Origin: Mycobacteriales bacterium
GTDB lineage: Bacteria; Actinomycetota; Actinomycetes; Mycobacteriales; QHCA01
Reading direction: 5' to 3'
Length of the DNA: 64,000 nucleotides
Assembly (NCBI GenBank): GCA_038237645.1
Contig: JBBRYN010000001.1
Span: 40,101 to 104,100, forward strand
Shown here: one piece after another, positions 1 through 64,000 of the stretch
How the letters are laid out: each line of letters starts with the position of its first letter
How positions within the stretch are numbered: the stretch's first letter is position 1
Translations under genes and position numbers: made by a program
Notes under the pieces: generated by a model
The model's database searches: none
Told to the model about the DNA's origin: nothing
Seen by the model: the letters and a program-made list of their open reading frames with translations, nothing else

Positions 1-1215
1 GGTGGCAGCGACCCACAGGGTGCAACAGAGCGCCGAGGCGCAGATCGCGGTGACCTGGCCGGCCGTCGGTGCGCTCTCGGCTCGGATGGCCCCGGCGGCT
101 ATCACCGAGGCGACGGAAAGGAGGCAGGTCTCGACCAGTACGAGCGCCTTCGACAGTGCCGCCAGCGCCGGCCGGTGCGGCATGGCGGCGAGCCACAGCC
201 CGCCGGAGGCGTCGAGGCAGAAGGCGTTGACCCCGAACAGCAGTCCCGCGCCGGCGGCCACGAGGCCGGGTAGCAGCACCAGCGAGTCCCAGGCGATACC
301 GAGGCCGGCGGTCGCCGCGCCGGGCAGCAGGATGAGGATGAGCGCGCCACGGCGCAGTGCAGGGGTCCGCCACACGCTCGCCCGGTCGGTCGCCACCAGG
401 GCGGCCAGCGCAGAGCGGGCCATCCTTCGGCGGCCGACGGCCCGATCGGCCCGGCGCTTGCCTCGGCTCGGTCGGCGTAACGCCCACCCGCACGCCCGCG
501 TGCCCAGGAGGCCCCCGGCGACGGTCAGCACGAGCAGGACCAGGAATCCCCGGGCCCACTCGAGGTAGGCGCCGTTGCCGCCCTGCAACACCGCGCCCAG
601 GACCCGCTTGGTCGGCAGCCCGTCCAGGACCCTGATCGCATATCCCAGGCGCACCACGGCGACGGCGGCGATGGCCAGGCAGATCGCCAATGACCATACG
701 ACCAGCCGGCCGGCCCGCGTCTGACGTGTTCCCACTACCGCCCACGCGAGTGCCTGTCCGACGACCGTGACCAGCAGGACGTATGCGTACGTCGTGAGCA
801 GGGCGAGCGGCAGGCCCGCCACACGGCCGGTCGCCGCGCCGGTCAGCGTGGTCAGCAGGAGGACCTGCGACAGCCAGGCCAGGTTGAGCGGCGCCACGAC
901 AAGGGAGCCGAGGAAGGTCGTGGCCGGCCGGACCGGGTAGCTCACGAGTTGCTCGGCGGGAAACAACTCGTTCCCGCCACCGGCGGACAGCGGCGCCACC
1001 AGGGCTAGCAACGCAAAGCCCGCGAACCCGGTGGGGCTCAGTAGCACGGCCTGGGCGGCCAGTTCGTGCGGGAGCAGCCGGCCGGTCACCACGGCAGCGA
1101 CGATCAGCAATAGCACGCCCGCGAGGAGACCGAGCATCCCCTTGCGAACGCGGGACGACCGGACCATCCGCCACCGCATGGCGACCAGCGCGCGCAGTTG
1201 ATGGACGGCCGTCAC
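1..1215 (-). CDS. ABC-2 type transporter permease, partial (3' end runs off window start)
   Basis: Minus-strand frame starting at GTG 1215 overlaps the stop of the upstream ATPase gene (GTGA). The translation is uniformly hydrophobic with multiple predicted TM segments. Not in the ORF track because the end is truncated. Confidence 0.55.
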   Translation of the reverse strand, partial: MTAVHQLRALVAMRWRMVRSSRVRKGMLGLLAGVLLLIVAAVVTGRLLPHELAAQAVLLSPTGFAGFALLALVAPLSAGGGNELFPAEQLVSYPVRPATTFLGSLVVAPLNLAWLSQVLLLTTLTGAATGRVAGLPLALLTTYAYVLLVTVVGQALAWAVVGTRQTRAGRLVVWSLAICLAIAAVAVVRLGYAIRVLDGLPTKRVLGAVLQGGNGAYLEWARGFLVLLVLTVAGGLLGTRACGWALRRPSRGKRRADRAVGRRRMARSALAALVATDRASVWRTPALRRGALILILLPGAATAGLGIAWDSLVLLPGLVAAGAGLLFGVNAFCLDASGGLWLAAMPHRPALAALSKALVLVETCLLSVASVIAAGAIRAESAPTAGQVTAICASALCCTLWVAAT

Positions 1216-1916
1216 GACAGCAGCGCGCGATAGCGGGCCGCACCGGCGGTGCCGGCCAGTTCGGCGGCGGGCGCGGCTGCCACGACGGAGCCGTTGCGCA
1301 GCACCACCGCCTCGTCGCAGGCGTCCACGGCCAGCGCCAGCAGGTGGGTGGAGATCAACACAGCAGCCCCGCCCAGCCGGGCCTCGGCGATGACCTGCAT
1401 CGTGGCGTCGACCCCGAGCGGGTCCACGCCGTCGAACGGTTCGTCGAGCAGCAACACCGCGGGTGAGTGGAAGGCGGCCAGCACCACGGACAGCCGGCGG
1501 CTCATGCCGTGGGAGAAGGTGGCGGTCAACCGGTCCGCCGCGCCGCCGAGGTCGAAGCGGTCGAGCAGGTCCTGCGCGCGTGGTTCCCAGCCGGCGGCCA
1601 TGCGGCGCAGCCGGACGGCGAGCATGAGGTGCTCCCACGGGGTGGCCCGGGGGATGAGGCCGCCGACGTCAGGGCAGTAGCCGACCCTCGCCCGGGCGCC
1701 GGCCGGGTCCCGGGCGGCGTCGACACCGGCGACCCGGACTGTCCCCGCCGTCGGGGGTTGCACCCCGGCGAGCACCCGCAGCGTCGTGGACTTGCCGGCG
1801 CCGTTGCGGCCGACCAGGGCGACGGACGCGCCAGGCGCCACGGTGAGATCGAAGCCGACCACTGCGTGGACCGCGCCGAAGGTCACGCCAAGCCCGCGGA
1901 CCTCGATCACAGTCAC
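1212..1916 (-). CDS. ABC transporter ATP-binding protein
   Basis: Walker A GRNGAGKST, ABC signature FSHGMSRRLS, Walker B LLLDEP. GTG start. Confidence 0.9.
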   Translation of the reverse strand: MTVIEVRGLGVTFGAVHAVVGFDLTVAPGASVALVGRNGAGKSTTLRVLAGVQPPTAGTVRVAGVDAARDPAGARARVGYCPDVGGLIPRATPWEHLMLAVRLRRMAAGWEPRAQDLLDRFDLGGAADRLTATFSHGMSRRLSVVLAAFHSPAVLLLDEPFDGVDPLGVDATMQVIAEARLGGAAVLISTHLLALAVDACDEAVVLRNGSVVAAAPAAELAGTAGAARYRALLS

Positions 1917-1954
1917 CTACGCCAGTGTGCGCGGCTTTCGCCCCGCTGGGGCGA

Positions 1955-3745
1955 CTACGAGTAGATCGCCGCCACCTCGTCGGCGTACTGCTTGAGCACC
2001 ACGGTGCGGCGCAGGCTGAGTTTGGGGGTCAGCTCCCCGCCCTCCAGCGTGAAATCGTGTGGCAGGATGCGGAACTTCTTGATCGCCTCGGCCTGGGATA
2101 CCGCCTTGTTGGCCTCGTCCACGGCCCGCTGGACCTCGGCCCGCAGGTCGGCATCCTCCCGCAGGTCGGCGACCTTGGCGTCGGCCGGCTTGCCGTTGCG
2201 CTGCTTCCAGCCCGGGAACGCCTCCGGGTCGATCGTCACCAGGCACCCGATGAAGGGCTGGGCGTCGCCGACCGCCATGCACTGGCTGACCAGCGGATGG
2301 CGGCGCAGCCGGTCCTCGAGCACCGCCGGAGCGACGTTCTTGCCGTTGGCGGTGACGATCAGCTCCTTCTTGCGGCCGGTGATCTTCAGGTAGCCCTCGT
2401 CGTCGAGCTCGCCGAGGTCGCCGGTGTGGAACCAGCCGTCCGCGGTGATCGCCTCCGCCGTCGCCTGGGGGTTGTGCCAGTAGCCCCGGAAGACGTTGTC
2501 GCCCTTGATCAGGATCTCGCCGTCGTCGGCGATCCGGATGGAGATCCCCGGGACGGGCCGCCCGACCGTGCCGATCTTGACCGACCCTTCGACGTTGAGG
2601 CAGCCGCCGGCAGTGGTCTCGGTGAGTCCGTAGCCCTCGTAGACGGTCACGCCGATGCCGCGGTAGAAGTGCCCGAGCCGCTCGCCGAGCGGGGCCCCGC
2701 CGGAGATGGCCGAGACGCACCTGCCACCGAGGGCCGCGCGGAGCTTGGAATAGAGCAGCCGGTCGAACAATGCGTGCTGGGCGCGCAGGGCGAGGCCGCC
2801 GCCGCCGGTGTCCAGGGCGCGGCTGTAGGACACGGCGACGTCCTCAGCCTTGTCGAAGATGCCGCCCTTGCCGCCTTCGCGAGCCCGCTGCTTCGAGACG
2901 TTGTAGACCTTCTCGAACACCCGTGGGACGGCGAGGAGGAACGTCGGCTGGAACTTCGCGAGGTCGGGCAGCAGGTTCTTGATGTCGGCGGTGTGCCCGA
3001 GGCGCGCCCGGGTCTGCACTACCCCTGCCTGGATCATCCGCGCGAACACGTGCGCCAACGGCAGGAACAGCAGAGTCGAGCCTTCGGGGTTGAACATCGA
3101 CCGCAGGCTGTCGACGGTGGTCGCAACCTGAAACAGCACGTTGTGATGCGTCAGCTCGCAGCCCTTGGGCCGGCCGGTGGTCCCGCTGGTGTAGATGATG
3201 GTGGCCAGGCTCTCGGTCGTGGCCACCCGGCGGCGTTCCTCGATCTGCTCGTCGGTCACGTCCCGACCCAGCCCGCGCAGGGTGCCCAGCCCGTCGGCCT
3301 CCACCTGCCACACGTCCCGGACACCCGGGATCTCATCGCGTACGGACTCGACCACGGCCTCGTGCTCGGCGGTCTCGATGATCACCGCCACCGCACCGGA
3401 GTCGCCGAGATTCCAGGCCACCTGCTCGGCGCTGCTGGTCTCGTATACCGGAACGGTGACGCCGCCGGCCGCCCAGATGCCGTAGTCGACGAGTGTCCAT
3501 TCGTACCGGGTCTTGCTCATCAGGCCGACCCGGTCGCCGGGCTGCACCCCGCTGGCGACCAGGCCCTTGGCCATCGCGATCACCTCGGCGCGGAATTCCG
3601 CGGCGGTCACGTCTTCCCAGGCGCTCTCGACCCGCCGGTTGAAGACGACATGCTCGGGCACCTCGGCCGCGTTGGCCCAGACCACGTCCGTGAGATTGGA
3701 CTCAGGTGCTACCTCGACGGTGGTCGGAACGCTGAACTCGCGCAC
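1955..3745 (-). CDS. fadD: Long-chain fatty-acid--CoA ligase (AMP-dependent synthetase, FadD15-like)
   Basis: AMP-binding motif IIYTSGTTGRPKG and TGD...GYLKITGRKKE. 596 aa. Syntenic with Mtb fadD15. Confidence 0.9.
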   Translation of the reverse strand: MREFSVPTTVEVAPESNLTDVVWANAAEVPEHVVFNRRVESAWEDVTAAEFRAEVIAMAKGLVASGVQPGDRVGLMSKTRYEWTLVDYGIWAAGGVTVPVYETSSAEQVAWNLGDSGAVAVIIETAEHEAVVESVRDEIPGVRDVWQVEADGLGTLRGLGRDVTDEQIEERRRVATTESLATIIYTSGTTGRPKGCELTHHNVLFQVATTVDSLRSMFNPEGSTLLFLPLAHVFARMIQAGVVQTRARLGHTADIKNLLPDLAKFQPTFLLAVPRVFEKVYNVSKQRAREGGKGGIFDKAEDVAVSYSRALDTGGGGLALRAQHALFDRLLYSKLRAALGGRCVSAISGGAPLGERLGHFYRGIGVTVYEGYGLTETTAGGCLNVEGSVKIGTVGRPVPGISIRIADDGEILIKGDNVFRGYWHNPQATAEAITADGWFHTGDLGELDDEGYLKITGRKKELIVTANGKNVAPAVLEDRLRRHPLVSQCMAVGDAQPFIGCLVTIDPEAFPGWKQRNGKPADAKVADLREDADLRAEVQRAVDEANKAVSQAEAIKKFRILPHDFTLEGGELTPKLSLRRTVVLKQYADEVAAIYS

Positions 3746-3819
3746 TTCTGCCCTCTTCCCCGATGTCCTGATCGCTTGGTCAGCCAGACGCTACCGGGCA
3801 TTCGTGGCATTCTCACCCA

Positions 3820-4236
3820 GTGCCACAGGTCGACGTCATCAGCGAGCACTTCATTGTCGCCGATCCGGCCGAGGTAGCCGCAGCAGCCCATGAGGAACAG
3901 TTCTGGGGCGACCTGTGGCCGGGCGCGCATCTGACCGTCTTCGAGGACCGGGGGCGGCAGGGCCTCAGGTGGAACTGCTCGGGATCCCTCGTCGGCAGTT
4001 GTGAGGTATGGCTCGAGGAGCATAGTGATGGTGTGATCGTGCACTGTTATCTGCGAGCCGACCTGCCGCCCGGGCGATCAGCCGGCACTGCCCGCCGCGA
4101 GATCCGGCGCCGGGAGGTGCAGGTCAACGAGGCGGTATTCGCGCTCAAGGACCGGATCGAGGGCGATCGGCCGGCTGCCGGCGGCCGGCGCGGCAGGTCA
4201 AGTGCCACAAGTGTTATGCCGACTCGGCAGGGGTGA
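3820..4236 (+). CDS. Hypothetical protein, possible SRPBCC-like fold
   Basis: GTG-initiated 138-aa ORF divergent from fadD. No clear motif. Position equivalent to hypothetical genes beside fadD15 in mycobacteria. Confidence 0.35.
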   Translation: MPQVDVISEHFIVADPAEVAAAAHEEQFWGDLWPGAHLTVFEDRGRQGLRWNCSGSLVGSCEVWLEEHSDGVIVHCYLRADLPPGRSAGTARREIRRREVQVNEAVFALKDRIEGDRPAAGGRRGRSSATSVMPTRQG

Positions 4237-4643
4237 CTGACTTGCGGTGCCCGTCGTGCGGAGCCGCAGTACGCCCGGATGCGCCCTGGTGCCTGCTCTG
4301 CCATCGCGACCTGCGACCCGCGCAGGCGCCGGCCGAAGTTGCGGCACCGGTTGCCCTGCCGGTTGTCCTGCCCGTTGCCGCACCATCCGTGATGGTCGCG
4401 GATGCCCCCGGCTGGCCCTGCCTTGTGTGCGGCGTCGAAAACGCTCTCGAGGCGACGTTTTGCACCACTTGCGGTGCGGCGTTCCTCGAGGGACTGGGCA
4501 AGGGCAGTGCTCCGGCCCTACGGCTGCCAGTGGTGGGCGACATCGTGTCGCTGCCCCGGTCGGCGCGCGCGGCGTTGGCGATCGCGAGCGTCCTGGTGGC
4601 CACCTTGTTGTTGTTCGGCTGGTTCTCGCTGTTGGCAAAGTGA
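4233..4643 (+). CDS. Double zinc-ribbon protein with C-terminal TM anchor
   Basis: CPSCGA...CLLC and CLVCG...CTTCG pairs of CxxC motifs, with a C-terminal hydrophobic helix VLVATLLLFGWFSLLAK. GTGA overlap with the previous ORF. Confidence 0.45.
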   Translation: MTDLRCPSCGAAVRPDAPWCLLCHRDLRPAQAPAEVAAPVALPVVLPVAAPSVMVADAPGWPCLVCGVENALEATFCTTCGAAFLEGLGKGSAPALRLPVVGDIVSLPRSARAALAIASVLVATLLLFGWFSLLAK

Positions 4644-4673
4644 GCTGAGTCGAGCAACCCATAGGCTCGACCC

Positions 4674-5441
4674 GTGCTGGTCCATGTCGTCTCCGACGTG
4701 CACGGCAGCGTCAGCGCCCTGGCCCGGGCGGGTGACGGCGCCGACGCCCTGGTGGTCCTCGGCGATCTGATCTGCTTCATCGACTATGCCGACCACCGCG
4801 CCGGGATCATGGGTGAGCTGTTCGGGGCGGCCGCGGTGAGCACGCTGGTCGAGCTTCGCACGGCTCAGCGTTTCGAGGCGGCCCGGCGCTGGTCAGGTGA
4901 GCTGTGGTCCGGGCTCGGCGGCGACCGGGCGGCGATCGTCGACGCGGCCGTCCGCCGGCAGTATGCCGAGATGTTCGCCGTGCTTCCCGTTCCGACCTAC
5001 ATGACCTACGGCAACGTGGACGTGCCGCGGCTGTGGCGGGAGTTCACCCGCCCCGGCGTGCACGTACTGGACGGCGAGACCACGGAGATCGGCGGCCGTC
5101 GCTTCGGGTTCGTCGGCGGCGGGTTGCCCACCCCGTACAACACGCCGTACGAGCTCGACGAGGAGACTTACGCCGCCAAGGTGGCCGGGGTCGGCGCGGT
5201 CGACGTGCTGTGCGCGCACATCCCGCCCGACCTGCCCGACCTGCTGTACGACGTCACCGCGCGCCGTTTCGAGCGGGGCAGCGTTGCGCTGCTCGACTCC
5301 ATCCGGGCCACGCAGCCGGGGACGGTGCTGTTCGGCCACGTGCACCAGCCGCTGTACGCCAGGCGCCGGGTCGGCCGCACCGAATGCGTCAACGTGGGCC
5401 ACTTCCACGGCTCCGGGCAGCCGTACGCACTGACCTGGTGA
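4674..5441 (+). CDS. Metallophosphoesterase (calcineurin-like phosphoesterase)
   Basis: N-terminal VHVVSDVHG and GDLICFIDY metal-binding motifs. GHVHQP near the C-terminus. Confidence 0.8.
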   Translation: MLVHVVSDVHGSVSALARAGDGADALVVLGDLICFIDYADHRAGIMGELFGAAAVSTLVELRTAQRFEAARRWSGELWSGLGGDRAAIVDAAVRRQYAEMFAVLPVPTYMTYGNVDVPRLWREFTRPGVHVLDGETTEIGGRRFGFVGGGLPTPYNTPYELDEETYAAKVAGVGAVDVLCAHIPPDLPDLLYDVTARRFERGSVALLDSIRATQPGTVLFGHVHQPLYARRRVGRTECVNVGHFHGSGQPYALTW

Positions 5442-5461
5442 GCCCGCCGTACGATCCGGCA

Positions 5462-5896
5462 ATGGCGCAGAAGTCCCAGCAGTCCATCACCATCGACGCC
5501 TCGGCCGAAGCCGTCATGGCGGTGATCGCCGACTTCGCCTCCTACCCCGACTGGGCGGCTTCGGTGAAGAAGGTGGACATTCTGGTGACCTACGAGGACG
5601 GCTACGCCAGCCAGGTGCGCTTCGTGGTGGACGCCGGGGTGGTCAAGGACGACTACACGCTGGCCTACGAGTGGGCAGAGGACGGCTCCTGGGTGTCATG
5701 GACGCTGGTCGAGTCCAAGATGATGAAGGACCAAGAGGGCGCCTACGAGCTGGCGGAGAGCGGCGGCGAGACGCTGGTCACCTACAGCCTGGGGGTGGAG
5801 ACGACCACGCCGATGCTCGGGCTGCTGCGCCGCAAGGGCGAACGGATGATCATGGACATCGCGCTGAAGGAGCTCAAGAAGCGGGTCGAGAGCTGA
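5462..5896 (+). CDS. SRPBCC family protein (polyketide cyclase/dehydrase-like, TB16.3/Rv2185c-like)
   Basis: 144-aa product with ATG at 5462. Resembles the conserved actinobacterial SRPBCC protein family from recall. The long upstream extension in the ORF track is an artefact. Confidence 0.75.
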   Translation: MAQKSQQSITIDASAEAVMAVIADFASYPDWAASVKKVDILVTYEDGYASQVRFVVDAGVVKDDYTLAYEWAEDGSWVSWTLVESKMMKDQEGAYELAESGGETLVTYSLGVETTTPMLGLLRRKGERMIMDIALKELKKRVES

Positions 5897-5903
5897 CCGC
5901 GGC

Positions 5904-6848
5904 GTGAGTCTCGCGATCGGCGTCGACATCGGCGGCACCAAGGTGGCCGGCGGTGTCGTGACCGAGGACGGCAACGTGATCGCCTCCGCCCGGCTGCCCA
6001 CGCCGAGCCACGACGTCGGCCAGACCGCGGATGCCATCGCCGGCGTGGTGGCGATGCTGCGGGCCGACCACGCCGTGACGGCAGTCGGCGTCGGAGCCGC
6101 CGGCTGGATCGACGTCGACCGGTCCACGGTGCTCTTCGCGCCCAACCTCGCCTGGCGCGACGAGCCCCTGCGTGACCGGCTGAGCGACCTCATCGGCCTG
6201 CCGGTGACCATCGAGAACGACGCCAACGCGGCCGTATGGGCGGAATACCGGTTCGGCACGGCGCGGGGGGAGCGGGTCGCCGTGATGGTCACCCTCGGCA
6301 CCGGCATCGGCAGCGGCATGGTCGCCGAAGGCCGCATCTACCGCGGCGCCAACGGCATCGCGCCGGAGTTCGGCCACATGTGTGTGGTGCCGGGCGGCCG
6401 GCGATGCGGGTGTGGCAACCGCGGTTGCTGGGAGCAGTACGCCAGCGGCAAGGCCCTGGCGCGGGAGGCAAGGGACATCGCCGACGGTGCCCCCTTGGCG
6501 GTCGAAGCGCTGCTGGCGGCCACCGGCGGCGACATCACCAAAATCGACGGCTCCACCGTCATGGCGGTGGCGATGAGCGGCGATGCGGCCGCGACGGAGT
6601 GCTTCCAGGAGGTCGGACGCTGGCTGGGCCACGGCCTGTCGGGGTTGGCGGCCGCGCTGGACCCCAGCTGTTTCGTCGTGGGTGGCGGGGTTGCCGAGGC
6701 CGGCGACCTGCTGCTCGACCCGACCCGGCGGGCGTTCGAGTCGTCCCTCCCCGGCCGTGGCTTCCGGCCGCTGCCCGATGTCCGCCTGGCCATGCTGGGC
6801 AGCTCAGCCGGGCTGATCGGTGCCGCGGATCTTGCCCGGGCCGGCTGA
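5904..6848 (+). CDS. glk: ROK family glucokinase
   Basis: GVDIGGTK N-terminal ATP motif and ROK zinc motif HMCVVPGGRRCGCGNRGCWE. Confidence 0.9.
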   Translation: MSLAIGVDIGGTKVAGGVVTEDGNVIASARLPTPSHDVGQTADAIAGVVAMLRADHAVTAVGVGAAGWIDVDRSTVLFAPNLAWRDEPLRDRLSDLIGLPVTIENDANAAVWAEYRFGTARGERVAVMVTLGTGIGSGMVAEGRIYRGANGIAPEFGHMCVVPGGRRCGCGNRGCWEQYASGKALAREARDIADGAPLAVEALLAATGGDITKIDGSTVMAVAMSGDAAATECFQEVGRWLGHGLSGLAAALDPSCFVVGGGVAEAGDLLLDPTRRAFESSLPGRGFRPLPDVRLAMLGSSAGLIGAADLARAG

Positions 6849-7786
6849 TGCGCGTGGTCGTCGCGCTGGGCGGCAACGCACTGAGCCCCGCTGGGAGCAC
6901 TGGCTCGGCCGAGGAGATCCGGGCTGCGCTGGTGCCGACCGGCGCCGTGCTGGCAGAGTTGGTCGACCGAGGTGTCTCGCTGGTGGTCACGCACGGAAAC
7001 GGGCCGCAGGTGGGCCGGATCCTGCTGCAGCAGGAGGCCGCCGCTCCGGCCGTGCCGCCCATGCCGATGGACGTCTGTGGCGCGCAGAGCCAGGGGCAGA
7101 TCGGCTACCTGCTGGCGCAGGCGCTCGACGCGGAGCTGCGCTCCCGCGGGCTGTCGCAACGCGCGCTGTGCCTGGTGACCCAGGTGATCGTCGACGGCCG
7201 CGATCCGGCCTTCCGCCGGCCCACCAAGCCCGTCGGCCCCTTCTACGACGAGGCGACCGCCCACCGCATCGCCGCCGAGTCGGGGCACGTGTTCATGCCG
7301 ATCGGTGCGGACAAGTGGCGGCGGGTCGTCGCCTCGCCCCAGCCGTTGGGGTTGGTCGACGGCCCGGTGCTGCCGTCGCTGGTAGATTCCGGGCACGTGG
7401 TCGTGGCTGCCGGCGGTGGTGGCGTGCCCGTCGTCGAGGACGGAGCCTCGATCCGCGGCGTGGAGGCGGTCGTCGACAAGGACCTGACGGCTGCCCTGCT
7501 TGCGGGCCTGGTTGGTGCGGACGCACTGCTGATCCTCACCGAGGTTCGGCGGGTGCAGGTCGGCTACGGCACCGCGGCTGCCCGGGAGCTCACCTCGCTG
7601 ACCGTGTCGCAGGCGCGAGAGCTGCTGTCCGCGGGGGAGTTCCCGGCCGGGTCGATGGGGCCCAAGGTGCAGGCCTGCTGCGACTTCGTCGCGGGCGGTG
7701 GATCGAGGGCGGTCATCGGGGCGCTGGATGAAGCGGTCGAGGTCGTATTCGACACCGCCGGCACCCAGATCGTCGCGGACCGATAG
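6848..7786 (+). CDS. arcC: Carbamate kinase
   Basis: MRVVVALGGNAL...VVTHGNGPQVG hallmark N-terminus. ATGA overlap with glk stop. Confidence 0.9.
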   Translation: MRVVVALGGNALSPAGSTGSAEEIRAALVPTGAVLAELVDRGVSLVVTHGNGPQVGRILLQQEAAAPAVPPMPMDVCGAQSQGQIGYLLAQALDAELRSRGLSQRALCLVTQVIVDGRDPAFRRPTKPVGPFYDEATAHRIAAESGHVFMPIGADKWRRVVASPQPLGLVDGPVLPSLVDSGHVVVAAGGGGVPVVEDGASIRGVEAVVDKDLTAALLAGLVGADALLILTEVRRVQVGYGTAAARELTSLTVSQARELLSAGEFPAGSMGPKVQACCDFVAGGGSRAVIGALDEAVEVVFDTAGTQIVADR

Positions 7787-7795
7787 CGTCGGCAG

Positions 7796-8455
7796 GTGCC
7801 GGTCCTGCGAGTGCTGTCCTACAACATGCGGTCGCTTCGTGACGACGCCGCCGCGGTCGTCCGCGTCGTCCGGGCGGCCGCGCCGGATGTCGTCTGCGTA
7901 CAGGAGGCACCGAAGTGGTGGCGCTGGCGCAGCCGGTGTGCCGAGCTGGCCCGCAGGTGTGACCTGTTGTACGTGACCGGCGGGCTGCCGGCCGGTAACA
8001 ACATCCTGTTGAGCACCGTCGCCGTCGAGGTGCAGTCCACAGCGGACTTCCTCTTCACCCGCCGCTTCGGCCTGCACCAGCGCGGCATGGCTACGGCTGT
8101 GTGCTCGTTCGGCGGGGCCCGCTTCCGGCTGGTGAGCACCCACCTCGACCGGCAGGCTGCCGACCGGCGGATCCACGTCGAGGAGATCTACGCGGCACTC
8201 GGCCGGTTGGCGGACCCGGTCATCCTGGGCGCCGACGTCAACGAACACCCTGGCAAGCCGGCCTGGCAGGCATTGGCCCTCGCGCTGCCCGAGTCCGGCG
8301 CCGGCACGCGCAATCGCCGGATCGATGGGATCTTCCTCAGCCCGTCCATCCGGGTGCACTCAGCTGAGGTGATCGACTCGCCGGACGTGCGGACTGCCAG
8401 CGACCACCCGCCGCTGCTGGCGGAGATCCGACTGCCGTCGGTCCACCGGCGCTAG
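7796..8455 (+). CDS. Endonuclease/exonuclease/phosphatase (EEP) family protein
   Basis: VLSYNMR...VVCVQE N-terminal motif and SDHPPLLAEI C-terminal motif. Confidence 0.8.
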   Translation: MPVLRVLSYNMRSLRDDAAAVVRVVRAAAPDVVCVQEAPKWWRWRSRCAELARRCDLLYVTGGLPAGNNILLSTVAVEVQSTADFLFTRRFGLHQRGMATAVCSFGGARFRLVSTHLDRQAADRRIHVEEIYAALGRLADPVILGADVNEHPGKPAWQALALALPESGAGTRNRRIDGIFLSPSIRVHSAEVIDSPDVRTASDHPPLLAEIRLPSVHRR

Positions 8456-9687
8456 CCGCCGGAGCCGGCGAAGTCCGGGACGAGCTCGTAGGCGAGCTGC
8501 TCCAGGAACAGCCCGATGTCGGTGACGATCCCGACCGCCTGGGCGGATCCGCGGTCGGCCAGCTTGGTCACCGTCGCGGGATTGATGTCGACGCACACGA
8601 GGGGCACAGACGCCGGCAGGATGTTGCCGGTGGCAATCGAGTGCAGCATCGTGGCGACCATGATCGCGAAGCCCACTCCGGGCAGCTCCGCCCGCATCGC
8701 CCGCTGGCCCTCGACCACGTCGGTGAAGACATCGGGCAGCGGGCCGTCGTCGCGGACCGACCCCACCAGCACGAACGGCTTGCCCACCCGGACCATCGCG
8801 TGCATCACGCCGCCGGTGAGCACGGTCTGTTCGACCGCTGCCGCGATCGACCCGCACCGGCGAATCGTGTTGATGGCCCGGATGTGGTGCTCGTGGCCGT
8901 GTGGCACCCCGGAGCCCTTTCTCAGGTCGACACCGAGGGAGGTGCCGAACAGCGCCGACTCGATGTCGTGGGTGGCCAGAGCGTTGCCGGCGAACAGCAC
9001 ATCGACATAGCCCGCCTCCACCAGCGCCACCATCGCGGGCGCGGCCCCGGTGTGCACGACCGCCGGCCCCCCGACCCAGAGCACCTTGAGCCCGCTGGCC
9101 CGCACGTCGCGCATCTGCTGCGCGATCTGCCGGACGAGCAGGGCCTGTGGCTTCTCGCTGGAGACCGCCGACGACATGAAACCGAAGGTGCCCTCGGGCG
9201 CGTCCGCCGGGGCCGGCAGCCTGACCTTGACCCCGGCGGCGCCGCAGACGATCTGGTCGCCCTCGGTCACGTCGGAGACCGGCACGGTCTCGACCCGCCC
9301 GGCCACGACACGCAGCCCGCAGTCCATCTCCGGGCTGCTGACCGGCAGCCAGCCGCCGTCGAACCGGACGAACGTGTCCAGGTTGGTGGTGGAGTAGAAG
9401 TCGTCGGGAAAGACGCCGTCGCGCGGAGCCGGCCGCACGGTCGCCGTGCCTGGGTCGACCTGGTTGACCCCGTGGACCTGCACGCGCATGAGCAGCCGCT
9501 GGAGCAACTCTTCCTCAGGGGCGCCGAGGGTCAGTCGTGCGTACGACTCGTCCTGGTGCTCCCGGCCCAGGTCCAGCCGGTCGACGCGGTAGTCGCCGCC
9601 GTACTCCAACACGTCGTCGAGCACCCGCGCCAAGACGCCGGAGTCGAGCAGGTGACCACGGGTCTCGACGGTCTCGGAGAACAGCAC
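8452..9687 (-). CDS. TIGR00300 / LOR-SDH-like family protein (ornithine cyclodeaminase- or arginine dihydrolase-like)
   Basis: 411 aa. Conserved LOR/SDH-type sequence from recall. Convergent to, and overlapping by 4 nt, the EEP gene. Confidence 0.65.
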   Translation of the reverse strand: MLFSETVETRGHLLDSGVLARVLDDVLEYGGDYRVDRLDLGREHQDESYARLTLGAPEEELLQRLLMRVQVHGVNQVDPGTATVRPAPRDGVFPDDFYSTTNLDTFVRFDGGWLPVSSPEMDCGLRVVAGRVETVPVSDVTEGDQIVCGAAGVKVRLPAPADAPEGTFGFMSSAVSSEKPQALLVRQIAQQMRDVRASGLKVLWVGGPAVVHTGAAPAMVALVEAGYVDVLFAGNALATHDIESALFGTSLGVDLRKGSGVPHGHEHHIRAINTIRRCGSIAAAVEQTVLTGGVMHAMVRVGKPFVLVGSVRDDGPLPDVFTDVVEGQRAMRAELPGVGFAIMVATMLHSIATGNILPASVPLVCVDINPATVTKLADRGSAQAVGIVTDIGLFLEQLAYELVPDFAGSGG

Positions 9688-9704
9688 GGAGAAAGCGTAT
9701 GGGG

Positions 9705-10424
9705 TCAGACGACCGCCCCGTCGTCGGGCCCGTCGTCAACGCGATCGTCCCGCATGCGCCAGATGAGGTAGCCCACGCCGGCGACGATGGCCGCGATGCC
9801 GAATCGGAATGCGAGGACGGAGTCCAGCCCGAGCAGCCCGGAACCGAACGCGAGCAGGAAGATGCCGAGGGTGATGGCGAGCAGGCCACCTAGCGTCTGC
9901 CTGGAGATCCGGGGGAGCGGCGGGGGCGGCGGCGGGACGTAGCCCTCCTCCTCCGCTTCCGCTGCTTCCGGCTCGGTCGGCGCCAGCCAGGCGCTCGGCT
10001 CCGCCTCGGATTTCGCCGCACCCTCCAGCTCGGCTTGTGTGGCGGTCTCGGCGGTTGCATCCACCGCCTCCGTTGCGGCTGCTTTGGGATCTGCGGCGGG
10101 CAACTCCAAGGAGGCCACCAGCTCTGCCCAGATCGCGTCGTCGTCCGGCCCGGACTGGGCGGCGGCGACCACCGCACGGGCGTCGGCCGCGCGGTGGCGG
10201 TCGACGTAGAGCCGGTCGGTCGGCCGCGAGGGGAGCGAAACGGCCCTCGTCAGGGCGTCGTGGTCGGCCGTGGGCTGCAGGTAGGCGGCGATGCCGTCGA
10301 GGCCGAGCAGGTCCAGCAGGTGCTCACCTAGCCGCGGATCGACGTCGCCGACCGACGAGAACGAGCTGGCGGTCAGGCCGTTGTCGCGGCGGCCGCGGGC
10401 GCGCCCGCTCGGGTCGGGAATCAC
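9705..10424 (-). CDS. Hypothetical membrane protein with acidic/proline-rich linker
   Basis: PPPPPPLP linker followed by two hydrophobic helices. No known catalytic motif. Confidence 0.45.
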   Translation of the reverse strand: MIPDPSGRARGRRDNGLTASSFSSVGDVDPRLGEHLLDLLGLDGIAAYLQPTADHDALTRAVSLPSRPTDRLYVDRHRAADARAVVAAAQSGPDDDAIWAELVASLELPAADPKAAATEAVDATAETATQAELEGAAKSEAEPSAWLAPTEPEAAEAEEEGYVPPPPPPLPRISRQTLGGLLAITLGIFLLAFGSGLLGLDSVLAFRFGIAAIVAGVGYLIWRMRDDRVDDGPDDGAVV

Positions 10425-10431
10425 CGGGCCG

Positions 10432-11184
10432 TCACTCGACAGGTGCGTTGGCGTGGACGAAGTCGACGCTGCCGGTGAAGATGAGCGGCGCGTCGTTGTC
10501 GAGCGTCGCGACGTGATAGCTGTCGGCGAGGATGACCTCCTTCACCTGCGTCGACGAGGCGCCTTCGATCAGCAACCGCCCGGACACCGCCTCGACCACG
10601 TGGTCGAGGCTGCTGCGAAAGGTAAGAACTGGCTGGGTCAGCTTGGCCAGGTCGGCCCGGGTCTGGGCCCACAGCTGCGACAGGGAGTAGGCGGCTCGCA
10701 GGGGCGTGCGGTCGTAGGCCACCTCGGTGGTGCCCGGCTTCTTGATGTCGCTGGCGATGCCGGGGATCGACGGCAGCACTCGGGAGAGCATGGCGAGAAG
10801 CTTGGCGTCACGGCGCACGGTGGCCAGCGACGGGTTGACCAGCACCAACCCGGCCAGCTCGGCGCCGCGCTGTTCGCCGAGCCGGAGGCACAGGGTGCCA
10901 CCCATCGACAGGCCCATCGCGAAGACCGTCGGCACCCGGGCCAGCATCTTGTCGAACGCCCCTTCGAGTTCGGCGTACCAATCCGGCCAGCCGGTGGAGT
11001 TCATGTCCTGCCAGCGGGTGCCGTGTCCGGGCAGCAGTGGACACCGGACGGGGATGCCGGCCGCGGCGAGATGCTCGCCCCAGGGGCGCATGCTGTGCGG
11101 CGTACCGGTGAAGCCGTGGCAGAGCACCGCCCCCACCGCGGCGCCCGGCGCACCGTCAATCGCAAACGGCTCTGCGCCTGGCAT
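10432..11184 (-). CDS. Alpha/beta hydrolase (esterase/lysophospholipase-like)
   Basis: HGFTG oxyanion motif and GLSMGG nucleophile elbow. Probable start at ATG 11184. The ORF-track start at 11304 is a less likely extension. Confidence 0.8.
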   Translation of the reverse strand: MPGAEPFAIDGAPGAAVGAVLCHGFTGTPHSMRPWGEHLAAAGIPVRCPLLPGHGTRWQDMNSTGWPDWYAELEGAFDKMLARVPTVFAMGLSMGGTLCLRLGEQRGAELAGLVLVNPSLATVRRDAKLLAMLSRVLPSIPGIASDIKKPGTTEVAYDRTPLRAAYSLSQLWAQTRADLAKLTQPVLTFRSSLDHVVEAVSGRLLIEGASSTQVKEVILADSYHVATLDNDAPLIFTGSVDFVHANAPVE

Positions 11185-11336
11185 GACGGGCACGGCAATG
11201 TCCTCAATGGCTCGGAATTGGGAACGGCTGGGGCTCGTGCCGTCATGGTGACACGTCGCGCCGACGTTGTACGAGGTTGGCCGGGTCCGTAGGCTGGGCG
11301 CCACGATGGGTGACCGGGGGAGGAGGGGATGGACCG

Positions 11337-12056
11337 GTGTTCTACTGGTTCCTCAAGAGGGTCTCCCTGGGCCCTCTGCTGCGGCTGCTGTTCCGCCCGC
11401 GCGTGGAGGGCCGGGAAAACATCCCTGAGTACGGCGCCGCCATCCTGGCGAGCAACCACCTGTCCTTCTGCGACTCGGTCTTCCTGCCTGCCCTCGTCCC
11501 GCGACGGGTGACCTTCCTGGCCAAATCGGAATATTTCACCGGGACCGGCGTGAAGGGCACGCTCGTGCGATGGTTCATGGCCGGGATCGGCCAACTGCCC
11601 ATCGACCGGACCGACGCTTCGGCGGCCCGCGCGGCGCTCGACACGGGCAAGCGGGTGCTGGCCGGTGGCAACCTGCTCGGCATCTATCCGGAGGGCACCC
11701 GCTCGCCGGATGGTCGGCTCTATCGGGGCAAGACCGGCGTTGCCCGGATGGCGCTGGAGGCCGCCGTCCCCGTCATCCCCTGCGCCATGATCGACACCGA
11801 CAAGGTGCAGCCGATCGGCCGCAAGATCCCGCATCTGGTCCGGCCGACCATCCGCATCGGCAAGCCGCTGGACTTCTCTCGCTACGAAGGGATGTCCGGA
11901 GACCGGTTCATCGAGCGGTCGATGACCGACGAGATCATGTACGAGCTGATGGAACTGTCAGGTCAGGAGTACGTCGACGTCTACGCCGCCAAGGTCAAGG
12001 CGGAAAAGAGCCGGTCCTCGGCCCAGCCGGCACCGCAGGAGCCTGCCGCCGCGTGA
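11337..12056 (+). CDS. 1-acyl-sn-glycerol-3-phosphate acyltransferase (PlsC family)
   Basis: NHLSFCD (HX4D) and YPEGTRS motifs. GTG 11337 is preceded by GGAGGAGGGG SD. Confidence 0.85.
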   Translation: MFYWFLKRVSLGPLLRLLFRPRVEGRENIPEYGAAILASNHLSFCDSVFLPALVPRRVTFLAKSEYFTGTGVKGTLVRWFMAGIGQLPIDRTDASAARAALDTGKRVLAGGNLLGIYPEGTRSPDGRLYRGKTGVARMALEAAVPVIPCAMIDTDKVQPIGRKIPHLVRPTIRIGKPLDFSRYEGMSGDRFIERSMTDEIMYELMELSGQEYVDVYAAKVKAEKSRSSAQPAPQEPAAA

Positions 12057-13195
12057 CCGTGCCGCGGGCGGTGAGCGTCGAGGTGAGCGGCGATCCGCCC
12101 TGGTGGAGGGCAATCGCGGCCTTCCGCTGGCTGACCCTTGCCTACGTGACCACGGTGAATCTCGCCGACCTGCCCAACGTCCAGCACCCGCTGGTGGCGG
12201 TGCTGCTGATGGTCGTGATGGCGGTCTGGACAGTCGTTGCCACGGTCGCCTATTCCCGGGCGGACCTTCGGCAGTGGCCGCTGTTCGTGGTCGACCTGGC
12301 CGTTGCGGTGAGCACGGTGCTGGCCAGTCGGCTTGTCGAGGCCAGCGCGCGGATTGCGGCGGGTGAGCCGACATTTCCGCAGATGTGGGTGGTGGGTGCC
12401 ATCCTGGCCTGGGCGGTCTGCTGGCAGCGGCGGGGCGGTCTGGCGGCCGCCGGCGCACTGGCGGCCGCCGACGTGGTCGAAGGAGGCGCGCTGTCGGCGA
12501 ACACCGTCAAAGGCATTGTGACCCTGCTGCTGGTCGGGCTGGTCGTAGGTTACGTGGTCGGCCTGGTCCGGCGGGCACAGGACGCCCTCGCCGAAGCCAT
12601 CCGGATCCAGGGCGCGACCCGGGAGCGGGAACGCCTGTCCCGCGACATCCACGACAGCGTGCTGCAGGTGCTCGCGTTCGTCCAGCGCCGCGGTGCCGAG
12701 ATCGGGGGAGACGCGGCGGAGCTCGGCCACCTGGCCGGCGAGCAGGAGCAGGCATTGCGCGGGCTGGTGTCGGTGTCGAGGGAGAGCATTTCCGGCGACG
12801 CCGACAGCAAGGTGGATCTCCGTGAGCTGTTCAACGCCGGCCAGGCCGGTCCGCATGTGCACCTGGCCACTCCCGCGACACCGGTGCTGGTCACCGGCCA
12901 CCAGGCGCGCGAGCTGGCCGCGGCGGTCGCGGCAGCCGTGCACAATGTGCGGCGCCACGTCGCCGAGGATGCCGATGTCTGGGTGTTGCTCGAGGACACC
13001 GGCGACGAAGTCGTCGTCACCGTGCGCGACGACGGCCAGGGCATCCCCGCGGGGCGTCTCGAAGAGGCCGCGGCGGAGGGCCGCCTGGGTGTGGCACAGT
13101 CGCTGCGCGGCCGGCTGCACGAGCTCGGCGGCAGGGCCGCGATCACCAGCGCTCCGGGTGACGGTACGGAGGTGGAGCTGCGTGTGCCCCGATGA
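12053..13195 (+). CDS. Sensor histidine kinase (HisKA_3 / NarL-partner type), membrane-embedded
   Basis: N-terminal TM helices. H-box LSRDIHDSVLQ. HATPase region VTVRDDGQGIP. GTGA overlap with PlsC stop. Confidence 0.85.
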   Translation: MTVPRAVSVEVSGDPPWWRAIAAFRWLTLAYVTTVNLADLPNVQHPLVAVLLMVVMAVWTVVATVAYSRADLRQWPLFVVDLAVAVSTVLASRLVEASARIAAGEPTFPQMWVVGAILAWAVCWQRRGGLAAAGALAAADVVEGGALSANTVKGIVTLLLVGLVVGYVVGLVRRAQDALAEAIRIQGATRERERLSRDIHDSVLQVLAFVQRRGAEIGGDAAELGHLAGEQEQALRGLVSVSRESISGDADSKVDLRELFNAGQAGPHVHLATPATPVLVTGHQARELAAAVAAAVHNVRRHVAEDADVWVLLEDTGDEVVVTVRDDGQGIPAGRLEEAAAEGRLGVAQSLRGRLHELGGRAAITSAPGDGTEVELRVPR

Positions 13196-13850
13196 ACCGG
13201 CCGGATCCCCGATCACGGTGCTCGTGGTCGACGATCACCCGATGTGGCGGGATGCCGTCGAGCGTGACCTGGCTGCCGCTGGCTTTCGCGTGGTCGGCAC
13301 GGCCGCCGACGGTGCCAAGGCTGTGCGGGTCGCCGCCGCAGTCCGCCCAGATGTCGTCGTCATGGACCTGCAGTTGCCGGAGAAGTCGGGCGTGGTGGCG
13401 ACGGGGGACATCACCGCTGCCCGGCCGGAGACCCGCGTTCTTGTGCTCTCGGCAAGCGGCGAGCAGCGTGACGTGCTGGAGGCGGTGAAGGCGGGCGCCA
13501 CCGGCTACCTGGTGAAGTCGGCCAGTGCGGCGGAATTGACCGATGCCGTCCGCCGGACCGCCGCCGGTGAGGCGACCTTCACGGCAGGCCTGGCGGGGCT
13601 GCTCCTCGGGGAGTACCGCCGGCTGGCGGCAACGCCGACGGGTGACCCGCTGCCGCAGTTGAGCGAGCGCGAGACCGAGGTCCTGCGGCTCGTCGCCAAG
13701 GGCATGACCGCCAAGCAGGTTGCGGCGCGACTCGTGCTGAGTCACCGGACCGTGCAGAACCACGTCCAGAACGCCATGCAGAAGCTGCAACTGCACAACC
13801 GGGCAGGCCTGGTCCGATACGCGATCGAGGCCGGCTTGGACGAGGAGTGA
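13182..13850 (+). CDS. Two-component response regulator, LuxR/NarL family
   Basis: REC domain ITVLVVDDH...VVMDLQLP. C-terminal LuxR HTH LSERETEVLRLVAKGMTAKQVAARLVLSHRTVQNH. GTG overlaps the kinase 3' end. Confidence 0.9.
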   Translation: MCPDEPAGSPITVLVVDDHPMWRDAVERDLAAAGFRVVGTAADGAKAVRVAAAVRPDVVVMDLQLPEKSGVVATGDITAARPETRVLVLSASGEQRDVLEAVKAGATGYLVKSASAAELTDAVRRTAAGEATFTAGLAGLLLGEYRRLAATPTGDPLPQLSERETEVLRLVAKGMTAKQVAARLVLSHRTVQNHVQNAMQKLQLHNRAGLVRYAIEAGLDEE

Positions 13851-13857
13851 CCCGGCC

Positions 13858-16800
13858 TCATAGCTCCGCAAGCAGCCGGACGGCGCCGTTGCGTGCGGCG
13901 AAGCCGGTGACAGAGGCGACCCACGGCCGCGCCGATTCCGCCGATCCCGCCGATCGGAAACACCGAGCGGCCGCGGCCGCGGACAGCGCGCTGTCGCTGA
14001 TACTGCCGATGCGGTCATAGACCTCGGCCGATTCTGCGTACGCCGCCGCCGCCTCGGCCTGCCTGCCCCGGCGGGCCAGCAACCCGCCTCGGGCGCAGGC
14101 GGCGGCGCCCTGCACCCAGAGGGTGGGCCGCGGCAGGTCGACCAGCCACTCATGGAGGGGTCGCAGGGATTCGTTGCCGGCGAGGGTCGCGGCTGATACG
14201 GCCGCACCTATCCAGTCCCGGGAGGCAACCGAGGAGTCCCCCCGCCACTCGCCGGCCAGCTCGTCCAGCATGGCGGCGGCCTCCTCCGTGCGCCCTTGCA
14301 GTGCTCGGGCCAGCGCCCCGTGGGCCAGGGCGGCCCGGCGGATGGGGGTGAAGCCCGCCTCGGCGGCCAGCCGTACGGCCAACTCCACGTCGTCGCCCGG
14401 ATCTTCGTCGCGCAGCACCCGCAACCAGGCGCTCAGCGCTCGCAGCTGGGCCTCCCACGGCTCACTGCCGGCCCCGGCCGAGCCGAAGAACTCGTCGGCG
14501 GCCGCCAGGGTCGCCACCCAGTCACCATCGAAGTAGGCGCGCATGGATGCATCGGAGAAGTCGGTGGCCAGTCCCAGCCCCGCGCTGCGGCCAACCTCCC
14601 GCAGCTCGTCGAGCAGCGCGTAGCTGCGCCGGAGATCTCCCTCCTCCTGCAGGGCTGTGGCGAGGTTGTTCAGTCCTCGGCGTAGCGCTCGGAGTTGGCT
14701 GTCGCGGCAGAACTGCACTGCCTGGGTCAGTTCCTCGATGCCGGCGGGGTCGCCGGAGAGGTAGCGGGCCGTGGCAGCGGTCACCCGCGCGTTGCCCTGC
14801 ACCTCCGCCAGTCCGAGACCGACGGCGATCTCCTCGGTGCGCTGCGCGCTGGCGATCGCTTCGGCGTGCTGGTAGCTGACCATCTCCAACCGAGCCAGCT
14901 CGGCAAAGGCTTGCGCCTTGTCGGCCGAATCCGGCTGGTCGGCGAACAGCAGCAGCGCGCGTTGCAGGTAGTCGTACGCGGGATCGCGGCGCGCCCGGAA
15001 CCATTCGATCTGGGCGAGCAGTGTGTAGGCACGGCCGGCATCGGCCGGTCGCCAGAGCCGGGCGAACTGCTCCGCGAGCCGCTCGAGTTCGGCCACGCCA
15101 CCGCCCGCGTGAAAGGCGGCCGCATCGTCGAGGAAGCGCAGCTCCGCCGCCAGTGCCTCCACCTGCAGGCATTCGGCCTCGTCCATGCCTGGCGGGAGGA
15201 CTCGAATCGCCTTCTCCGCGTAGGCCAGGGCAGGTTTGTACTCGTGCAGGGCGAAGGCCTGTCGGGCGGCGGCACCGAGGGCGCGCCAGGCCGGCTCGGC
15301 GTAGGGCCGCAGATCCAGCCGAAGTCTGGTGGCGAGTTCCAAGGCGACCACCCGATGGTGGGCCAGCGCCTCGGCGACGTCGGCCCGGCCGGTCGTGGTC
15401 AGGCCCTCCAGCCAGTCCGCTGCCCGCCGGTGCTGGTCGGCGCGGCGCTCGCGGGACAGCCGGCGGTAGGCCAGGTCACGCACCAGCACGTGCCGGAAGG
15501 AGCACTCGGTTTCGTTGGCGACCGTGCTGTCCTGACCCACCCGCATGAAGTCGCGCCGCTGCAGCTCGAGCAGGCCATCCTCCACCGCCGAGCGGGGCAG
15601 GCGTGCGGTCGCCGTCACCGCGCTCGGCCAGAACGTCCGGCCGATCACCGACGCGGCCGAGACGACTGCCTGCTCGACGGCACCCAGCAGGTCGAGACGG
15701 CTGGCGATGATGCCCTGGACCGTGTCCGGCAACGGTGGGTTGTCGCCCAGGTCGCTCCCCAGGTCGCCGCTGTCAGCCAGCATCCGGACGTATTCCCCGG
15801 CGTAGAGCGGATTGCCCCCGGCCAACTCCGTCAGCCGATCGAGGCTTGCCTCGTTGACCGTCGTGGCGCCAAGGAGGGCGCCGAAGAGCCGGAGCACGTC
15901 GGAGTCTCCCAGCGGTCGCAAGAACAGGGCATCGGCGGTCGCGTCACCGCACCAGTCAGGCAGCTTGTCGAACAGCTCCGGACGTGCCGTGGCAACGACG
16001 CAGAGCGGCAGCGCGATTGCCTCTGCGACCAGGGACTCCAGGAAGTGCAAGAGCGGCAGGTCCGCCCAGTGCAGGTCCTCCACGACGAGCACCGTCGGCC
16101 CGTTGGCGGCCATCGCCAGCAGCACCGCCCGCCACACGGAGAGCATCTGCGCCTGCTCCACCGCTGCGGCCGGCAGTCCGACCAGGGGCGCCAGGGCAGC
16201 CACCGCGATGGGTCGGTCGTCTGTGGCGACCAGCGGTGCAAGCATCCGGCGCAGCCGATTTCCGGCCTCGTCCGCCTGGTCGGTCTCCCGGATCCCTGCT
16301 TCCGCCTTGAAGATCTCGCCGAGGGAAGAGAAGCTCGTCCATGCGCCGTAGGCCGGGCAGTGACCGACCCGCCACCGAACCAGCTGCTGCGGTTGCGCGG
16401 TGACCCGTCGATGCAGCTCGCGAACCAGACGGCTCTTGCCGATGCCGGGCGGCCCGACAACAGCCAGCAGGTGCGGACGGCGTTCGCACAGCGCTGACCA
16501 GAGAATGTCCCAGGCGCGATCGAGGTCCTTGCCCCGCCCGACCAGCGGCGACAGGTCCGGCTCGTCCCGGGTCGGCCTGGAGACCAGCTCCCGGGCGAGC
16601 CAGACCTCGACCGGTGCCGCCTTGCCCGGCACGTCCAGATCCGGTACGGCGTCGTACTCGATCAGATAGCTGGTCATCCGGTAGGTGCTCGCATCGACGA
16701 GAACCTCGTCGGGGGGCGCCACGGACTGTAGCCGCGACGCCAGGTTGACGACGTCGCCGGCCAGCAGCGCGTGCCCTTGGGTGCGCAGCGCGCTCAGGTC

Positions 16801-17253
16801 GGCAGCGGCCTCGCCGCTGGCCACGCCGACCCGCAACCGCATGAGGGTGTCGCCGACGAGCGGAGTACCGCCGAGTGTCCGTTGCAACTCCAGCCCGGTG
16901 CGCACGGCGCGGTACGGGTCGTTCTCGTGGGCGGTCGGTGCGCCGAAGACGACCATCACCGCGTCCCCGATGTATTTCTCGACTATGCCCCCGTACTGCT
17001 CGGCAATGCCCTTCACGGCGGCGAAGTACGCCGACTGGACCGCGCGGAGATCCTCCGGGTCGAGCCGCTCGGCCAATGCGGTGAAGCCCACCAGGTCGGC
17101 GAAGAGCACACTGACCTCGCGCCGTTGCACGTCGGTGACCGGCTCGTCGGGACCGCCGGTCGCCGACAGGTCGCCCAGCCGGGATCCGCAACTGGTGCAG
17201 AAGGGGAGCCCGGCGTCGACCAGGGCCGCGCAGCTCGGACAGCGGGGGTGCAT
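13858..17253 (-). CDS. Multidomain signalling protein: N-terminal zinc ribbon + class III adenylyl/guanylyl cyclase + AAA/NB-ARC-like ATPase + TPR-like repeats
   Basis: CPSCAALVDAGLPFCTSCG zinc ribbon. Cyclase domain VLFADLVGFT...YIGDAVMVVFGAP. P-loop GPPGIGKSRL. Long helical-repeat C-terminus. 1131 aa. Confidence 0.85.
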   Translation of the reverse strand: MHPRCPSCAALVDAGLPFCTSCGSRLGDLSATGGPDEPVTDVQRREVSVLFADLVGFTALAERLDPEDLRAVQSAYFAAVKGIAEQYGGIVEKYIGDAVMVVFGAPTAHENDPYRAVRTGLELQRTLGGTPLVGDTLMRLRVGVASGEAAADLSALRTQGHALLAGDVVNLASRLQSVAPPDEVLVDASTYRMTSYLIEYDAVPDLDVPGKAAPVEVWLARELVSRPTRDEPDLSPLVGRGKDLDRAWDILWSALCERRPHLLAVVGPPGIGKSRLVRELHRRVTAQPQQLVRWRVGHCPAYGAWTSFSSLGEIFKAEAGIRETDQADEAGNRLRRMLAPLVATDDRPIAVAALAPLVGLPAAAVEQAQMLSVWRAVLLAMAANGPTVLVVEDLHWADLPLLHFLESLVAEAIALPLCVVATARPELFDKLPDWCGDATADALFLRPLGDSDVLRLFGALLGATTVNEASLDRLTELAGGNPLYAGEYVRMLADSGDLGSDLGDNPPLPDTVQGIIASRLDLLGAVEQAVVSAASVIGRTFWPSAVTATARLPRSAVEDGLLELQRRDFMRVGQDSTVANETECSFRHVLVRDLAYRRLSRERRADQHRRAADWLEGLTTTGRADVAEALAHHRVVALELATRLRLDLRPYAEPAWRALGAAARQAFALHEYKPALAYAEKAIRVLPPGMDEAECLQVEALAAELRFLDDAAAFHAGGGVAELERLAEQFARLWRPADAGRAYTLLAQIEWFRARRDPAYDYLQRALLLFADQPDSADKAQAFAELARLEMVSYQHAEAIASAQRTEEIAVGLGLAEVQGNARVTAATARYLSGDPAGIEELTQAVQFCRDSQLRALRRGLNNLATALQEEGDLRRSYALLDELREVGRSAGLGLATDFSDASMRAYFDGDWVATLAAADEFFGSAGAGSEPWEAQLRALSAWLRVLRDEDPGDDVELAVRLAAEAGFTPIRRAALAHGALARALQGRTEEAAAMLDELAGEWRGDSSVASRDWIGAAVSAATLAGNESLRPLHEWLVDLPRPTLWVQGAAACARGGLLARRGRQAEAAAAYAESAEVYDRIGSISDSALSAAAAARCFRSAGSAESARPWVASVTGFAARNGAVRLLAEL

Positions 17254-17458
17254 CCGTGCGCCACACCACCCGCAGTAGCGGGCCGCGGACGAGCTGTCCC
17301 ACGAGCAGGACGGGCAGCGGGTGATCAGCGCGGCGACCTCCGCCTCTGGTCGGAGATCACATCCTTTCAGTGGTGTCGGAAAGGCGACAGCGGTCTGGGC
17401 AGATCCCGGCTAGCGTCGGTCAGAACGATGACCGAGCAGTGTCCGAGGGAGGATCACG

Positions 17459-17638
17459 ATGCCGCAGGTGAAGCTGGCCAAGGACTGGGTGCGCTCGCCG
17501 ACGAGGACCGAGGCTGCGGGCACCACCGTCACGGTCGACGACGACACCGCACGGTGGCTCGTCACCAACGGGTACGTCAAGTTCCCCGCGGGGGGGACGC
17601 CGAGCTGGGTGCATATGACCCATCCAGGCGGCGGTTGA
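17459..17638 (+). CDS. Small hypothetical protein (59 aa)
   Basis: ATG 17459 preceded by GAGGGAGG SD at 17445-17452. Intergenic between the cyclase and crp. Not in the ORF track (below the length cutoff). Confidence 0.3.
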   Translation: MPQVKLAKDWVRSPTRTEAAGTTVTVDDDTARWLVTNGYVKFPAGGTPSWVHMTHPGGG

Positions 17639-17649
17639 CTGCCTGACGA

Positions 17650-18348
17650 TCAGGCCGGCGCGCCGGCCCGCCGGCGCAATGCGGTGAGGTCGTCGACGGC
17701 GACCCGGCGCCCTTCCACGTGCAGCCAGCCTCGGTCGGCGAAAGTGCCGAGGGCCTGATTCACGCTCTGCCGGGAGCCGCCGACCATCTCGGCGAGCTGG
17801 GTCTGGCTGAGGTCGATGACGACGGGTTCCCGGCTGGCTGCGCCGGCGAGGCGCACCAGGGTCTTGGCCACCCGCCCGGCGAGGTCAAGAAACACGTAGT
17901 CCGCAGTCTGGTCGGTAAGGCGGCGCACCAGCCCGCCCAGCGAGCGCAGGACCGCCTCGAGCAACGCCGGCTGGTGGTGCACCAATTCGAGGAATGCCGG
18001 CCGGGACAGCGACAACGCCGTGGTGTCCTCAAGCGCCTCGGCGCAGGCCGAGCGGGCCGCCCCGTCGAGGAGGGCGACCTCACCGAGGACGTCGGGGGGG
18101 CGGATGACGGTGAGCAGTGCTCGTTCGCCCGATGGTGCGGAGAGGAAGACCGAGACAGCGCCGGTGAGCATCACCAGGAGTGAGTCGCCGGGGTCGCCCT
18201 CGACGAAGAGCAGCTGACCACGCCGATAAGAACGGGGGACGGTCGCGGCGGCGACCCGCCCCCGCAACTGGCGGTCGAGGCCGGCGAAGACGTCGACGCC
18301 TGCAAGAAGGTCGGCGGGATCGATCTGCGGCGAGGCCATATTGCCCAC
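17650..18348 (-). CDS. Crp/Fnr family transcriptional regulator (cNMP-binding + HTH)
   Basis: cNMP-binding domain signature GEVALLDG. C-terminal HTH TQLAEMVGGSRQSVNQAL. Confidence 0.9.
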   Translation of the reverse strand: MGNMASPQIDPADLLAGVDVFAGLDRQLRGRVAAATVPRSYRRGQLLFVEGDPGDSLLVMLTGAVSVFLSAPSGERALLTVIRPPDVLGEVALLDGAARSACAEALEDTTALSLSRPAFLELVHHQPALLEAVLRSLGGLVRRLTDQTADYVFLDLAGRVAKTLVRLAGAASREPVVIDLSQTQLAEMVGGSRQSVNQALGTFADRGWLHVEGRRVAVDDLTALRRRAGAPA

Positions 18349-18426
18349 GCTCCTGTCAGGTGTCCAACACTGTCTGCAACATCCTCCTCTCGTCTGTGGT
18401 CCGGCGGAGGTGGTTCCCCCTGGATC

Positions 18427-19917
18427 TCAGCTGATGGCCGGCGTCTCGGCCCATCCCTTCGTGCGCTCCACCGCAACTCGCCATCGCTGGTGCTGGCCGT
18501 CGTCGCGAGCCCCCTGGCGAGGATCGAAGCGGCGGTCCAGCCGCCAGGTCTCCTTCAGCTCGTCGGTGGACGACCACACACCGGTGGCCAGGCCGGCCAG
18601 GAAAGCCGCCCCGAGCGCGGTCGTCTCGGTGACCTGCGGGCGGCGGACGGGCACGCCCAGCTGATCGGACTGCAGTTGGCAGAGCAGGTCGTTGGTGCTG
18701 GCCCCCCCGTCGACCGAGAGCTCACCGAGCGGCAGCCGAGCGTCTCCGGTCATCACGTCGACCACATCGCGCACCTCGAAGGCGATCGCCTCGAGCGTGG
18801 CCCGAGCGACATGGGCTCTCGTGGTGCCGCGGGTGATACCGAAGACGGCTCCGCGCGCCTGTGGGTCCCAGTCGGGCGCCCCCAGCCCGGTCAGCGCCGG
18901 GACGAACACCAGACCACCGGAGTCTGGCACGCTGCAAGCCAGCGCTTCCACCTCAGCTGCCTGGCCGATGATGCCCAACCCGTCGCGCAACCATTGCACC
19001 GCGGCGCCGGTGACGAAGATGGCGCCTTCCAGCGCGTATTTCGGCCCCGAGCCGAGGTCCCACGCCACCGTGGTCAGCAGCCCGTGCTGCGACCGGACGG
19101 CCCGATCCCCGGTGTTGACCAGCACGAACGACCCGGTGCCGTAGGTGCATTTCGACTGACCTTCGGCGAAGCATGCCTGGCCGAACAACGCGGCCTGCTG
19201 GTCGCCCGCGAGGCCGGCCAACGGGAGGTCGAGGCCGAGGAAGGCGGCCGGATCGGTGCGGCCGATTTCACCGGAGCTGGGCACCACCTTGGGGAGGGCC
19301 GCCATCGGCACGTCGAACAGCTCGCACAGCTCCGCCGACCAACCACCGGCGAAGGTGTCGTAGAGCAGGGTCCGACTGGCGTTCGACGGGTCGGTGACGT
19401 GCCGCACACCGCCGGTGAGCCGCGCCACGACATAAGAGTCGACGGTGCCGAGGCAGGTGTTGCCCGCGTGCACGCCTGCCCACGCCTGCTCGTCGTGCTG
19501 GGCCAACCAGGACAGCTTCGTGGCGGTGAAGTAGGGATCCAGGCGTAGCCCGGTGAGTTCGGTCACCCGCTCCTCATGACCCGCCGCCCGCCACTGCTGA
19601 CAGAGCGCGGCAGTGCGCCGGTCCTGCCACACGACGGCTCGCCGCGGTGCGGCCAGCGTTATGCGATCCCAGAGCACAGCTGTCTCACGTTGGTTGGTCA
19701 CTCCCACGCAGGTCGGTGCCTCTGCGCCGGCTTCGACCGCCTGCCGGCACGCCGAGAGCACCGCCTGCCAGATCTGCTCGGGCTCGTGCTCGACCCATCC
19801 GGGCCGTGGGAAATGCTGGGGAAACTCCTCGTAGCCCCGGGCGTGGACCGTGCCGTCCACGGCGACGAGAATCGCTGTCACGCCGGTGGTCCCGGCGTCG
19901 ATCGCCAGCACAGTCAT
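18427..19917 (-). CDS. glpK: Glycerol kinase
   Basis: FGGY kinase N-terminus AIDAGTTGV...HEPEQIW, typical of GlpK. 496 aa. Confidence 0.95.
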   Translation of the reverse strand: MTVLAIDAGTTGVTAILVAVDGTVHARGYEEFPQHFPRPGWVEHEPEQIWQAVLSACRQAVEAGAEAPTCVGVTNQRETAVLWDRITLAAPRRAVVWQDRRTAALCQQWRAAGHEERVTELTGLRLDPYFTATKLSWLAQHDEQAWAGVHAGNTCLGTVDSYVVARLTGGVRHVTDPSNASRTLLYDTFAGGWSAELCELFDVPMAALPKVVPSSGEIGRTDPAAFLGLDLPLAGLAGDQQAALFGQACFAEGQSKCTYGTGSFVLVNTGDRAVRSQHGLLTTVAWDLGSGPKYALEGAIFVTGAAVQWLRDGLGIIGQAAEVEALACSVPDSGGLVFVPALTGLGAPDWDPQARGAVFGITRGTTRAHVARATLEAIAFEVRDVVDVMTGDARLPLGELSVDGGASTNDLLCQLQSDQLGVPVRRPQVTETTALGAAFLAGLATGVWSSTDELKETWRLDRRFDPRQGARDDGQHQRWRVAVERTKGWAETPAIS

Positions 19918-20732
19918 CCGCCGACCGCCTCGCGCAACTTGTCGAGCACCAGCGGGTCGATGGCCCCGGGGAGTGCCCGCTCCTCATAGTTCTCCACTCC
20001 CATCCAGGTCTCCAGGTCCGGTTGGCCGAGGGCGTCGAGATGGCGGCGCACCTCGTCGGCGACCTCGCCTTGCAGGGGAAGGCTGCTGGCCGGGTCAGGT
20101 CTGCCGAAGTGCAACTCGTGCAGCGCCAGCAGCCGCACCAATTCGGTCACCGGCGCCGCGTGGTCGTCGACGCGGAGGTCCACCAGGACATCGCTGCCGC
20201 CGCCGTAGCCGCTACCCGGAGACACCACATAGACCGCCGCGCTCTGCCGCCCCCGGGCGTCACCACCGGCCTTGTCTCCGGCGGCGAGGGCCTCGATCAG
20301 CCGCGTTGCCAGCGGTGCGCCAGGATTGGCGGCCAGCCAGGTCTGCTCCATCTCCTGCGCGACCTCGGCACCGGTCAGGATGTTGCCCTGGCAGGCATAG
20401 CCGGGCCCGCCGCATCCACCGGCCCAGGCGTTGCAGTCGGCACCGGTGAAGGTGGCGCCGTCGCCGTCCGGCCCGACCACGCCGATCTGCCGGGTCTGGC
20501 GGCCTGGGTCGGCAGCGATCAGTCCGGCGATGACGTGTTCGGCGGGAACGCCGGTCCGCAACAGCGCAAGCGCCTGAGGCCGAAAGGCGAGGTTGGCCAA
20601 GGCCTGGGTCGCGACCGCCCCGACGCCCACTTCGGCGGCCGGGACGGCACTGCCGACGGCGAGGAACTTGCTGGCGACCGCCACGCCGTACGACTGCCCG
20701 TCCAGGCCGCGTGCCACGATGGAAAACGTCAT
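19914..20732 (-). CDS. DUF1028 family protein (Ntn-hydrolase-like)
   Basis: MTFSIVAR N-terminus characteristic of DUF1028. ATGA overlap with glpK start. Confidence 0.75.
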   Translation of the reverse strand: MTFSIVARGLDGQSYGVAVASKFLAVGSAVPAAEVGVGAVATQALANLAFRPQALALLRTGVPAEHVIAGLIAADPGRQTRQIGVVGPDGDGATFTGADCNAWAGGCGGPGYACQGNILTGAEVAQEMEQTWLAANPGAPLATRLIEALAAGDKAGGDARGRQSAAVYVVSPGSGYGGGSDVLVDLRVDDHAAPVTELVRLLALHELHFGRPDPASSLPLQGEVADEVRRHLDALGQPDLETWMGVENYEERALPGAIDPLVLDKLREAVGG

Positions 20733-20749
20733 GGCCGGACGATAGTGCG

Positions 20750-21829
20750 CTACCGGCCGGGCTCGAACCAGAATGGCCTGGCGGCGAACCGCAGCTCCTC
20801 GTGGTAGGGCGGATGGCGGCGCCCCCGGTCGTCGCGGTCGGCGGACTCGAGGACAGCCCGTATCGCGTGGCGGTCGCCGATCGCGGCGGGCCCAGCCTCC
20901 GCCCGGGCCACCGGAAGCGCCCGCTCAGGCCGGTCGGGTCGCCAGCGGACGAGCACGACCGAGGGCGCCGGTGCCGGCCACAGTCGCAAGGTGAGCCCGC
21001 GCCAGTCGAACCTGTCGGGCTCAGGCAGCGGTGTTGCGCCCATCCTGGTGAGGGAAGCCGCCGTGCCCCGGCCACGGAGGGGAGCGAGATGGAGGTCGAT
21101 GGAGGAAGGGCGAACCCTCCCGGGCGACCAGACCGCCCGGGCCGACGAGCCGGTCAAGGCGACCTTCGGGTAAGGCCAGTCGTGCGAGAGTTCCTCGAGC
21201 AGGGCTCGGAGAGCGTCGGGGGCAGGGCCGGCCAGCTGGACCGGCAGCCGATCGGCAAGCGGCACCCGCAGTCGAGCGAGCCGTCGGGCCAGCAACCGAT
21301 TGCTCGCCTGCCGGTCGGCCGCCAGCCAGGCCCGGATGGCCTGGTCGTCGGACGCAATCAGCTGCTCGTGCTGGGCCTGCTGCTTGGCGCGCTCCGCGCG
21401 CCGCGTCGCCCGCACCTCGCTCCGGCGTTCTCGCGCCGTGATCGGGGACCTGGACAGCCGCTCGGCGGCCTCCCGGGCCGCGGCATTCTCGCGTACCCGA
21501 CGTGCGCCGTCTGCCGAGTCGGCCCGCCGACGTGCAGACTTCCGACCGGCCAGCTCGCACGCCGCTGCGCGGCCCGGTGTCGCGCCGCATGTTGTCAACC
21601 GCAGCTCCCAGCGCAGGCCACAGAACCCCAGCAGCCGCTGGAGGAGGCCGACAGGCGGGTCGACCCGACGTGCTTCGATCCGGGCGATCAGCGACTGTGA
21701 CACAGTCGCGCGTCTGGCCAGGTCGCGTTGACTGAGTCGAGCCAGCCGGCGGCCGTGGCGTAACGCCGCTACGGCGTCGAGCCCGTCGACCTCCCGAGCG
21801 GCAGCCGATCGATGCAGCCCGTTCGCCAC
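20750..21829 (-). CDS. XRE-family HTH transcriptional regulator with long C-terminal domain
   Basis: HTH LSQRDLARRATVSQSLIARIE followed by an R/A-rich coiled segment and an uncharacterised C-terminal domain. Confidence 0.5.
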   Translation of the reverse strand: MANGLHRSAAAREVDGLDAVAALRHGRRLARLSQRDLARRATVSQSLIARIEARRVDPPVGLLQRLLGFCGLRWELRLTTCGATPGRAAACELAGRKSARRRADSADGARRVRENAAAREAAERLSRSPITARERRSEVRATRRAERAKQQAQHEQLIASDDQAIRAWLAADRQASNRLLARRLARLRVPLADRLPVQLAGPAPDALRALLEELSHDWPYPKVALTGSSARAVWSPGRVRPSSIDLHLAPLRGRGTAASLTRMGATPLPEPDRFDWRGLTLRLWPAPAPSVVLVRWRPDRPERALPVARAEAGPAAIGDRHAIRAVLESADRDDRGRRHPPYHEELRFAARPFWFEPGR

Positions 21830-21991
21830 GTACCGACCCTCCCGCTAGCCCGAATCGTCTGGATGAACCTATGGGGTGAGTCGCCGAGCGACTCACCCCA
21901 TAGGTTCATCTGTGGAAGGCGGCCCTGCTGTGGACGGCAAGCGAATCGTCCGCAGTCGCACGACTCGGCCGTGCATCTGGTCCGGTACGGT

Positions 21992-22510
21992 CGGTCGGTG
22001 GTGCGACGGGTCTTCTATGACTGCGAGTTCATCGAGGACGGACGAACCATCGACCTCGTGTCGATCGGCGCGGTCGATGAAGAGGGCCGAGAGTTCTACG
22101 CAGTCTCCACCGAATTCGACCCGAACAAGGCGATCCCCTGGGTACGGGACAACGTCCTGGAAAAGCTGCCACCGCCGGCTGATGCCAGGTGGCGATCCCT
22201 GGAGACCCTCTGCGCCGACTTGCTTTCCTTTCTCACCGAACCGGGCGAGGCTCTGGAGCTGTGGGCGTGGTACGCCGCCTACGACCATGTCGCGCTTTGC
22301 CAACTGTGGGGTGCGATGCCCGCATTGCCACGGGTGGTACCGAGATTCACCAAAGACCTCCGGCAGCGATGGGACGACCTCGGCCGGCCCGCGCTGCCGC
22401 CCGCGCCGTCGGATCAGCACGACTCGCTCGCCGACGCCCGGCACAACCTCGAGCGATGGCTGACAATGGAGGAGCATCGGGGGAGGCACGGTTGGGGCAA
22501 CGGCGAGTGA
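21992..22510 (+). CDS. Rv2179c-like 3'-5' exoribonuclease (DEDD family)
   Basis: FYDCEFIEDGRTIDLVSIG...ELWAWYAAYDHVALCQLWG closely parallels Mtb Rv2179c from recall. Likely GTG start near 21989/21992. The upstream extension in the track is an artefact. Confidence 0.75.
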   Translation, partial: RSVVRRVFYDCEFIEDGRTIDLVSIGAVDEEGREFYAVSTEFDPNKAIPWVRDNVLEKLPPPADARWRSLETLCADLLSFLTEPGEALELWAWYAAYDHVALCQLWGAMPALPRVVPRFTKDLRQRWDDLGRPALPPAPSDQHDSLADARHNLERWLTMEEHRGRHGWGNGE

Positions 22511-22527
22511 CTCGCTACCGTTTGCCC

Positions 22528-25922
<3,395 letters not shown>

Positions 25923-25926
<4 letters not shown>

Positions 25927-26945
25927 CTGTCCGGGTCTCCCCGGCCCAACAGCGGCGGGAGCTGTCGGACCGCGGTCGCCAGCTCGGCCAGCGTCTCGCC
26001 GTGCAGGGCCTGCGGGCCATCGCAGCGCGCCTGCTCCGGGTGGGCATGCACGTCGACCATGACACCGTCGGCCCCCGCCGCGATGGCGGCCCGGGCCAGA
26101 GGCACGACCAGGTCGAGCCGGCCGGCGGCATGCGACGGGTCGACGATCACCGGCAGATGGGATAAGCCATGCACCATCGGAACGGCCGAGATGTCGAGCA
26201 TGTTGCGGATGCTGGTCTCGAACCCGCGCACCCCCCGCTCGCACAGCACGATGTCGAGGTTGCCGCGCTGGGCGACGTATTCCGCCGCCATTAACCACTC
26301 TTCGTAGGTCGCGGTGAGCCCTCGCTTCAGCAGGACCGGTTTGCCTACCGAGCCGACAGCTTGCAGCAGCCCGAAGTTCTGCATGTTGCGGGTGCCGATC
26401 TGCAACATGTCGGCGTACTCGGCGACCGCGGTGACGTCGGTGGCGTCGACGATCTCGGTCACCACGGGTAGGCCGGTCGCCTGGCTCACCTCCGCCAGGA
26501 TCTTCAGTCCTTCGACGCCCAGGCCCTGAAAGGCGTAGGGCGAGGTCCGAGGCTTGAAGGCTCCGCCGCGCAGCAGCCGGGCTCCAGCGCCCTTTGCCAG
26601 CTCGGCCGCCTCGTGGGTCTGCTCAAGGGACTCCACGGCGCAGGGACCGGCGATCAACGTGAAGGTGTCGGGGCCGATGGGAACTCCGCCGACATGCACC
26701 GTGCTTGTGTGCGGGTGGTTCTCGCGGCTCACCAGCTTGTACGGGGCGGTGATCCGGACGATGTCGGCCACGCCGGGCATCGTCAGCCCGTCGAGTGCCT
26801 CAAGCACTTCCTCGCCGGCGACGACGCCGATGATCGTGCGGCTCACCCCGCGGGAGACGAAGGCACTCCCGCCCGCCTTACGCACCGCGAGGACGACCTC
26901 GTCGAGGGCGCCTTCGCCGGCGCCGGGCTGCATGATGATGACCAT
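25923..26945 (-). CDS. DAHP synthase class I-beta (AroF/KDO8PS-like core with N-terminal regulatory domain)
   Basis: 340 aa. A regulatory N-domain (~70 aa) precedes a TIM-barrel core with motifs GPCAVE, KPRTSPY and VDPSH. Confidence 0.85.
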
Positions 26946-26976
26946 TGCGACGATCCTCGCACGGAGGCGATGCCGG

Positions 26977-28806
26977 CTAGCCGACGAGCCTGACGGTGCT
27001 GCCCTTCGGTGCTTGTTCCCCGCCGCCCGGTGTCTGTGACTGCACCCGGTCGCCGAAGAGGATCGGGAAAACCTGCACGTCGAATCCGGCGTGCTTCAAC
27101 ACGCGCCGGGCGGCAGGGATCTTCATCCCGACCACATCTGGGACGTCGACGAGCGGGGGGCCGTCGGACACCGTGAGCGTCACGATCGAGCCTGGTGCCG
27201 CCTCCCCGCGGGACGGGTTCTGGGAGATCACGGCGTCCTTGGGAACCGTCTCGTTGTAGGTGCGTTTGATCTGAACCTCGAAGCCGAGCGTGACCAGCTG
27301 GGCCTCGGCATCTCCCACGTCATCGCCGATCAGGTTGGGCACGATAACCGGTGGCGGACCTGTGCTGACCGTGAGGATCACGGTTGTGGCAGGGCGGACC
27401 AGCTGTCCCGCCCGGAGGGACTGGGAGATGACCTGCCCCGTGGGCACCGTGTCGTCGTGGCGTGTCGTGACTTGTGGAGTCAGCTTGGCGGCCCGCAGCT
27501 TGGCCTCTGCTGCCCGCCGCTCCTCGCCGCGGACGTCCGGCACCGCATGGCGTTCCTTGCCGCGCGACAGGACGAGGGTGATCGTGCCGCCCTTGCGGAT
27601 CCGGTGGGAGCTGGCGGGACTCTGGGAGATCACCGATCCGGTCGGCACAATCTCGCTGTAGGCCCTCGATCCGACGGCGGTCCGCAGCCCGGACTTCACG
27701 GCCGTAGCCTGCGCCTGGGCGCTGGTCAATCCGACCAGCAGAGGTGCGACCGTATAGCGCCCGGTGCCGAGCCACCATCCGGTGCCCGCCATCAACGCTC
27801 CCAGCAATATGATCGCCACGACGGCGATCGGCATCCGCCGCGAGCGAGGTGGCCAGTCGTCCACCGGCACGTGCTGGGCGGGTCCCTGCAGGGGCACGGC
27901 GACAGTGGCGCTGGCTGGCGCTCCCGTGCGAGCTCCGGCCGGTAGGGCGACCGTGTGCAGCCCGAGGTCGTCGCGCACGTCACGCAACTCGGCGAGGAAC
28001 GCTCCCGCGTCGACCGGCCGCGCGCCGGGGTCGCGTCGGGTCGCGCGCACCACGAGAGCGTCGAGGGCGGGCGGGACGGCGACCCGCGTGGAGGGTGGCG
28101 GGACATCCTCGTGCACATGCCGGTAGGCCACGGAGACAGCGCTCTCGCCGGTGTACGGAACGCTGCCGGTCAGCATCTCGAAGAGCAGGACCCCGGCGGC
28201 GTAGACGTCCGTCCGCTCGTCGGCGGCGCCGCGGGCGACCTGCTCCGGAGCTACGTAAGCGGCCGTCCCGATGAGAACCCCGGCGGTGGAGGTGTGGGTG
28301 GCAGCTTCCACGGCCCGGGCAAGGCCGAAATCTGCGACCTTGACCGAGCCGTCGTCGCCGAGCAGCACGTTTTCCGGTTTGACGTCGCGGTGCACCAGCC
28401 CCGCCCGGTGAGCGGCGGCGAGCGCCACGAGCACCGGCCCGAGCACGGAGACGGCCTGTGCGGGGGAGAGCCTGCCCCGCTCGTGCAGCAGGTCACGCAG
28501 GTTGCGACCCGGCACGAGCTCCATCACGAGGAATGCCAGGCCGTCATGCGAGCCCTGGTCGAAGACACTGACGACGTGCCCGGAGCTCAGCCGCGCCGCC
28601 GCCTTGGCCTCTGCGGTGAAGCGAGCCAGGAACTGCGTGTCCTCGGCCAGTCCGGGGTGCATGACCTTGACAGCGACCACCCGGTCGAGGCGCTTGTCAA
28701 GGGCGCGGTAGACCGTCGCCATCCCGCCCCGGGCGATCCGCGCGTCGATCCGGTATCGCCCCTCGAGTAGCTTGCCGACGAGGGGGTCGGCCAGCGTCGT
28801 GTCCAC
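26977..28806 (-). CDS. Ser/Thr protein kinase with extracellular PASTA repeats (PknB/PknL-like)
   Basis: Kinase subdomains GGMATVY, HRDVKPEN, DFGLA and APE. Single TM. Three to four PASTA-like repeats in the C-terminal half. Sits next to an Rv2175c-like gene, as pknL does in Mtb. Confidence 0.9.
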   Translation of the reverse strand: MDTTLADPLVGKLLEGRYRIDARIARGGMATVYRALDKRLDRVVAVKVMHPGLAEDTQFLARFTAEAKAAARLSSGHVVSVFDQGSHDGLAFLVMELVPGRNLRDLLHERGRLSPAQAVSVLGPVLVALAAAHRAGLVHRDVKPENVLLGDDGSVKVADFGLARAVEAATHTSTAGVLIGTAAYVAPEQVARGAADERTDVYAAGVLLFEMLTGSVPYTGESAVSVAYRHVHEDVPPPSTRVAVPPALDALVVRATRRDPGARPVDAGAFLAELRDVRDDLGLHTVALPAGARTGAPASATVAVPLQGPAQHVPVDDWPPRSRRMPIAVVAIILLGALMAGTGWWLGTGRYTVAPLLVGLTSAQAQATAVKSGLRTAVGSRAYSEIVPTGSVISQSPASSHRIRKGGTITLVLSRGKERHAVPDVRGEERRAAEAKLRAAKLTPQVTTRHDDTVPTGQVISQSLRAGQLVRPATTVILTVSTGPPPVIVPNLIGDDVGDAEAQLVTLGFEVQIKRTYNETVPKDAVISQNPSRGEAAPGSIVTLTVSDGPPLVDVPDVVGMKIPAARRVLKHAGFDVQVFPILFGDRVQSQTPGGGEQAPKGSTVRLVG

Positions 28807-28849
28807 GGCGAACAGTCTACGTACGGCCGGCCCTGCATACGCTGTGCCA

Positions 28850-30409
28850 ATGACCCGAGTCGCGCTGGTGTCCGATCTGCCCGCGGCGAGCGCGGTGGCC
28901 GATTACCTCCGCCGATGCGGATTGGCTGTCGACGACCGGGTGGCCGGAGCCGACGCCCTCGTCGTGTTGGCCGAGCACCCCGATCCTGCCCTGCTCGACC
29001 TGGCGGGAGCCGGCCTGCCCACGATGCTGGCCGGGCCGACCGTCCACTCCTGGCGGCTGTCGACCGGGATCGACCAAGCGCTCGGACTGCTGCCCGGGCG
29101 CCTGACGCCGGCACACGAGGTCCGGCTGCGGCCGGGGATGGCCGCGGGCACGCTCGCCGACCGCCTGGACGACGGCGCCGTGCTGCTCAACGACCGGGTG
29201 CTCACCGTCGACAAGGTCAGCGACGACACGGCGGTGCTCCTGACGGCCAGCGTGGGCTTTGCCGAGCAGCCGATCGCAACTCTGCGTGGCTCGATAGTCA
29301 CGCTGACGCTGGGCTGGACGCCGCAGACCCTCACCGACCCGACCTACTGCCGGCTGGTGCACCGGCTCCTGCGCTTGGTGCTCGGCCATACCGACCGGTC
29401 TCCGGTGGGCGTCGGGCTGTTGGGCTACGGGGCCATCGGGACCGAACACACCACTGCCGTCACGGCCGTCGCCGGGCTGGAGCTTGCCGCGGTCTGCGAC
29501 GGTAACCCACTGCGGTTGGACGCGGCACGGACGGCGAGCCCGCAGGCTCGCGCCTATTCCGCTGCCGAGGACCTGCTCGCTGACCCTGGCGTCGGCCTGG
29601 TGGTCGTGTCGACACCGCCCAACACCCACGCCGACTGGGCGTTGCGCGCCCTCGACGCGGGCAAGTCCGTCGTCGTGGAGAAACCCTTCTGCCTGACCGT
29701 CGCCGAGGCCGACGCTCTGATCGGGGCTGCCGCCGAAGCGAACCTGACGCTGGCGGTCTACCAGAACCGGCGGTGGGACGCTGACTTCCTGGCCCTCAAG
29801 CGGGCCTGGCGCTCCGGAATGCTCGGCGAAGTATTCCACTACGAGTCCTTCGTCGGCGGCTACGGCCATCCCTGCAACTTCTGGCACTCCCACGAGCCCG
29901 TCTCCGGCGGCGCGATCTACGACTGGGGCTCGCACTACCTCGACTGGGCGCTCGACCTGCTGCCGCAAGCGGTCGAGTGGGTGTCCGCCACGGCGCACAA
30001 GCGGGTGTGGCACGACGTCACCAACGCCGACCACACCCGATTGCTCATCCACTTCGCCGACGGGGTCGAAGCCGAATTCACCCATTCCGACCTCGCGGCA
30101 GCGGCCAAGCCGAAGTGGTATGTGCTCGGCACCCGCGGGGCACTCGTCGGCTCCTGGCGCAGCGATCAGGCGGTGCCGGCCGACCACCCCGCGGTGCTCG
30201 ACGCATATGCCGCCGACGGGTCGGTCACCCGGCTAGCGGTGCCACCGAGCCCGCGGCATGCCTTCCACCGCGAGCTCGCCGACCACCTGCTCGCCGGAGC
30301 GCCGATGTCGGTGACGCCGCTCGGATCGCGGCGCAACGTGGCGGTCATGGAGGCCGCCACCAGATCGGTTCGGCACGGCGGTCGACCCGAGTCGCTGCCC
30401 GGCTCATGA
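28850..30409 (+). CDS. Gfo/Idh/MocA family oxidoreductase with ~190-aa N-terminal extension
   Basis: Rossmann GLLGYGAIG, EKP motif and C-terminal dimerisation domain. ATG 28850 is the first start clear of the kinase gene. Confidence 0.8.
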   Translation: MTRVALVSDLPAASAVADYLRRCGLAVDDRVAGADALVVLAEHPDPALLDLAGAGLPTMLAGPTVHSWRLSTGIDQALGLLPGRLTPAHEVRLRPGMAAGTLADRLDDGAVLLNDRVLTVDKVSDDTAVLLTASVGFAEQPIATLRGSIVTLTLGWTPQTLTDPTYCRLVHRLLRLVLGHTDRSPVGVGLLGYGAIGTEHTTAVTAVAGLELAAVCDGNPLRLDAARTASPQARAYSAAEDLLADPGVGLVVVSTPPNTHADWALRALDAGKSVVVEKPFCLTVAEADALIGAAAEANLTLAVYQNRRWDADFLALKRAWRSGMLGEVFHYESFVGGYGHPCNFWHSHEPVSGGAIYDWGSHYLDWALDLLPQAVEWVSATAHKRVWHDVTNADHTRLLIHFADGVEAEFTHSDLAAAAKPKWYVLGTRGALVGSWRSDQAVPADHPAVLDAYAADGSVTRLAVPPSPRHAFHRELADHLLAGAPMSVTPLGSRRNVAVMEAATRSVRHGGRPESLPGS

Positions 30410-31383
30410 TCCGCTGGGGTTTCCTCGGCGCCGGCAACATCGCCCGGACGGCGCTGGCCCCCGCCGTCCACGCTGCCTCAGGCGCCGTGCTGCAGGCTGC
30501 CGCAGCGCGGGATCCCGATCGGGCCGCGGCACTCGAGCCGGCCGGTGCGGCATATTCCTCGTACGACGACCTGCTGGCCGACCAGGACGTCGATGCCGTC
30601 TACATCTCCCTTTCCAACGATGCCCACCTGCCCTGGACGCTGCGGGCGGTGGCCGCGGGCAAGGCGGTGCTCTGCGAGAAGCCACTTGGCCTGTCCGCGG
30701 CGGAGGTCGACGAGATCGCGGCCGCGGGCGGCACCGTGGTCGAGGCGTCGTGGTATCGCTGGCATCCGCGGGTCCGGCTGGCCCAGCAACTGCTGGCCGA
30801 GGCAGCGATCGGGTCTGTTCGCCATGTCTGCGCCGGGTTCACCTTCAGCGGGGTGGCGGCAGACAACTACCGGCTCGACCCACGGCGGGGGGGTGGCGCG
30901 GCATACGACGTCGGCTGCTACGCGGTCTCGGCGGCACTGTGGGCCTTCGCTGGCCGGCCGCCGCAGGAGGTCGTGGCCAGCGCCCGCTGGTCGCAGACCC
31001 GTGTCGACCTGTCGATGGAACTGGCGGTGAGCTGGCCCGACGGAGGCACCGCCGAGATCCGCGCCGCAATCGAGGAGCCCGAACGTCAGTGGCTCGCGTT
31101 TGCCGGCGACGACGGCGAGATCGAGCTTCCCGGTCAGCCGTACACCAGCATGGCGGGCCAGGACACCGAGCTGAGCGTCTCCGATGGCCGTGACACCCGG
31201 CGGCTGACCGTGGCAGGAGCCAATGCCTATCAGTTGATGGTCGAGGAGGTGTCGTCGGTGCTCGAAGGTGGCCCCGGTTGGCTGCTGCCGCTGGCCGAGT
31301 CGCGGGGCTGCGCCGCCGTGCTCGACGCCGGCTTCACCAGCGCCCGGGCGGGCGGCGCGCCGACCGCCGTCGTCAGCCCTTGA
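30406..31383 (+). CDS. Gfo/Idh/MocA family oxidoreductase
   Basis: MIRWGFLGAGNIA Rossmann motif and CEKP motif. ATGA overlap with the previous gene. Confidence 0.85.
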   Translation: MIRWGFLGAGNIARTALAPAVHAASGAVLQAAAARDPDRAAALEPAGAAYSSYDDLLADQDVDAVYISLSNDAHLPWTLRAVAAGKAVLCEKPLGLSAAEVDEIAAAGGTVVEASWYRWHPRVRLAQQLLAEAAIGSVRHVCAGFTFSGVAADNYRLDPRRGGGAAYDVGCYAVSAALWAFAGRPPQEVVASARWSQTRVDLSMELAVSWPDGGTAEIRAAIEEPERQWLAFAGDDGEIELPGQPYTSMAGQDTELSVSDGRDTRRLTVAGANAYQLMVEEVSSVLEGGPGWLLPLAESRGCAAVLDAGFTSARAGGAPTAVVSP

Positions 31384-32632
31384 CGACAGTAGCCGGCGCA
31401 GGCGTGCCCTGCCCGTTTGCCAGCGCCTTGGTGTTCTTCAGCGCGTCCAGGATCGCCATGCCCTGGGCCACAAGGCCGGCGGCCACCTGATTCACCCCGT
31501 CCGTCCCGTTGAGGATGGTCAGGTTGGACTTGGCGATGCCGGCGGCCGCGGCTTCGACGAGTTGCGGCAGGACCTCGACCAGGTGTGCCGCGGCGATCAA
31601 CTCCTGGTTGCCGTCCTCGAGCGACTTCGCCCGGGCGGAGTTCGCCTGCGCCTCGGCCTCGGCCATGACCCGCTCGGCGTAGGCGCTGCCGTCCGCTCGG
31701 GCCTTCTCGGCCTCGGCCTCCGCGGTGGCAACCGTGGTCTTGTGGTAGGCCTCGGCCTCCGCCTCGAACTTCGCCTGGTCGCGCTGCGACTCGGCCAGGG
31801 TCCGCTGCTTGTAGGCCTGGGCGTCGGCCGGCCGGCGAACGTCGGCTTCCAGGCGCTGTGCTGCCAGGTCGGCCTGCAGCCGGGCCAGCGCCGTCTGCTG
31901 CTCGATCACCTCTTGGGAGGCCCGTGCCTCCGCCAGCGGACCGGCCTGGCTCGCTCTCGCCTTGGCCTGCTCCGTCTCGGCGTGGAAACCGGCCCGCTTG
32001 ATCTCCGTGTCCCGCTCGTACTCGGCCTTGAGCGCGTATGCCTGCATCTCCTTCTGTGCGGCCTCCTGGTCGGCCCTTGCCGCCGCGATCCGAGCCTGAC
32101 TTGCCACGGCGGCGGCGTGCGGCGCTGCCAGGTTGTTTATGTAGCCGGACGCGTCCTCGATCTCCTGGATCTGCAAGGCGTCGACCACCATGCCCAGCTT
32201 CTCCATCTCTGCGTGGCTGCCGTCCTTGACCTCCTGGGCAACCCGATCGCGTTCCCGGATGAGCTGTTCGACCGTGAGCGCACCCACGATGGAGCGGAGG
32301 TGGCCGGCGAAGACCCGGCCCACCAGTTCTTCGATCCGATCCTGTTCGGAGAGGAACCGGCGGGCCGCGTTGGCGATGGACACCGGATCGTCACCGACCT
32401 TGAACACCGTCACTGCCCGGACCCTGAGCCGGATGCCCTGCTGGGTGACGCAGTCCTCCACGATCTCCGCCTCGCGCAGCGCCAGCGACAGCACCCGGGC
32501 CTTCTGCTTGACCGGCAGCACGAAGCTGCCGTGGCCGGTGACGATCCGGAACTGGGTGTCGAGGGACCGGCCCTTGGACCCGGAGATGAGCAGTGCCTCG
32601 TTGGGCGCGGGAACGTGCCAGAAGAACATCGA
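31373..32632 (-). CDS. Flotillin / SPFH (band 7) domain protein
   Basis: SPFH domain followed by a long E/A/Q-rich coiled-coil typical of flotillin. Likely ATG start at 32632 (MFFWHVP...). Confidence 0.85.
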   Translation of the reverse strand, partial: SMFFWHVPAPNEALLISGSKGRSLDTQFRIVTGHGSFVLPVKQKARVLSLALREAEIVEDCVTQQGIRLRVRAVTVFKVGDDPVSIANAARRFLSEQDRIEELVGRVFAGHLRSIVGALTVEQLIRERDRVAQEVKDGSHAEMEKLGMVVDALQIQEIEDASGYINNLAAPHAAAVASQARIAAARADQEAAQKEMQAYALKAEYERDTEIKRAGFHAETEQAKARASQAGPLAEARASQEVIEQQTALARLQADLAAQRLEADVRRPADAQAYKQRTLAESQRDQAKFEAEAEAYHKTTVATAEAEAEKARADGSAYAERVMAEAEAQANSARAKSLEDGNQELIAAAHLVEVLPQLVEAAAAGIAKSNLTILNGTDGVNQVAAGLVAQGMAILDALKNTKALANGQGTPAPATVVKG

Positions 32633-32655
32633 AGACTCCAGTCGCGGCGGACGGC

Positions 32656-32868
32656 TCACGGGAAGGGTGCGACGATAACGGATCGGGGGGAGGGGCATTC
32701 GACGACGATGACGACGGTGTGCTTGCGGATGGGCGCTTCGGCCCAGGCGGCGAACGATTCGGTGGCGCCGCGCACCGGAAGGAGCACCTCGCCCAGGCCG
32801 CCGGCCGGGATCGGGACCGTCACGCGCCCGATCGCCCCGATCAGGCTCTGCCCGGCACTGCTTGTCAC
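32656..32868 (-). CDS. NfeD-like OB-fold protein (short form)
   Basis: 70-aa OB-fold-like beta-rich sequence immediately upstream of flotillin. This is the canonical nfeD-flotillin arrangement. The N-terminal TM part may be missing, or the start may be mis-set. Confidence 0.45.
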   Translation of the reverse strand: MTSSAGQSLIGAIGRVTVPIPAGGLGEVLLPVRGATESFAAWAEAPIRKHTVVIVVECPSPRSVIVAPFP

Positions 32869-32922
32869 CTTCGGAGTCTAGGCCCCGCCGTACGACGCCC
32901 CGGAGCGTGGCAGGCTGGGTGG

Positions 32923-33261
32923 GTGACGGACAACCAGAACGAGTGGCTGCCGCTGCCGGTCGTCGCGGAGCGCCTCGGCATCGAAGTGAACAGGGTCCAC
33001 CAACTGCTGCGCGACGGCTGGCTGCTCGCCCATCGGGTCGACGGGGTGCTGCGGATCCCGGCCGACTTCATCAGGGGCGGGGCAGTGGTCAAGGGCCTGC
33101 CGGGCACCATCACCGTGCTGCGTGACGCCGGCTACGACGACGAGGACGCCCTGAGCTGGCTGCTTCGCGCCGATGACTCGCTGCCCGGCACGCCGGCGCA
33201 GGCGCTGGCGGAGAATCGCGGCACCGAGGTCAAGCGGCGGGCGCAGGCGGCAGCGTTCTAG
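32923..33261 (+). CDS. Rv2175c-like DNA-binding protein (winged-helix, kinase substrate family)
   Basis: WLPLPVVAERLGIEVNRVHQLLRDGWLLAHRV resembles the Mtb Rv2175c HTH region from recall. Adjacent to the PASTA kinase, as in Mtb. GTG 32923. Confidence 0.7.
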   Translation: MTDNQNEWLPLPVVAERLGIEVNRVHQLLRDGWLLAHRVDGVLRIPADFIRGGAVVKGLPGTITVLRDAGYDDEDALSWLLRADDSLPGTPAQALAENRGTEVKRRAQAAAF

Positions 33262-33263
33262 CC

Positions 33264-33593
33264 GTGCCGGCTCGGTCGGTCTACCTGTTGGTCCTGCTCG
33301 GCTGCATCGTGGTCACGCTCCCGCTCGAGGTCTTTCTCGGCGTGCGCGTCTACCGGCGCTGGCGCCGGCTGCTGCTCGCCGTGCTGCCCACCGTCGCGGT
33401 GTTCCTGGCCTGGGACATCACAGCGGTCGCCGTCGGGCACTGGCACTACGACCGTGACCAGCTGACCGGCCTGACCTTGCCCGGTCGGCTTCCGGTGGAG
33501 GAGTTGCTGTTTTTCGTCGTCGTGCCGACCTGCGCGATTCTCGGCTTCGAGGCGGTCCGCGCCGTCCGCCGGTGGCCGGCCGGAGACGAGTGA
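33264..33593 (+). CDS. crtYc: Lycopene cyclase domain protein, subunit 1 (heterodimeric lycopene beta-cyclase CrtYc-like)
   Basis: ~109-aa, 3-TM protein of the lycopene cyclase domain family. Sits in the carotenoid locus. Confidence 0.8.
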   Translation: MPARSVYLLVLLGCIVVTLPLEVFLGVRVYRRWRRLLLAVLPTVAVFLAWDITAVAVGHWHYDRDQLTGLTLPGRLPVEELLFFVVVPTCAILGFEAVRAVRRWPAGDE

Positions 33594-33919
33594 GCTACAC
33601 CACCGCCGCGGTGCTCGGGGTCCTCGGCGCGGCGGCCGTCGACCTCGTGATGCTGCGGACCAGGCTGCTGACCCGCAGGCTGTTCTGGACCGCGTACGCG
33701 ATCATCGTGTCCTGCCAACTGCCGGTGAACGGCATCCTCACCGGCCGAGGGATCGTGCGCTACGACCGGCACGCGATCCTCGGCCTGCGGATCGCCAACG
33801 CCCCGGTGGAGGATTTGCTGTTCGGCTTCGCGATGGTGCTGCTGACCCTGTCGACCTGGGTGTGGCTGGGCCGACGCGGGATCAGTGCGACCCCTGCCGG
33901 ACCGCGAACGCCGAGATGA
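33590..33919 (+). CDS. crtYd: Lycopene cyclase domain protein, subunit 2 (CrtYd-like)
   Basis: Second ~110-aa membrane subunit. GTGA overlap with subunit 1 stop. 3' end overlaps convergent crtB by ~37 nt. Confidence 0.75.
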   Translation: MSYTTAAVLGVLGAAAVDLVMLRTRLLTRRLFWTAYAIIVSCQLPVNGILTGRGIVRYDRHAILGLRIANAPVEDLLFGFAMVLLTLSTWVWLGRRGISATPAGPRTPR

Positions 33920-34796
33920 GGCGGGGGAGCACCACCTGCGCGCGCTGCCGGCGCCCAACCGAGACCCGGCGGTCCAGCACCTGGTAACCGCAGTCCTCGA
34001 CCCGGTCGAGGATGCTGCCATAGAGGGCGAACGCGGTCGCGATGCAGTCGCGGGAGGCAGGATGCAGCAGCCGGATTCCCGGCTGGGCGCTGCGGTAGAT
34101 CTCGCGGGCGCGGGCGATCTGATGGGCCAGCAGCCGGCGGACCCGCCCGTCGACCACGCCGCGGGCGAGATGCTGCCGGTCGACGCCGAAGAGCCGGAGG
34201 TCTTCCGTCGGCAGGTAGACCCGACCCCGGCGCAGATCCTCGCCGACGTCGCGGATGAAGTTGGTCAACTGGAAGGCGATCCCCAGGTCGGCGGCGTAGG
34301 GCTCGACGACCGAGCGCGGCAGGCCCGGGTGCTCCAACACCGGCAGCATCTGCAGGCCGATGACGGCGGCCGAGCCGTATACGTAGGTCATCAGGTCCGG
34401 GAACGTGTCGTAGTCGCTGACGGTCAGGTCGAGCCGCATCGAGGTGAGGAACGCCTCGAAGTACGGCAGCGGGATGTCCCACCGGCCGATCGTGTCGAAG
34501 ACCGCGGGCAGGACGCCGTCGTCGCCGCGGCCGGACAGGAACCGCTGGCTCCAGCGGCCCAGGTGCTCCGCCTTCTGTTCGTCGGTCAGCGTCGACGCCA
34601 GGTCGTCGACGATCTCGTCGGCGTATCGCGCGAAGCCGTACAGCGCGTGCACGTAGGGACGCTTGTGCGCCGGCAGCAGCAGCGTCGCCAGGTAGTAGGT
34701 CTTGCCGTGCGAGGCGTTGAGTCGCCGGCACGTTTCGTACGACGCCCGCAGGCTGGGCGCGCTGATGCCGGCAGCGTCGAGTTCGCGGCCGCTCAC
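33882..34796 (-). CDS. crtB: Phytoene synthase
   Basis: Squalene/phytoene synthase motifs YCxxVAG-like, DxxxD-containing segments ARYADEIVDD and NFIRDVGEDL. GTG 34796 overlaps the stop of the upstream GT87 gene (GTGA). Confidence 0.9.
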   Translation of the reverse strand: MSGRELDAAGISAPSLRASYETCRRLNASHGKTYYLATLLLPAHKRPYVHALYGFARYADEIVDDLASTLTDEQKAEHLGRWSQRFLSGRGDDGVLPAVFDTIGRWDIPLPYFEAFLTSMRLDLTVSDYDTFPDLMTYVYGSAAVIGLQMLPVLEHPGLPRSVVEPYAADLGIAFQLTNFIRDVGEDLRRGRVYLPTEDLRLFGVDRQHLARGVVDGRVRRLLAHQIARAREIYRSAQPGIRLLHPASRDCIATAFALYGSILDRVEDCGYQVLDRRVSVGRRQRAQVVLPRLISAFAVRQGSH

Positions 34797-36274
34797 CCCG
34801 GGACCTGTGCTGCCGGCCGCTCGCGGCGCAGCCTGCGCACCCCGACGACGGCCAAGTAATAGACGAGGCCGACCAGCACGATCACGTCGACAGCCACGCC
34901 CGCCGGCTGGGTGGCCCGCGCCAGGTTGTAGCCGTCCGGCAGCACCAGGAAGCAGAGGGCAGCACTGGTCGTCACTATCATCGTTCGCGCTCGACCCGTG
35001 ATGCCGGCCGCCGCGAGCACCGCGACTGCCCAGGTCACGTACCACGGGTGCACCGCCGGACCGAGCGCCACGACCGCGAGCAGCGCCCAGCCACAGCCCT
35101 CGACGGCCGGCCGGATCCCACCCAGCCGGGCGGCCCGGATCCACAGCCACCCGCAGATGACGGCCATCACCGCGAATCCGATCCCCCGGGTGACCGCCAG
35201 CGCGGTGGGCGAGCCGCCCAGCAGGAGGCCGAGACCGGTCGGCAGAGACGTCCACTGCTTGCTGATCCCGACGGTGTGGACCGTGCCCACCCAGCCGTAG
35301 CCCAGCCCGCTCACCGCCGTGACGACGACGAAGGTCGCGCCGGCGACGAGAATGGTGGCGGCGACTGCCTGGGCCAAGGGCTGCCGGCGGCCCGGCAGCC
35401 GCTGCATCCACAGCAGCGCGACGAACGGCAGCGCCACCGCCGCGGTGGCCTTGACCGCCACTGCCAGGGCGCAGCGGACAGCGCCGGCCGCCGGTCGCCG
35501 GCCGGCGGCCATGGCGAGGCCCGCCACCATCAGCCCGACCATCAGTGCGTCGGCGTGGGCGCCCCCGACGAAGTGCGTGAGCACGAGTGGGTTGACCAGC
35601 CCCAGCCACAGGGCGTCCCGCTCGTCGGCGCCGCAGGCCCGGGCCGCCCGTGGCAGCGCCCAGGCCAGCAGCACCGTGCCGGCGATGGCGAGCACCCGCA
35701 TCCCGGCCACCGCCAGGGCAAGGGAGTCACCGGAGCCGGCCACGACGAGGCGGGCCAGCCCCAGGAAGAGCGGTCCGTAGGCGAACGGCACGTGCAGCCA
35801 GGAGGTCGACGTCGACGGGACCCAAGGAGAGGCGAGGTCGGCGGCGCCGTGGGAGTAGGGATTGAGCCCGGCCCGCAGCATCTGCCCGGCCACGGCGTAG
35901 CCGTACACGTCACGGCTCAGGACGGGCGGGACGAAGATCAGCGGCAGTGCCCACAGCGCGGCCGTCGTGCACAGCCAGCGGGGGGTCAGCCGGTCGAGCA
36001 GGCGGCGGAGCAGCAGCCAGGCGACCACCAGCAGTGCCATGCCGACGATCGACACGGCGATGCACAGGATCCGGCCCACGCCGCCGCGCAGCGTGGCGAG
36101 GATGACCGTGTCGCGCAGGGGATCCGGTCGCGGGAGGACACCGGCGCCCAGCGCCCCGAGCGCCAGCAGGACGGCGCCTCCGGTCCCCAGCAGCCGTACG
36201 CGGGTCGGGCTGCCCTGAATGCGCACCGGCTCATGCTGCCACGCCGGTCTCCGGCGGGCGGCGATCACACCCAT
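34793..36274 (-). CDS. Polyprenol-phosphate-mannose-dependent alpha-(1-6)-mannosyltransferase-like membrane protein (GT87/DUF2029, MptA/MptB-like)
   Basis: 493 aa with ~12 TM segments. GT-C style loop VYGYAVAGQMLRAGLNPY. Position equivalent to mptA between idsA2 and Rv2175c in Mtb. Confidence 0.75.
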   Translation of the reverse strand: MGVIAARRRPAWQHEPVRIQGSPTRVRLLGTGGAVLLALGALGAGVLPRPDPLRDTVILATLRGGVGRILCIAVSIVGMALLVVAWLLLRRLLDRLTPRWLCTTAALWALPLIFVPPVLSRDVYGYAVAGQMLRAGLNPYSHGAADLASPWVPSTSTSWLHVPFAYGPLFLGLARLVVAGSGDSLALAVAGMRVLAIAGTVLLAWALPRAARACGADERDALWLGLVNPLVLTHFVGGAHADALMVGLMVAGLAMAAGRRPAAGAVRCALAVAVKATAAVALPFVALLWMQRLPGRRQPLAQAVAATILVAGATFVVVTAVSGLGYGWVGTVHTVGISKQWTSLPTGLGLLLGGSPTALAVTRGIGFAVMAVICGWLWIRAARLGGIRPAVEGCGWALLAVVALGPAVHPWYVTWAVAVLAAAGITGRARTMIVTTSAALCFLVLPDGYNLARATQPAGVAVDVIVLVGLVYYLAVVGVRRLRRERPAAQVPG

Positions 36275-36286
36275 GCGGGCCGGCGG

Positions 36287-37798
36287 TCAGCGCCGGGCAC
36301 GAGAACGGTAGGCCGGGTCCGGGCCGGTGATCCGCTCCGCGGCCAGCCGGCCGGAGATCAGCACCATAGGCACGCCGACGCCGGGCTGGGTGCCCGAGCC
36401 GGCGAACACCACGTTGTCCAGCCTGGGTGCCAGGTTGGCCGGCCGGAAGGGGCCGGTCTGCCGGAAGGTGTGGGCGGCGGCGAAGGGCGTGCCCATCGCC
36501 AGCCCGGCGGCCTGCCAGTCGGCCGGCGTCACCGCGTGCTCGACCTCGACGGCGTCGCCGAAGCCGACATATCCTCTGGCCTCCAGGACGGCCACCACCT
36601 CGTCGCGGTACCTCGGCCCGACGGCCTCCCAGTCGATGCCCGCACCGGTGTGGGGTGTCGGCACGAGCACGGAGTAGGTCTGCCTGCCGGCCGGTGCCAG
36701 CGACGGATCGCTGCACGACGGGTTGGTGACCAGCAGCGAGGGATCGCTCATCAACTGCTGACGTCCGATCAGCTCGCCGAAGGCGCCACGCCAGGAGCGT
36801 CCGAAGTGGATGGTGTGGTGGGCGGTCTGCCGATATACCGCCGAGGAGCCGGCGTGCAGCAGGAAACACGACGGCGAGTAGCGCAGCCGCGCGACGCGCC
36901 TCGGCGCGGCCCGCGGTGGCAACAGTGCGCCGTAAGCGACCGGGAGGTCAGCATTGAGCACGACCACGTCGGCCGGTATCCGCTCACCCGTAGCCGTCAG
37001 GACGGCCACCGCCCGGCCGCCGATGACCTCCACCTGGACCACCTCGTTGTCGTAGCGGAAGGTGACACCGTGCTTTTCCGCGGCGCCGGCCAGGGCGAGC
37101 GGCACACTGTGCATGCCACCACGCGGGAAGTAGACGCCGGCCACCGAGTCCATGTAGGCGATGACCGCGTAGCTGGCCAATGCGTCGTACGGCGAGAGCC
37201 CGGCGTACATCGCCTGGAAGGAAAAGACCCGTTGCAGGCGGGGATCGGGCAGGTATGACGCGACCTTCGGCGCCAGCCGCCGGAAGCCACCCAGCATGAG
37301 CAGGTGGAGCAGCCGCCGGCTGACGAGGTCGATCGGGGAATCGAGATTGCGGTCGATGAAATCCTGAAACTGCACCCGGTAGAGCCGGGACACGAAGGCG
37401 ACGAATCGCAGGTAGCCGGCCGCGGCGGCCGGGCCGCAGACCCGTTCGACCTCGGCGGCCATCTCGCCGGGGTCGGCCAGCACGTCGAGCCGCGAGCCGT
37501 CGGGGTAGCAGGCCCGGTAGATCGGGGAGATCGGCTCCAGGTCGAGCCAGTCCGACAGCCGCTCGCCTACGCAGTCCAGCGCGTCGGCGATCAGGTCGGG
37601 CATGGTGAGCACCGTCGGGCCGGTGTCGAAGGTGTATCCACCGACCGTCAGCCGGCCGGCCCGCCCACCAGGCACCGCCGCGCGCTCCAGCACGGTGACG
37701 GCGCGGCCGGCGCCGGCCAGCCGCAGGGCCGCCGACAGCCCGCCCAGCCCGGCGCCGACCACGACGACGTGATCGGTCCGGCCGGCTACCGTCCGCAC
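36287..37798 (-). CDS. crtI: Phytoene desaturase
   Basis: FAD-binding VVVVGAGLGGLSAALRLA. CrtI family length. GTG 37798 lies 10 nt downstream of the crtE stop. Confidence 0.9.
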   Translation of the reverse strand: MRTVAGRTDHVVVVGAGLGGLSAALRLAGAGRAVTVLERAAVPGGRAGRLTVGGYTFDTGPTVLTMPDLIADALDCVGERLSDWLDLEPISPIYRACYPDGSRLDVLADPGEMAAEVERVCGPAAAAGYLRFVAFVSRLYRVQFQDFIDRNLDSPIDLVSRRLLHLLMLGGFRRLAPKVASYLPDPRLQRVFSFQAMYAGLSPYDALASYAVIAYMDSVAGVYFPRGGMHSVPLALAGAAEKHGVTFRYDNEVVQVEVIGGRAVAVLTATGERIPADVVVLNADLPVAYGALLPPRAAPRRVARLRYSPSCFLLHAGSSAVYRQTAHHTIHFGRSWRGAFGELIGRQQLMSDPSLLVTNPSCSDPSLAPAGRQTYSVLVPTPHTGAGIDWEAVGPRYRDEVVAVLEARGYVGFGDAVEVEHAVTPADWQAAGLAMGTPFAAAHTFRQTGPFRPANLAPRLDNVVFAGSGTQPGVGVPMVLISGRLAAERITGPDPAYRSRARR

Positions 37799-37808
37799 GC
37801 GGCAGGCC

Positions 37809-38930
37809 CTAGCCCTGCCGCGCGGTCGCGGCGACGGCGAGGTCGCGCAGCACGCCACGCGCCTCCTCGTCGATGTCGGCCAGTGCCAGCGCGGTCAACG
37901 ACTGCTCGGCCCGTTCGCTGATCAGCCGCTCGCTCTGCGCCAGCGCCCCGGTCTCGGTGATGACCTCGCGCAGCGCGGCGACCCCGCCGGCGGACAGGTG
38001 CGGGTCGCCGAGATGGCCGCGGACGAGTGCCGACTGGCGGGGGTCGGCCCGCTCGAGGGTGAGCGAGATCAGCACGGTGCGCTTGCCCTCGCGCAGGTCG
38101 TCGCCGGCCGGCTTGCCGGTGGCGGACGGGTCGCCGAACACCCCCAGTACGTCGTCGCGAAGCTGGAATGCCTCGCCCAGCGGCAGCCCGTAGGCCGTGT
38201 AGGAGGCGAGGACATGCGGCGGGGCGCCGGCCAACGCGGCCCCGAGGTGCAGCGGCCGCTCGATCGTGTATTTGGCGCTCTTGTACGTTGCCACCCGCAT
38301 CGAGCGTTCCGTGGCGGAGCCACCAATGACATCCGTGGCGGAGCCACCAATGACATCCGTGGATGCCCCCCCCACGGCCTGCTCGAGCACGTCGAGGTAC
38401 TGGCCGGCCATCAACTCCGTCCGCATCACGTCGTAGACCGGTTGCCCGCGCTGCAGGACTTCGGCGGGCAGCCCCGAGGTGTTGTAGGTCTCGTCGGCCC
38501 AGATGAGGCACAGGTCGCCGAGCAGGATGGCCGCGGACTGCCCGAACGCCTCCGGGTCGCCGCGCCAGCTCTCGGTGCGGTGCAGGGAAGCGAAGCGGCG
38601 GTGCACGGCGGGCGCCCCACGCCTGGTCTCCGACCCGTCCATCACGTCGTCGTGGATCAGGGCGCAGGCGTGCAGCAATTCCAGCGCGGCAACCGCCGCG
38701 ACGATCTGGTCGTTGTCGCCGCCGCCTGCCCCGCGCCAGCCCCAGTAGCCGAAGGCCGGCCGCAGGCGCTTGCCGCTGTCGAGCAGAAAGTCCGAGAGCG
38801 CGTCGGCGACCGGGCCCAGGTCCACGCTGATCGCGTCGAGCCGGTGGCGTTGCCGGGTCAGGATGGCGTCGATCGCCTTGGTGACGCGGGCACGGAGGTC
38901 GACTCTGTCGACCGGACTCTCTGCTGTCAC
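37809..38930 (-). CDS. crtE: Geranylgeranyl diphosphate synthase (polyprenyl synthetase)
   Basis: FARM LIHDDVMD and SARM-like FQLRDD. Contains an in-frame 24-bp tandem duplication (GGSATDVI x2). Confidence 0.9.
   Translation of the reverse strand: MTAESPVDRVDLRARVTKAIDAILTRQRHRLDAISVDLGPVADALSDFLLDSGKRLRPAFGYWGWRGAGGGDNDQIVAAVAALELLHACALIHDDVMDGSETRRGAPAVHRRFASLHRTESWRGDPEAFGQSAAILLGDLCLIWADETYNTSGLPAEVLQRGQPVYDVMRTELMAGQYLDVLEQAVGGASTDVIGGSATDVIGGSATERSMRVATYKSAKYTIERPLHLGAALAGAPPHVLASYTAYGLPLGEAFQLRDDVLGVFGDPSATGKPAGDDLREGKRTVLISLTLERADPRQSALVRGHLGDPHLSAGGVAALREVITETGALAQSERLISERAEQSLTALALADIDEEARGVLRDLAVAATARQG
38311..38362 (-). repeat. Perfect 24-bp tandem duplication (gtggcggagccaccaatgacatcc x2, plus partial third copy) inside crtE
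   Basis: Read directly from the sequence. In frame. Encodes a duplicated octapeptide. Confidence 0.95.
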
Positions 38931-38969
38931 GGGCCATCCTGACTCGAAGCGTGCACCCGAGTATCGGTC

Positions 38970-39920
38970 ATGCCCATCCTCGGCCCGGCACTACGCTTCG
39001 GATCCATGGCACTCGGATCGGCATCGACGCTGCCCAGGACCGCCGCGATCAGCGACCTGCTGGCCGCCGGCGGGCGCTCGGTGTCCTTCGAGTTCTTTCC
39101 CCCCAAGACCGACCAGGGGGAGCGGCAGCTCTGGCAGACGCTGCGCGACCTCGAACGCCTGCAGCCGACCTTCGTCTCCGTGACGTACGGCGCCGGTGGC
39201 GGCACCCGGGACCGTACGGTCGGCATCACCGAGCGCATCGCGACGGACACGACGCTGACCCCGGTGGCGCACCTTACGGCCGTCAACCACTCGGTGGCGG
39301 AGCTCCGCCGGATCATCGGCCTCTACGCGTCCGTGGGCGTGCGCAACGTGCTCGCCCTGCGCGGCGACCCGCCGGGCGACCCGCAGGCCGAGTGGCTGGC
39401 ACACCCGGAGGGGCTCGCCTACGCCGAGGATCTCGTCCGGCTGATCCGCCACTCCGGCGACTTCTGCGTCGGGGTGGCGGCCTTCCCGGAGAAGCACCCG
39501 CGCTCGCCCGACCTCGACTCCGACATCCGCTACTTCGTGCAGAAGTGCCGTGCCGGCGCCGACTACGCGATCACCCAGATGTTCTTCCGGGCCGACGACT
39601 ACCTGCGGCTGCGCGACCGGGTGGCGGCCGCCGGCTGCGACATCGCGATCCTGCCCGGCATCATGCCGGTCACCAACGTGCAGCAGATCGAGCGCTTTGC
39701 CGTCCTCACCGGGGCCGAGTTCCCCGCCGATCTCGCGCAGCGACTGCACGCGGTGGAGGACGACCCGGAGGCGGTGCGGGCGATCGGTGTCGAGGTGGCC
39801 ACCGACCTGTGCCGGACACTGCTGGAGGAGGGCGCGCCGGGCCTGCACTTCATCACCCTCAACCGGTCGACGGCCACTCGCGAGATCTGGGCGCGGCTCG
39901 CACTGTCCGACCGCGACTAG
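38970..39920 (+). CDS. metF: 5,10-methylenetetrahydrofolate reductase
   Basis: SFEFFPPKT...VTYGAGG MTHFR signature. Confidence 0.93.
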
Positions 39921-39924
39921 CGGC

Positions 39925-40593
39925 ATGCGCGTGCTGCCCGACCGGGACGGCTACTTCACGCTGTGGTCCGGGCTGCACGGCGGGTACGACCCCCGCGCGG
40001 CGTTCTGGCCGCGGACCTGGCTGACAGTTTCCTACTACTGTGCCCGGCCGCTGGCCCGGCTCGGTGTCGCGCCCCACGTGTTGACCGCGGCCGGCGGGCT
40101 GACCAGCGGGGCGGTGGCCGGGGTGGCCTGGCTCGGCGGCCGCTGGGCGCTGCTCGCTGTCATTGTCGTGCTTGCCTCGGGGCTGACCGACAGTCTCGAC
40201 GGCGCCGTAGCGGCGCTGACCGGCCGGGCTACGGCGTTCGGCTACGTCCTGGACTCCCTCGTCGACCGGCTCTCCGACGGCTCCTACCTGCTCGCGCTGT
40301 GGCTGGTCGGCGCGCCGGCCTGGCTCTGCGTGCTCGGCGGGGTGGTCACCATGTTGCAGGAGTATCTGCGTGCGCGGGCCGGCAACGCGGGCATGGCCGA
40401 GATCGGCGTCGTGACCGTTGCCGAGCGGCCCACCCGGGTGATCATCACCGCCGTCACCCTGTGCGCGGCCGGGTTGCTCCCGCGCCACGCCGGTGCAGCC
40501 GCTGCTGCCGGTGCGGCCGCCTGGCTGGTCGCCGGCACGATGGGCTTCGGCCAGCTGGCCGTGGCGGTGCGGCGTAGCCTCACCGGCGGGTGA
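39925..40593 (+). CDS. CDP-alcohol phosphatidyltransferase family protein
   Basis: DSLDGAVAALTG...D motif (DG-x2-AR-x8-G-x3-D type). Multiple TM segments. Confidence 0.75.
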   Translation: MRVLPDRDGYFTLWSGLHGGYDPRAAFWPRTWLTVSYYCARPLARLGVAPHVLTAAGGLTSGAVAGVAWLGGRWALLAVIVVLASGLTDSLDGAVAALTGRATAFGYVLDSLVDRLSDGSYLLALWLVGAPAWLCVLGGVVTMLQEYLRARAGNAGMAEIGVVTVAERPTRVIITAVTLCAAGLLPRHAGAAAAAGAAAWLVAGTMGFGQLAVAVRRSLTGG

Positions 40594-40652
40594 GGGGTGC
40601 CTATCGCTGACGAGTCTGGGTCGGCTGACCTGCGGACCTGCTGAAGGGTGGC

Positions 40653-41033
40653 TCACTGGTGCCGGTCCTCGATGACCAGCAGCCGGGCGCCAGCCTCGTT
40701 TTCGATGATGGTGCGGCGGGCGCGGTAGCTGCCGGGATGACGCGACAGGTGTTCTGGACTGGGAATGGCGACGGCCCGGACCTCTTGGCGGCGCAAAGCA
40801 TCCATCAGCGCGCAGAAGGCCGACCGTTCTGGATGGTCGTGAGACGGGTCGTACAGATCCGTGAAGACGTGCCCCAGCGTCAGGCCTTCCCGCTCGGCGT
40901 ACGAGTGGATTTCGGCTGCGAGCAGAGCACGCGTGTCCGGTGGATCGGCTGCCCATACCCGGAAGTAGCCGAGGATCAGCGGCCGTAGCCGACCGAAACC
41001 AGCGTCGTCGATTACGAAATCGGGCACCGTCAT
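40653..41033 (-). CDS. Hypothetical protein with resolvase-N-terminal-like sequence pattern but no catalytic serine
   Basis: 126 aa from ATG 41033. ILGYFRV...LTLGHVFTD...RRQEVRAVAIPSPEHLSR resembles a serine-recombinase catalytic-domain layout, with W in place of the nucleophile Ser. Low-confidence fold assignment. Confidence 0.35.
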   Translation of the reverse strand: MTVPDFVIDDAGFGRLRPLILGYFRVWAADPPDTRALLAAEIHSYAEREGLTLGHVFTDLYDPSHDHPERSAFCALMDALRRQEVRAVAIPSPEHLSRHPGSYRARRTIIENEAGARLLVIEDRHQ

Positions 41034-41205
41034 GGCGATGACGATCCGGTGACGTCCCGTGACCGGTCGAGGGCCGTTCGTGGGCGGCTTGCGGACCCAT
41101 CCGGGACCGGCCCCGGTCCCCAGTAGGACCAATGCTCGAGGCGCTTGCTCTTTGGATCCTGGGAGGTCAGCGTCAGACTGGACGTGTCGAAAGGAGTTGC
41201 GCACC

Positions 41206-42519
41206 ATGGCAGGTCGGGCTGCGACACCTCGCACGGTCCTGGAGCAGATGCTCTGGAAGCAGGACAGGACCTACGAGGAGTTGGCCTGCGACTTCGACGG
41301 GTTGGCACGCCAGATGGGCGAGCGGGCAACGATGAGCGCTCGGCACCTTCGGCGGCTGGCGTCGGGGCAGCGGTCGGGCACGACGCCCGTGACCCGCCGA
41401 GTCCTTCAACAGATGTTCGGCCTGCCCACCGGTGAGCTTCTTCAGTCGTTAGCCGATGGGCACGGCACTGTCACCTCAACGCCGGCCGAGGGGATCCTGG
41501 CCGACCCGAGCGAGCGAGAGTTGGTTGCCATGGCGGCGCAGCGCGCCCGCAAATTCACCCTGTCCACCAAGGCGACCGCGAGTGCTGAGTCCGTGGAGCA
41601 GGTCTATGACGATGTTCGGCGGCTGGCTGTCGCCTACCCTCGACACCCGCTGTCGGAAGTCCTCGCCACTCTCGTCCAGGTGCAGGACAGCACGTATGAA
41701 CTGCTCGAACATCGGCAACGGCCGCAGCAGGCGCGCGATCTGTACCTTCTTGCCGGGGTGGTGGGAGGCATGCTCGCCAAGGCCTCCCACGACCTGGCCG
41801 ATCCATATGCCGCTATGACCCAGGCCCGCGCAGCATTCCTGTGTGCGGACAACGCTGATCATGATGGTCTCCGCGCATGGTTGCGAGGCCTCCAGGCTCT
41901 CATCGCTTACTGGGCCGGTCGTCCAGCCGAGTCGGTCCGGTATGCCCAGTCGGGCGCCGAATACGTGGCCGAAGGGTATGGATCGGCCGGGGTGTGGTTG
42001 TCCTTGAGCCAAGCCCGTGGACTCGCCTCGCTCGGCGACCGGGAGGGCACCATGCATGCGATCCGTCAGGCGGAGGACGGCTGGGAAATGTTCCAGCCAG
42101 ATCAACTTGATGAGTTCGGTGGTATCTGCACATTCACTCGGTCGCGTCAGATCTACTACGCCGCGGACGCGCTCAGCTGGCTTCCCGATGAAGCCGTCCG
42201 TGCGGAGAACTACTCGGTCGAGGCCGTGCAGGCGTACAGCGACACTGACTCATCCGAGTGGGCGTTTGGCGATCAAGCCGGCTCGCACACGAACCTGGCC
42301 ATCGCCCAGATTGCTCGCGGGGAGCTGGACGGTGCCTATGAAGCCCTCGACCCGGTGCTTGGTCTCCCGCCGGGGCGACGGATCAATGGGATCATCCACT
42401 CCCTGCGGCGGGTGAACGACGCGCTGCGGCGATCGACGTCCGACGCGGACCGGGTTGTTGAGTTGCAGGAGGGAATCGAGGCATTCACTCGCACCCCGGT
42501 CGCGGCTCACCTGCGGTGA
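41206..42519 (+). CDS. XRE-family HTH regulator with C-terminal TPR-like domain
   Basis: AAGGAG SD 9 nt upstream of ATG 41206. N-terminal HTH-like region. ~300-aa helical-repeat C-terminus. Divergent from the 40653..41033 gene. Confidence 0.65.
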   Translation: MAGRAATPRTVLEQMLWKQDRTYEELACDFDGLARQMGERATMSARHLRRLASGQRSGTTPVTRRVLQQMFGLPTGELLQSLADGHGTVTSTPAEGILADPSERELVAMAAQRARKFTLSTKATASAESVEQVYDDVRRLAVAYPRHPLSEVLATLVQVQDSTYELLEHRQRPQQARDLYLLAGVVGGMLAKASHDLADPYAAMTQARAAFLCADNADHDGLRAWLRGLQALIAYWAGRPAESVRYAQSGAEYVAEGYGSAGVWLSLSQARGLASLGDREGTMHAIRQAEDGWEMFQPDQLDEFGGICTFTRSRQIYYAADALSWLPDEAVRAENYSVEAVQAYSDTDSSEWAFGDQAGSHTNLAIAQIARGELDGAYEALDPVLGLPPGRRINGIIHSLRRVNDALRRSTSDADRVVELQEGIEAFTRTPVAAHLR

Positions 42520-43139
42520 GCAGATGGGTTCGCACCCCGGTTCAAGTCCCCGGCCACCACGTCGTCCTGCGCGACTTCCGGCCCGACGATGTGGACGCTG
42601 CCCTTGCCGTGGTGGGCGACGACCGGGTAACACGATCGCTGTCCTTCGACAGCCGTGATCGAGATCAGGCAGCGGCCATGATCACCGGCGTGATTGACCG
42701 CGCGAGCCGGGACCCTCGTATCGAGTACTACCTGGCAATCACGCTCACTCAGACGGACGAGGCCATCGGTTTCGCCCGGCTGGGCCTCGACGGAGTTCAA
42801 GCGGCAAAGCTCGGCTACGCGATAGCCGCTGATCTCTGGGGCCGTGGGTACGCCACCGATGCCGCACGCACTATCGTCAGCTTCGGATTCCACGACCTCG
42901 GCCTGCATCGGATCAGCGCCGCAATCGGCCCCGACAACGCGCACTCGATCGCCTTGATTGAGCGGCTCGGTTTTGCGTACGAGGGCCGCATCCGGCACCA
43001 CGTCTTGACCAATGGAGTGTGGCGCGACAGCTTGCTGTACTCCGTTCTCGCCGAAGAGTGGGTCGTCGCCCAGTCGGGTCCGGCCGCCCCGGCCGGACCG
43101 GTGCTCAGCGCAGTGCCTCCGGCTGCCTCTGAGGGGTGA
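42516..43139 (+). CDS. GNAT family N-acetyltransferase (RimJ/RimL-like)
   Basis: Acetyl-CoA motif DLWGRGYATDAARTIVSFGF. 207 aa. Confidence 0.85.
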   Translation: MSRWVRTPVQVPGHHVVLRDFRPDDVDAALAVVGDDRVTRSLSFDSRDRDQAAAMITGVIDRASRDPRIEYYLAITLTQTDEAIGFARLGLDGVQAAKLGYAIAADLWGRGYATDAARTIVSFGFHDLGLHRISAAIGPDNAHSIALIERLGFAYEGRIRHHVLTNGVWRDSLLYSVLAEEWVVAQSGPAAPAGPVLSAVPPAASEG

Positions 43140-44836
43140 TCGTCGCCGGCGAGTTGTCCGCTGCCGGCGTGGCCGGTGAGCCGCTGGCGATCGTCGTCGT
43201 GCCGGGTGTCGGCCTGGCACTGGCCTGGGCCGGCGGCGAGCTGCAGGTGCCGACGCCCGAGCCGGCAACCGTCGTGCGCGATCTGGCGTCCCTGGATCCC
43301 CGGTGGACGTGGTGGTCGGCGCGGGCGACGGCGGCCACGCTGGTCGAGGCCGGAGTACGCCCGCGGATCTGCTGGGACCTCGGCGCGGTCGGACGGCTGC
43401 TGCACGGGCTGCGCCGCGACGACCCAGCGGCCGTGTGGGCCGCCGAGCACGGCCTGCCCGAGCCGCCGCTGCCCGCTGCGGCCCCCGACCTCTTCGACCT
43501 GGACGCTGGATCGGGTGGGCCGGTACGCGGCGACGGTCAGCTCAGCCGGGAGTGGCTGGCCGGAAGCTGGGCGAGCGGCCTCGACTCGGCGCAGCGCTGG
43601 GCCAGGCTGGCGATGGCGGTCCAGGGTCGCCAGGAGGCGGCACTGCACGCCTTGCCTGATTTCCGGCCGGGGCCCCGGCAGCCGCCACTGGCCTGGTTGA
43701 CCGCGTGCGCTGAATCGGCAGTGGCACTGTTGGCGGTGGAGCTCTCCCACGACGGGCTGCCGCTCGACCGGACGGTTTTCGCCGGGCTGCTGCGAGCCGC
43801 CATCGGCGAGCGGCCGGCGGATGCCGCTGAGCGGGCTGCCGGTCAGAGCGCCCGCGACGCGCTGGTGCTGCGGCACTTCGCCGGGCCGCCGGTCGACCTG
43901 CGCAACCCGCTGCAGGTGCGGGAGATGCTCGGCCGGGCCGGCTTCGACGTTCCGGACACCCGGTCCTGGCGCCTGCAGCCGCACGCCGCCACCAACCCGG
44001 GGATCGCGGCCCTGCTCGCCTGGCGCAAGGCCGAGCGAATTGCCACGACGTACGGCTGGCGCTGGCTGTCCCGGCACGTCGGCGAGGACGGGCGGCTGCG
44101 CGGGGGGTGGAACGCGGCCGACGGGGGATCCGGCCGGATGACGGCGGCGGCCGGGCTGCACAATCTGCCGGCGGTGCTGAGGACGGCCGTCCGTGCCGAG
44201 CCCGGCAAGATCCTGGTACGCGCCGACCTGGGCCAGGTGGAGCCGCGGGTGCTCGCGGCCGTCTCCGGCGACGCCGGGCTGGCACAGGCCGCCGGCGCGG
44301 ACGACATGTACGCACCGGTGGCAGCAGCGCTCGGCTGCGACCGGCCGACGGCCAAGGTCGCCGTGCTCGCCGCGATGTACGGCCAGACCTCGGGGGTCGC
44401 CGGCGCGGCGCTGCGCGACATGGACCGCGCCTACCCGCGGGCCATGGCCTACCTGCGAGCGGCAGAGGAGTCCGGGCGGCGGGGCCGGGACGTGCGCACC
44501 TACGGTGGCCGGCTGATCCCCCTGGCGCTGCCCGGGCCGGACGCCGCACCCGGCTACGGCCGCTACGCCCGCAACGCCGTCGTGCAGGGGGCGGCGGCTG
44601 AGCTGTTCAAGGCCTGGACGGCGACCGTCCGGGACGGTCTGCGAGTGATCGGCGGGGAGATCGTGCTGTGCCTGCATGACGAACTGCTGCTGCAGGTGCC
44701 ACGGCGACAGGCCGGCGCCACCAGGGAACTGCTCTCCGCAAGTCTGGACAGCACGACTCGCTGGTGGGCCGCCGGCAGCCCGGTGCGTTTCGTCGTCGAG
44801 GTGAGCTTCGGCGCCAGTTGGGCCGACGCCCACTGA
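43136..44836 (+). CDS. Minimal family-A DNA polymerase (PolA paralog lacking 5'-3' exo; degenerate exo-like N-domain)
   Basis: Motif A-like VRADLGQVEPRVLAAVSGD. Motif B RPTAKVAVLAAMYGQTSG. Motif C LCLHDELLLQV. GTGA overlap with GNAT stop. Confidence 0.75.
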   Translation: MIVAGELSAAGVAGEPLAIVVVPGVGLALAWAGGELQVPTPEPATVVRDLASLDPRWTWWSARATAATLVEAGVRPRICWDLGAVGRLLHGLRRDDPAAVWAAEHGLPEPPLPAAAPDLFDLDAGSGGPVRGDGQLSREWLAGSWASGLDSAQRWARLAMAVQGRQEAALHALPDFRPGPRQPPLAWLTACAESAVALLAVELSHDGLPLDRTVFAGLLRAAIGERPADAAERAAGQSARDALVLRHFAGPPVDLRNPLQVREMLGRAGFDVPDTRSWRLQPHAATNPGIAALLAWRKAERIATTYGWRWLSRHVGEDGRLRGGWNAADGGSGRMTAAAGLHNLPAVLRTAVRAEPGKILVRADLGQVEPRVLAAVSGDAGLAQAAGADDMYAPVAAALGCDRPTAKVAVLAAMYGQTSGVAGAALRDMDRAYPRAMAYLRAAEESGRRGRDVRTYGGRLIPLALPGPDAAPGYGRYARNAVVQGAAAELFKAWTATVRDGLRVIGGEIVLCLHDELLLQVPRRQAGATRELLSASLDSTTRWWAAGSPVRFVVEVSFGASWADAH

Positions 44837-44858
44837 TTGTTATTTCACTACCTTGCCA

Positions 44859-44883
44859 GTGCCGGACGACAGTATTCCGGCAC
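44859..44883 (+). terminator. Hairpin between convergent genes (GTGCCGGA-9 nt-TCCGGCAC)
   Basis: Perfect 8-bp inverted repeat in a relatively AT-rich spacer after the polymerase stop. Weak T-tract. Confidence 0.3.
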
Positions 44884-44925
44884 AGGTTTCCGGCACACTG
44901 GCCTCCGGCAGAAAGGTCAGCCGGT

Positions 44926-46437
44926 TCACGCGGGGCCGATCAGGCCCGCGGTGATCTGCGCCGAGAGCAGCACCAGCGGCAGCCCGCCGCCGGGATGCGC
45001 CGAGCCGCCGACCAGGAACAGCCCCGGCAGCGGGGCGCGGTTGGCCGGCCGCAGGAAGGCGGCCCGCGGGCCGTTGGACGACGTCCCGTAGATCGCCCCG
45101 CCCACCGACCGGGTCTCGCGCTGCAGGTCGGCGGGAGTGCGGACCTCGGTGAACATCAGCCGGTCGCGCACGTCGTGACCGCGGTCGGCCAGCACCTCCA
45201 ACAGCCGCGCGGCGTAGGACTCCGCCCGGCCCGGCGCCGTCCAGTCGATCGCGCCGACGATCCCGTGAGCCCCCGAGTCGGTGCCGGCGTAGTGCCGTGC
45301 TGCATTGACCAGCACGAACCATGCCTCGTGCCCGTCCGGCGCAGCGGCCGGATCGTCCGGCACGCTGACGTACAGGGTCGGGTCGTCCACCGGTCGCGCA
45401 GCTGCGCCGAAAACGGCGTCGAACTCGGCGTCGTAGTCGACCGGAAAGAAGACGTTGTGGTGCGCCAGCCCGCGCGTACGTCCCCGTACCCCCAACAGCA
45501 GGACGAACGCCGACAGCGAGGGAGTGGCCCGGCGCAGCCGTCGCGCTGCACGGGGCAGGTCCACCAGGCTGCCGTAGACATGTGCCGCGTCGACGTCTGT
45601 GACGACGACGTCGGCCGGCAGCCGGCCGCCGCCGGCGAGCACCACGGCACTGGGCCGCCCGGCGGCGTGCTCGATAGCGGTGACATCTGCCGACGTGCGC
45701 AGCGTCGCCCCCGCCTCGATGCAGCGGGCCTGCAGCGCGCCGACGATCCGGCGCAGGCCGCCGCGGACATACCAGCCGCCGAAGGCCAGCTCGGCATAAG
45801 GGACGGCGGCCAGTGCCGCCGGCGCGCGCCGCGGGTCGGAACCGGTGTAGGTGGCGTAGCGCTCCAACAGCATCCGCAGCCGCGGATCGCGCAGGTGGGA
45901 CCGCCCGAGACTGCGCAGCGTCCGCCATGGCGCGATCGCCAGCAGGTCGCGCACGTGCCGGCTCTGGCGGAGCAGCGCCGGCAGGCCGGCCACCGGTGCG
46001 GACAGGAACGGCCCCGACGCCGCGGCCCAGATCCGCTCAGCCCGGCGCCAGAGCCGGTCCCAGTCCGCGCCGGCCGAGCCGCCGAGGGTGGCCTCGATCC
46101 GTTGGCAGAACATCTCGTGGTCGGAGCAGGAGTCCAGCATCGTGCCGTCAGCGAAGCGATATCTGGCCACCGGATCCAGCGGTACGAGGTCGAGCACCGA
46201 CTCCAGCGGGTCACCAGTGACATTGAACAGGTCGCCCAGCACCTGCGGGAGGGTCAGCAGCGACGGGCCGGTGTCGAAGCGGAACTGCCCGGCCGGCGTC
46301 CCGGTGACGAACTCGCCGAGCTTTCCGCCGAGCGCCGTCGACTGCTCGCACACGGTCACGGTATGGCCCAGCGCCGCCAGCCGAGCCGCCGCCGCCAGGC
46401 CGCCCACGCCGCCACCCACGACGACGATCCGGCTCAT
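44926..46437 (-). CDS. crtD: Carotenoid desaturase of the CrtI/CrtD family (putative 3,4-desaturase)
   Basis: FAD motif IVVVGGGVGGLAAAARLA. Phytoene-desaturase-family length. In an operon with carotenoid-tailoring genes. Confidence 0.8.
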   Translation of the reverse strand: MSRIVVVGGGVGGLAAAARLAALGHTVTVCEQSTALGGKLGEFVTGTPAGQFRFDTGPSLLTLPQVLGDLFNVTGDPLESVLDLVPLDPVARYRFADGTMLDSCSDHEMFCQRIEATLGGSAGADWDRLWRRAERIWAAASGPFLSAPVAGLPALLRQSRHVRDLLAIAPWRTLRSLGRSHLRDPRLRMLLERYATYTGSDPRRAPAALAAVPYAELAFGGWYVRGGLRRIVGALQARCIEAGATLRTSADVTAIEHAAGRPSAVVLAGGGRLPADVVVTDVDAAHVYGSLVDLPRAARRLRRATPSLSAFVLLLGVRGRTRGLAHHNVFFPVDYDAEFDAVFGAAARPVDDPTLYVSVPDDPAAAPDGHEAWFVLVNAARHYAGTDSGAHGIVGAIDWTAPGRAESYAARLLEVLADRGHDVRDRLMFTEVRTPADLQRETRSVGGAIYGTSSNGPRAAFLRPANRAPLPGLFLVGGSAHPGGGLPLVLLSAQITAGLIGPA

Positions 46438-47474
46438 GGCACGGGCCGTCCCTTCCAGACCAGCTCACCCCGTCGCCGGGCCAGGACCGACCGCGCGGTC
46501 AGCCAGCCGAACAACAACACCGACACCGGATGGGCGCAGGCGTCGGGCCACACCCGTCCGCCGGTGCGCCGGGCGGTGATAGCTCGGCCAGCCACACCGG
46601 CGAGGTAACCGACCAGGCCGGCCCGCGACCCGCGCAGGGCGGCCAGCGGCGGCAGCACGTACACCGCGGTGAGAGCCGCGGCGACCGTGACCGCGCCGCC
46701 GCGCGAACCGAATGCCGCCCACAGCGACTTGGCGTAGCCGGCCGACAGATCGGCCCAGTTCTCATACATCGTGCAGCTCGCCAGCCACGTGCCGTCGACG
46801 ACACCGCCCACGCCACCGGTGGCCTTGACCGCCCGGAGCAGCGCCACGTCCTCGACCACCGCCGCCCGGACGGCGGCATGGCCGCCGGCCCGGTCGTAGG
46901 CCGTCCGCCGGACGGCGAGGAACTGGCCGTTGGCCGCGGCCAACGACGGTCGCGGCGACCGCTCGGCCAGCCGGAGCGGGAGGAAGGACAGCCACGACCA
47001 TTGCAGCAGCGGCTGCACCAGTAGCGGGGCCGGCCCGGAGGCGACCTGCCGGGGGTACGGGGAGATCAGATCGAGGCCGGTGCGCTGCAGCAGGTCGACG
47101 GCGGCCGAGACCGCGTGCGGTGAGAGCACCACGTCGGCATCGACGAACACCAGGACGGCGGCGGCCGGATCCGCGGCATCGGCAAGCTGCTGGCAGGCGT
47201 GCGGCTTGCCCAGCCAGCCGACCGGCGGCTCCCGCCCGGTGAGCAGTCTGGCGTCGCGGGTGATCGATCCGCGGGTCAGGGCGCCGCGGATCGCATCCGT
47301 GGTCCCGTCGGTGGAGCCGTCGTCGAGCACGACGATCTCCATCCGGTCGCCGGCCGTCTGCTGCAGCAGGGCGGCCAGGCACGGGCCCACCCGGTGCGCC
47401 TCGTCACGTACCGGCAACAGCACCGAGACCTTGACCCCGGGCGGCGGTGGCCGTGCCGACGGGCGGCGGAGCAA
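46434..47474 (-). CDS. Family 2 glycosyltransferase (carotenoid glycosyltransferase CruC/CrtX-like)
   Basis: VSVLLPVRDE and VVLDDGSTDGT GT-A motifs. ATGA overlap with crtD start. TTG/GTG start estimated. The long N-terminal extension in the ORF track overlaps the next gene and is an artefact. Confidence 0.75.
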   Translation of the reverse strand: MLRRPSARPPPPGVKVSVLLPVRDEAHRVGPCLAALLQQTAGDRMEIVVLDDGSTDGTTDAIRGALTRGSITRDARLLTGREPPVGWLGKPHACQQLADAADPAAAVLVFVDADVVLSPHAVSAAVDLLQRTGLDLISPYPRQVASGPAPLLVQPLLQWSWLSFLPLRLAERSPRPSLAAANGQFLAVRRTAYDRAGGHAAVRAAVVEDVALLRAVKATGGVGGVVDGTWLASCTMYENWADLSAGYAKSLWAAFGSRGGAVTVAAALTAVYVLPPLAALRGSRAGLVGYLAGVAGRAITARRTGGRVWPDACAHPVSVLLFGWLTARSVLARRRGELVWKGRPVP

Positions 47475-47539
47475 GGCGGCGTTGACCGCGGCATGCGCGG
47501 CGGCGCCTGCCGCAACGACGGCACACCACCGGACCGGCC

Positions 47540-48292
47540 TCACCGGCGCTGCCCGGCGATCAACGTCACGGCCAGCGGGACGGCGACCACCCCCATCGCC
47601 GCGGCACCCCACACCGCCGAGCCCGGCAGCCCGAAGAAGCACGCGTGCCCGGCGACCGAGGACGCGTAGGTCCACAGGTACAGCGTGATCGGCACCGCGT
47701 CCGACGGCGAACGTCGAGCGGGCAGCAGGAGTACGAGGAGTAGGCCCATCGTGCCGGCGACGGCCAGCCAGCCGGCGTAGTTGGACACCGGCACATGCGG
47801 CACGCCGGGCAGCGCGGGCTGCGGGTCCACCCATCGCCAGTGGCCCGCACCGACCATCTGCGGGTCGAGAAACAGGTCCCAGGTGGCCAGTGCCAGGCCG
47901 GACAGCAGCCCGTGCGCGAGCCGGCGCGAGGTCAGCCGGCCGGCCACCACGTACGCCGGGTAGGCCATCATCGTCCAGGCCAGCGGGACCACCAGCGGCA
48001 CGCCGGCGACCCCGGCTCCCAGGCCGCCGGTGTAGGAGTAGCGCCCGAACGGGATCCCGGTGGCCACCCCGATCGCCTCGGCAAGCAGTCCTCCGGCGGC
48101 GGTGACTGCGACGAAGACGGCCGTCCAGCGGGCTCCCCGCGTCGCCGCGGCATGGGTAACTGAGGCAAGAAAGAAGCAGCAGACCGTGGTGACCGTCAAC
48201 GGGGAGCGCAGCGGCTCCCTGACGAGCGGGTAGGCGATCTCGGTGAGCACGGTGAGCGCCGCCGAGCCGGCGGCGGCCCGGCGACCCACCAC
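47540..48292 (-). CDS. cruF: Carotenoid biosynthesis membrane protein (DUF422, CruF-like C-1',2' hydratase)
   Basis: Multi-TM protein with W/H-rich loops (HWRWVDP, SNYAGW), as in CruF-type hydratases from recall. Start approximate (GTG 48292 or 48289). Confidence 0.55.
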   Translation of the reverse strand: MVGRRAAAGSAALTVLTEIAYPLVREPLRSPLTVTTVCCFFLASVTHAAATRGARWTAVFVAVTAAGGLLAEAIGVATGIPFGRYSYTGGLGAGVAGVPLVVPLAWTMMAYPAYVVAGRLTSRRLAHGLLSGLALATWDLFLDPQMVGAGHWRWVDPQPALPGVPHVPVSNYAGWLAVAGTMGLLLVLLLPARRSPSDAVPITLYLWTYASSVAGHACFFGLPGSAVWGAAAMGVVAVPLAVTLIAGQRR

Positions 48293-48303
48293 GGCGACCC
48301 GGC

Positions 48304-48852
48304 TCAGCGACCCGCCCTGGGCAAGCCGTCGAGGGGGAGGGTGCGGGCCAGCACCCCGAAGCGCCTGGTGTCCCCGGCGAACCGGTGGTGCCGCCGGAGG
48401 TCGACGAAGTCGAGCCGGCGATACAGCCGCCAGGCCCGCGACTCGCCCTCGGGGGTCGACAGCACGACCGTGGCATGCGGGCACCCGTCGAGGAGGCGGG
48501 CGAGCAGCCGCTGGCCGATTCCGTGTCCCTGCTGGTCGGGCCGCACGTGCAGTTCGCAGACCTCGAATGGGTCGGTCAGCCACCGCGCCGCGACCTCCTC
48601 GTCGAGGTCGCGGCGCACCTCGTCGTGCCACCACTGGCCGGGTGCGCCTCGATAGCCGTACGCGAAGCCGATCACCTCCCCCGATTCGTCCAGCGCGCCG
48701 GTGGCCCGGAAGCCGTTGCGCTGGGTGTGCACGACGACGTACCCCTTACGTTGCCGTCCGGTTTCCGCCGAATAGCCCATGGCCGCGCAGTAGATGTCGA
48801 GCGCGGTGTCGAGATGGTGCCGCAGATCGGCGCCCGACCAAGTGACGATCAT
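48304..48852 (-). CDS. GNAT family acetyltransferase
   Basis: Acetyl-CoA motif QQGHGIGQRLLARLL. 182 aa. The start region is triplicated (see repeat). Confidence 0.8.
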   Translation of the reverse strand: MIVTWSGADLRHHLDTALDIYCAAMGYSAETGRQRKGYVVVHTQRNGFRATGALDESGEVIGFAYGYRGAPGQWWHDEVRRDLDEEVAARWLTDPFEVCELHVRPDQQGHGIGQRLLARLLDGCPHATVVLSTPEGESRAWRLYRRLDFVDLRRHHRFAGDTRRFGVLARTLPLDGLPRAGR

Positions 48853-48883
48853 CGGGTGACGATCATCGGGTGACGATCATCGG
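48842..48883 (-). repeat. 14-bp x3 perfect tandem repeat (gtgacgatcatcgg) spanning the GNAT start codon and the stop of the upstream gene
   Basis: Read directly from the sequence. Creates two upstream mini-ORFs (MIVTR-stop) ahead of the real GNAT ATG. Confidence 0.95.
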
Positions 48884-49584
48884 GCCAGCGGGTCGCGGCC
48901 GAAGAGGGTGCCGGAGCTGCTGACCACAGCGAAGCGGGCGAACAACTCCTCGGCGTACCACCGTTCCTGCGTCGTTCGCCGGACGACCTCGGTGTGAACC
49001 GGTCGACGGTAGGCGAAGTCGTGCAGCGAGTCGGCGTCGTCCCAGACGCTGAACGTCCCCTGCAGCCCGATCGGCAGCTCACCGATGCCCATGCTGACCA
49101 GCAATCCCGGACAGCGACGCAGGTCGGCGGACACCGGTGGCACGGCCCGCCAGAAGGCCAGCGCCCGCTGCGGGGCGAGGCGGGCCCTGGTCAGGGCCGC
49201 CACCGGGCCCTGCCATCGTGCGGGATAGGGCCGGCCGAACGGTTCCCGGCCGGACCACCGGCCGCGGGATGCCAGCGGCACCAGGTCGCCGCGCCACCGC
49301 TCCGTGGCGATCCGCCGCCATCGGGCGGCGCTCACGGAGCGTTCGAAGGCATCCGCGGCGTCCCGGCTGGCCCAGGTGCTCAACAGGGCCCACCGGGTCG
49401 GGTCGCTGTCGCGGACGGTGAACGTACGGCCGCTGCCGGTGCCCAGGAGCTTGGCAAACCGCAGGCCTGACATCCGGCGCAGCGGCCGGCGGCCCGCAGC
49501 CATCCGCAGCAGCGCGGCCGGCATGCGCCGCAGCGGCACCCGCCACACGTGCAGTGTGACCAGCGCCGGCACGGGCTCCATCAT
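48877..49584 (-). CDS. CrtA-like protein (spheroidene monooxygenase family), putative carotenoid oxygenase
   Basis: VTLHVWRVP...LRFAKLLGTGSGRTFT...STWASRDAADAF pattern resembles CrtA N-terminus from recall. Family assignment tentative. Confidence 0.55.
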   Translation of the reverse strand: MMEPVPALVTLHVWRVPLRRMPAALLRMAAGRRPLRRMSGLRFAKLLGTGSGRTFTVRDSDPTRWALLSTWASRDAADAFERSVSAARWRRIATERWRGDLVPLASRGRWSGREPFGRPYPARWQGPVAALTRARLAPQRALAFWRAVPPVSADLRRCPGLLVSMGIGELPIGLQGTFSVWDDADSLHDFAYRRPVHTEVVRRTTQERWYAEELFARFAVVSSSGTLFGRDPLAR

Positions 49585-49605
49585 GGTGGCTGAGCCTACG
49601 GCCGG

Positions 49606-50067
49606 TCAGATCACCTCGATCGACCTGCCGCCGGTGGGCCGCAGCAATTCGTCGTAGCTGGTGTCGAAGACGGCGTCGGGTGTGCCGGCGCCGCACCACA
49701 CGACCGGATAATTGGCAAGGGTGACGTCGACCGCGGTCCGCAGCGGATGCGGATGGCCGACCGGCGCCACGCCGCCGATCGGCTGGCCGGTCGCCTCGCG
49801 CACGTATTCCGCGTCGGCCTGCTCGAGCGGGGGCAGGTCGAGCAGCACCGAGACCTTGGCGGTATCCACCCGGTGGGCTCCGCTGGCCAGGACCAGGATC
49901 GGCTCGGTCGACCGGAAGATCAGGCTGTTGGCGATGGCGCCGATCTCGACGCCGAGCGCGTCGGCGGCCAGTGCCGCGGTCAGCGCCGCGATCGGCAGTT
50001 CACGTACGGCACCGGTGGCTCCCAGCGCTCGTAGCGCCGCCGCCACTCCCTCGGCATTGGGGTGCAT
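49606..50067 (-). CDS. YbaK/ProX-like aminoacyl-tRNA editing domain protein
   Basis: 153 aa. SLIFRS...GGVAPVGHP pattern of the YbaK deacylase family. Confidence 0.75.
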   Translation of the reverse strand: MHPNAEGVAAALRALGATGAVRELPIAALTAALAADALGVEIGAIANSLIFRSTEPILVLASGAHRVDTAKVSVLLDLPPLEQADAEYVREATGQPIGGVAPVGHPHPLRTAVDVTLANYPVVWCGAGTPDAVFDTSYDELLRPTGGRSIEVI

Positions 50068-50150
50068 GTCAACAGTTGAGCAGAACTACTCAGCTCCGTC
50101 GAGCAGCAGTCCGCAGGACCGGCCGCCGGGCGGCCGCAAGGGTTGTAGCC

Positions 50151-51509
50151 ATGACCTCGAGCGCCCTCACCGCCCGTTCCCTTGCCACCGCCACCCCCGT
50201 CTCCCGTGATCGCTACGCGGACTTCCTGCGCGTGTTCTCCATCGGCGTCGTCGTCGCCGGGCACTGGCTGATGGCGGCGCCCACCGTGGATGCAGTTGGC
50301 CGGGTCGCTGCCGGCAACGCGCTGGCCGCTGTCCCGGTGCTGCAGTATGCGACGTGGCTGCTGCAGGTGATGCCGTTGTTTTTCTTCGTGGGTGGATTCG
50401 CCCACTACACCGCGCTGCAGGGGCTGCACCGTCGCGGTGGGTCCTATCCGGACTTCGTGCGCAGCCGGGTCACCCGGCTGCTGCGTCCGACCGCGGTGTT
50501 CGTCACCACCTGGCTGGTGGCCGCCCTCGCACTGGAGGTGACCGGCCGGCAGGCGGGTCTGCTGGCTCTCGCCGTGCGTACCGTTGCCCAGCCGCTGTGG
50601 TTCCTCGGCGTCTATTTGGGCGTCATGGCGCTGGCTCCCACCATGCTGCGGTGGCACCGTCGCAGCGGAGCGGCCGTCCCCGTGCTCCTCGCCGCCGTCG
50701 CCGTGGGGGTGGACGTGGCTTCCTTCGGACTGGACGTGCCCGGCCTGCGCGCGATCAACATCGCCGTGGTCTGGCTGGCCGTGCACCAGTTGGGTTACCT
50801 CTACGCCGATGGCACGCTCCTGCGCACCCGCCGGATCGGCCTGGGCATGGTCCTCGGCGGCCTAGGCACCGTGGTGGCTCTGACCACCAGCGGCGGGTAT
50901 CCGGTGTCGATGGTGGGGATGCCGGGTGAGGCAGTGACCAACATGAACCCGCCCACGGTCGCCCTGCTCGCGCATGCCGTCTGGTTGATCGGTCTGGCGC
51001 TGCTGGTTCGCGAACCGGTCACGCGCTGGCTCGACAACGTCCGCGTATGGACGGCCGTCGTCGCCGCGAACGGCGTCGTGATGACGGTGTTCCTATGGCA
51101 CCTGACGGCGCTGTTCGCCGGTTACGGGGTCTGGCTGTGGCTGGGCGGGCACGTCGCGCCGGCCGGCAGTTCGCTGTGGTGGCAGACCCGGCCGGCGTGG
51201 CTGGCCGGCTTCGCCGTGCTCTGCCTCGTGCTGGTCACGGCTTTCCGCCGGGTGGAGCGGCCCCGCCCGGCACCGTCCGGAGGTCCGGCGCCCCGGCTCG
51301 ATCCGGCCCGGTCGCGGGTCGCGGCGGCCGGCGCCGCAGCCTGCTGCCTGGGGATCCTGGGCCTGTCGGCAACCGGATTCGGCCGGATCCTCGCAGGTCA
51401 CTCCGTCACGATGGTCGTACTGCCGATGTCGGTACCGGTTGCCGTGCTGCTGGTGTTCGCCGGTTGGCTGGCGCTGTCACTGCCTCCGTCTGCGTCGCGC
51501 CCCTCCTGA
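50151..51509 (+). CDS. Acyltransferase 3 family membrane protein (putative carotenoid-glycoside acyltransferase)
   Basis: ~10 TM segments. N-terminal FLRVFSIGVVVAGHW with the conserved His of the acyltransferase-3 family. Adjacent to the carotenoid tailoring operon. Confidence 0.75.
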   Translation: MTSSALTARSLATATPVSRDRYADFLRVFSIGVVVAGHWLMAAPTVDAVGRVAAGNALAAVPVLQYATWLLQVMPLFFFVGGFAHYTALQGLHRRGGSYPDFVRSRVTRLLRPTAVFVTTWLVAALALEVTGRQAGLLALAVRTVAQPLWFLGVYLGVMALAPTMLRWHRRSGAAVPVLLAAVAVGVDVASFGLDVPGLRAINIAVVWLAVHQLGYLYADGTLLRTRRIGLGMVLGGLGTVVALTTSGGYPVSMVGMPGEAVTNMNPPTVALLAHAVWLIGLALLVREPVTRWLDNVRVWTAVVAANGVVMTVFLWHLTALFAGYGVWLWLGGHVAPAGSSLWWQTRPAWLAGFAVLCLVLVTAFRRVERPRPAPSGGPAPRLDPARSRVAAAGAAACCLGILGLSATGFGRILAGHSVTMVVLPMSVPVAVLLVFAGWLALSLPPSASRPS

Positions 51510-51589
51510 CCGGCAAGTTCCGCCTCCAGCAGCCCTGCCCCTCCCGGGGTTGCGGTCTTGTCGGAGGAGAGGTTTACTGTTCCATGTGT

Positions 51590-51605
51590 TCGAACATACG
51601 TTCGA
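51590..51605 (+). promoter_or_regulatory. LexA SOS box (TCGAAC-ATAC-GTTCGA), actinobacterial consensus
   Basis: Perfect match to TCGAAC-N4-GTTCGA within TTCGAACATACGTTCGAACA, ~180 bp upstream of the small-protein/dnaE2 operon. Confidence 0.8.
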
Positions 51606-51787
51606 ACACCTCGTGCCGGTCGCTCGATCGGCGCGGGCGGATCTCTCGCCGCGGCGCGGTCCTCGACCCACCGCGTCCCGGTTGGGAGCCACCGGCCGGG
51701 GCGACGTGGGGAAGCGTTGCCTCGGTCCGGTGACCGCTGCTGCCCGTCTTCCCCGGCAGCACATCTGACGACGGCTGTGCGGGAAGG

Positions 51788-52141
51788 GTGTGTGCATTGA
51801 CAAGGTTGTACGGCGATGCCGTTGACGACGCCGCCGAGGTGCGGCGGCGAGCCGACGAGCCTGAACAGTTCCTCTGGCGTGACCGGTTGTATCTCGTCCG
51901 GGCCGTGTTGGAGCACTGGATGGAGTCAGGAGGATGGTGGCGCACCGGTATGACGCGGGCGGCGCGCTCCGGTGCGCCTGCCGCTGGTGTGGACGGTGCG
52001 ACAGGCGGTGCACTCGACGACGGGGAGCGGGAGTTCTGGCGGGTCGAAGCCGGTGCCGGCCGGCTCGACGACACCGGGGTGTTCGACCTGTGCTTCGACT
52101 GGTCGCACGGCCAGTGGACCGTCGTCCGGGTGCAGGACTAG
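51788..52141 (+). CDS. Small conserved hypothetical protein (117 aa; possibly DUF6504-like) upstream of dnaE2
   Basis: W/R-rich motif FLWRDRLYLVRAVLEHWMESGGWWR. First gene downstream of the SOS box. Family name recalled with low confidence. Confidence 0.5.
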   Translation: MCALTRLYGDAVDDAAEVRRRADEPEQFLWRDRLYLVRAVLEHWMESGGWWRTGMTRAARSGAPAAGVDGATGGALDDGEREFWRVEAGAGRLDDTGVFDLCFDWSHGQWTVVRVQD

Positions 52142-52145
52142 TTCG

Positions 52146-52580
52146 ATGTCCCGGATCCCGCCTCCGGCCCGTCAGTCTGCCCTGAGCCTGCTCTCTCAGG
52201 CCCGGCGGGCGATGGACGAAGCGATGGCGCTGGAGCGGCCGGCCGAGCGTTACTCCGCCACGCACCTCGCGGCACTGCGGGCGGCTGCGGCGGTGCTCGC
52301 CGCACGGGCCCGGCCGACGGCACCCGTGCCCCGACGGTTGTCGCGCCCGACCAGTGCCTGGACGCTGCTGTGCCGGGTTGCTCCGGAGCTCACGGAGTGG
52401 GCCGGATTCTTCGCCGCTGGCGCGGCCAAGCGTGCCGCTGCCGAGGCGGGCCTGCCCCGTTCGGTTACCGCGCGGGAGGCCGACGACCTGGTACGTGACG
52501 CCCAAACCTTCCTTACCGTCGTCGAGACCTTGCTCGGTTTGCTGACCGAGCCGATGCTCACCACCGCAAGGCGCGGGTGA
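52146..52580 (+). CDS. Small alpha-helical protein, HEPN-like (SAV_6107-like family), 144 aa
   Basis: All-helical, Ala/Arg-rich. 3' end overlaps the dnaE2 start (GTGA). HEPN assignment from recall of family naming. No strict Rx4-6H motif verified. Confidence 0.45.
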   Translation: MSRIPPPARQSALSLLSQARRAMDEAMALERPAERYSATHLAALRAAAAVLAARARPTAPVPRRLSRPTSAWTLLCRVAPELTEWAGFFAAGAAKRAAAEAGLPRSVTAREADDLVRDAQTFLTVVETLLGLLTEPMLTTARRG

Positions 52581-55500
52581 GAAGTGCCTTGGCAGATCCA
52601 TTCGTGCACTTACACGTCGCGTCGGGCTACTCGCTGCGGCACGGCGCGAGCTCACCGCGGGTCCTGGCCGAGCGGGCCGCCGAGCACGGCATGGACTCCC
52701 TGGCGCTGACCGACCGGGACGGCGTCTACGGCGCAGTGAAGTTCGTCATCGCCTGCCGGAGTGTCGGAGTGCGGCCCTTGCTCGGGGTCGATCTCGCCGT
52801 CGCACCGGGAAGCACCGCAGCACCGGGAAGCACCGCAGCACCGGGAAGCACCGCAGCACCGGGAAGCACCGCCCGGCGCACCCCCGCACGGGGCGGAGCG
52901 GAGGTTGATCCCCGATTGCCGCGGGTGACCCTGCTGGCCCAAGACGGGCGTGGGTGGGCTTCGTTGTGCCGGCTGATCAGTGCCACGCATTTGGCGGGGG
53001 AGCGAAGTCGCCCGGTCACCTCGCTCGACCTGATCGCGTCGCATGCGGCCGGGTTGTTCGTGTTGCTAGGGCCGGCCTCGGAGTTGGGTCGCGCGGTGGC
53101 CGCCCACCGCCCCGACCTGGCCCGGGCCGTCCTTGCTCGCTGGCGAGCGGTGCTCCCCGCGGAGGATCTGCTCGTCGAGATCGTCTCCCACCGAGGACGC
53201 GGAGACACCGGGCGGGCGGCGGCACTGCTCGGGTTTGCCGCAGCGACCAGCCTGCCAGCGATGCTGACCAACGCGGTGCGCTTCGCCGATCGGGCCAACG
53301 CGCCGATTGCGGATGTTCTCGACTCCGCCCGCCGGCTGGTCCCCCTCGGTGCCCGCTCGGTCGACCGTGTCAACGCCGAGGGCTATCTGAAGTCGGGCAA
53401 GGAGATGGCCGTGGCGGCCTACGAGGTGTGCGGCCCCGACCGCGACGCGGCTGATCGCCTGCTTGCCCGCACCAGGCACGTTGCCGATCGGTGCGCGGTC
53501 GACCCCCGCACCGATATGGGCATCGGCGAAGTGCACTTCCCCGAGCTCGGGGGAGCCGGGGCCAACGGTGCGGCGGGTGCGGCGAGGGCCGTGCTGCGGG
53601 CCAGGTGCGAGGCGGGTTTGGGTCGGCGAGTCATGGCACCCACCGCAGAAGTCCAAGAGCGGCTCGATCACGAACTCGGCATCATCGACGGGCTCGGCTA
53701 TCCGTCGTACTTCCTGACCGTGGCCGACATCGCCGACCTCATTCGCTCGCTGGGCGTGCGCTGTGCTGCCCGGGGATCGGGCGCCGGCAGCCTCGTCACC
53801 TACCTGCTGGGAATCTCCGATGTCGATCCGATCCGTTACCGGCTGCTGATGGAGCGCTTTCTGTCGCCGCTGCGCCAAGCGTTGCCCGACATCGACATCG
53901 ACGTGGAGTCGGCTCGCCGGACAGAGGTCTACGAGGCGGTGCTTGCGCGATTCGGTGCGCAGCGGTGCACGTGCGTATCGATGATGGACACCTACCGCGC
54001 CCGGCATGCGATCCGCGATGTCGGGGCGGCGCTCGGGCTGCCGCCAGGTGAGATCGACGCGGTGGCCAAGGCGTTTCCGCACATTCGGGCAAACCAGCTC
54101 CATCAGGCGTTGCACGACCTGCCCGAGCTACGGGCCAGCGGGTTGGGGGAGGCGCGCCTGTCGCTGCTGTTCACCCTGGCCGAACGGCTGGACGGGCTTC
54201 CTCGGCACATTGCCCTGCACCCCTGCGGTGTGTTGCTCTCCGATAAGACGCTGCTCGACCGCACGCCGGTCGAGGCGAGCTACCTGGGCTTCCCGATGAG
54301 CCAGTTCGACAAGGACGACGTCGAGGAACTCGGATTTCTCAAGCTCGACCTGCTCGGCATCCGGATGCAGTCGGCGATGGCCCACGCGATCGACGAGGTG
54401 CAGCGGGTCGACGGGGAGCGGATCGACATCGACGCGGTGCCGCGCGACGACCCGACGACCTTTGCGCTTGTGCGCTCCACCCGGCTGCTCGGTTGCTTCC
54501 AGATCGAGTCTCCCGGCCAGCGCGAATTGATCGGCAAGTTCGGGCCCGAGACGTTCGATGACCTCATCGTCGACATCTCGCTGTTCCGTCCCGGGCCGGT
54601 CAAGAGCGACATGGTGACACCGTTCCTCGAGGCCCGGCAGGGCTGGCGGCCGCCCAGCTACTTCCACGACGACGTACGCCCGGCGCTCGAGCAGACCTGC
54701 GGCGTGGTCGTCTTCCACGAGCAGGTGCTCGAGATCGTCGCTGTGTTGACCGGCTGCTCGCTTGCCGAGGCCGACGAGGTGCGTCGCGCGCTCGGCGACA
54801 AGGACGGCCAGGAGGAGGTGCGGGTCTGGTTCCGCCCATTGGTGCTGGCTCGTGGCTACGACCTGGCCACCGTCGATCGGGCGTGGGAGATTCTGCGCGC
54901 CTTCGGTTCGTTCGGTTTCTGCAAGGCTCATGCGGCGGCGTTTGCCCTGCCGACCTACCAGTCGGCGTGGCTCAAGGCGCACCATCCGGCCGCATTCCTC
55001 GCCGGAGTCCTCACCCATGACCCGGGCATGTATCCCAAGCGGCTGATTCTCGACGACGCCCGGCAGTTCGGCATCGCCGTGCTCGGGCTCGACGTCAACG
55101 TTTCCGAGTCGACCTATCGGATGGAGCGGGTAGGAGACTTCGACGAGCCGCCATCGGGGATCCCCGCCCGGCCTCCGCGGGCGAGTTCCGAGGACCCCGG
55201 CCGGTCGTCGCGGGCGAGTTCCGAGGACCCCGGCTGGCCGAACAGTCGTTGTCATGGGATCCGGTTGTCGCTGGCCGACGTCAGGGGCATCTCCGCAGCC
55301 GAGATCGCCCGGATCGTGGCCGGCCGGCCCTACCATTGCCTGGCCGACTTCTGGCACCGTGCGGCGGTGTCCCGCCCGATCGCGGAGCGACTGGTGGTGG
55401 CAGGCGGCTTCGACACCCTCTACGGCATCGGGACGTCGCTGACGGTGCGCCGACAAGGTCAGGTGACCCGGCGTGACCTGCTGTTGCAGGTCGCCGAGCT

Positions 55501-56422
55501 CGACCAGTGGTCCCGGGGCGTGCGGCGGTCTGCTCGGGCGACGGCACCGCGTCTGGCAGGCAAGGGCCGCCGCAAGGCCGGCGGCAGCGGCGAGCGGAGC
55601 GGCTCACCCACAGACGATCCGATCCGCAGCCAGGCAGCCGGTCAGTCTCAGGCCGCGGCCGTGCCGGAGCCGGTTGACGTCCAGCTGATCCTCGACCTCG
55701 GTGACGACCCGGGGCACACCAGCCTGTCCGGGCTACCTGAGATGACCGGTGCCGAGCGGGTACGCGCCGAGCTCGACGTGCTCGGCCTCGACGCGAGCCA
55801 GCACATCGTGGATTTCTACGAGCCGTTCTTCGCCGCGGTCGGAATTACCCGGTCGCGGGATCTGCTCGGCTGTCGCAGCAAGGCCGAAGTGCTGGTCGCG
55901 GGAGTCAAGGTCGCCACCCAGACGCCACCGGTCAGGTCTGGCCGGCGGGTCGTTTTCGTCACCCTCGACGACGCCACCGGGCCGGTCGACGCGACGTTCT
56001 TCGAGGATGCCCAAGTCGGCTATGCCAGCACTCTTTTTCACTGCTGGCTGCTGGTCATCCGCGGTGAGGTTCGGCGGACGGGCCGGCGCGGGGTGTCGAT
56101 CCGGGCGACCGGCTGCTGGGAACTCCCCGCGTTGCGGGACGCATGGGAGTGCGGCGGCCTGGCGGCGGTCGCCGCGGCGATGCGGGCCCCTGCCGTGCTC
56201 ACCGAGGAAGCGGTCCACGGCGCCGCCGAGAGCAGATCGGGCCGCCCCGTGACGACCCGGCCGCCGGGAGCCGGCCATGACGGTCCGGCCGGCCGCGCCG
56301 TGCTGGTCTCGGCCACCGGTTTCCGGCTCTCGCCATATGCCGACATCAAGCCACCTGGTGAAGCATCCCAGGGGGCGCCGCGCAAGCTGTGGCATTCCAG
56401 CCCGGGGAGTTCCGGTGGATGA
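52577..56422 (+). CDS. dnaE2: Error-prone DNA polymerase III alpha (DnaE2/ImuC), unusually long (1281 aa)
   Basis: N-terminal PHP domain HLHVASGYSL...LALTDRDGVYG. Pol III alpha core motifs. SOS box upstream. Contains two in-frame tandem-repeat insertions. Confidence 0.9.
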   Translation: MRSALADPFVHLHVASGYSLRHGASSPRVLAERAAEHGMDSLALTDRDGVYGAVKFVIACRSVGVRPLLGVDLAVAPGSTAAPGSTAAPGSTAAPGSTARRTPARGGAEVDPRLPRVTLLAQDGRGWASLCRLISATHLAGERSRPVTSLDLIASHAAGLFVLLGPASELGRAVAAHRPDLARAVLARWRAVLPAEDLLVEIVSHRGRGDTGRAAALLGFAAATSLPAMLTNAVRFADRANAPIADVLDSARRLVPLGARSVDRVNAEGYLKSGKEMAVAAYEVCGPDRDAADRLLARTRHVADRCAVDPRTDMGIGEVHFPELGGAGANGAAGAARAVLRARCEAGLGRRVMAPTAEVQERLDHELGIIDGLGYPSYFLTVADIADLIRSLGVRCAARGSGAGSLVTYLLGISDVDPIRYRLLMERFLSPLRQALPDIDIDVESARRTEVYEAVLARFGAQRCTCVSMMDTYRARHAIRDVGAALGLPPGEIDAVAKAFPHIRANQLHQALHDLPELRASGLGEARLSLLFTLAERLDGLPRHIALHPCGVLLSDKTLLDRTPVEASYLGFPMSQFDKDDVEELGFLKLDLLGIRMQSAMAHAIDEVQRVDGERIDIDAVPRDDPTTFALVRSTRLLGCFQIESPGQRELIGKFGPETFDDLIVDISLFRPGPVKSDMVTPFLEARQGWRPPSYFHDDVRPALEQTCGVVVFHEQVLEIVAVLTGCSLAEADEVRRALGDKDGQEEVRVWFRPLVLARGYDLATVDRAWEILRAFGSFGFCKAHAAAFALPTYQSAWLKAHHPAAFLAGVLTHDPGMYPKRLILDDARQFGIAVLGLDVNVSESTYRMERVGDFDEPPSGIPARPPRASSEDPGRSSRASSEDPGWPNSRCHGIRLSLADVRGISAAEIARIVAGRPYHCLADFWHRAAVSRPIAERLVVAGGFDTLYGIGTSLTVRRQGQVTRRDLLLQVAELDQWSRGVRRSARATAPRLAGKGRRKAGGSGERSGSPTDDPIRSQAAGQSQAAAVPEPVDVQLILDLGDDPGHTSLSGLPEMTGAERVRAELDVLGLDASQHIVDFYEPFFAAVGITRSRDLLGCRSKAEVLVAGVKVATQTPPVRSGRRVVFVTLDDATGPVDATFFEDAQVGYASTLFHCWLLVIRGEVRRTGRRGVSIRATGCWELPALRDAWECGGLAAVAAAMRAPAVLTEEAVHGAAESRSGRPVTTRPPGAGHDGPAGRAVLVSATGFRLSPYADIKPPGEASQGAPRKLWHSSPGSSGG
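52802..52873 (+). repeat. 18-bp x4 tandem repeat (gcaccgggaagcaccgca) inside dnaE2, encoding (APGSTA)4
   Basis: Read directly from the sequence. In frame within the PHP-domain region. Confidence 0.95.
55169..55243 (+). repeat. 33-bp tandem duplication inside dnaE2 (RASSEDPGRSS / RASSEDPGWPN)
   Basis: The 24-nt core cgggcgagttccgaggaccccggc occurs twice with a 33-nt period. In frame. Confidence 0.9.
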
Positions 56423-56497
56423 CCCTGCGCCGCCGATACGCTCGCGGGACGGGTTCGCCGACGACGGCGGCACGGGTCCAGCGCGAGGAGACACTCA

Positions 56498-57241
56498 GTG
56501 GCAGATCCCGGCAGGGCGCATACCGCTCCGCGCACTGCTGTTGTATGGACGGTGCTGCGAGCCGAGCTCGACCGCCATCCTGACGCCTCGCTGCGGGTGC
56601 TCGACGTCGGTGGCGGAAGCGGACAGTTCGCGGTGCCATTGGCCGAGCTCGGCCACCAGGTCACCGTTGTCGACGCCAGCCCCGACGCGCTCGCTGCCCT
56701 GGAGCGCCGGGCCGCCGAGCGGGGGGTGGCTGCGCGCATCACCGGTGTCCAGGGTGATGCCGACACGGTCCTGCAGGTCGTCGGGGCGTTCAGTCAAGAC
56801 CTCGTGCTGTGCCACAGCCTGCTCGAGGTCGTCGACGAGCCGGCCGCCGCACTCGACCCGATCGCCCAAACGATGCGCCCAGGCGGGTGTGCCAGCGTGC
56901 TCGTGGCCAACCGCAACGCCGTGGTGTTGTCGCGGGCGCTCGGCGGCCATCTTGCCGACGCGGTCCGGGCCATGCACGACCCGGCCGGGCGGTGGGGTGA
57001 CGGCGATGCGGCACTTCGTCGCTACGACCTGCCTGAGGCAACCGCGCTGCTGGCTGCGGCCGGCCTGGTCATCGAGGCGGTGCATGGTGTGCGTGTCGTC
57101 GCCGACCTGGTGCCAGGCGTCCTCGCCGACGCGGAGACCGGTGGCCTCAAGGCCCTTCTCGAGCTGGAGCTGGCGGCCGCCGGCCGGTCGCCCTTCCGCG
57201 ACATCGCCACCCAACTTCACCTGCTCGCCCGCCGGGGCTGA
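56498..57241 (+). CDS. Class I SAM-dependent methyltransferase
   Basis: Motif I VLDVGGGSGQFAVPLAELG. Motif post-I VTVVDAS. Lies between dnaE2 and dinB. Confidence 0.8.
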   Translation: MADPGRAHTAPRTAVVWTVLRAELDRHPDASLRVLDVGGGSGQFAVPLAELGHQVTVVDASPDALAALERRAAERGVAARITGVQGDADTVLQVVGAFSQDLVLCHSLLEVVDEPAAALDPIAQTMRPGGCASVLVANRNAVVLSRALGGHLADAVRAMHDPAGRWGDGDAALRRYDLPEATALLAAAGLVIEAVHGVRVVADLVPGVLADAETGGLKALLELELAAAGRSPFRDIATQLHLLARRG

Positions 57242-57265
57242 TGTGACGGCGGCCGGAGAGGTCTG

Positions 57266-58573
57266 GTGAGTCGCTCCGCCCCCCCGCCGGTCGGTCCGGC
57301 CCCGGGCCCGGCCGCAGATGACACGGCCTGCACGATCCTGCACGTCGACATGGACGCGTTTTATGCCAGCGTCGAGCTGCGCCGCCGTCCCGATCTGCGA
57401 GGCAGGCCGGTGATCGTGGGTGGCAACGGTTCGCGGGGAGTTGTCCTGTCCGCGACCTACGAGGCGCGGGCGTTCGGCGTGCGTAGTGCCATGCCGGTGA
57501 TGCGAGCCCGCCGGCTGTGCCCGCAAGCCACGATGGTGCGCCCGGACTTCGCCGCCTATACCCAGGCCTCCCGCGGGGTGATGGAGGTGTTCCGATCGAT
57601 CACGCCGTTGTTCGAACCGCTGTCCCTGGACGAGGCGTTCCTCGATGTGAGCGGCACCCGGCGGCGGCTCGGCCGGCCGGTGGCTATTGCGGAGTTGATC
57701 CGCGGCCGCATCGCCGATGAGCAGGACATCACCTGCTCGGTGGGCGTAGCGACGACGAAGTTCGTCGCCAAGCTCGCCTCGGCCCGCTGCAAACCGGATG
57801 GCCTGCTCGTCGTGCCCGCGGGCGGCGTGGTGGGCTTCCTGCATCCCTTACCCGTGGGTGCCTTGTGGGGGGTGGGGGAGCGGACGGAGGAATTACTGCT
57901 GCGGCTGGGGCTCAAGACCGTCGGCGATATCGCCAACGCTGCGGTGGCCACCCTGCGCCGGGCGCTCGGCGACGCAGCCGGAGCGCACCTGCATGCACTG
58001 GCCTGGGGCCGCGACGAGCGCACTGTCGTGCCGCACGAGCCCGACAAGAGCATCGGTGCCGAAGAAACTTTCAGCACCGATGTCGATGATCCTGAGGTCA
58101 TCCGGCGGGAGCTGCTGCGCCTGGCCGAGCGCACCGCTGCCCGACTACGTCTTAGTGACCAGGTCGGGCGAACGGTGAGCATCAAGGTGCGTTTCGCCGA
58201 TTTCACCACGATCACCCGCTCCCGGACCCTTGACGTCCCGACCGACGTCGGGCGGGAGATCTATGGCACGGCACGGTCGTTGTTCGACGCGTTGGGATTG
58301 CAACGCGCCCGGTTGCGCCTGGTCGGGGTGCGGGTTGAGGGGATCCTGCCGGGGTCGACCACCGCTCAGCAGCTGTTGCTGGGGGCTCCTGAGCACGGCT
58401 GGCGGGAGGCGGAGCAGGCGGTCGACCGGGCAGCCCGGCGATTCGGCGACGGCGCGGTCCAGCCGGCCGCCCTGGTCGATCCGACCGACCATCGGGCCGG
58501 GCAACCCGCTGCCCGGGCTGGTGCGCCCGTGAGAATGCGGGCGCTCGACCACGATTCCGGGCCGATCGGTTGA
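57266..58573 (+). CDS. dinB: DNA polymerase IV (Y-family)
   Basis: ILHVDMDAFYASVE, SLDEAFLDV and little-finger domain. 435 aa. Confidence 0.95.
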   Translation: MSRSAPPPVGPAPGPAADDTACTILHVDMDAFYASVELRRRPDLRGRPVIVGGNGSRGVVLSATYEARAFGVRSAMPVMRARRLCPQATMVRPDFAAYTQASRGVMEVFRSITPLFEPLSLDEAFLDVSGTRRRLGRPVAIAELIRGRIADEQDITCSVGVATTKFVAKLASARCKPDGLLVVPAGGVVGFLHPLPVGALWGVGERTEELLLRLGLKTVGDIANAAVATLRRALGDAAGAHLHALAWGRDERTVVPHEPDKSIGAEETFSTDVDDPEVIRRELLRLAERTAARLRLSDQVGRTVSIKVRFADFTTITRSRTLDVPTDVGREIYGTARSLFDALGLQRARLRLVGVRVEGILPGSTTAQQLLLGAPEHGWREAEQAVDRAARRFGDGAVQPAALVDPTDHRAGQPAARAGAPVRMRALDHDSGPIG

Positions 58574-58676
58574 GCAAATTCTGAGCCTTCACTTTCCGAC
58601 GTGCGAATGCACTCGTAGACTCGGTAGGTACGACTGCGCACTGGGCGCCGCCGACCGTCCGGCAGGGGAGGAGTCC

Positions 58677-59078
58677 GTGCCTCTCTCAGAGCACGAGCAG
58701 CGCCTGCTCGATCAAATCGAGCGCGCGCTGTACGCCGAAGACCCCAAATTCGCCTCGGCCGTGCGCGCCTCCGATCCCCGCAACCGGGCGCGCCGGCGCT
58801 TGTGGCAATCCGGGGTGCTTTTCGTCGTGGGCGTCTCGTTGCTCTTCGCCGGCGTGATCAACAGCCACCTCATCGGTGCTGCCGTCGGCCTGGCCGGCTT
58901 CCTCATCATGTTCGCGGCCGCTGTTTTCGCCGCCACGAGCTGGAAGCGGATGAACGGTCGCGAGCCACTGCGCGTCGTCGGCAGCGACCGCCCCGGCCGG
59001 ACGCGGGCGCGCAAGCCCTCGCTGCTCGACCGGATGGAGCAGCGCTGGCGGGGCCGCGACGAGAATCGCGGTCGCTGA
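58677..59078 (+). CDS. DUF3040 domain membrane protein
   Basis: MPLSEHEQRLLDQIERAL N-terminus typical of DUF3040, then two TM helices. GTG start preceded by GGGGAGGAG. Confidence 0.75.
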   Translation: MPLSEHEQRLLDQIERALYAEDPKFASAVRASDPRNRARRRLWQSGVLFVVGVSLLFAGVINSHLIGAAVGLAGFLIMFAAAVFAATSWKRMNGREPLRVVGSDRPGRTRARKPSLLDRMEQRWRGRDENRGR

Positions 59079-59123
59079 CCACTCGTCGTCGCTCCGCCCG
59101 GCACGTCAGCCAAGCCACGCGGA

Positions 59124-61541
59124 TCAACCAGGAGGGTGCGGACGGAGGCGGCGCAGCACTCCCCGGCGCCCGCGTGTCAGGGCCGCGTCCACCTGGTCGA
59201 GCACATCGGCGATCCCCTTCCCGCTGCGCTGGCCGGCGAAGCGGATCGCCGAAGGGGGGAGCGCCCGTGCCCGCAGGCCCGCCCGCCGGGTGGCGCCGTG
59301 GCGCATCGCCCGGCGCAGTTGACCGACCGTGCCGGCCAGGCCGTCGGCTGACGGCGGCCGGGTCGAGTAGCGAGCCTGTTCCTCTGCCCTGGCCAGCCGG
59401 CGAAGCGCCGCGGCGGAAGCGTCGTCAAGGCCGGTGTCACGCGACAAACATTCGGCCGTAATCCGCGGGGTCTGCGCCTCGTCCGTGACATGGCCCAGGT
59501 CGTAGGCGCTGGCCAGCACCTCGTCCCAGGCGGCGTTGACCGCCAGCCGCGGGTCACTGCCGGACACCTCGCGCAGCCGCCTGCGCCGGCCCACCACCCG
59601 GAGGGCCGCTGGCGCGATGCACAGGAGTGCGCCCAGCAGGCCAGCAGATGCCCATTGTCCGGTGCGGTCCGGCGGGACCGCCGGCGTGATCGGCGCCGGC
59701 AGCGGTAGCGCGGTGTCCGACCGCCCTTCCCGGTCCTCGTGTGCCCCGACCTGGTGCGTCTTGTTGGTCTCGCCCGCCCCGGCCCCGCTCGGGTGATCCG
59801 GGGAGTCTCCGTCCGTCGCCGCGCTCGGCGCCGTGTAGGGCAGGATCGTGGCCCGGCCGGCGCCGCCCAGCGGGGTCGGATCCCAGGCGATCCAGCCAAC
59901 GTTGGAGAAGTAGATCTCCACCCATGCGTGCGCATCGCTCGTCGTGACCGACCAGTAGCCCTTCTTTCGCTGACCCTTCGTGTAGCCGATCGCGACCCTT
60001 GCCGGCAGCTCCGCGTATCGGGCCATCGCCGCCATCGCGGACGCGTACTGCTCGCAGTAACCGGCCTTGCTGTCGAGGAACTCCAGCAGGGCGCCGCCGC
60101 CGTTGCCGGGCGCAGTGCTGGTGGTGTATCGGAAGGGCTGCTTGCCGTCACGGAAGTAGTTGTAGAGCGCGAGCGCCCTTTCGTAGGGCGTGTTCCGCTG
60201 AGCGACGATGGCTTCGACCCGTTTCTTGATCTCCGGCCCGTCCGCGATGTCCGGCGTACTTCGATAGGCGGCCTGAGGGTCGGCGCTCCCCATCTCGTCA
60301 CTGGCCTGCTTGAGCAGATCCGTCAACCGTGGGCTGAATCGATCGGGCGTGACGGACTGGAAGGAGTACTGCAGGTCCCTGGTGTTGGTCCGGCCGCTGA
60401 AGACGGTGCCACTGCGGGGGTCATAGCGCCAGTCGCCGTGGACGCTGACCCTCGTCGGAGTCGAATACACCGGCAGGTATTGCGACGTGCCCAGGCCGCG
60501 CACCTGCACCGACGTCTTGAACCTGACCTGCGGGACGGCACGGCCGATGCCCGCAACGGGCAGCCCGCCGCTCACCGGGCGGGTCGGCGAGGAGGTCAGC
60601 GGCGTCTGCTTCCACCCGCCGCCGGTGAACCGGTCGAGCGTCGTCACGCGCAGGTAAAAGGGCTGCGGATCGTCGGTGCGGACGCGGAGCAGCTCGATCG
60701 GGGTCAGGCGGGTCAACTGCCCACGCAGCGCAGTGATCGGATTCAGGGCGGCGGAGTAGCCGCCCGGCCCCGAGCCGACGCCCTGGCCGCTGGCCAATCC
60801 GGCCAGGCCGCCGGTGTGCACAAAGGGAATGACCACCGGCACCACGACGGCGATTCCGATCGCGGCCACCCCGATACGCCGGCCGACGGCAGTGATCGGG
60901 GAGGGTTCGAACGGGTCCGGCCGCCAGCCGTCGCCTTCGGTGGAGTGTTCGGTGAACGGGCGCCCCCATCGGGTGACGCGATCCCTGCCCTCGGCCAGCA
61001 GGAGGACGACGTATCCGGTGGCGCCCACGGCGAAGGGCAGCCAGCCGATGCCGTCGCGGGCCACGGCGACCGGCACCGCGAACATGGCGAGCAGCGGGAG
61101 ACCGGCCAATGCCGCCCGTCGCATGCTCACCGTCAGGGCATCGATGACGATGGCTGCCGAACCCACGCCCAGCACGGTCAACAGCAGCAGGCCGCGATGT
61201 GGTGGGACAGGCACAGCGAGCTGGACGACGTCACTGGCGGCGGCATTGATCAATTGGCGCAGGGCGCCGAACGTGCCGGCTGTCGGTACGGCGCCGAGGA
61301 TCTCCGAGCCGTTGCCGAAGAGGGCACAAATCAGCAGCCCGAGTGCACCCAGGTTGACCAGCGGCACCAGGCCGTCCGGGGCTGACAGCCGGCGGACGGC
61401 CAGGCTGGTTCCGGTGATCGTGACCACGGTGAGGATCGCGTAACCGAGCCACGCCCAGGTGTCGAACAACGGCGCAAGGGGGGCGGTGCCCAGCAGGGTG
61501 GCGACGCCGCACGTAGCGGCGAGCTGGAGCCGGCTGCTCAC
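59124..61541 (-). CDS. Transglutaminase-like membrane protein (TgpA-like: N-terminal multi-TM + transglutaminase core + DUF4129-like C-terminus)
   Basis: Catalytic region GYCEQYASAMAAMAR...DAHAWVEIYFSNVGWIAWDPTP (Cys-His-Asp). GTG 61541 overlaps the DUF58 stop (GTGA). The longer ORF in the track is fused with an upstream frame. Confidence 0.8.
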   Translation of the reverse strand: MSSRLQLAATCGVATLLGTAPLAPLFDTWAWLGYAILTVVTITGTSLAVRRLSAPDGLVPLVNLGALGLLICALFGNGSEILGAVPTAGTFGALRQLINAAASDVVQLAVPVPPHRGLLLLTVLGVGSAAIVIDALTVSMRRAALAGLPLLAMFAVPVAVARDGIGWLPFAVGATGYVVLLLAEGRDRVTRWGRPFTEHSTEGDGWRPDPFEPSPITAVGRRIGVAAIGIAVVVPVVIPFVHTGGLAGLASGQGVGSGPGGYSAALNPITALRGQLTRLTPIELLRVRTDDPQPFYLRVTTLDRFTGGGWKQTPLTSSPTRPVSGGLPVAGIGRAVPQVRFKTSVQVRGLGTSQYLPVYSTPTRVSVHGDWRYDPRSGTVFSGRTNTRDLQYSFQSVTPDRFSPRLTDLLKQASDEMGSADPQAAYRSTPDIADGPEIKKRVEAIVAQRNTPYERALALYNYFRDGKQPFRYTTSTAPGNGGGALLEFLDSKAGYCEQYASAMAAMARYAELPARVAIGYTKGQRKKGYWSVTTSDAHAWVEIYFSNVGWIAWDPTPLGGAGRATILPYTAPSAATDGDSPDHPSGAGAGETNKTHQVGAHEDREGRSDTALPLPAPITPAVPPDRTGQWASAGLLGALLCIAPAALRVVGRRRRLREVSGSDPRLAVNAAWDEVLASAYDLGHVTDEAQTPRITAECLSRDTGLDDASAAALRRLARAEEQARYSTRPPSADGLAGTVGQLRRAMRHGATRRAGLRARALPPSAIRFAGQRSGKGIADVLDQVDAALTRGRRGVLRRLRPHPPG

Positions 61542-62812
61542 CGGGCACCCGCCCCGGCCGGCACCTGACCGGACATCGCCACCAGTGGCCAGAGGGTCGA
61601 CAACGACGAGCCATGGCGGGCGACGAGCACCCGCCAGCCGCCCTGTTGCAGGCGGCGTACGACCGCGTCGTAGGCAGCCTTGGACTCGGCCGCCTCGCTC
61701 GGGGGCAGGCCGACCCAGGTGTCGCCGTCGAGCAGCAGCGCGATGCCGAGGGTCGAGTGAGCGAGCGTGCCACCGATCTGCGCCGCGGCGGCGACGTCGA
61801 GCCGGCCGAGGACCGCCACCACGAGTCCCTCGCTGCTGCTGCGGCGGAGTACGTCGACCACCGGCGCCGCGCTGCTGTGGGCGGACAGGCGCACCTCGGA
61901 GAGCTGATCGAGCAGCAGTCCAGCGGTATTGGCCCCGCGCGGTGCGTTGAGGTCGGCGTCGGCTTCGGTGAGGAGTCGCAGCGAGTAGCCCTCCCCGGCC
62001 AGGTGCACGGCGACGCTGGCCGCCGCACTGACCGCCCACTCGAAGCTCGACCCCGGGCCGTCGCCCCGGTGCGCCGCCGCGCGGGTGTCGAGAACCACCG
62101 CCGCGCGGCTCTGCCACGGCTGCTCTTCGCGCCGCACCATCAATTCGCCCACCCTGGCCGTCGATCGCCAGTGCACCTTGCGGAGGTCGTCGCCCTGGCG
62201 GTATTCGCGGGTGGCAGTGTCGTCCTCGCCCTGGATGGAAACCGACCGGGCGTTGCTTTCGCCGCCACCGGCCCAGTCGCCGCCGAGCCGGACGCGCGGC
62301 AACGGGTGGACGACGGGTGAGACGGTGAGGGAGTCGACGCTACTGAACGATCGGGTCAGCTCGACCATGCCGAGCGGATCGGTCAGTTGCACCGACAGCG
62401 GGCCGATGACATACCTGCCCCGGACGTCGGCGCGAACCGGGTAGGTCACGGAACGCTTGCCCCGAGGGCGCACCCGATCGAGCACGAAGCGCGGCCGCCC
62501 CCCCAGCGAGTAGGGCAGGGTGTCTTCCATCAGCAGGACGCCGGTCGGCAGCCGCGAGACGTTTTCCAGGCGCAGCACCACCGTCGCGCGCTGCCCGACA
62601 GGCACCTGCGCCGGTTCGAGCAGGCGGGAGCAGGCCAACCGGTAGCGGGTGCGGGTGACCACGGCGGCGGCGACGAGCGGCAACGCCGCCAAGAACACCG
62701 CCACCCGCATCAGGTCGCGCTCGTGCAACACCAGCGCACATATCGCCGCAGCCGCACCCGCCGCGAGGAAGCAGCGCCCGCGGGTGGTCAGGCCGGACAG
62801 CGCTTCCCGCAC
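61538..62812 (-). CDS. DUF58 domain protein (vWA-like, MoxR partner)
   Basis: Conserved DUF58 segment REYRQGDDLRKVHWRSTAR. Two N-terminal TM helices. GTG 62812 overlaps the MoxR stop. Confidence 0.8.
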   Translation of the reverse strand: MREALSGLTTRGRCFLAAGAAAAICALVLHERDLMRVAVFLAALPLVAAAVVTRTRYRLACSRLLEPAQVPVGQRATVVLRLENVSRLPTGVLLMEDTLPYSLGGRPRFVLDRVRPRGKRSVTYPVRADVRGRYVIGPLSVQLTDPLGMVELTRSFSSVDSLTVSPVVHPLPRVRLGGDWAGGGESNARSVSIQGEDDTATREYRQGDDLRKVHWRSTARVGELMVRREEQPWQSRAAVVLDTRAAAHRGDGPGSSFEWAVSAAASVAVHLAGEGYSLRLLTEADADLNAPRGANTAGLLLDQLSEVRLSAHSSAAPVVDVLRRSSSEGLVVAVLGRLDVAAAAQIGGTLAHSTLGIALLLDGDTWVGLPPSEAAESKAAYDAVVRRLQQGGWRVLVARHGSSLSTLWPLVAMSGQVPAGAGAR

Positions 62813-63807
62813 TAGGACTCCCGGCGGCCGTCTGGCACGGCGACCCGCGCGATGATGTCGCGGACCACGGACGCAGGCGTCCGGTGGGCGATCTGGGCGT
62901 CGGCCGTGGGCAACAGCCGGTGGGCGAGCACGGGACCGGCGAGGTCCTGCAGGTCGTCGGGCAACACGTAGTCCCGGCCGTCGAGGGCGGCGACGGCGCG
63001 CGCGGTGCGAACCAGGTGCAGCGTGGAGCGGGGGGAGGCGCCGAGCCGGAGGTCGCTGGAGCGCCGGGTCGCGCTCACCAGCTCGATGGCATAACGGCGC
63101 AGCGCGTCGGAGATGTGCACGGCCTGGGCGGTGCGGATCAAGTGGCGCACCTCGCGGGCGTCGGAGACCGGACGAAGGTCGTCGAGGGGGTCGGTCCGGC
63201 CGTGCGCGTCGATCATCTCCAGCTCGGCGGCCGCATCGGGATAGCCCATGGCGAGGCGGGCCGTGAATCGGTCGCGCTGCGCCTCCGGCAGTGGATAGGT
63301 GCCCTCCATCTCGATGGGGTTCTGCGTGGCGATCACCATGAAGGGCGACTGCAGCTCGTAGGTGATGCCGTCGACGGTGACCTGTCGCTCCTCCATGCAC
63401 TCCAGCAGGGCAGATTGCGTCTTGGGCGACGCCCGGTTGATCTCGTCACCGACGACGAGGTTGGCAAAGACCGCGCCCGGTTTGAACTCGAAGTCGCGGG
63501 TCTCCTGGTTGTAGACCGATACGCCGGTCACGTCGCTCGGCAACAGGTCAGGGGTGAACTGGATCCGGCGAACCGAGCAGTCGATCGACCGGGCCAAGGC
63601 CTTGGCCAACTTGGTCTTGCCGACTCCGGGGACGTCTTCGATGAGCAGGTGGCCCTCGGCGAGCATCACCGCGAGGGCGAGCCGGACGGCTTCTGACTTG
63701 CCCTCGATGACGTGCTCGATGTTCGTCATGATGCGGCCCGCGACCTCGAGCAGCCCGTCGAGGGAGCCCGGGGTCTCGTCGATACCCTCCAGCGCGCGGT
63801 GCGTCAC
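62812..63807 (-). CDS. MoxR family AAA+ ATPase
   Basis: Walker A GVPGVGKT, Walker B LVVGDEINRASP, sensor motifs. GTG 63807 preceded by GGAGGAG SD. The upstream extension in the track is unlikely to be real. Confidence 0.9.
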   Translation of the reverse strand: MTHRALEGIDETPGSLDGLLEVAGRIMTNIEHVIEGKSEAVRLALAVMLAEGHLLIEDVPGVGKTKLAKALARSIDCSVRRIQFTPDLLPSDVTGVSVYNQETRDFEFKPGAVFANLVVGDEINRASPKTQSALLECMEERQVTVDGITYELQSPFMVIATQNPIEMEGTYPLPEAQRDRFTARLAMGYPDAAAELEMIDAHGRTDPLDDLRPVSDAREVRHLIRTAQAVHISDALRRYAIELVSATRRSSDLRLGASPRSTLHLVRTARAVAALDGRDYVLPDDLQDLAGPVLAHRLLPTADAQIAHRTPASVVRDIIARVAVPDGRRES

Positions 63808-64000
63808 CAAACGACTCCTCCTCGACGGCGCAGGCCCGGGCCCGACTCCCACATCGTGCCGCATCTTCGGCGGCACCGCCCCTGCTGGCCGGCAGTCGGC
63901 GATGCGCGGGCCCGGTGACGGGCAGTGTCGGCGGCCACCCGGTGGGAGCCGGGCTCTGAGCCGCGCTTGCACTCGGGTCGTGCGCCGGTCCGACCGTACG

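What the first reader, a model, noticed from the sequence alone, without database searches (positions are those of the whole stretch)
33264..38930. Mosaic carotenoid operon: crtE - crtI - MptA-like GT87 mannosyltransferase - crtB, with crtB start overlapping the GT87 stop
A polytopic GT87/DUF2029 protein of the lipomannan alpha-1,6-mannosyltransferase type is embedded between phytoene desaturase and phytoene synthase and is coupled to crtB by a GTGA overlap. In M. tuberculosis the same position (idsA2-mptA-Rv2175c) has no crt genes. So either the carotenoid genes were inserted around an ancestral cell-envelope gene, or this GT has been recruited to carotenoid glycosylation. Either way, cell-wall mannan and pigment synthesis appear to be co-transcribed.
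Basis: partly seen in the sequence, partly recalled or inferred. Interest (0 to 1): 0.6.

Follow-up and report, generated by a model that had tools for sequence, protein, structure and literature searches.

The report
Mannosyltransferase gene nested in carotenoid operon
A membrane mannosyltransferase gene of the MptA/MptB cell-envelope family really does sit between the pigment genes crtI and crtB, but this is an old, widespread actinobacterial gene order and the enzyme most likely works on the envelope, not on the pigment.

Summary
On the minus strand the order is crtE/idsA (37809-38930), crtI (36287-37798), an MptA/MptB-family GT-C glycosyltransferase (34793-36274) and crtB (33882-34796). 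The junctions are 10 nt, 12 nt and a GTGA overlap. Rv2175c-like, crtYc and crtYd converge on crtB from the plus strand.

It is not a local mosaic. The same order recurs in about 40 independent loci from uncultured Actinomycetes and in cultured Cryptosporangium phraense. Composition is uniform across the genes. Divergence of the GT tracks that of crtI, crtB, crtE and the housekeeping gene metF.

Three versions of the same chromosomal slot exist:
- crtE-crtI-GT-crtB, as in this window.
- crtE-crtI-crtB without the GT (37 of 57 informative crtB loci).
- idsA-GT-Rv2175c without crt genes, as in M. tuberculosis.

So neither partner needs the other. The window also holds a canonical carotenoid hydratase/glycosyltransferase/desaturase module, cruF-GT2-crtD (44926-48292), which makes a carotenoid role for the GT-C enzyme unnecessary.

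The best reading is a polyprenol-phosphate-mannose-dependent envelope mannosyltransferase, co-transcribed and translationally coupled with crtB through inherited synteny. The association was apparently already noticed: NCBIfam TIGR03459 keeps the short name 'crt_membr'. It has never been explained. Interest is modest.

The parts
37809..38930 (-). crtE / IdsA-type (Rv2173-like) short-chain prenyl diphosphate synthase, first gene of the operon. It carries an in-frame 24-nt tandem duplication at 38308-38362.
   Evidence: PF00348, 152.9 bits. The best NCBIfam hit is GFPPS_Mycobact at 344.5 bits, below its cut-off of 600; CrtE scores 68.5. GC3 is 0.91. Tandem repeat.
36287..37798 (-). crtI, phytoene desaturase. 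The GTG start lies 10 nt after the crtE stop.
   Evidence: TIGR02734, 510.9 bits against a cut-off of 238. PF01593. Junction read.
34793..36274 (-). MptA/MptB-family GT-C polytopic glycosyltransferase, a predicted polyprenol-phosphate-mannose-dependent mannosyltransferase.
   Evidence: TIGR03459 at 240.7 bits (cut-off 439) and NF038066 at 198.5 bits (cut-off 40). PF26314 MptA_B_family, precomputed. AF2 model with pLDDT 85 matches PimE, ALG3, GPI-MT-I, ArnT and AftA. D122 and 37 other positions are at least 95% conserved over 89 homologues.
34793..34796 (-). GTGA overlap: the GT stop TGA and the crtB start GTG, a translational coupling site.
   Evidence: Sequence read. The same 4-nt overlap occurs in L005, L025, L033, L039, L062 and L081-L083, in L084, L087, L090-L092, L111, L135, L143, L151 and L161, and in L164 and L166.
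33882..34796 (-). crtB, phytoene synthase, last gene of the operon.
   Evidence: PF00494, 232.4 bits. Phytoene synthase models score up to 208 bits, below their equivalog cut-offs.
33590..33919 (+). crtYd, one half of the heterodimeric lycopene cyclase. Its start overlaps the crtYc stop as GTGA. Its 3' end overlaps the crtB 3' end by 38 nt, convergently.
   Evidence: PF18916 at 47.5 bits and TIGR03462 at 63.9 bits. Sequence read.
33264..33593 (+). crtYc, the other half of the lycopene cyclase. It starts 2 nt after the stop of the Rv2175c-like gene.
   Evidence: PF18916 at 38 bits and TIGR03462 at 74.4 bits. Sequence read.
32923..33261 (+). Rv2175c-like winged-helix DNA-binding protein, probably the first gene of an Rv2175c-crtYc-crtYd transcript.
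   Evidence: PF18367 and PF21531. Start chosen from GC3 and homologue length. The tight junction with crtYc is conserved in relatives.
38970..39920 (+). metF (methylenetetrahydrofolate reductase), divergent from crtE. It marks the conserved Rv2172c-like flank.
   Evidence: PF02219 at 357 bits and TIGR00676 at 346 bits, above cut-off.
47540..48292 (-). cruF-like carotenoid 1,2-hydratase, first gene of a second carotenoid module.
   Evidence: PF04240 at 110 bits. TIGR03460 at 126 bits, below its cut-off of 155. Boundaries set.
46434..47543 (-). Family-2 glycosyltransferase (CruG-like), the likely carotenoid glycosyltransferase. It has 4-nt overlaps with cruF and crtD.
   Evidence: PF00535. CruG scores 106 bits and HpnB 118 bits, both below cut-off. 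Boundaries set.
44926..46437 (-). crtD-like carotenoid 3,4-desaturase.
   Evidence: TIGR02734 at 327.6 bits, above cut-off. CrtD equivalog at 340.7 bits, below its cut-off of 580.

Best explanation
The window holds one variant of an ancient, vertically inherited actinobacterial gene block:
- metF, divergent from the operon.
- crtE(idsA)-crtI-GT-crtB on one strand.
- Rv2175c-crtYc-crtYd converging on crtB from the other strand.
- A PASTA kinase and a DAHP synthase beyond that.

The four minus-strand genes are transcribed as one unit from upstream of crtE (inferred from junctions of 10, 12 and -4 nt). crtB translation is coupled to termination of the GT reading frame through the GTGA overlap (inferred from sequence).

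CrtE, CrtB, CrtI and CrtYc/Yd make lycopene and then a cyclised carotene. The separate cruF-GT2-crtD module hydrates, glycosylates and desaturates it (inferred from family membership).

The embedded GT is a GT-C enzyme of the MptA/MptB family. It most likely uses polyprenol-phosphate-mannose on the outer face of the membrane to extend a mannan on a phosphatidylinositol-anchored lipoglycan, as MptA does in Corynebacterium and Mycobacterium (inferred by homology and by chromosomal position).

Its linkage to the crt genes reflects inherited synteny, and possibly a shared dependence on the upstream IdsA-type prenyl diphosphate synthase. It does not reflect a catalytic role in pigment synthesis.
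For: Gene identities and junctions.

GT-C fold and conserved loop aspartate:
- The AF2 model has pLDDT 85.
- The best PDB matches are PimE, ALG3, GPI mannosyltransferase I and ArnT.
- D122 lies in the loop between the helices at residues 98-113 and 168-181 and is conserved. This matches the conserved acidic loop described for MptA (PMC2157549).

Same chromosomal slot as mptA:
- The flanks are an IdsA-type synthase, an Rv2175c-like gene, metF, a kinase and a DAHP synthase.
- Mishra et al. describe the conserved polyprenyl synthase upstream of mptA.

Recurrence: 20 GT proteins from 18 of the 83 GT-derived loci, 20 of 57 CrtB-derived loci, plus L164-L166, which include Cryptosporangium phraense.

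Co-inheritance: Mantel r between GT divergence and neighbour divergence is 0.58-0.83 with p=0.001, including metF. GC3 is uniform at 0.89-0.93.

Each partner can be absent:
- 37 of 57 crtB loci have crtI abutting crtB with no GT.
- acI CrtE, CrtB and CrtI alone make lycopene in E. coli (10.1101/367102).
- L013, L045, L070 and L077 have crtE/idsA plus the GT but no crtB or cyclase gene.
- GT+ and GT- loci interleave in the CrtB tree. crt-linked and crt-free GTs interleave in the GT tree.

A dedicated carotenoid glycosylation module is present in the window and in Cryptosporangium.

No alignment column distinguishes crt-linked GTs from unlinked ones.
Against: - No experiment bears on this protein or on any crt-embedded homologue.
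- It scores below the MptA equivalog cut-off (240.7 against 439), and scores for related GTs do not cleanly separate MptA from MptB. Substrate and linkage specificity are therefore extrapolated.
- I could not place it in a tree with the characterised Rv2174, NCgl2093, Rv1459c or NCgl1505 sequences.
- The 4-nt GT/crtB overlap persists across lineages whose GTs are only 35-45% identical. It persists even where crtI has been separated from the GT (L081, L164). That is more conservation than pure inertia might predict, and it hints at selection for co-expression.
- Whether this organism makes lipomannan at all cannot be seen from a 64-kb window.
Confidence: 0.6

Rival explanations
1. The GT-C enzyme takes part in carotenoid metabolism. 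For example, it could mannosylate a hydroxylated carotenoid or carotenoid glycoside on the outer leaflet using polyprenol-phosphate-mannose, or it could act as a membrane scaffold for CrtB and CrtI.
For: - The position between crtI and crtB is deeply conserved, and the 4-nt coupling to crtB is seen in more than 20 loci.
- The TIGRFAMs curators gave the family the short name 'crt_membr'.
- The GT is kept in some low-GC freshwater lineages (L118, L123, L127, L133).
Against: - 37 of 57 crtB loci lack the GT.
- acI crtE, crtB and crtI suffice for lycopene.
- The products of the core genes have no hydroxyl acceptor.
- A canonical cruF-GT2-crtD glycosylation module is present.
- The family keeps the same slot in loci with no crtB or cyclase gene, and there it is an experimentally shown lipomannan enzyme (PMC2157549).
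- There are no group-specific residues.
- From my own knowledge, all known carotenoid glycosyltransferases are cytoplasmic GT1 or GT2 enzymes.
Confidence: 0.1
2. The GT is a polyprenol-phosphate-sugar-dependent transferase for some envelope glycoconjugate other than lipomannan. It is kept next to the IdsA-type synthase because that enzyme supplies the precursor of its polyprenyl-phosphate carrier. The crt genes share the locus because they draw on the same GGPP pool.
For: - Mishra et al. proposed a functional link and a shared transcript between the upstream polyprenyl synthase and mptA.
- The protein is equidistant from the MptA and MptB models.
- Tandem GT duplicates occur in the slot (L002, L005, L087, L090, L108).
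- A PIP-synthase-like gene lies beside metF.
Against: - There is no direct evidence for a different acceptor.
- The best HMM matches cover the full length of the two alpha-1,6-mannosyltransferase models.
- The metabolic-precursor argument is inference only.
Confidence: 0.2
3. The arrangement is a recent mosaic: carotenoid genes were inserted by horizontal transfer around a resident mptA gene in this lineage.
For: - M. tuberculosis and Corynebacterium have idsA-mptA without crt genes (and gene numbering).
- Barnase/barstar genes have moved in and out of the locus.
Against: - The same interleaved order is found across many divergent lineages.
- Divergence of the GT correlates with that of crtI, crtB, crtE and metF.
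- GC and GC3 are uniform across all genes.
- No repeats or mobile-element genes flank the crt genes in the window.
Confidence: 0.05

Closest known systems
MptA (Rv2174 / NCgl2093), the alpha(1->6)-mannopyranosyltransferase of lipomannan/LAM synthesis in Corynebacterineae
   Same: - Full-length HMM similarity: TIGR03459, positions 3-450 of 470.
- A GT-C polytopic fold without a C-terminal periplasmic domain.
- A conserved acidic loop after the third helix (PMC2157549).
- The same chromosomal slot, downstream of an IdsA-type prenyl synthase and next to an Rv2175c-like gene and metF.
   Different: - It scores well below the equivalog cut-off (240.7 against 439.4).
- crtI lies between the synthase and the GT, and crtB is coupled to the GT's stop codon.
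- Activity is untested.
- The host is an uncultured actinomycete that is not known to make LM or LAM.
MptB (Rv1459c / NCgl1505), the proximal alpha(1->6)-mannosyltransferase; NCBIfam NF038066
   Same: It passes the very permissive NF038066 cut-off (198.5 against 40). Homologues are therefore named 'MptB' in GenBank. It belongs to the same Pfam family, PF26314.
   Different: A clear MptB-type protein from Pseudonocardia (L018) scores 396 bits and lies in an unrelated neighbourhood. The window protein is no closer to MptB than to MptA.
PimE (PDB 9dm5 / 9dm7), the polyprenol-phosphate-mannose-dependent GT-C mannosyltransferase of PIM synthesis
   Same: It is the best solved bacterial structural match (TM-score normalised to the target 0.60-0.63, probability 1.0). 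It has the same fold class and the same presumed donor.
   Different: Sequence identity is only 18-19%. It belongs to a different family (alpha-1,2 linkage). A profile search of PDB sequences does not find it.
acI Actinobacteria crtE-crtI-crtB 'lycopene operon' with convergent crtYc/crtYd (Dwulit-Smith et al., 10.1101/367102)
   Same: - The gene order crtE, crtI, crtB is the same.
- crtB and crtYd are also 3'-adjacent on opposite strands.
- An upstream cruF-cruG-crtD module is also present.
- This locus is evidently homologous to the window's.
   Different: The acI operon as described has no GT between crtI and crtB. The low-GC loci recovered here confirm crtI abutting crtB.
CruG / CrtX carotenoid glycosyltransferases (GT2 / GT1)
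   Same: These are the enzymes that actually glycosylate carotenoids. A CruG-like GT2 is encoded in the window at 46434-47543.
   Different: The embedded GT-C protein shares neither fold nor donor type with them.

Membership tests
MptA/MptB family of GT-C mannosyltransferases (PF26314) | Full-length match to the family profile | tested here: met
   PF26314 is precomputed for the identical protein P0001 and is named MptA_B_family. TIGR03459 gives E=3e-71 and NF038066 gives E=2e-58, both over nearly the whole length.
MptA/MptB family of GT-C mannosyltransferases (PF26314) | GT-C fold: polytopic membrane protein with a catalytic acidic residue in an early extracytoplasmic loop | tested here: met
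   The AF2 model has pLDDT 85 and pTM 0.85 and is almost entirely helical. Foldseek hits are PimE, ALG3, PIG-M-type GPI-MT-I, ArnT, AftA and Emb. D122 in the S120-x-D122 loop motif (SRDVYGY) is at least 95% conserved in 89 homologues. The membrane side of the loop was not computed.
MptA/MptB family of GT-C mannosyltransferases (PF26314) | Polyprenol-phosphate-mannose-dependent alpha(1->6) mannosyl transfer to PIM/LM | not testable with these tools
   This needs biochemistry or genetics. It has been shown only for the Corynebacterium and Mycobacterium enzymes (PMC2157549, PMC2440535).
MptA equivalog (TIGR03459) | Score at or above the curated equivalog cut-off | tested here: not met
   The score is 240.7 bits against a cut-off of 439.4. 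None of ten related GTs reached the cut-off either.
MptA equivalog (TIGR03459) | Conserved chromosomal position downstream of a polyprenyl synthase (Rv2173-like) and beside Rv2175c | tested here: met
   The IdsA-type synthase, the Rv2175c-like gene, metF, the PASTA kinase and the DAHP synthase all flank the gene. crtI and crtB are interposed. The synteny statement for mptA is in PMC2157549.
MptA equivalog (TIGR03459) | Phylogenetic grouping with characterised MptA rather than MptB | not tested
   The reference sequences (Rv2174, NCgl2093, Rv1459c, NCgl1505) could not be retrieved with the tools. Only HMM scores are available, and they are ambiguous.
   The local Pfam scan gives no family even at E=10. 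The precomputed annotation lists PF09594 for some homologues but not for this protein.
Carotenoid biosynthesis operon (crtE, crtI, crtB, crtYc/Yd) | Presence of prenyl synthase, phytoene synthase, phytoene desaturase and lycopene cyclase genes in one neighbourhood | tested here: met
   PF00348, PF00494, TIGR02734 (above cut-off), and PF18916 with TIGR03462 twice, both above cut-off.
Carotenoid glycosyltransferases (CruG/CrtX type) | GT2 or GT1 nucleotide-sugar-dependent fold | tested here: not met
   The embedded GT has a GT-C fold. A separate GT2 with CruG similarity lies at 46434-47543.

The most novel reading that the evidence does not exclude
The crt-embedded clade of MptA/MptB-family GT-C enzymes has a carotenoid-linked function. 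For instance, it could mannosylate a carotenoid glycoside or a carotenoid-binding lipid on the outer leaflet from polyprenol-phosphate-mannose, or it could physically organise CrtB and CrtI at the membrane. That would explain why its stop codon has stayed fused to the crtB start across very divergent Actinomycetes.
Probability: 0.08. Interest if true: 0.75.

Novelty: new member of a known kind. Interest (0 to 1): 0.3.

Why it matters
The result clarifies an annotation problem. Hundreds of actinobacterial proteins are auto-named 'MptB' only because that model's cut-off is 40 bits. An older family name ('crt_membr') implies a pigment role that the comparative data do not support.

The result also shows that the M. 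tuberculosis idsA2-mptA-Rv2175c neighbourhood shares its slot and flanking genes with a larger block that still carries a carotenoid pathway in many other Actinomycetes. On the parsimony argument made here, the M. tuberculosis arrangement is the trimmed remnant of that block.

If the conserved GT-to-crtB coupling turns out to be selected, it would point to co-regulation of envelope lipoglycan and membrane pigment. That link has not been studied. Cultured Cryptosporangium species offer a way to test it.

Tried and rejected
- **Wrong-frame artefact.** My first crtI query started one base off (37797). The wrong-frame translation still matched homologues and produced apparent crtI-GT fusion ORFs of about 1030 aa in L004, L005 and L048. 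After correcting the start to 37798 no fusion remains. The fusion idea is rejected.
- **Local Pfam.** It gave no hit for the GT even at E=10. I relied on NCBIfam and on the precomputed PF26314 hit.
- **Sioxanthin paper.** Richter et al. 2015 (PMC4755588) is not held, so I could not check whether Salinispora terp2 contains this GT. Micromonospora and Actinoplanes GT loci show no crt neighbours.
- **Window protein look-up.** The exact window protein is not on record for the contig look-up.
- **Second protein search.** A search with the Frankiales GT returned only environmental sequences and no characterised MptA.
- **AFDB50 fold search.** This library is unavailable, so no structural or sequence anchor to UniProt MptA or MptB was obtained.
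- **Signal scans.** The sigma-70 scan found no promoter-like site. The three terminator-like hits all lie inside coding sequence. The scan suits high-GC actinobacteria poorly. No inverted repeat was found in the crtE-metF intergenic region.
- **Literature.** Searches for mannosyltransferase together with phytoene genes, and for TIGR03459, found nothing. The 'carotene biosynthesis associated membrane protein' hit in PMC6016940 refers to a different InterPro entry.


Full report
**What is in the window**

The window has about 71% G+C, and real genes stand out by third-position GC of 0.86-0.93. On the minus strand there are four genes:
- An IdsA/CrtE-type prenyl diphosphate synthase at 37809-38930. 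It matches PF00348. Its best NCBIfam match is the mycobacterial GFPPS model, which I believe (from memory) represents Rv2173/IdsA2, at 344 bits and below cut-off.
- crtI at 36287-37798 (TIGR02734, 511 bits).
- A 493-aa polytopic protein at 34793-36274.
- crtB at 33882-34796 (PF00494).

The junctions are 10 nt, 12 nt and a 4-nt GTGA overlap between the GT stop and the crtB start.

The lower part of the reported interval lies on the other strand. An Rv2175c-like winged-helix gene (32923-33261) is followed after 2 nt by crtYc (33264-33593). crtYd follows (33590-33919) with another GTGA overlap. The 3' end of crtYd overlaps the 3' end of crtB by 38 nt. metF diverges from crtE.

No promoter-like site was found, and the only terminator-like hits lie inside coding sequence. 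Co-transcription of crtE-crtI-GT-crtB is the straightforward inference.

**What the embedded protein is**

The local Pfam copy finds nothing. NCBIfam aligns the protein end to end with the MptA model TIGR03459 (240.7 bits, cut-off 439.4) and the MptB model NF038066 (198.5 bits, cut-off 40). The identical database protein carries PF26314, named MptA_B_family.

An AlphaFold model (pLDDT 85, pTM 0.85) matches polyprenyl- or dolichyl-phosphate-sugar-dependent GT-C enzymes. These are PimE, ALG3, GPI mannosyltransferase I, ArnT, AftA and Emb.

Thirty-eight positions are at least 95% conserved over 89 homologues. One is D122, in the loop after the third helix. This matches the conserved acidic loop described for MptA (PMC2157549).

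The protein is therefore a member of the MptA/MptB GT-C family. It is not an MptA equivalog by NCBI's threshold. The GenBank name 'MptB' given to its relatives follows only from that model's very low cut-off. A clear MptB-type protein from Pseudonocardia scores 396 bits.

**How widespread the arrangement is**

A scan of one genome per species with a GT alignment returned 80 loci. After I corrected a frame error of my own (see below), tblastn with the window proteins showed crtI directly upstream of the GT in at least 12 loci. These were labelled Actinomycetes, Nanopelagicales, Frankiales and Mycobacteriales. Most of them (10 of the 12) also had crtB downstream and the cyclase genes convergent on it; the other two contigs end at or just inside crtB.

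The closest relatives follow the same pattern:
- L081 and L082 (79% GT identity) and L083 (61%) keep the GT-crtB 4-nt overlap.
- L164 and L166 also keep it.
- In cultured Cryptosporangium phraense (L165) the order is cruF-GT2-crtD, then metF, then crtE-x-crtI-GT-crtB, converging on crtYd-crtYc-Rv2175c, then a kinase and a DAHP synthase.

I then searched from the other direction. A metagenome scan with a CrtB alignment gave 57 loci with enough upstream sequence. Twenty of them have the GT upstream of crtB, 12 of those overlapping or within 20 nt. Thirty-seven have no GT upstream of crtB, in most of them with crtI directly abutting crtB. A profile search confirmed the absence.

The GT-free form includes the low-GC freshwater lineages. 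It matches the published acI 'crtEIB operon', whose three enzymes alone make lycopene in E. coli (10.1101/367102).

Conversely, L013, L045, L070 and L077 carry metF, idsA and the GT (with Rv2175c in L070 and L077) but no crtB or cyclase gene. This is the M. tuberculosis and C. glutamicum arrangement (PMC2157549).

**History of the block**

- Pairwise divergence of the GT correlates with that of crtI (r=0.83), metF (0.76), crtE (0.72) and crtB (0.58). All have Mantel p=0.001.
- GC and GC3 are uniform across all the genes.
- In a neighbour-joining GT tree, crt-linked and crt-free syntenic copies interleave. Copies from Streptomyces, Micromonosporaceae, Pseudonocardiaceae and Acidimicrobiales, which have none of these neighbours, form their own clades.
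- In a CrtB tree, GT+ and GT- loci interleave in several places.

The parsimonious reading is an old interleaved block that has repeatedly lost either the GT or the crt genes. A recent insertion does not fit.

Neither junction of the GT is inviolable. A barstar gene on the opposite strand, with or without a barnase-like ribonuclease gene, separates crtI from the GT in L081 and L164. The same kind of insert separates the GT from crtB in L004, L006, L047 and L068.

**Does the GT act on carotenoids?**

Several points argue against this:
- The pathway runs without it in many relatives.
- The family keeps the same slot where no crtB or cyclase gene is present, and there it is a proven lipomannan enzyme.
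- No alignment column distinguishes linked from unlinked copies.
- The hydrocarbon products of CrtB, CrtI and CrtYcd offer no acceptor hydroxyl.
- The window has its own canonical modification module about 6 kb away. It consists of cruF-like (47540-48292), a CruG-like GT2 (46434-47543) and crtD-like (44926-46437), all joined by 4-nt overlaps. The same module occurs in Cryptosporangium.

One observation keeps a functional link alive. The GT-crtB overlap persists across lineages whose GTs share only 35-45% identity. I rate a direct carotenoid role at about 8-10%.

A softer link through the shared IdsA-type synthase is plausible but untested. Mishra et al. had already suggested a functional link and a common transcript for the synthase and mptA.

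**Comparison with what is known**

The association has been seen before. NCBIfam still carries the TIGRFAMs short names 'crt_membr' for TIGR03459 and 'crt_membr_arch' for the CruF model TIGR03460. From memory, TIGR03459 was originally described as a carotene-biosynthesis-associated membrane protein.

Apart from that, mptA appears in the legend of a gene map of carotenogenic loci (PMC5401885). I found no paper that discusses or explains the linkage. The window adds another, uncultured, member to a known arrangement.

**What led nowhere**

My first crtI query was one base out of frame. It produced spurious crtI-GT 'fusion' ORFs, which I corrected. I could not retrieve the characterised MptA and MptB sequences, the sioxanthin paper or the AFDB library. 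As a result, orthology to MptA rests on chromosomal position and on HMM scores only.

**Verdict**

This is an ordinary, though unexplained, conserved actinobacterial neighbourhood. The embedded enzyme is best read as an envelope mannosyltransferase. Interest is 0.3.

Noticed in passing
window 44926-48292 (minus strand): A second carotenoid sub-cluster: cruF-like hydratase, CruG-like GT2 glycosyltransferase and crtD-like desaturase, all joined by 4-nt overlaps. It predicts a hydroxylated, glycosylated monocyclic carotenoid. An Acyl_transf_3 gene at 49971-51509 (+) could acylate the sugar. The same module sits next to metF/crtE in Cryptosporangium phraense (L165).
   Followed up: partly
window 38308-38362 (inside crtE): A perfect 24-nt tandem repeat of 2.3 copies, in frame, duplicates the peptide TDVIGGSA. 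The window CrtE is 373 aa, against 350-360 aa in relatives. It looks like a recent slippage insertion in a loop.
   Followed up: no
window 32923-33919 (plus strand): The Rv2175c-like DNA-binding gene is only 2 nt upstream of crtYc, and crtYc overlaps crtYd by 4 nt. A conserved housekeeping regulator therefore appears to be co-transcribed with the lycopene cyclase. The tight junction recurs in L048, L081, L083, L126, L130, L139, L140, L152 and L164-L166.
   Followed up: partly
window 33882-33919: The coding 3' ends of crtB (minus strand) and crtYd (plus strand) overlap convergently by 38 nt. Comparable overlaps of 37-86 nt occur in many relatives, which raises the possibility of antisense or transcriptional interference between the two operons.
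   Followed up: no
L081 6678-7106; L164 6953-7803; L004 11575-12063; L006 11458-11991; L068 11461-11970; L047 8938-9453: Barstar genes, with or without barnase-like ribonuclease genes, lie on the opposite strand next to the GT in relatives. In some they are upstream of the GT and in others downstream. The window itself lacks them.
   Followed up: partly
L002, L005, L087, L090, L108 (between crtI and crtB): Two tandem MptA/MptB-family GT genes occupy the slot. In the two pairs placed in the GT tree (L002, L005), the upstream copy groups with a different clade from the crtB-adjacent copy. Micromonospora loci also carry tandem pairs, but without crt neighbours.
   Followed up: no
window ~39963-40593 (plus strand, downstream of metF): A CDP-alcohol phosphatidyltransferase weakly similar to phosphatidylinositol-phosphate synthases, below cut-offs. 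It is also present beside metF in L081 and L164. This is a possible hint of PI-anchored glycolipid metabolism at the same locus.
   Followed up: no
database annotation of homologues: Relatives are named 'MptB' in GenBank because NF038066 has a cut-off of only 40 bits. The window protein scores 198 bits, against 396 for a clear MptB-type protein, and it scores higher on the MptA model. This is probably systematic over-annotation.
   Followed up: partly
window 41059-42519 (+), 43136-44836 (+) and 52499-56422 (+): Other genes lie around the two carotenoid modules: an NsdA-family TPR regulator, a family-A DNA-polymerase-domain protein of 566 aa, and a DnaE-type or error-prone polymerase. I did not examine them further.
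   Followed up: no

Follow-up and report, generated by a model that had tools for sequence, protein, structure and literature searches.

Within the 64,000-nucleotide stretch of a Mycobacteriales contig analysed here (the window), a gene for a GNAT N-acetyltransferase runs directly into a gene for a small family-A DNA polymerase, and the question is whether this arrangement reflects a functional link between the two proteins. The open reading frames lie as originally described, the GNAT at 42516..43139 (plus strand, 207 aa) and the polymerase at 43136..44836 (plus strand, 566 aa), and the GNAT stop codon TGA (43137-43139) overlaps the GTG start of the polymerase (43136-43138) in the sequence GAGGGGTGATC. 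The original prediction read this overlap as translational coupling that hints at acetylation-linked regulation. We consider it highly probable that the polymerase is instead a chromosomal enzyme of the APEX/PolA2 type next to a recent lineage-specific insertion, and that the apparent GTGA coupling is a by-product of that insertion, because the GNAT frame runs through the junction to the first stop codon.

The start of the polymerase is backed both by homologues beginning at the same position (xxxA[DE]ELSAAG) and by an in-frame TGA 6 nt upstream. DNA_pol_A (PF00476; 87.6 bits, cut-off 34.3) was the sole Pfam match over the 566 residues and no 5'-nuclease (FEN) domain was found in the protein, in agreement with the prediction that a 5'-3' exonuclease domain is missing. 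The protein divides into a vestigial 3'-5' exo-like domain (approximately residues 1-200) and a pol domain (approximately residues 200-566), and its AlphaFold2 model (pLDDT 86) aligned in Foldseek over its whole length with large fragments of Pol I, those of Bst, KlenTaq and Klenow among them, with TM scores of 0.62-0.71 over about 600 alignment columns. Mapping onto Klenow with hhalign paired D364 with D705, E369 with E710, R403 with R754, K407 with K758, L411 with F762, Y415 with Y766, and H514/D515/E516 with H881/D882/E883. Motifs A, B and C are thus all kept, as had been claimed, and no catalytic Asp is lost. D364, E369, R403, K407, Y415, H514, D515 and E516 are nearly invariant among 164 family members. 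The motif-B position B3 (F762 in Klenow) is Leu (L411) in the window polymerase and in 157/164 members, and the Thr position of the TGR motif, read here as S332-G-R, is Ala in 82, Ser in 52 and Thr in 15 of the 164.

Compared with the large fragments of Pol I (E. coli Klenow, Bst LF, KlenTaq and the M. smegmatis Pol1 POL domain), the window polymerase shares the two-domain fold and the catalytic residues of motifs A, B and C; it differs in being encoded by a gene of its own with no 5'-nuclease domain, in an exo domain that is undetectable by sequence, in having Leu for F762, and in its fingers (between motifs A and B), which are reduced relative to Taq or Klenow, as is the segment following motif B. 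It aligned end-to-end with NCBIfam NF011538 (PRK14975.1-1; residues 43-565 against profile positions 35-556 of 557), a family named "bifunctional 3'-5' exonuclease/DNA polymerase". Because the score of 295.3 bits is under the curated cut-off of 389, the window polymerase belongs to a sister clade of the curated set and not to the set itself. Homologues of similar size (about 560-610 aa) number more than 4300 and come nearly all from Actinomycetota, judged where the source names the organism, and there is no second family-A gene within the 64-kb window.

The N-terminal domain had been described as a degenerate 3'-5' exonuclease, and this description held. Residues 16-26 (PLAIVVVPGVG), which in the AlphaFold2 model cover strand 1 (residues 16-22), the loop behind it and the first part of the strand that follows, contain no Asp or Glu. 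The same stretch is acid-free in 11 of 15 aligned relatives; in the other four a single Asp or an ED dipeptide follows strand 1, and DxE is present in none of the 15. HMM and profile searches with residues 1-215 gave no match, and the Exo II and Exo III counterparts (V85, A190 and S194) were assigned by inspection only; because the profiles do not align, the loss of these carboxylates rests on sequence inspection together with published statements on the subfamily. In a loop of this domain, codons 116-120 (43481..43495, plus strand) encode APDLF, a peptide resembling a clamp-binding motif but lacking the leading Gln of QxxLF. It falls within residues 116-126, the only segment of the model with pLDDT below 50; an xxLF peptide recurs in the same loop across the family, and the position of APDLF corresponds to that of 120-QSSLF-124 in S. 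coelicolor PolA2 (PMC12926913).

By these features the polymerase is an unexceptional representative of APEX, an actinobacterial subfamily of repair polymerases already known from the literature (2023, PMC10201439) and also known as PolA2 (NAR 2026, PMC12926913). The published marks of this subfamily are a Klenow-like architecture without the 5'-3' nuclease, absence of DxE and Leu at B3 (PMC10201439; PMC12926913). A subfamily member would further be expected to share an actinobacterial chromosome with a canonical Pol I. The window polymerase agrees in its actinobacterial relatives, its length (subfamily members have about 570 aa), its Klenow-like fold, the missing 5'-3' nuclease and DxE, Leu at B3 and the complete set of pol catalytic residues, and near residue 120 it has a disordered loop with a peptide resembling the xxLF clamp motif. 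The APEX 2 group (cluster 14) is marked by Ala for Thr in the TGR motif (PMC10201439), and close relatives of the window polymerase likewise have AGR; the window polymerase itself, set beside these marks by description only, departs from them in having SGR rather than AGR or TGR, and in the absence of Gln from APDLF. From the published subfamily work on repair function and clamp binding, the window polymerase would most likely be a low-fidelity, low-processivity enzyme for gap filling or damage tolerance with a dead proofreading domain, and the beta-clamp would most likely recruit it through the xDLF peptide of the disordered loop.

The GNAT belongs to the RimJ/RimL-like group by its domain match (Pfam Acetyltransf_3, 94 bits, cut-off 25) and size, the median length of its homologues being 186 aa. 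Scores of 21-52 bits against cut-offs of 184-218 (RimJ, 52.5 against 190; RimL, 21 against 184) set it apart from the orthologues of RimJ, RimL and SpeG. The NCBI gene call has 153 aa and starts at Met55; since the GNAT domain begins at residue 16, the 207-aa call is the better one. The gene directly upstream, which encodes an NsdA-family TPR-like regulator (41059..42519, plus strand; 486 aa from the first start, 437 aa in the Logan gene call), overlaps the GNAT gene by GTGA in the same way (42516-42519), and other 4-nt overlaps occur in the window, for example at 4233/4236, 19914/19917 and 46434/46437. The GNAT-polymerase overlap is real, yet by itself not unusual, as 4-nt overlaps are common in the window.

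The original prediction had named the absence of GNAT adjacency in relatives as its refutation. Among 83 loci encoding relatives of the polymerase, neither tblastn (E<=1e-5) nor an HMM of GNAT homologues (E<=1) found the GNAT in any. The 25 most frequent Pfam families among 64 upstream neighbours of the relatives' polymerase genes, each with at least one member, included no GNAT family; the commonest neighbours were 2-oxoglutarate dehydrogenase (15/64) and DUF4229 (8/64). The three closest relatives compared at this site (loci L001, L002 and L088) share the order metF, CDP-alcohol phosphatidyltransferase, polymerase. The transferase gene is present in the window at 39925..40593 (plus strand; 222 aa in full-length translation), and its product is 74-78% identical to those of the three relatives; PF01066 was matched by the identical call in L089, a locus from a Logan assembly of run SRR19962011, and by the orthologue in L088. 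In L001 and L088 the site is empty, with a transferase-polymerase spacer of 24-112 nt, and in L002 it holds unrelated cargo. Immediately ahead of the polymerase start, two related genomes have acquired different cargo.

In the window, the transferase gene and the polymerase start are separated by a lineage-specific insertion of about 2.53 kb (40600..43129) that contains a small resolvase-like gene, the NsdA-family regulator and the GNAT. In blastn the window is collinear with L001, L002 and L088 up to 40559-40573 and again from 43130-43143. At 65.8%, the GC content of the insert is lower than that of the flanks (73.5%) and than that of any 2.53-kb window slid along the 64 kb; GC3 amounts to 0.75-0.76 (0.76 for the GNAT) against 0.89-0.93 in the flanking genes. 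It is bounded by an imperfect direct repeat of 25 nt, the top direct-repeat family (D1), whose left copy (40591..40615, plus strand; TGAGGGGTGCCTATCGCTGACGAGT) opens with the stop codon of the transferase gene and whose right copy (43130..43154, plus strand; TGAGGGGTGATCGTCGCCGGCGAGT) contains the start codon of the polymerase. The copies lie 2539 nt apart and agree at 9 consecutive nt and at 19/25 nt overall. The exact 9-mer occurs at just these two sites in the window; among 2000 random pairs of 60-nt windows none reached both values and 4 reached 19/25. The left copy is similar to the beginning of the polymerase gene, as judged by alignment to the 5' ends of this gene in relatives. Terminal inverted repeats were not seen at the insert. 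At its left end, divergent from the NsdA-like gene, lies the gene for a protein of 126 aa resembling a resolvase N-terminal domain (40653..41033, minus strand). Its Pfam Resolvase match is weak (E=4e-4, 21 bits, under the cut-off of 23.3); its 26 homologues, the top match being the query's own sequence, range from 73 to 159 aa, and PF00239 was matched in 7.

The NsdA-like protein scored 100.3 bits over residues 61-471 against the family model NCBIfam NF053720, passing the cut-off of 75. Its homologues stand directly upstream of GNAT homologues in six loci of other actinobacteria that have no polymerase there (L082-L084 and L090-L092), once beside a RepSA gene and once beside an integrase and IS genes. 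The usual partner of the GNAT is therefore the NsdA-family regulator and not the polymerase, a point in which it differs from RimJ/RimL-type GNATs, and the pair forms a recurrent two-gene module that is apparently mobile.

The ancestral state would accordingly have been an array of metF, transferase and polymerase, with the CDP-alcohol phosphatidyltransferase directly upstream of the polymerase. A foreign, lower-GC segment of about 2.53 kb would then have integrated exactly at the polymerase start codon and left the imperfect 25-nt direct repeat, and the GNAT frame, crossing the right end of the insert, would read on to a first stop that by chance overlaps the polymerase GTG. Neither a promoter of its own nor a separate terminator or a well-spaced ribosome-binding site was found for the polymerase, and we therefore infer that its expression now depends on the NsdA-like/GNAT unit, through transcriptional and translational read-through or re-initiation. 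Judging from this gene arrangement, the polymerase has probably been co-expressed with the GNAT in this strain since the insertion, so that it may have newly acquired a regulatory dependence.

Other explanations of the locus are much less probable. One is that the insert is a small site-specific integrating element aimed at the starts of APEX polymerase genes, which places the polymerase under an operon of an NsdA-family regulator and a GNAT; the resolvase-like gene, the repeat mimicking the polymerase 5' end and the different cargo in L002 can be cited for it, and we regard it as unlikely. Were it true, polymerase output, and conceivably its acetylation, would follow a developmental or stress regulator in this lineage. 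We consider it very unlikely that the NsdA-like/GNAT arrangement is ancestral and that a deletion between the direct repeats removed the segment from L001 and L088. Such repeats can recombine with loss of the intervening DNA, and the site was compared in just three close relatives; however, the segment is the lowest-GC 2.5-kb stretch of the 64 kb (GC3 0.75 against about 0.9 in the flanks), the cargo of L002 at this site is unrelated, none of the more distant relatives contains the pair, and elsewhere the pair adjoins mobile-element genes.

A functional unit of GNAT and polymerase, in which the polymerase (its N-terminus or lysines) or a partner is acetylated and the coupling fixes the stoichiometry, appears highly improbable. 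The GTGA overlap does join both genes in one translational unit, the GNAT seems intact (complete Acetyltransf_3 domain, acetyl-CoA loop WGRGYATDA), and the arrangement is repeated in L089. Against this stand the adjacency in 0/83 loci, the conserved NsdA-like partner in polymerase-free contexts, the position of the GNAT in a low-GC, repeat-bounded insert and the frequency of 4-nt overlaps in the window. Synteny, GC content and flanking repeats show that the GNAT arrived with its NsdA-family partner in a lineage-specific insertion, and the idea of acetylation-linked regulation is accordingly not upheld, nor is a conserved GNAT-polA adjacency. An inactive homologue, serving as pseudo-enzyme or scaffold instead of as a polymerase, is just as hard to credit: the fingers and the stretch after motif B are shortened, F762 is replaced by Leu and the proofreading site is lost, but the catalytic and dNTP-binding residues are kept and nearly invariant in the 164 relatives, and APEX of Streptomyces sp. 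CT34, the one member for which this has been shown in vitro, extends primers without 3'-5' exonuclease activity (PMC10201439). An assembly or gene-calling artefact is extremely unlikely. The window probably derives from a metagenome-assembled genome and the NCBI GNAT call starts only at Met55; however, L089, a separate assembly that may share the sample of the window, gives the same order (transferase, resolvase-like, NsdA-like, GNAT, polymerase) with the same overlaps, and the position of the GNAT domain favours the 207-aa call.

The preferred reading, insertion next to a chromosomal APEX/PolA2-type polymerase, leaves the suggested repair or mutagenesis neighbourhood to be considered. The family-A, DnaE2-like and DinB-like polymerases together span 15.4 kb. 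Of the two neighbours placed at 8 kb, the DnaE2-like gene is indeed 7.7 kb downstream of the polymerase (start at 52577), but the DinB-like gene is 12.4 kb downstream (start at 57266); the latter encodes a DinB-like IMS protein 844 nt downstream of the DnaE2-like gene. SOS-inducible DnaE2 cassettes of actinobacteria are organized as imuA'-imuB-dnaE2 or as DnaE2B with a Y-family protein. The DnaE2-like operon of the window resembles them in its perfect LexA box and in the nearby DinB-like gene; it differs in that no ImuB gene was found beside the DnaE2-like gene and in that the APEX gene stands outside the unit, with a carotenoid gene cluster of the opposite strand in between. A gene for a DUF6504 protein is among those upstream of the DnaE2-like gene, and the open reading frame at 49971-51509 encodes an Acyl_transf_3 protein. 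No comparable LexA box was found ahead of the family-A polymerase. The proximity of the three polymerases is kept only in L088, the closest relative, and is absent in L086, L087 and the other loci; the repair neighbourhood thus holds for the clustering and the LexA box, but not as a conserved arrangement.

The significance of these findings beyond annotation is small. The gene should be named an APEX/PolA2-type polymerase, and neither "DNA polymerase I" nor "bifunctional exonuclease/polymerase", and the GNAT is best interpreted jointly with its NsdA-family partner. In a high-GC actinobacterium a 4-nt overlap can stem from an insertion junction, and alone it is no sign of a functional link.

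The window has a GC content of ~71%, and its relatives are almost all Actinomycetota. By sequence, the gene pair is as the original prediction described it: a GNAT gene (42516-43139, + strand; 207 aa; Pfam Acetyltransf_3, 94 bits) is followed by a family-A DNA polymerase gene (43136-44836, + strand; 566 aa; Pfam DNA_pol_A, 87.6 bits) with a GTGA overlap, and in GAGGGGTGATC the polymerase GTG (43136-43138) is overlapped by the GNAT stop codon TGA (43137-43139). An in-frame TGA (43130-43132) precedes the polymerase, the first start possible after it being the GTG at 43136, and the homologues share this position and an N-terminal peptide, xxxA[DE]ELSAAG; in-frame stop and homologue starts together make the start position well supported. 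A second GTGA overlap joins the end of the upstream gene for an NsdA-family TPR-like regulator (41059-42519; above the NCBIfam cut-off) to the GNAT start, and 4-nt overlaps are frequent within the window (e.g., 4233/4236, 19914/19917, 46434/46437), so the GNAT/polymerase overlap is real yet unremarkable. The NCBI gene call for the GNAT is 153 aa from Met55 and loses part of the Acetyltransf_3 domain, whose match begins at residue 16; the Logan gene call gives the full 207 aa.

For the polymerase, over 4300 homologues were identified, with lengths of about 560-610 aa. All those with an organism name are Actinomycetota (Frankiales, Pseudonocardiales, Mycobacteriales and Motilibacter), a statement that leaves aside two labelled just "soil metagenome" or illegibly; genome records with polymerase relatives added Kineococcus, Actinopolymorpha and Pseudonocardia. 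When 1.84 billion cluster representatives were scanned exhaustively, 168 clusters passed E ≤ 1e-30. The best NCBIfam model, PRK14975.1-1 ("bifunctional 3'-5' exonuclease/DNA polymerase"), aligned end to end with 295 bits, below its 389-bit cut-off, and the family profile matched Taq, Klenow, Bst and M. smegmatis Pol I in the PDB in the pol domain only. When mapped by hhalign onto the E. coli Klenow fragment (from NC_000913.3), D364, E369, R403, K407, L411, Y415, N480 and Q484 correspond to D705, E710, R754, K758, F762, Y766, N845 and Q849, H514-D515-E516 to H881-D882-E883, and S332-G-R334 to T666-G-R668, the "TGR" motif. The catalytic residues thus map onto Klenow, confirming that motifs A, B and C are retained. 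Because these residues are near-invariant among 164 family members (with Leu at 411 in 157/164), the polymerase, as judged from the alignments, is not a dead homologue.

The AlphaFold2 model (mean pLDDT 86, pTM 0.87) aligned over its whole length with Pol I large fragments in Foldseek (TM 0.62-0.71, ~600 alignment columns). The architecture is Klenow-like, with an exo-like N-terminal domain and a pol domain; Pfam shows no 5'-nuclease domain, in agreement with the predicted lack of a 5'-3' exonuclease. In the model, the N-terminal domain has the alternating strand/helix order expected of a DnaQ-like fold. Its first strand and the residues after it (16-26, PLAIVVVPGVG) contain no acidic residue, as is the case in 11 of 15 aligned relatives, while the other four carry either a single Asp or an ED pair and none has DxE. 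By inspection only, V85 occupies the Exo II-like position and the Exo III-like helix A190-x-x-E193-S194 compares with Klenow Y497-x-x-E500-D501. An HMM of residues 1-215 found nothing beyond a chance match in the PDB, and hhalign of the family with E. coli Klenow aligned from residue 202 onwards only, leaving the exo-like domain undetected. As the N-terminal domain could not be aligned by sequence, the exonuclease reading rests on the fold-level match and inspection, not on residue-level DEDD mapping; on this basis, the Klenow-like fold and the missing DxE agree with the predicted degenerate 3'-5' exonuclease. Residues 116-126, the sole disordered segment of the model, hold the peptide APDLF, and family members repeatedly show an xxLF peptide in this loop.

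APEX polymerases are actinobacterial and co-exist with Pol I; their exo domain lacks DxE and has a sealed pocket, they have a Leu at position B3, and in APEX 2 the Thr of TGR is replaced by Ala (Czernecki et al. 2023, PMC10201439). The Streptomyces sp. CT34 enzyme elongates primers at low processivity and lacks real exonuclease activity, and a Streptomyces deletion points to a role in DNA repair (PMC10201439). A 2026 survey, which names the group PolA2, described a QxxLF clamp-binding motif in a disordered exo-domain loop (120-QSSLF-124 in S. coelicolor) and argued for a mutagenic repair role (PMC12926913). Judged by these published marks, the window polymerase fits the APEX/PolA2 family. It has SGR and may belong to APEX 1, APEX 2 or a sister clade; at the TGR threonine position, the 164 family members have Ala in 82, Ser in 52 and Thr in 15.

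We surveyed 80 genome loci encoding polymerase relatives (49-77% identity) and three loci with 10-kb flanks, 83 in all. By tblastn, all 80 genome loci lacked both the window GNAT and the NsdA-like protein, and a GNAT HMM built from 60 sequences (the window GNAT and 59 homologues) had no match at E ≤ 1 among the 7041 ORFs of all 83. The Pfam families of the upstream neighbours in 64 loci were led by 2-oxoglutarate dehydrogenase (15) and DUF4229 (8), followed by many singletons, and none of the 25 families listed was a GNAT family. A position on the same strand after the 2-oxoglutarate dehydrogenase gene kgd/sucA (15/64) is the commonest arrangement in distant relatives, Nanopelagicales-like and others (L006, L010, L014-L016, L019, L024, L026 and further loci); neither kgd/sucA nor DUF4229 has an apparent link to DNA repair. 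The original prediction took absence of the GNAT from relatives as a sign of coincidental overlap, and with the GNAT missing from 83/83 loci by HMM and 80/80 by tblastn, the adjacency is coincidental in those terms. The acetylation-linked regulation that the coupling had hinted at is left unsupported by this absence, and even as a feature of this one lineage it is very improbable.

How the two genes came together can be seen by comparison with the closest relatives, in which a CDP-alcohol phosphatidyltransferase gene lies at the polymerase site. Collinearity with the window in blastn ends at 40559-40573 and resumes at 43130-43143. The transferase-polymerase spacer is 24 nt in L088 (polymerase 79% identical), where the order is metF, the transferase gene (222 aa) and the polymerase gene, and ~112 nt in L001 (77%); in L002 (76%) the site is occupied by 2.6 kb of unrelated cargo encoding an ABC transporter on the other strand, and the window has ~2.53 kb of inserted DNA. 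An ORF at 39963-40577 was considered as the gene downstream of metF and rejected, as the Logan gene call and L088 give 39925-40593 (CDP-OH_P_transf). Within the insert lie three genes, for a small resolvase-like protein (40653-41033, minus strand), the NsdA-like protein and the GNAT. The insert has a GC content of 65.8% versus 73.5% for the flanks, below that of every sliding window of 2.53 kb across the 64 kb, and its three genes have a GC3 of 0.75-0.76 versus 0.89-0.93 for neighbouring genes. The strongest direct repeat of the region bounds it (40591-40615 / 43130-43154; 9 nt exact, TGAGGGGTG, and 19/25 nt overall); among 2000 pairs of 60-nt windows drawn at random with equal spacing, 78 had 9 exact nt, four had 19/25 and none had both. 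The repeat search gave no convincing terminal inverted repeats of the insert.

The left repeat copy opens with the stop codon of the transferase gene and is similar in sequence to the initial polymerase codons of relatives, so the ancestral order was probably transferase-TGA-GGG-GTG-polymerase. The window GNAT, with 207 aa compared with a median of 186 aa for its homologues, ends in a Pro/Ala-rich tail reaching the first stop past the insertion junction. A separate Logan assembly, SRR19962011, has identical gene order and overlaps, and the junction is therefore not an artefact of a single assembly. The different cargo that L002 has immediately before the polymerase start suggests a hot spot for insertions. 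This cargo (L002:3398-5995, matching window 40573-43129) encodes, on the minus strand, an ABC-2 permease and a DrrA-like ATPase, and a putative short repeat, CAGGCT(G/A)G, seemingly flanks it too.

In an Actinosynnema genome (L083), a soil contig (L084) and Micromonospora chersina (L090-L092), the gene immediately upstream of the GNAT homologue (62-71% identity) encodes an NsdA-like homologue (46-62%); the two genes overlap by 4 nt in L083, and in M. chersina the pair adjoins a RepSA gene (L090:1-4558 and L091). In L082 (2154-5609) a truncated NsdA-like gene adjoins integrase and IS genes. RepSA is a replication protein of actinomycete integrative conjugative elements. None of these loci (L082, L083, L084, L090-L092) has a polymerase. 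Judged from this recurrence, the NsdA-like/GNAT pair is a module of two genes, often located in variable or mobile regions, and it appears to travel with mobile DNA; two further GNAT contexts (L081, L093) are without the NsdA-like gene. The resolvase-like protein has 26 homologues, which form a family of short stand-alone proteins (73-159 aa) whose resolvase catalytic-domain signature is weak; PF00239 is found in 7/26. The pair is absent at L095, the one readable context of a resolvase-like relative, so the trio is not established as a fixed module. At L095 and near L083/L084, resolvase-like genes adjoin HTH_31/DUF5753 and DUF6879 genes.

The repair or mutagenesis neighbourhood proposed for the polymerase holds only in part. 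A C-family polymerase gene of DnaE/DnaE2 type (52577-56422) does lie nearby, with a Y-family DinB-like gene (57266-58573) starting 844 nt after it, but the proximity is kept only in L088, and not in L086, in L087 or within the flanks of the other loci. A DUF6504 gene (51788-52141) precedes the DnaE2-like gene, and ~180 nt upstream of DUF6504 is a perfect actinobacterial LexA/SOS box, TCGAACATACGTTCGA (51590-51605). Nothing comparable was found upstream of the APEX gene; the sole candidate near it, with two mismatches (42530-42545, inside the GNAT gene), was judged to be chance. No ImuB was found, and the ORF 49971-51509 next to the DnaE2 region, considered as ImuB/DinB, was rejected, as it encodes a 512-aa membrane protein matching Pfam Acyl_transf_3. 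In L088, a HEPN_SAV_6107 gene lies between DUF6504 and DnaE2. The APEX gene and the DnaE2-like unit are separated by a carotenoid cluster on the other strand. Carotenoid biosynthesis genes occur on both polymerase flanks (33264-38930 and 44926-49584), encoding a polyprenyl synthase, CrtI/CrtD-like desaturases, a CruG-like glycosyltransferase and a CrtA-like monooxygenase, and a second GNAT (48304-48852) lies among them; L088 is syntenic with the whole array, with further genes, including lycopene cyclase subunits, at matching positions. Elsewhere in the window, a 1131-aa protein (13858-17253, minus strand) partially matches a TOMM system kinase/cyclase fusion (210 bits versus a 706-bit cut-off).

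A scan of 39800-45100 found no sigma-70-like promoter, being uninformative for actinobacterial promoters, and its sole terminator-like site (44819-44832, at the 3' end of the polymerase gene) is at chance level. We consider it highly likely that a chromosomal APEX/PolA2 repair polymerase gained a foreign NsdA-like/GNAT islet at its 5' end, the GTGA overlap being a by-product of the junction. As neither a separate promoter nor a terminator or well-spaced ribosome-binding site can be seen, we infer that the polymerase is now probably expressed from the inserted genes, by read-through and re-initiation.

Follow-up and report, generated by a model that had tools for sequence, protein, structure and literature searches.

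A probable sioxanthin/actinoxanthin-type operon for carotenoid end-group tailoring in a Mycobacteriales bacterium

In acI Actinobacteria, genes for an acyltransferase, crtA, cruF, cruG and crtD are located upstream of crtE-I-B, and crtYcd runs convergently towards crtB; transcription of this operon was demonstrated, and it was read as encoding a pathway to a glycoside ester, "actinoxanthin", the product being only predicted (Dwulit-Smith et al. 2018, bioRxiv 10.1101/367102). Sioxanthin of Salinispora tropica has a psi end with 1'-beta-D-glucosyloxy, 2'-OH and 3',4'-didehydro groups, which by structure is what would be expected from CruF, CrtD, a CrtA-type oxygenase and a glycosyltransferase, and its genes are reported in two distant subclusters (terp1/terp2; Richter, Hughes & Moore 2015) and as single genes. 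The same CruF, CrtD and CrtA families act on the psi end in the myxol/deoxymyxol producers Nonlabens spongiae and Flavobacterium P99-3, and heterologously expressed CruF, CrtD and CrtA-OH, acting in that order, take gamma-carotene to deoxymyxol, the steps shown in E. coli being 1'-hydroxy-gamma-carotene to 1'-hydroxytorulene to deoxymyxol (PMC11855829). The salinixanthin system of Salinibacter/Rhodothermus, with the CruC glycosyltransferase and the CruD acyltransferase, leads to the same product class as the one considered here, a 2'-hydroxy-1'-(acyl-glycosyloxy)-3',4'-didehydro monocyclic carotenoid, but Rhodothermus is without recognisable homologues of CruF, CrtD and CrtA.

The operon described here is real but unremarkable, since pigment-finishing operons like it are known from other Actinobacteria (Salinispora sioxanthin, the predicted "actinoxanthin" of freshwater acI). 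It is probably a chromosomal operon of this type for carotenoid end-group tailoring, in which the YbaK-like and GNAT genes are most likely conserved backbone genes and not pigment enzymes. Genes in the 64,000-nucleotide stretch that was analysed (the window) were called from third-position GC, ORF coordinates and homologue alignment, and those of the tailoring locus are:

44926-46437, minus strand: CrtD-like carotenoid 3',4'-desaturase, 503 aa, a CrtI family flavoprotein and last gene of the operon
46434-47543, minus strand: family-2 glycosyltransferase (GT2), 369 aa, with a CruC/CruG-like role
47540-48292, minus strand: CruF-family carotenoid 1',2'-hydratase, about 250 aa, a membrane protein
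48304-48852, minus strand: GNAT-family acetyltransferase, 182 aa, between crtA and cruF
48877-49584, minus strand: CrtA-family carotenoid C-2(') oxygenase (hydroxylase or ketolase), 235 aa
49606-50067, minus strand: YbaK/ProX-like protein (INS superfamily), 153 aa, PF04073
50068-50150, no strand: divergent intergenic region between the YbaK-like gene and AT3, 83 bp, presumed promoter region of both units
50151-51509, plus strand: Acyl_transf_3 integral-membrane acyltransferase (AT3), 452 aa, candidate sugar O-acyltransferase

The minus-strand run from 50067 to 44926 consists of six tightly packed genes, YbaK-like, CrtA-like, GNAT, CruF, GT2 and CrtD, spaced by 21, 24, 11, -4 and -4 bp according to the ORF coordinates. 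GT2 ends and crtD begins within a shared ATGA that is read directly in '...gtgccATGAgccgg...', and the CruF/GT2 junction is likely a second 4-bp overlap, GTGA, since the GTG start at 47543 is backed by the GT2 homologues in loci L001 and L002, which align from residue 1. The genes named in the initial annotation are all present at the coordinates listed, and the tight packing and the ATGA coupling of GT2 to crtD that it pointed out agree with the gaps and with the direct reading. It also placed a divergent acyltransferase next to the run, and such a gene is found, but its partner across the 83-bp spacer is the YbaK-like gene and not crtA, which makes the YbaK-like gene the first of the minus-strand run. 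A scan of 50068-50150 gave no sigma-70 consensus, a result that is uninformative for an actinobacterium with 71% GC.

A crtEIB/crtYcd locus, proposed earlier about 6 kb away, is real by NCBIfam and Pfam matches and extends over 33264-38930:

33264-33593, plus strand: crtYc, Lycopene_cyc (crtYc/crtYd pair, 38 and 47.5 bits)
33572-33919, plus strand: crtYd, Lycopene_cyc (same pair)
33882-34781, minus strand: crtB, PF00494 SQS_PSY, 232.5 bits
34793-36274, minus strand: MptB-like membrane gene between crtI and crtB, MptB model, 198.5 bits
36287-37858, minus strand: crtI, crtI_fam, 510.9 bits
37809-38930, minus strand: crtE/idsA, protein with 254.7 bits to Mtb Rv2173, 8f8f

The plus-strand crtYc and crtYd are convergent on crtB. 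About 5 kb with NsdA-like, GNAT and PolA-like genes lie between the core and tailoring loci, a split that distinguishes the window from the acI arrangement, while the distance of 6 kb between the two loci is short compared with the distant subclusters given for Salinispora.

Every family assignment is upheld by Pfam and NCBIfam profile searches, with E-values of about 1e-14 to 1e-101, and 2.6e-8 for GNAT with PF00583; this includes the CruF-like and CrtA-like proteins, without which the pathway was expected to reduce to a desaturase and a glycosyltransferase. The CrtA-like protein matches spheroidene monooxygenase (NF045923) with 179.6 bits and E 6e-53 over profile positions 3-224 of 226, which is below the equivalog cutoff of 300. 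Its AF2 model (pLDDT 88.9) has a tandem ferredoxin-like/ABM fold, with Foldseek matches to tandem ABM monooxygenases, PenE and heme aldoxime dehydratase, and a tandem-ABM oxygenase fold is predicted with confidence. The CruF-like protein matches PF04240 Caroten_synth (111.1 bits, E 9e-32), with TIGR03460 as the best NCBIfam match (126 bits, cutoff 154.7) and 53 bits to NF045693, the gamma-carotene 1'-hydroxylase CruF. GT2 is recognized by PF00535 (E 9e-15), and its matches to NF045692 CruG (106 bits, cutoff 600) and TIGR03469 HpnB (118.5 bits) are both far below the cutoffs. The CrtD-like protein exceeds the cutoff of 238.1 for TIGR02734 crtI_fam with 327.6 bits, has Pfam Amino_oxidase and NAD_binding_8 matches, shows 46-71% identity to the syntenic genes of related loci, and scores 340.7 bits with its best equivalog, NF045637 CrtD, below the cutoff of 580. 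As no enzyme reaches the equivalog cutoff for CrtD, CrtA, CruF or CruG, exact substrates and regiochemistry are putative.

Gene presence, family membership and operon packing are seen in the window itself, and conserved synteny in the related loci. Among the 80 CrtA-anchored loci listed from GTDB species genomes, 63 are informative with at least 5 kb downstream, and 41 of these have CrtA with CruF, GT2 and CrtD in the same order and on the same strand; five further loci have CruF and GT2 without the full set, and CruF is syntenic in 46 of the 63. The block is found in Mycobacteriales MAGs, Frankia, Kineococcus, Kineosporia, Quadrisphaera, Motilibacteraceae, Nanopelagicales (acI), Nocardioidaceae, Egibacter and Euzebyaceae, and in many related loci, just as in the window, metF (minus strand), crtE and crtI adjoin it. 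None of the 80 listed loci is from Micromonosporaceae, in which the sioxanthin pathway is reportedly widespread. The acI gene set has the tailoring order, the placement relative to metF, crtE and crtI, and the crtYc/Yd genes convergent on crtB in common with the window. Nanopelagicales loci L065, L069 and L070 are syntenic with 54-56% (CrtA), 47-49% (CruF), 45-56% (GT2) and 57% (CrtD) identity, and also have a YbaK-like gene upstream. The differences are that the window has a GNAT gene between crtA and cruF, and that the putative acyltransferase is an alpha/beta hydrolase in acI and a divergent Acyl_transf_3 protein in the window.

For the pathway, the order of the enzymes, their regiochemistry, the identity of the sugar, its acylation and the final product are predictions. 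Lycopene would be supplied by CrtE/CrtB/CrtI of the neighbouring locus, and the heterodimeric CrtYc/Yd cyclase should close one end to give gamma-carotene. CruF would add water across C-1',2' of the psi end to form the 1'-OH, CrtD would introduce the 3',4' double bond at this end, and the CrtA-family tandem-ABM oxygenase would oxygenate C-2', most likely to a hydroxyl like CrtA-OH. GT2 is expected to transfer a hexose onto one of the two hydroxyls, at 1'-O if it follows the pattern of sioxanthin and phleixanthophyll, at 2'-O if it follows that of the myxol glycosides, and the divergent membrane acyltransferase may esterify the sugar. Since crtYcd is present together with the tailoring set, a monocyclic phleixanthophyll- or sioxanthin-like glycoside is predicted, possibly acylated by AT3. 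Neither a ring 3-hydroxylase, needed for myxol proper, nor CrtU, needed for the aryl (phi) ring of sioxanthin, is among the annotated window genes, and if crtYcd acts alone on the ring, the window most simply predicts a phleixanthophyll-like product with a beta ring; ring-modifying crtU, crtO/W or crtZ genes located outside it could alter the product. A CrtO ketolase is not seen in the window either, and the flavobacterial clusters differ in having a CrtY-type cyclase and CrtZ without a glycosyltransferase, whereas the window has CrtYc/Yd, GT2 and AT3 but no CrtZ. The product proposed in the initial annotation, a monocyclic carotenoid of the sioxanthin/myxol-glycoside class that is glycosylated, oxygenated and possibly acylated, is supported by the profiles, the synteny, the acI prediction and the flavobacterial steps.

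AT3 matches PF01757 with 86.5 bits over profile positions 3-322 of 326, and has no NCBIfam match in the profile search. Acyl_transf_3 proteins are mostly involved in acylation of envelope polysaccharides, and AT3 could be an envelope glycan O-acyltransferase located by chance beside the operon and unrelated to the pigment, a possibility with some weight given these usual substrates of the family, the opposite strand, the DNA-repair genes that come after AT3, and the lack of AT3 in most related operons. Against a chance neighbour, homologues with 48-66% identity directly adjoin YbaK/CrtA in four other species genomes (L002, L036, L042 and L059), in two of them (L036 and L042) between YbaK and CrtA, and none is found in 80 YbaK-anchored metagenome loci, of which the 27 with at least 2.5 kb downstream are informative (19 without and 8 with tailoring genes). 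In other lineages, AT3 is replaced at the same place by a different putative acyltransferase, the alpha/beta hydrolase. Sugar acylation by AT3 is plausible, if weakly supported, from the operon linkage in the four related genomes.

It is unlikely, but conceivable, that the same operon has a chemistry unlike that of sioxanthin, with CrtA as a 2'-ketolase, glycosylation of the 2'-OH, or acyclic lycopene as substrate leading to a symmetric dihydroxy/diglycosyl carotenoid. The only CrtA model matched, NF045923, is a purple-bacterial ketolase, GT2 matches the model of the 2'-O-glycosyltransferase CruG, and CruF with CrtD also take lycopene in E. coli (PMC11855829), but the NF045923 and CruG matches are both far below equivalog cutoffs, the known actinobacterial product of the gene set, sioxanthin, has a 2'-OH and a 1'-O-glucoside, and crtYc/Yd is located beside crtB.

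A role in the pathway for the GNAT and/or YbaK-like proteins, for example acetylation of the glycoside sugar or an amino sugar by GNAT, and action of a YbaK-like protein lacking the deacylase Lys on a sugar/aminoacyl ester and not on aminoacyl-tRNA, is improbable. GNAT lies inside the tightly packed run and the YbaK-like gene (PF04073 tRNA_edit, 90.9 bits) heads it, and both are probably co-transcribed with the tailoring genes. In the CrtA-anchored set, 35 of the 80 loci, from several orders, have a same-strand YbaK-like gene upstream of CrtA (15 with a gap below 110 bp), and GNAT directly follows CrtA in 18 of the 63 informative ones; the loss of Lys with the GXXXP loop kept hints at a changed substrate in the YbaK-like clade. 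However, only 8 of the 27 informative YbaK-anchored loci have tailoring genes, and the Asn-type YbaK-like gene occurs without any of them in the other 19, five with metF/idsA and 14 with neither. Three of these five (L085, L110 and L128) have YbaK-GNAT-metF-idsA without CrtA, CruF, GT2 and CrtD, and the pair is therefore read as backbone neighbours and not as pathway members. Many lineages, including Kineococcus and Nanopelagicales, have the full operon without GNAT, and the protein, with a 'QGHGIGQRL' acetyl-CoA loop and a weak RimI-like match, resembles an ordinary RimI-type acetyl-CoA enzyme. The two genes, earlier called unexpected members, are thus conserved at the locus but better regarded as part of a backbone block of YbaK-like, GNAT, metF, idsA and MptA/B-like genes in which the carotenoid genes probably sit, although the tight spacing and wide conservation upstream of CrtA leave a functional link of the YbaK-like gene to the pigment possible.

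A C50 bacterioruberin-type product, with CruF as the bisanhydrobacterioruberin hydratase of its top NCBIfam match TIGR03460, is very improbable, as this match is below cutoff, neither the neighbourhood of crtYcd nor the annotated genes as a whole include a UbiA-type lycopene elongase, and that pathway uses neither a GT2 nor a CrtA-type oxygenase.

Asn47 of the YbaK-like protein occupies the position at which E. coli YbaK, APE2540 and TTHA1699 have a Lys in the alignment, a residue used by all characterised INS-superfamily deacylases and replaced by Asn in this clade. In an alignment of 35 related operon-linked copies nearly all have 'IANSL', occasionally 'IASSL', and two keep 'IVKSL'. The best solved relative, TTHA1699 (PDB 2cx5), a putative ProX-type trans-editing enzyme of Thermus thermophilus, shares the full-length domain with 95 bits for the single sequence and 135 bits for the profile. 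Both proteins have the GXXXP loop, retained as GGVAP in the window, but TTHA1699 keeps the Lys in 'IVKSLVF', whereas the sequence is 'IANSLIF' in the protein from the window and in its clade.

Six genes on the minus strand (50067-44926) constitute the tailoring operon, and a gene for an Acyl_transf_3 membrane protein (AT3) is transcribed divergently from its first gene. Genes were called from third-position GC and ORF coordinates, and their starts were matched to homologues aligning from residue 1.

50067-49606, minus strand, YbaK-like protein (PF04073, 90.9 bits)
49584-48877, minus strand, CrtA-like protein (NF045923 spheroidene monooxygenase, 179.6 bits, E 6e-53, full length)
48852-48304, minus strand, GNAT (PF00583, E 2.6e-8)
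48292-47540, minus strand, CruF-like protein (PF04240, 111.1 bits)
47543-46434, minus strand, GT2 glycosyltransferase (PF00535, E 9e-15; distant CruG and HpnB similarity)
46437-44926, minus strand, CrtD-like protein (TIGR02734 crtI family, 327.6 bits, above the cutoff of 238.1; best equivalog CrtD)
50151-51509, plus strand, AT3 (PF01757, 86.5 bits)

The tight packing described in the initial annotation is borne out: the first three spacers measure 21, 24 and 11 bp, and the genes at the last two junctions overlap by 4 bp each. At the second of these overlaps the GT2 stop and the crtD start share an ATGA that can be read directly in the sequence and couples GT2 translationally to crtD. The divergent acyltransferase-3 gene is likewise confirmed, and is parted from the YbaK-like gene by 83 bp. 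A promoter scan found no sigma-70 consensus, which carries little information in an actinobacterium of 71% GC, and terminator-like sites are weak only. The window, also with 71% GC, is a segment of an actinobacterial chromosome; the idea of a horizontally acquired island is rejected on the uniform GC (0.70-0.74) and on the position of the locus within a conserved backbone.

The CruF-like and CrtA-like assignments, on which the predicted pathway depended, both hold in profile searches. The CruF-like protein scores 111.1 bits with PF04240 against a gathering score of 25, but lies below the equivalog models TIGR03460 (126 vs 154.7) and NF045693 (53 vs 400), and the full-length match of the CrtA-like protein to NF045923 is below the cutoff of 300. 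The CrtD-like protein, which is distinct from the separate crtI product (36287-37858, 510.9 bits), reaches 340.7 bits with the CrtD equivalog NF045637 (cutoff 580), and the CruG-like score of the GT2 (106 bits) is far under the equivalog cutoff. As all the carotenoid enzymes fall below the NCBIfam equivalog cutoffs, their family membership is secure and their exact substrate specificity is presumptive. In its AlphaFold model (pLDDT 88.9) the CrtA-like protein adopts a tandem ferredoxin-like/ABM fold, with tandem ABM monooxygenases, PenE and heme aldoxime dehydratase as structural neighbours, and this fold fits an oxygenase. PDB sequence searches gave no match to the CrtA family profile and no relative of the GNAT at E 0.01. 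The GNAT contains an Acetyltransf_1 domain with the acetyl-CoA binding loop (Q/R-x-x-G-x-G/A), read as QGHGIGQRL in the translation.

The core carotenoid locus is located about 6 kb from the tailoring operon, as initially annotated, and is confirmed by profile matches, among them those of crtB and crtI.

37809-38930, crtE/idsA
36287-37858, crtI (510.9 bits)
34793-36274, minus strand, MptB-like membrane gene, between crtI and crtB
33882-34781, crtB (PF00494, 232 bits)
33264-33593, crtYc, convergent on crtB
33572-33919, crtYd, convergent on crtB

The product of the MptB-like gene is of the GT-C type, clears the NCBIfam MptB model at 198.5 bits, matches TIGR03459 "crt_membr" (240.7 bits) and may act in either pigment or lipomannan synthesis; an MptB-like membrane gene also follows crtI in L001, L053, L061, L074, L078 and L079 (handles L001-L079 are CrtA-anchored loci from GTDB species genomes, and L081-L160 YbaK-anchored loci from metagenomes). 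Genes for lycopene elongase, crtU, crtO/W and crtZ were not seen among the annotated genes of the window, and with no elongase among them a C50/bacterioruberin pathway is very unlikely.

By family, CrtE, CrtB and CrtI should produce lycopene, which CrtYc/Yd would cyclise at one end. At the other, CruF would hydrate C-1',2', CrtD would desaturate C-3',4' and the CrtA-type enzyme would oxygenate C-2', as a hydroxylase or a ketolase, and the GT2 is predicted to add a sugar, presumably a hexose. The window alone most simply predicts a sioxanthin analogue with a beta ring, like phleixanthophyll; were crtU or crtO encoded elsewhere in the genome, the ring might be aryl or keto.

The same arrangement has been described in acI Actinobacteria, where crtE-I-B have genes for an acyltransferase, crtA, cruF, cruG and crtD upstream of them, and crtYc/Yd converge on crtB; operon transcription was demonstrated there, and the predicted product is a gamma-carotene-derived glycoside ester named "actinoxanthin" (Dwulit-Smith et al., bioRxiv 10.1101/367102). 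The crtA-cruF-GT-crtD order and the metF/crtE/crtI neighbourhood are common to that operon and the window. The psi end of Salinispora sioxanthin (1'-glucosyloxy, 2'-OH, 3',4'-didehydro) matches the end group predicted from the enzyme set of the window, but the sioxanthin genes of Salinispora lie in two distant subclusters, whereas the two loci here are about 6 kb apart; the sioxanthin cluster has been reported across Micromonospora. In a flavobacterium pathway, the steps CruF, CrtD and CrtA-OH have been shown by heterologous expression to convert gamma-carotene to deoxymyxol (PMC11855829). The profile matches, the conserved synteny and the likeness to acI support, with refinements, the sioxanthin-like glycosylated pigment predicted in the initial annotation, and an actinobacterial carotenoid psi-end tailoring operon of the sioxanthin/acI actinoxanthin type. 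One more uncultured high-GC actinobacterium (Mycobacteriales in the GTDB sense) thereby joins the predicted producers of polar monocyclic carotenoid glycosides; the operon is useful for annotation and genome-mining rules, and leaves the understanding of the pathway unchanged.

The 80 loci closest to the CrtA-like protein (alignment A1) were fetched from GTDB species genomes and the window proteins mapped on them by tblastn; 63 were informative, having 5 kb or more on the downstream side of CrtA. CruF, GT2 and CrtD genes follow on the same strand in 41 of these 63, Nanopelagicales MAGs included, while five have CruF and GT2 only, four a partial set, and 13 CrtA alone, the last being Geodermatophilaceae except L014. 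In most loci metF on the opposite strand, crtE and crtI come next, the same as in the window. The lineages comprise Mycobacteriales and Frankiales MAGs, Frankia, Kineococcus, Kineosporia, Quadrisphaera, Motilibacteraceae, Nanopelagicales, Nocardioidaceae, Egibacter and Euzebyaceae, with no Micromonosporaceae locus among the 80 closest, and conservation of the acI/sioxanthin-type operon thus reaches well past Micromonosporaceae and Nanopelagicales.

Geodermatophilus, Blastococcus and Trujillonella carry a solitary CrtA-like gene, 61-69% identical (L003, L005, L006, L008, L010, L011, L015, L023, L025, L028, L030, L035), with no CruF, GT2, CrtD or YbaK-like gene within 10 kb of it. Many related operons encode, between CrtA/GNAT and CruF, an FAD oxidoreductase of the amine-oxidase type (about 530 aa), and some of these also, before cruF, a conserved protein about 155 aa long that has no Pfam match (L012, L016, L021, L024, L026, L031, L044, L047, L049-L052, L066, L075, L077). 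Both are absent from the window, and such genes may provide an additional step of the ketolase or desaturase type.

L001, the closest relative, has no more than about 0.7 kb between its two carotenoid loci (crtD to metF), so the stretch of about 5 kb that separates them in the window (39963-44836) looks like a lineage-specific insertion. It contains:

within 39963-44836, unannotated ORF
40653-41234, weak resolvase-like ORF
41059-42519, NsdA-family TPR regulator
42516-43139, second GNAT
43136-44836, PolA-like exonuclease/polymerase

The presumptive acylation genes vary between lineages. AT3, which has no NCBIfam match, has homologues with 48-66% identity adjoining YbaK/CrtA in L002, L036, L042 and L059, in L036 and L042 between the two, and no homologue was found in the 80 YbaK-anchored loci. 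It is absent from most related operons, and a link between AT3 and the pigment is plausible without being strong. An alternative is the alpha/beta hydrolase (PF12697) whose gene immediately precedes crtA in Kineococcus, Nanopelagicales and other lineages (L042, L043, L062, L067, L069, L072), the counterpart of what Dwulit-Smith et al. call the "acI-acyltransferase". Since AT3 occurs in some lineages and the hydrolase in others, acylation is seemingly supplied by different, exchangeable genes, and a lineage may have AT3, the hydrolase or none.

The GNAT and YbaK-like genes had been called unexpected members of the operon. They do belong to the packed run. A YbaK-like gene precedes CrtA on its strand in 35 of the 80 CrtA-anchored loci, in 15 of these within 110 bp, and a GNAT follows CrtA in 18 of the 63 informative ones. 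Membership of the pathway is improbable for both, since they are also found without tailoring genes. A reverse scan of metagenomes anchored on the YbaK-like clade (alignment A2) gave 27 loci whose downstream sequence extends for 2.5 kb or more; eight contain tailoring genes, five contain metF/idsA without them, three of which (L085, L110, L128) are laid out cleanly as YbaK-GNAT-metF-idsA, and 14 have neither. GNAT and the YbaK-like gene hence persist in the absence of pigment genes, and are probably co-transcribed neighbours from a backbone block that hosts the carotenoid genes. In the window, 23504-39920, with a class II DAHP synthase, a PASTA kinase, an MptA/B-like gene, an IdsA and metF, resembles the aroG-pknL-mptA-idsA2-Rv2172c region of M. 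tuberculosis, a region in which Rv2170 is presumably a GNAT. The first part of this stretch contains:

23504-24931, plus strand, class II DAHP synthase (PF01474, 641 bits)
25923-27095, minus strand, class I DAHP synthase with an FXD domain (PF00793)
26977-28902, PASTA Ser/Thr kinase

The two DAHP synthases, of different classes, are less than 3 kb apart. The window IdsA is close to M. tuberculosis Rv2173 (8f8f, 254.7 bits), which adjoins MptA Rv2174 in that genome (PMC12035560), and the carotenoid genes appear to be embedded in a conserved actinobacterial backbone block.

The YbaK-like protein has the tRNA_edit fold (PF04073, 90.9 bits; 2cx5, 95 bits over residues 2-148), and the GXXXP loop is kept, the motif IGGVAPVGH being invariant or nearly so across its clade. 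The conserved lysine of the INS superfamily is absent: in the alignment Asn47 (IANSLIF) stands where E. coli YbaK (VYKTLLV), APE2540 and TTHA1699 (IVKSLVF) have Lys, and Asn, sometimes Ser, occupies this position in nearly all related copies among L001-L079 and L081-L160. This Lys-less clade occurs widely in metagenome contigs from Actinomycetota. All characterised deacylases of the superfamily are reported to use that lysine (PMC11286415), and with the residue replaced and the loop kept the activity of the clade may have changed. The protein often heads the tailoring operon, and might trim or edit a non-tRNA ester, for example an acyl or aminoacyl ester carried by the sugar of a membrane carotenoid glycoside or other isoprenoid-linked glycolipid, in place of aminoacyl-tRNA deacylation, with the GNAT providing a second acyl decoration; we regard this as very improbable. 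If the substrate is not tRNA, the editing-domain fold would have a wider range of functions, and the Lys-to-Asn change is the sole part of the locus with wider reach that might repay experiment.

A damage-tolerance gene set (51734-58573, plus strand) directly follows the AT3 gene, and a large (1183 aa) signalling protein is encoded elsewhere in the window.

51734-52141, plus strand, DUF6504 protein
52577-56422, plus strand, DnaE2-type Pol III alpha
57242-58573, plus strand, DinB/Y-family polymerase
13858-17409, minus strand, signalling protein with double zinc-ribbon, adenylate/guanylate cyclase and AAA_16 ATPase domains
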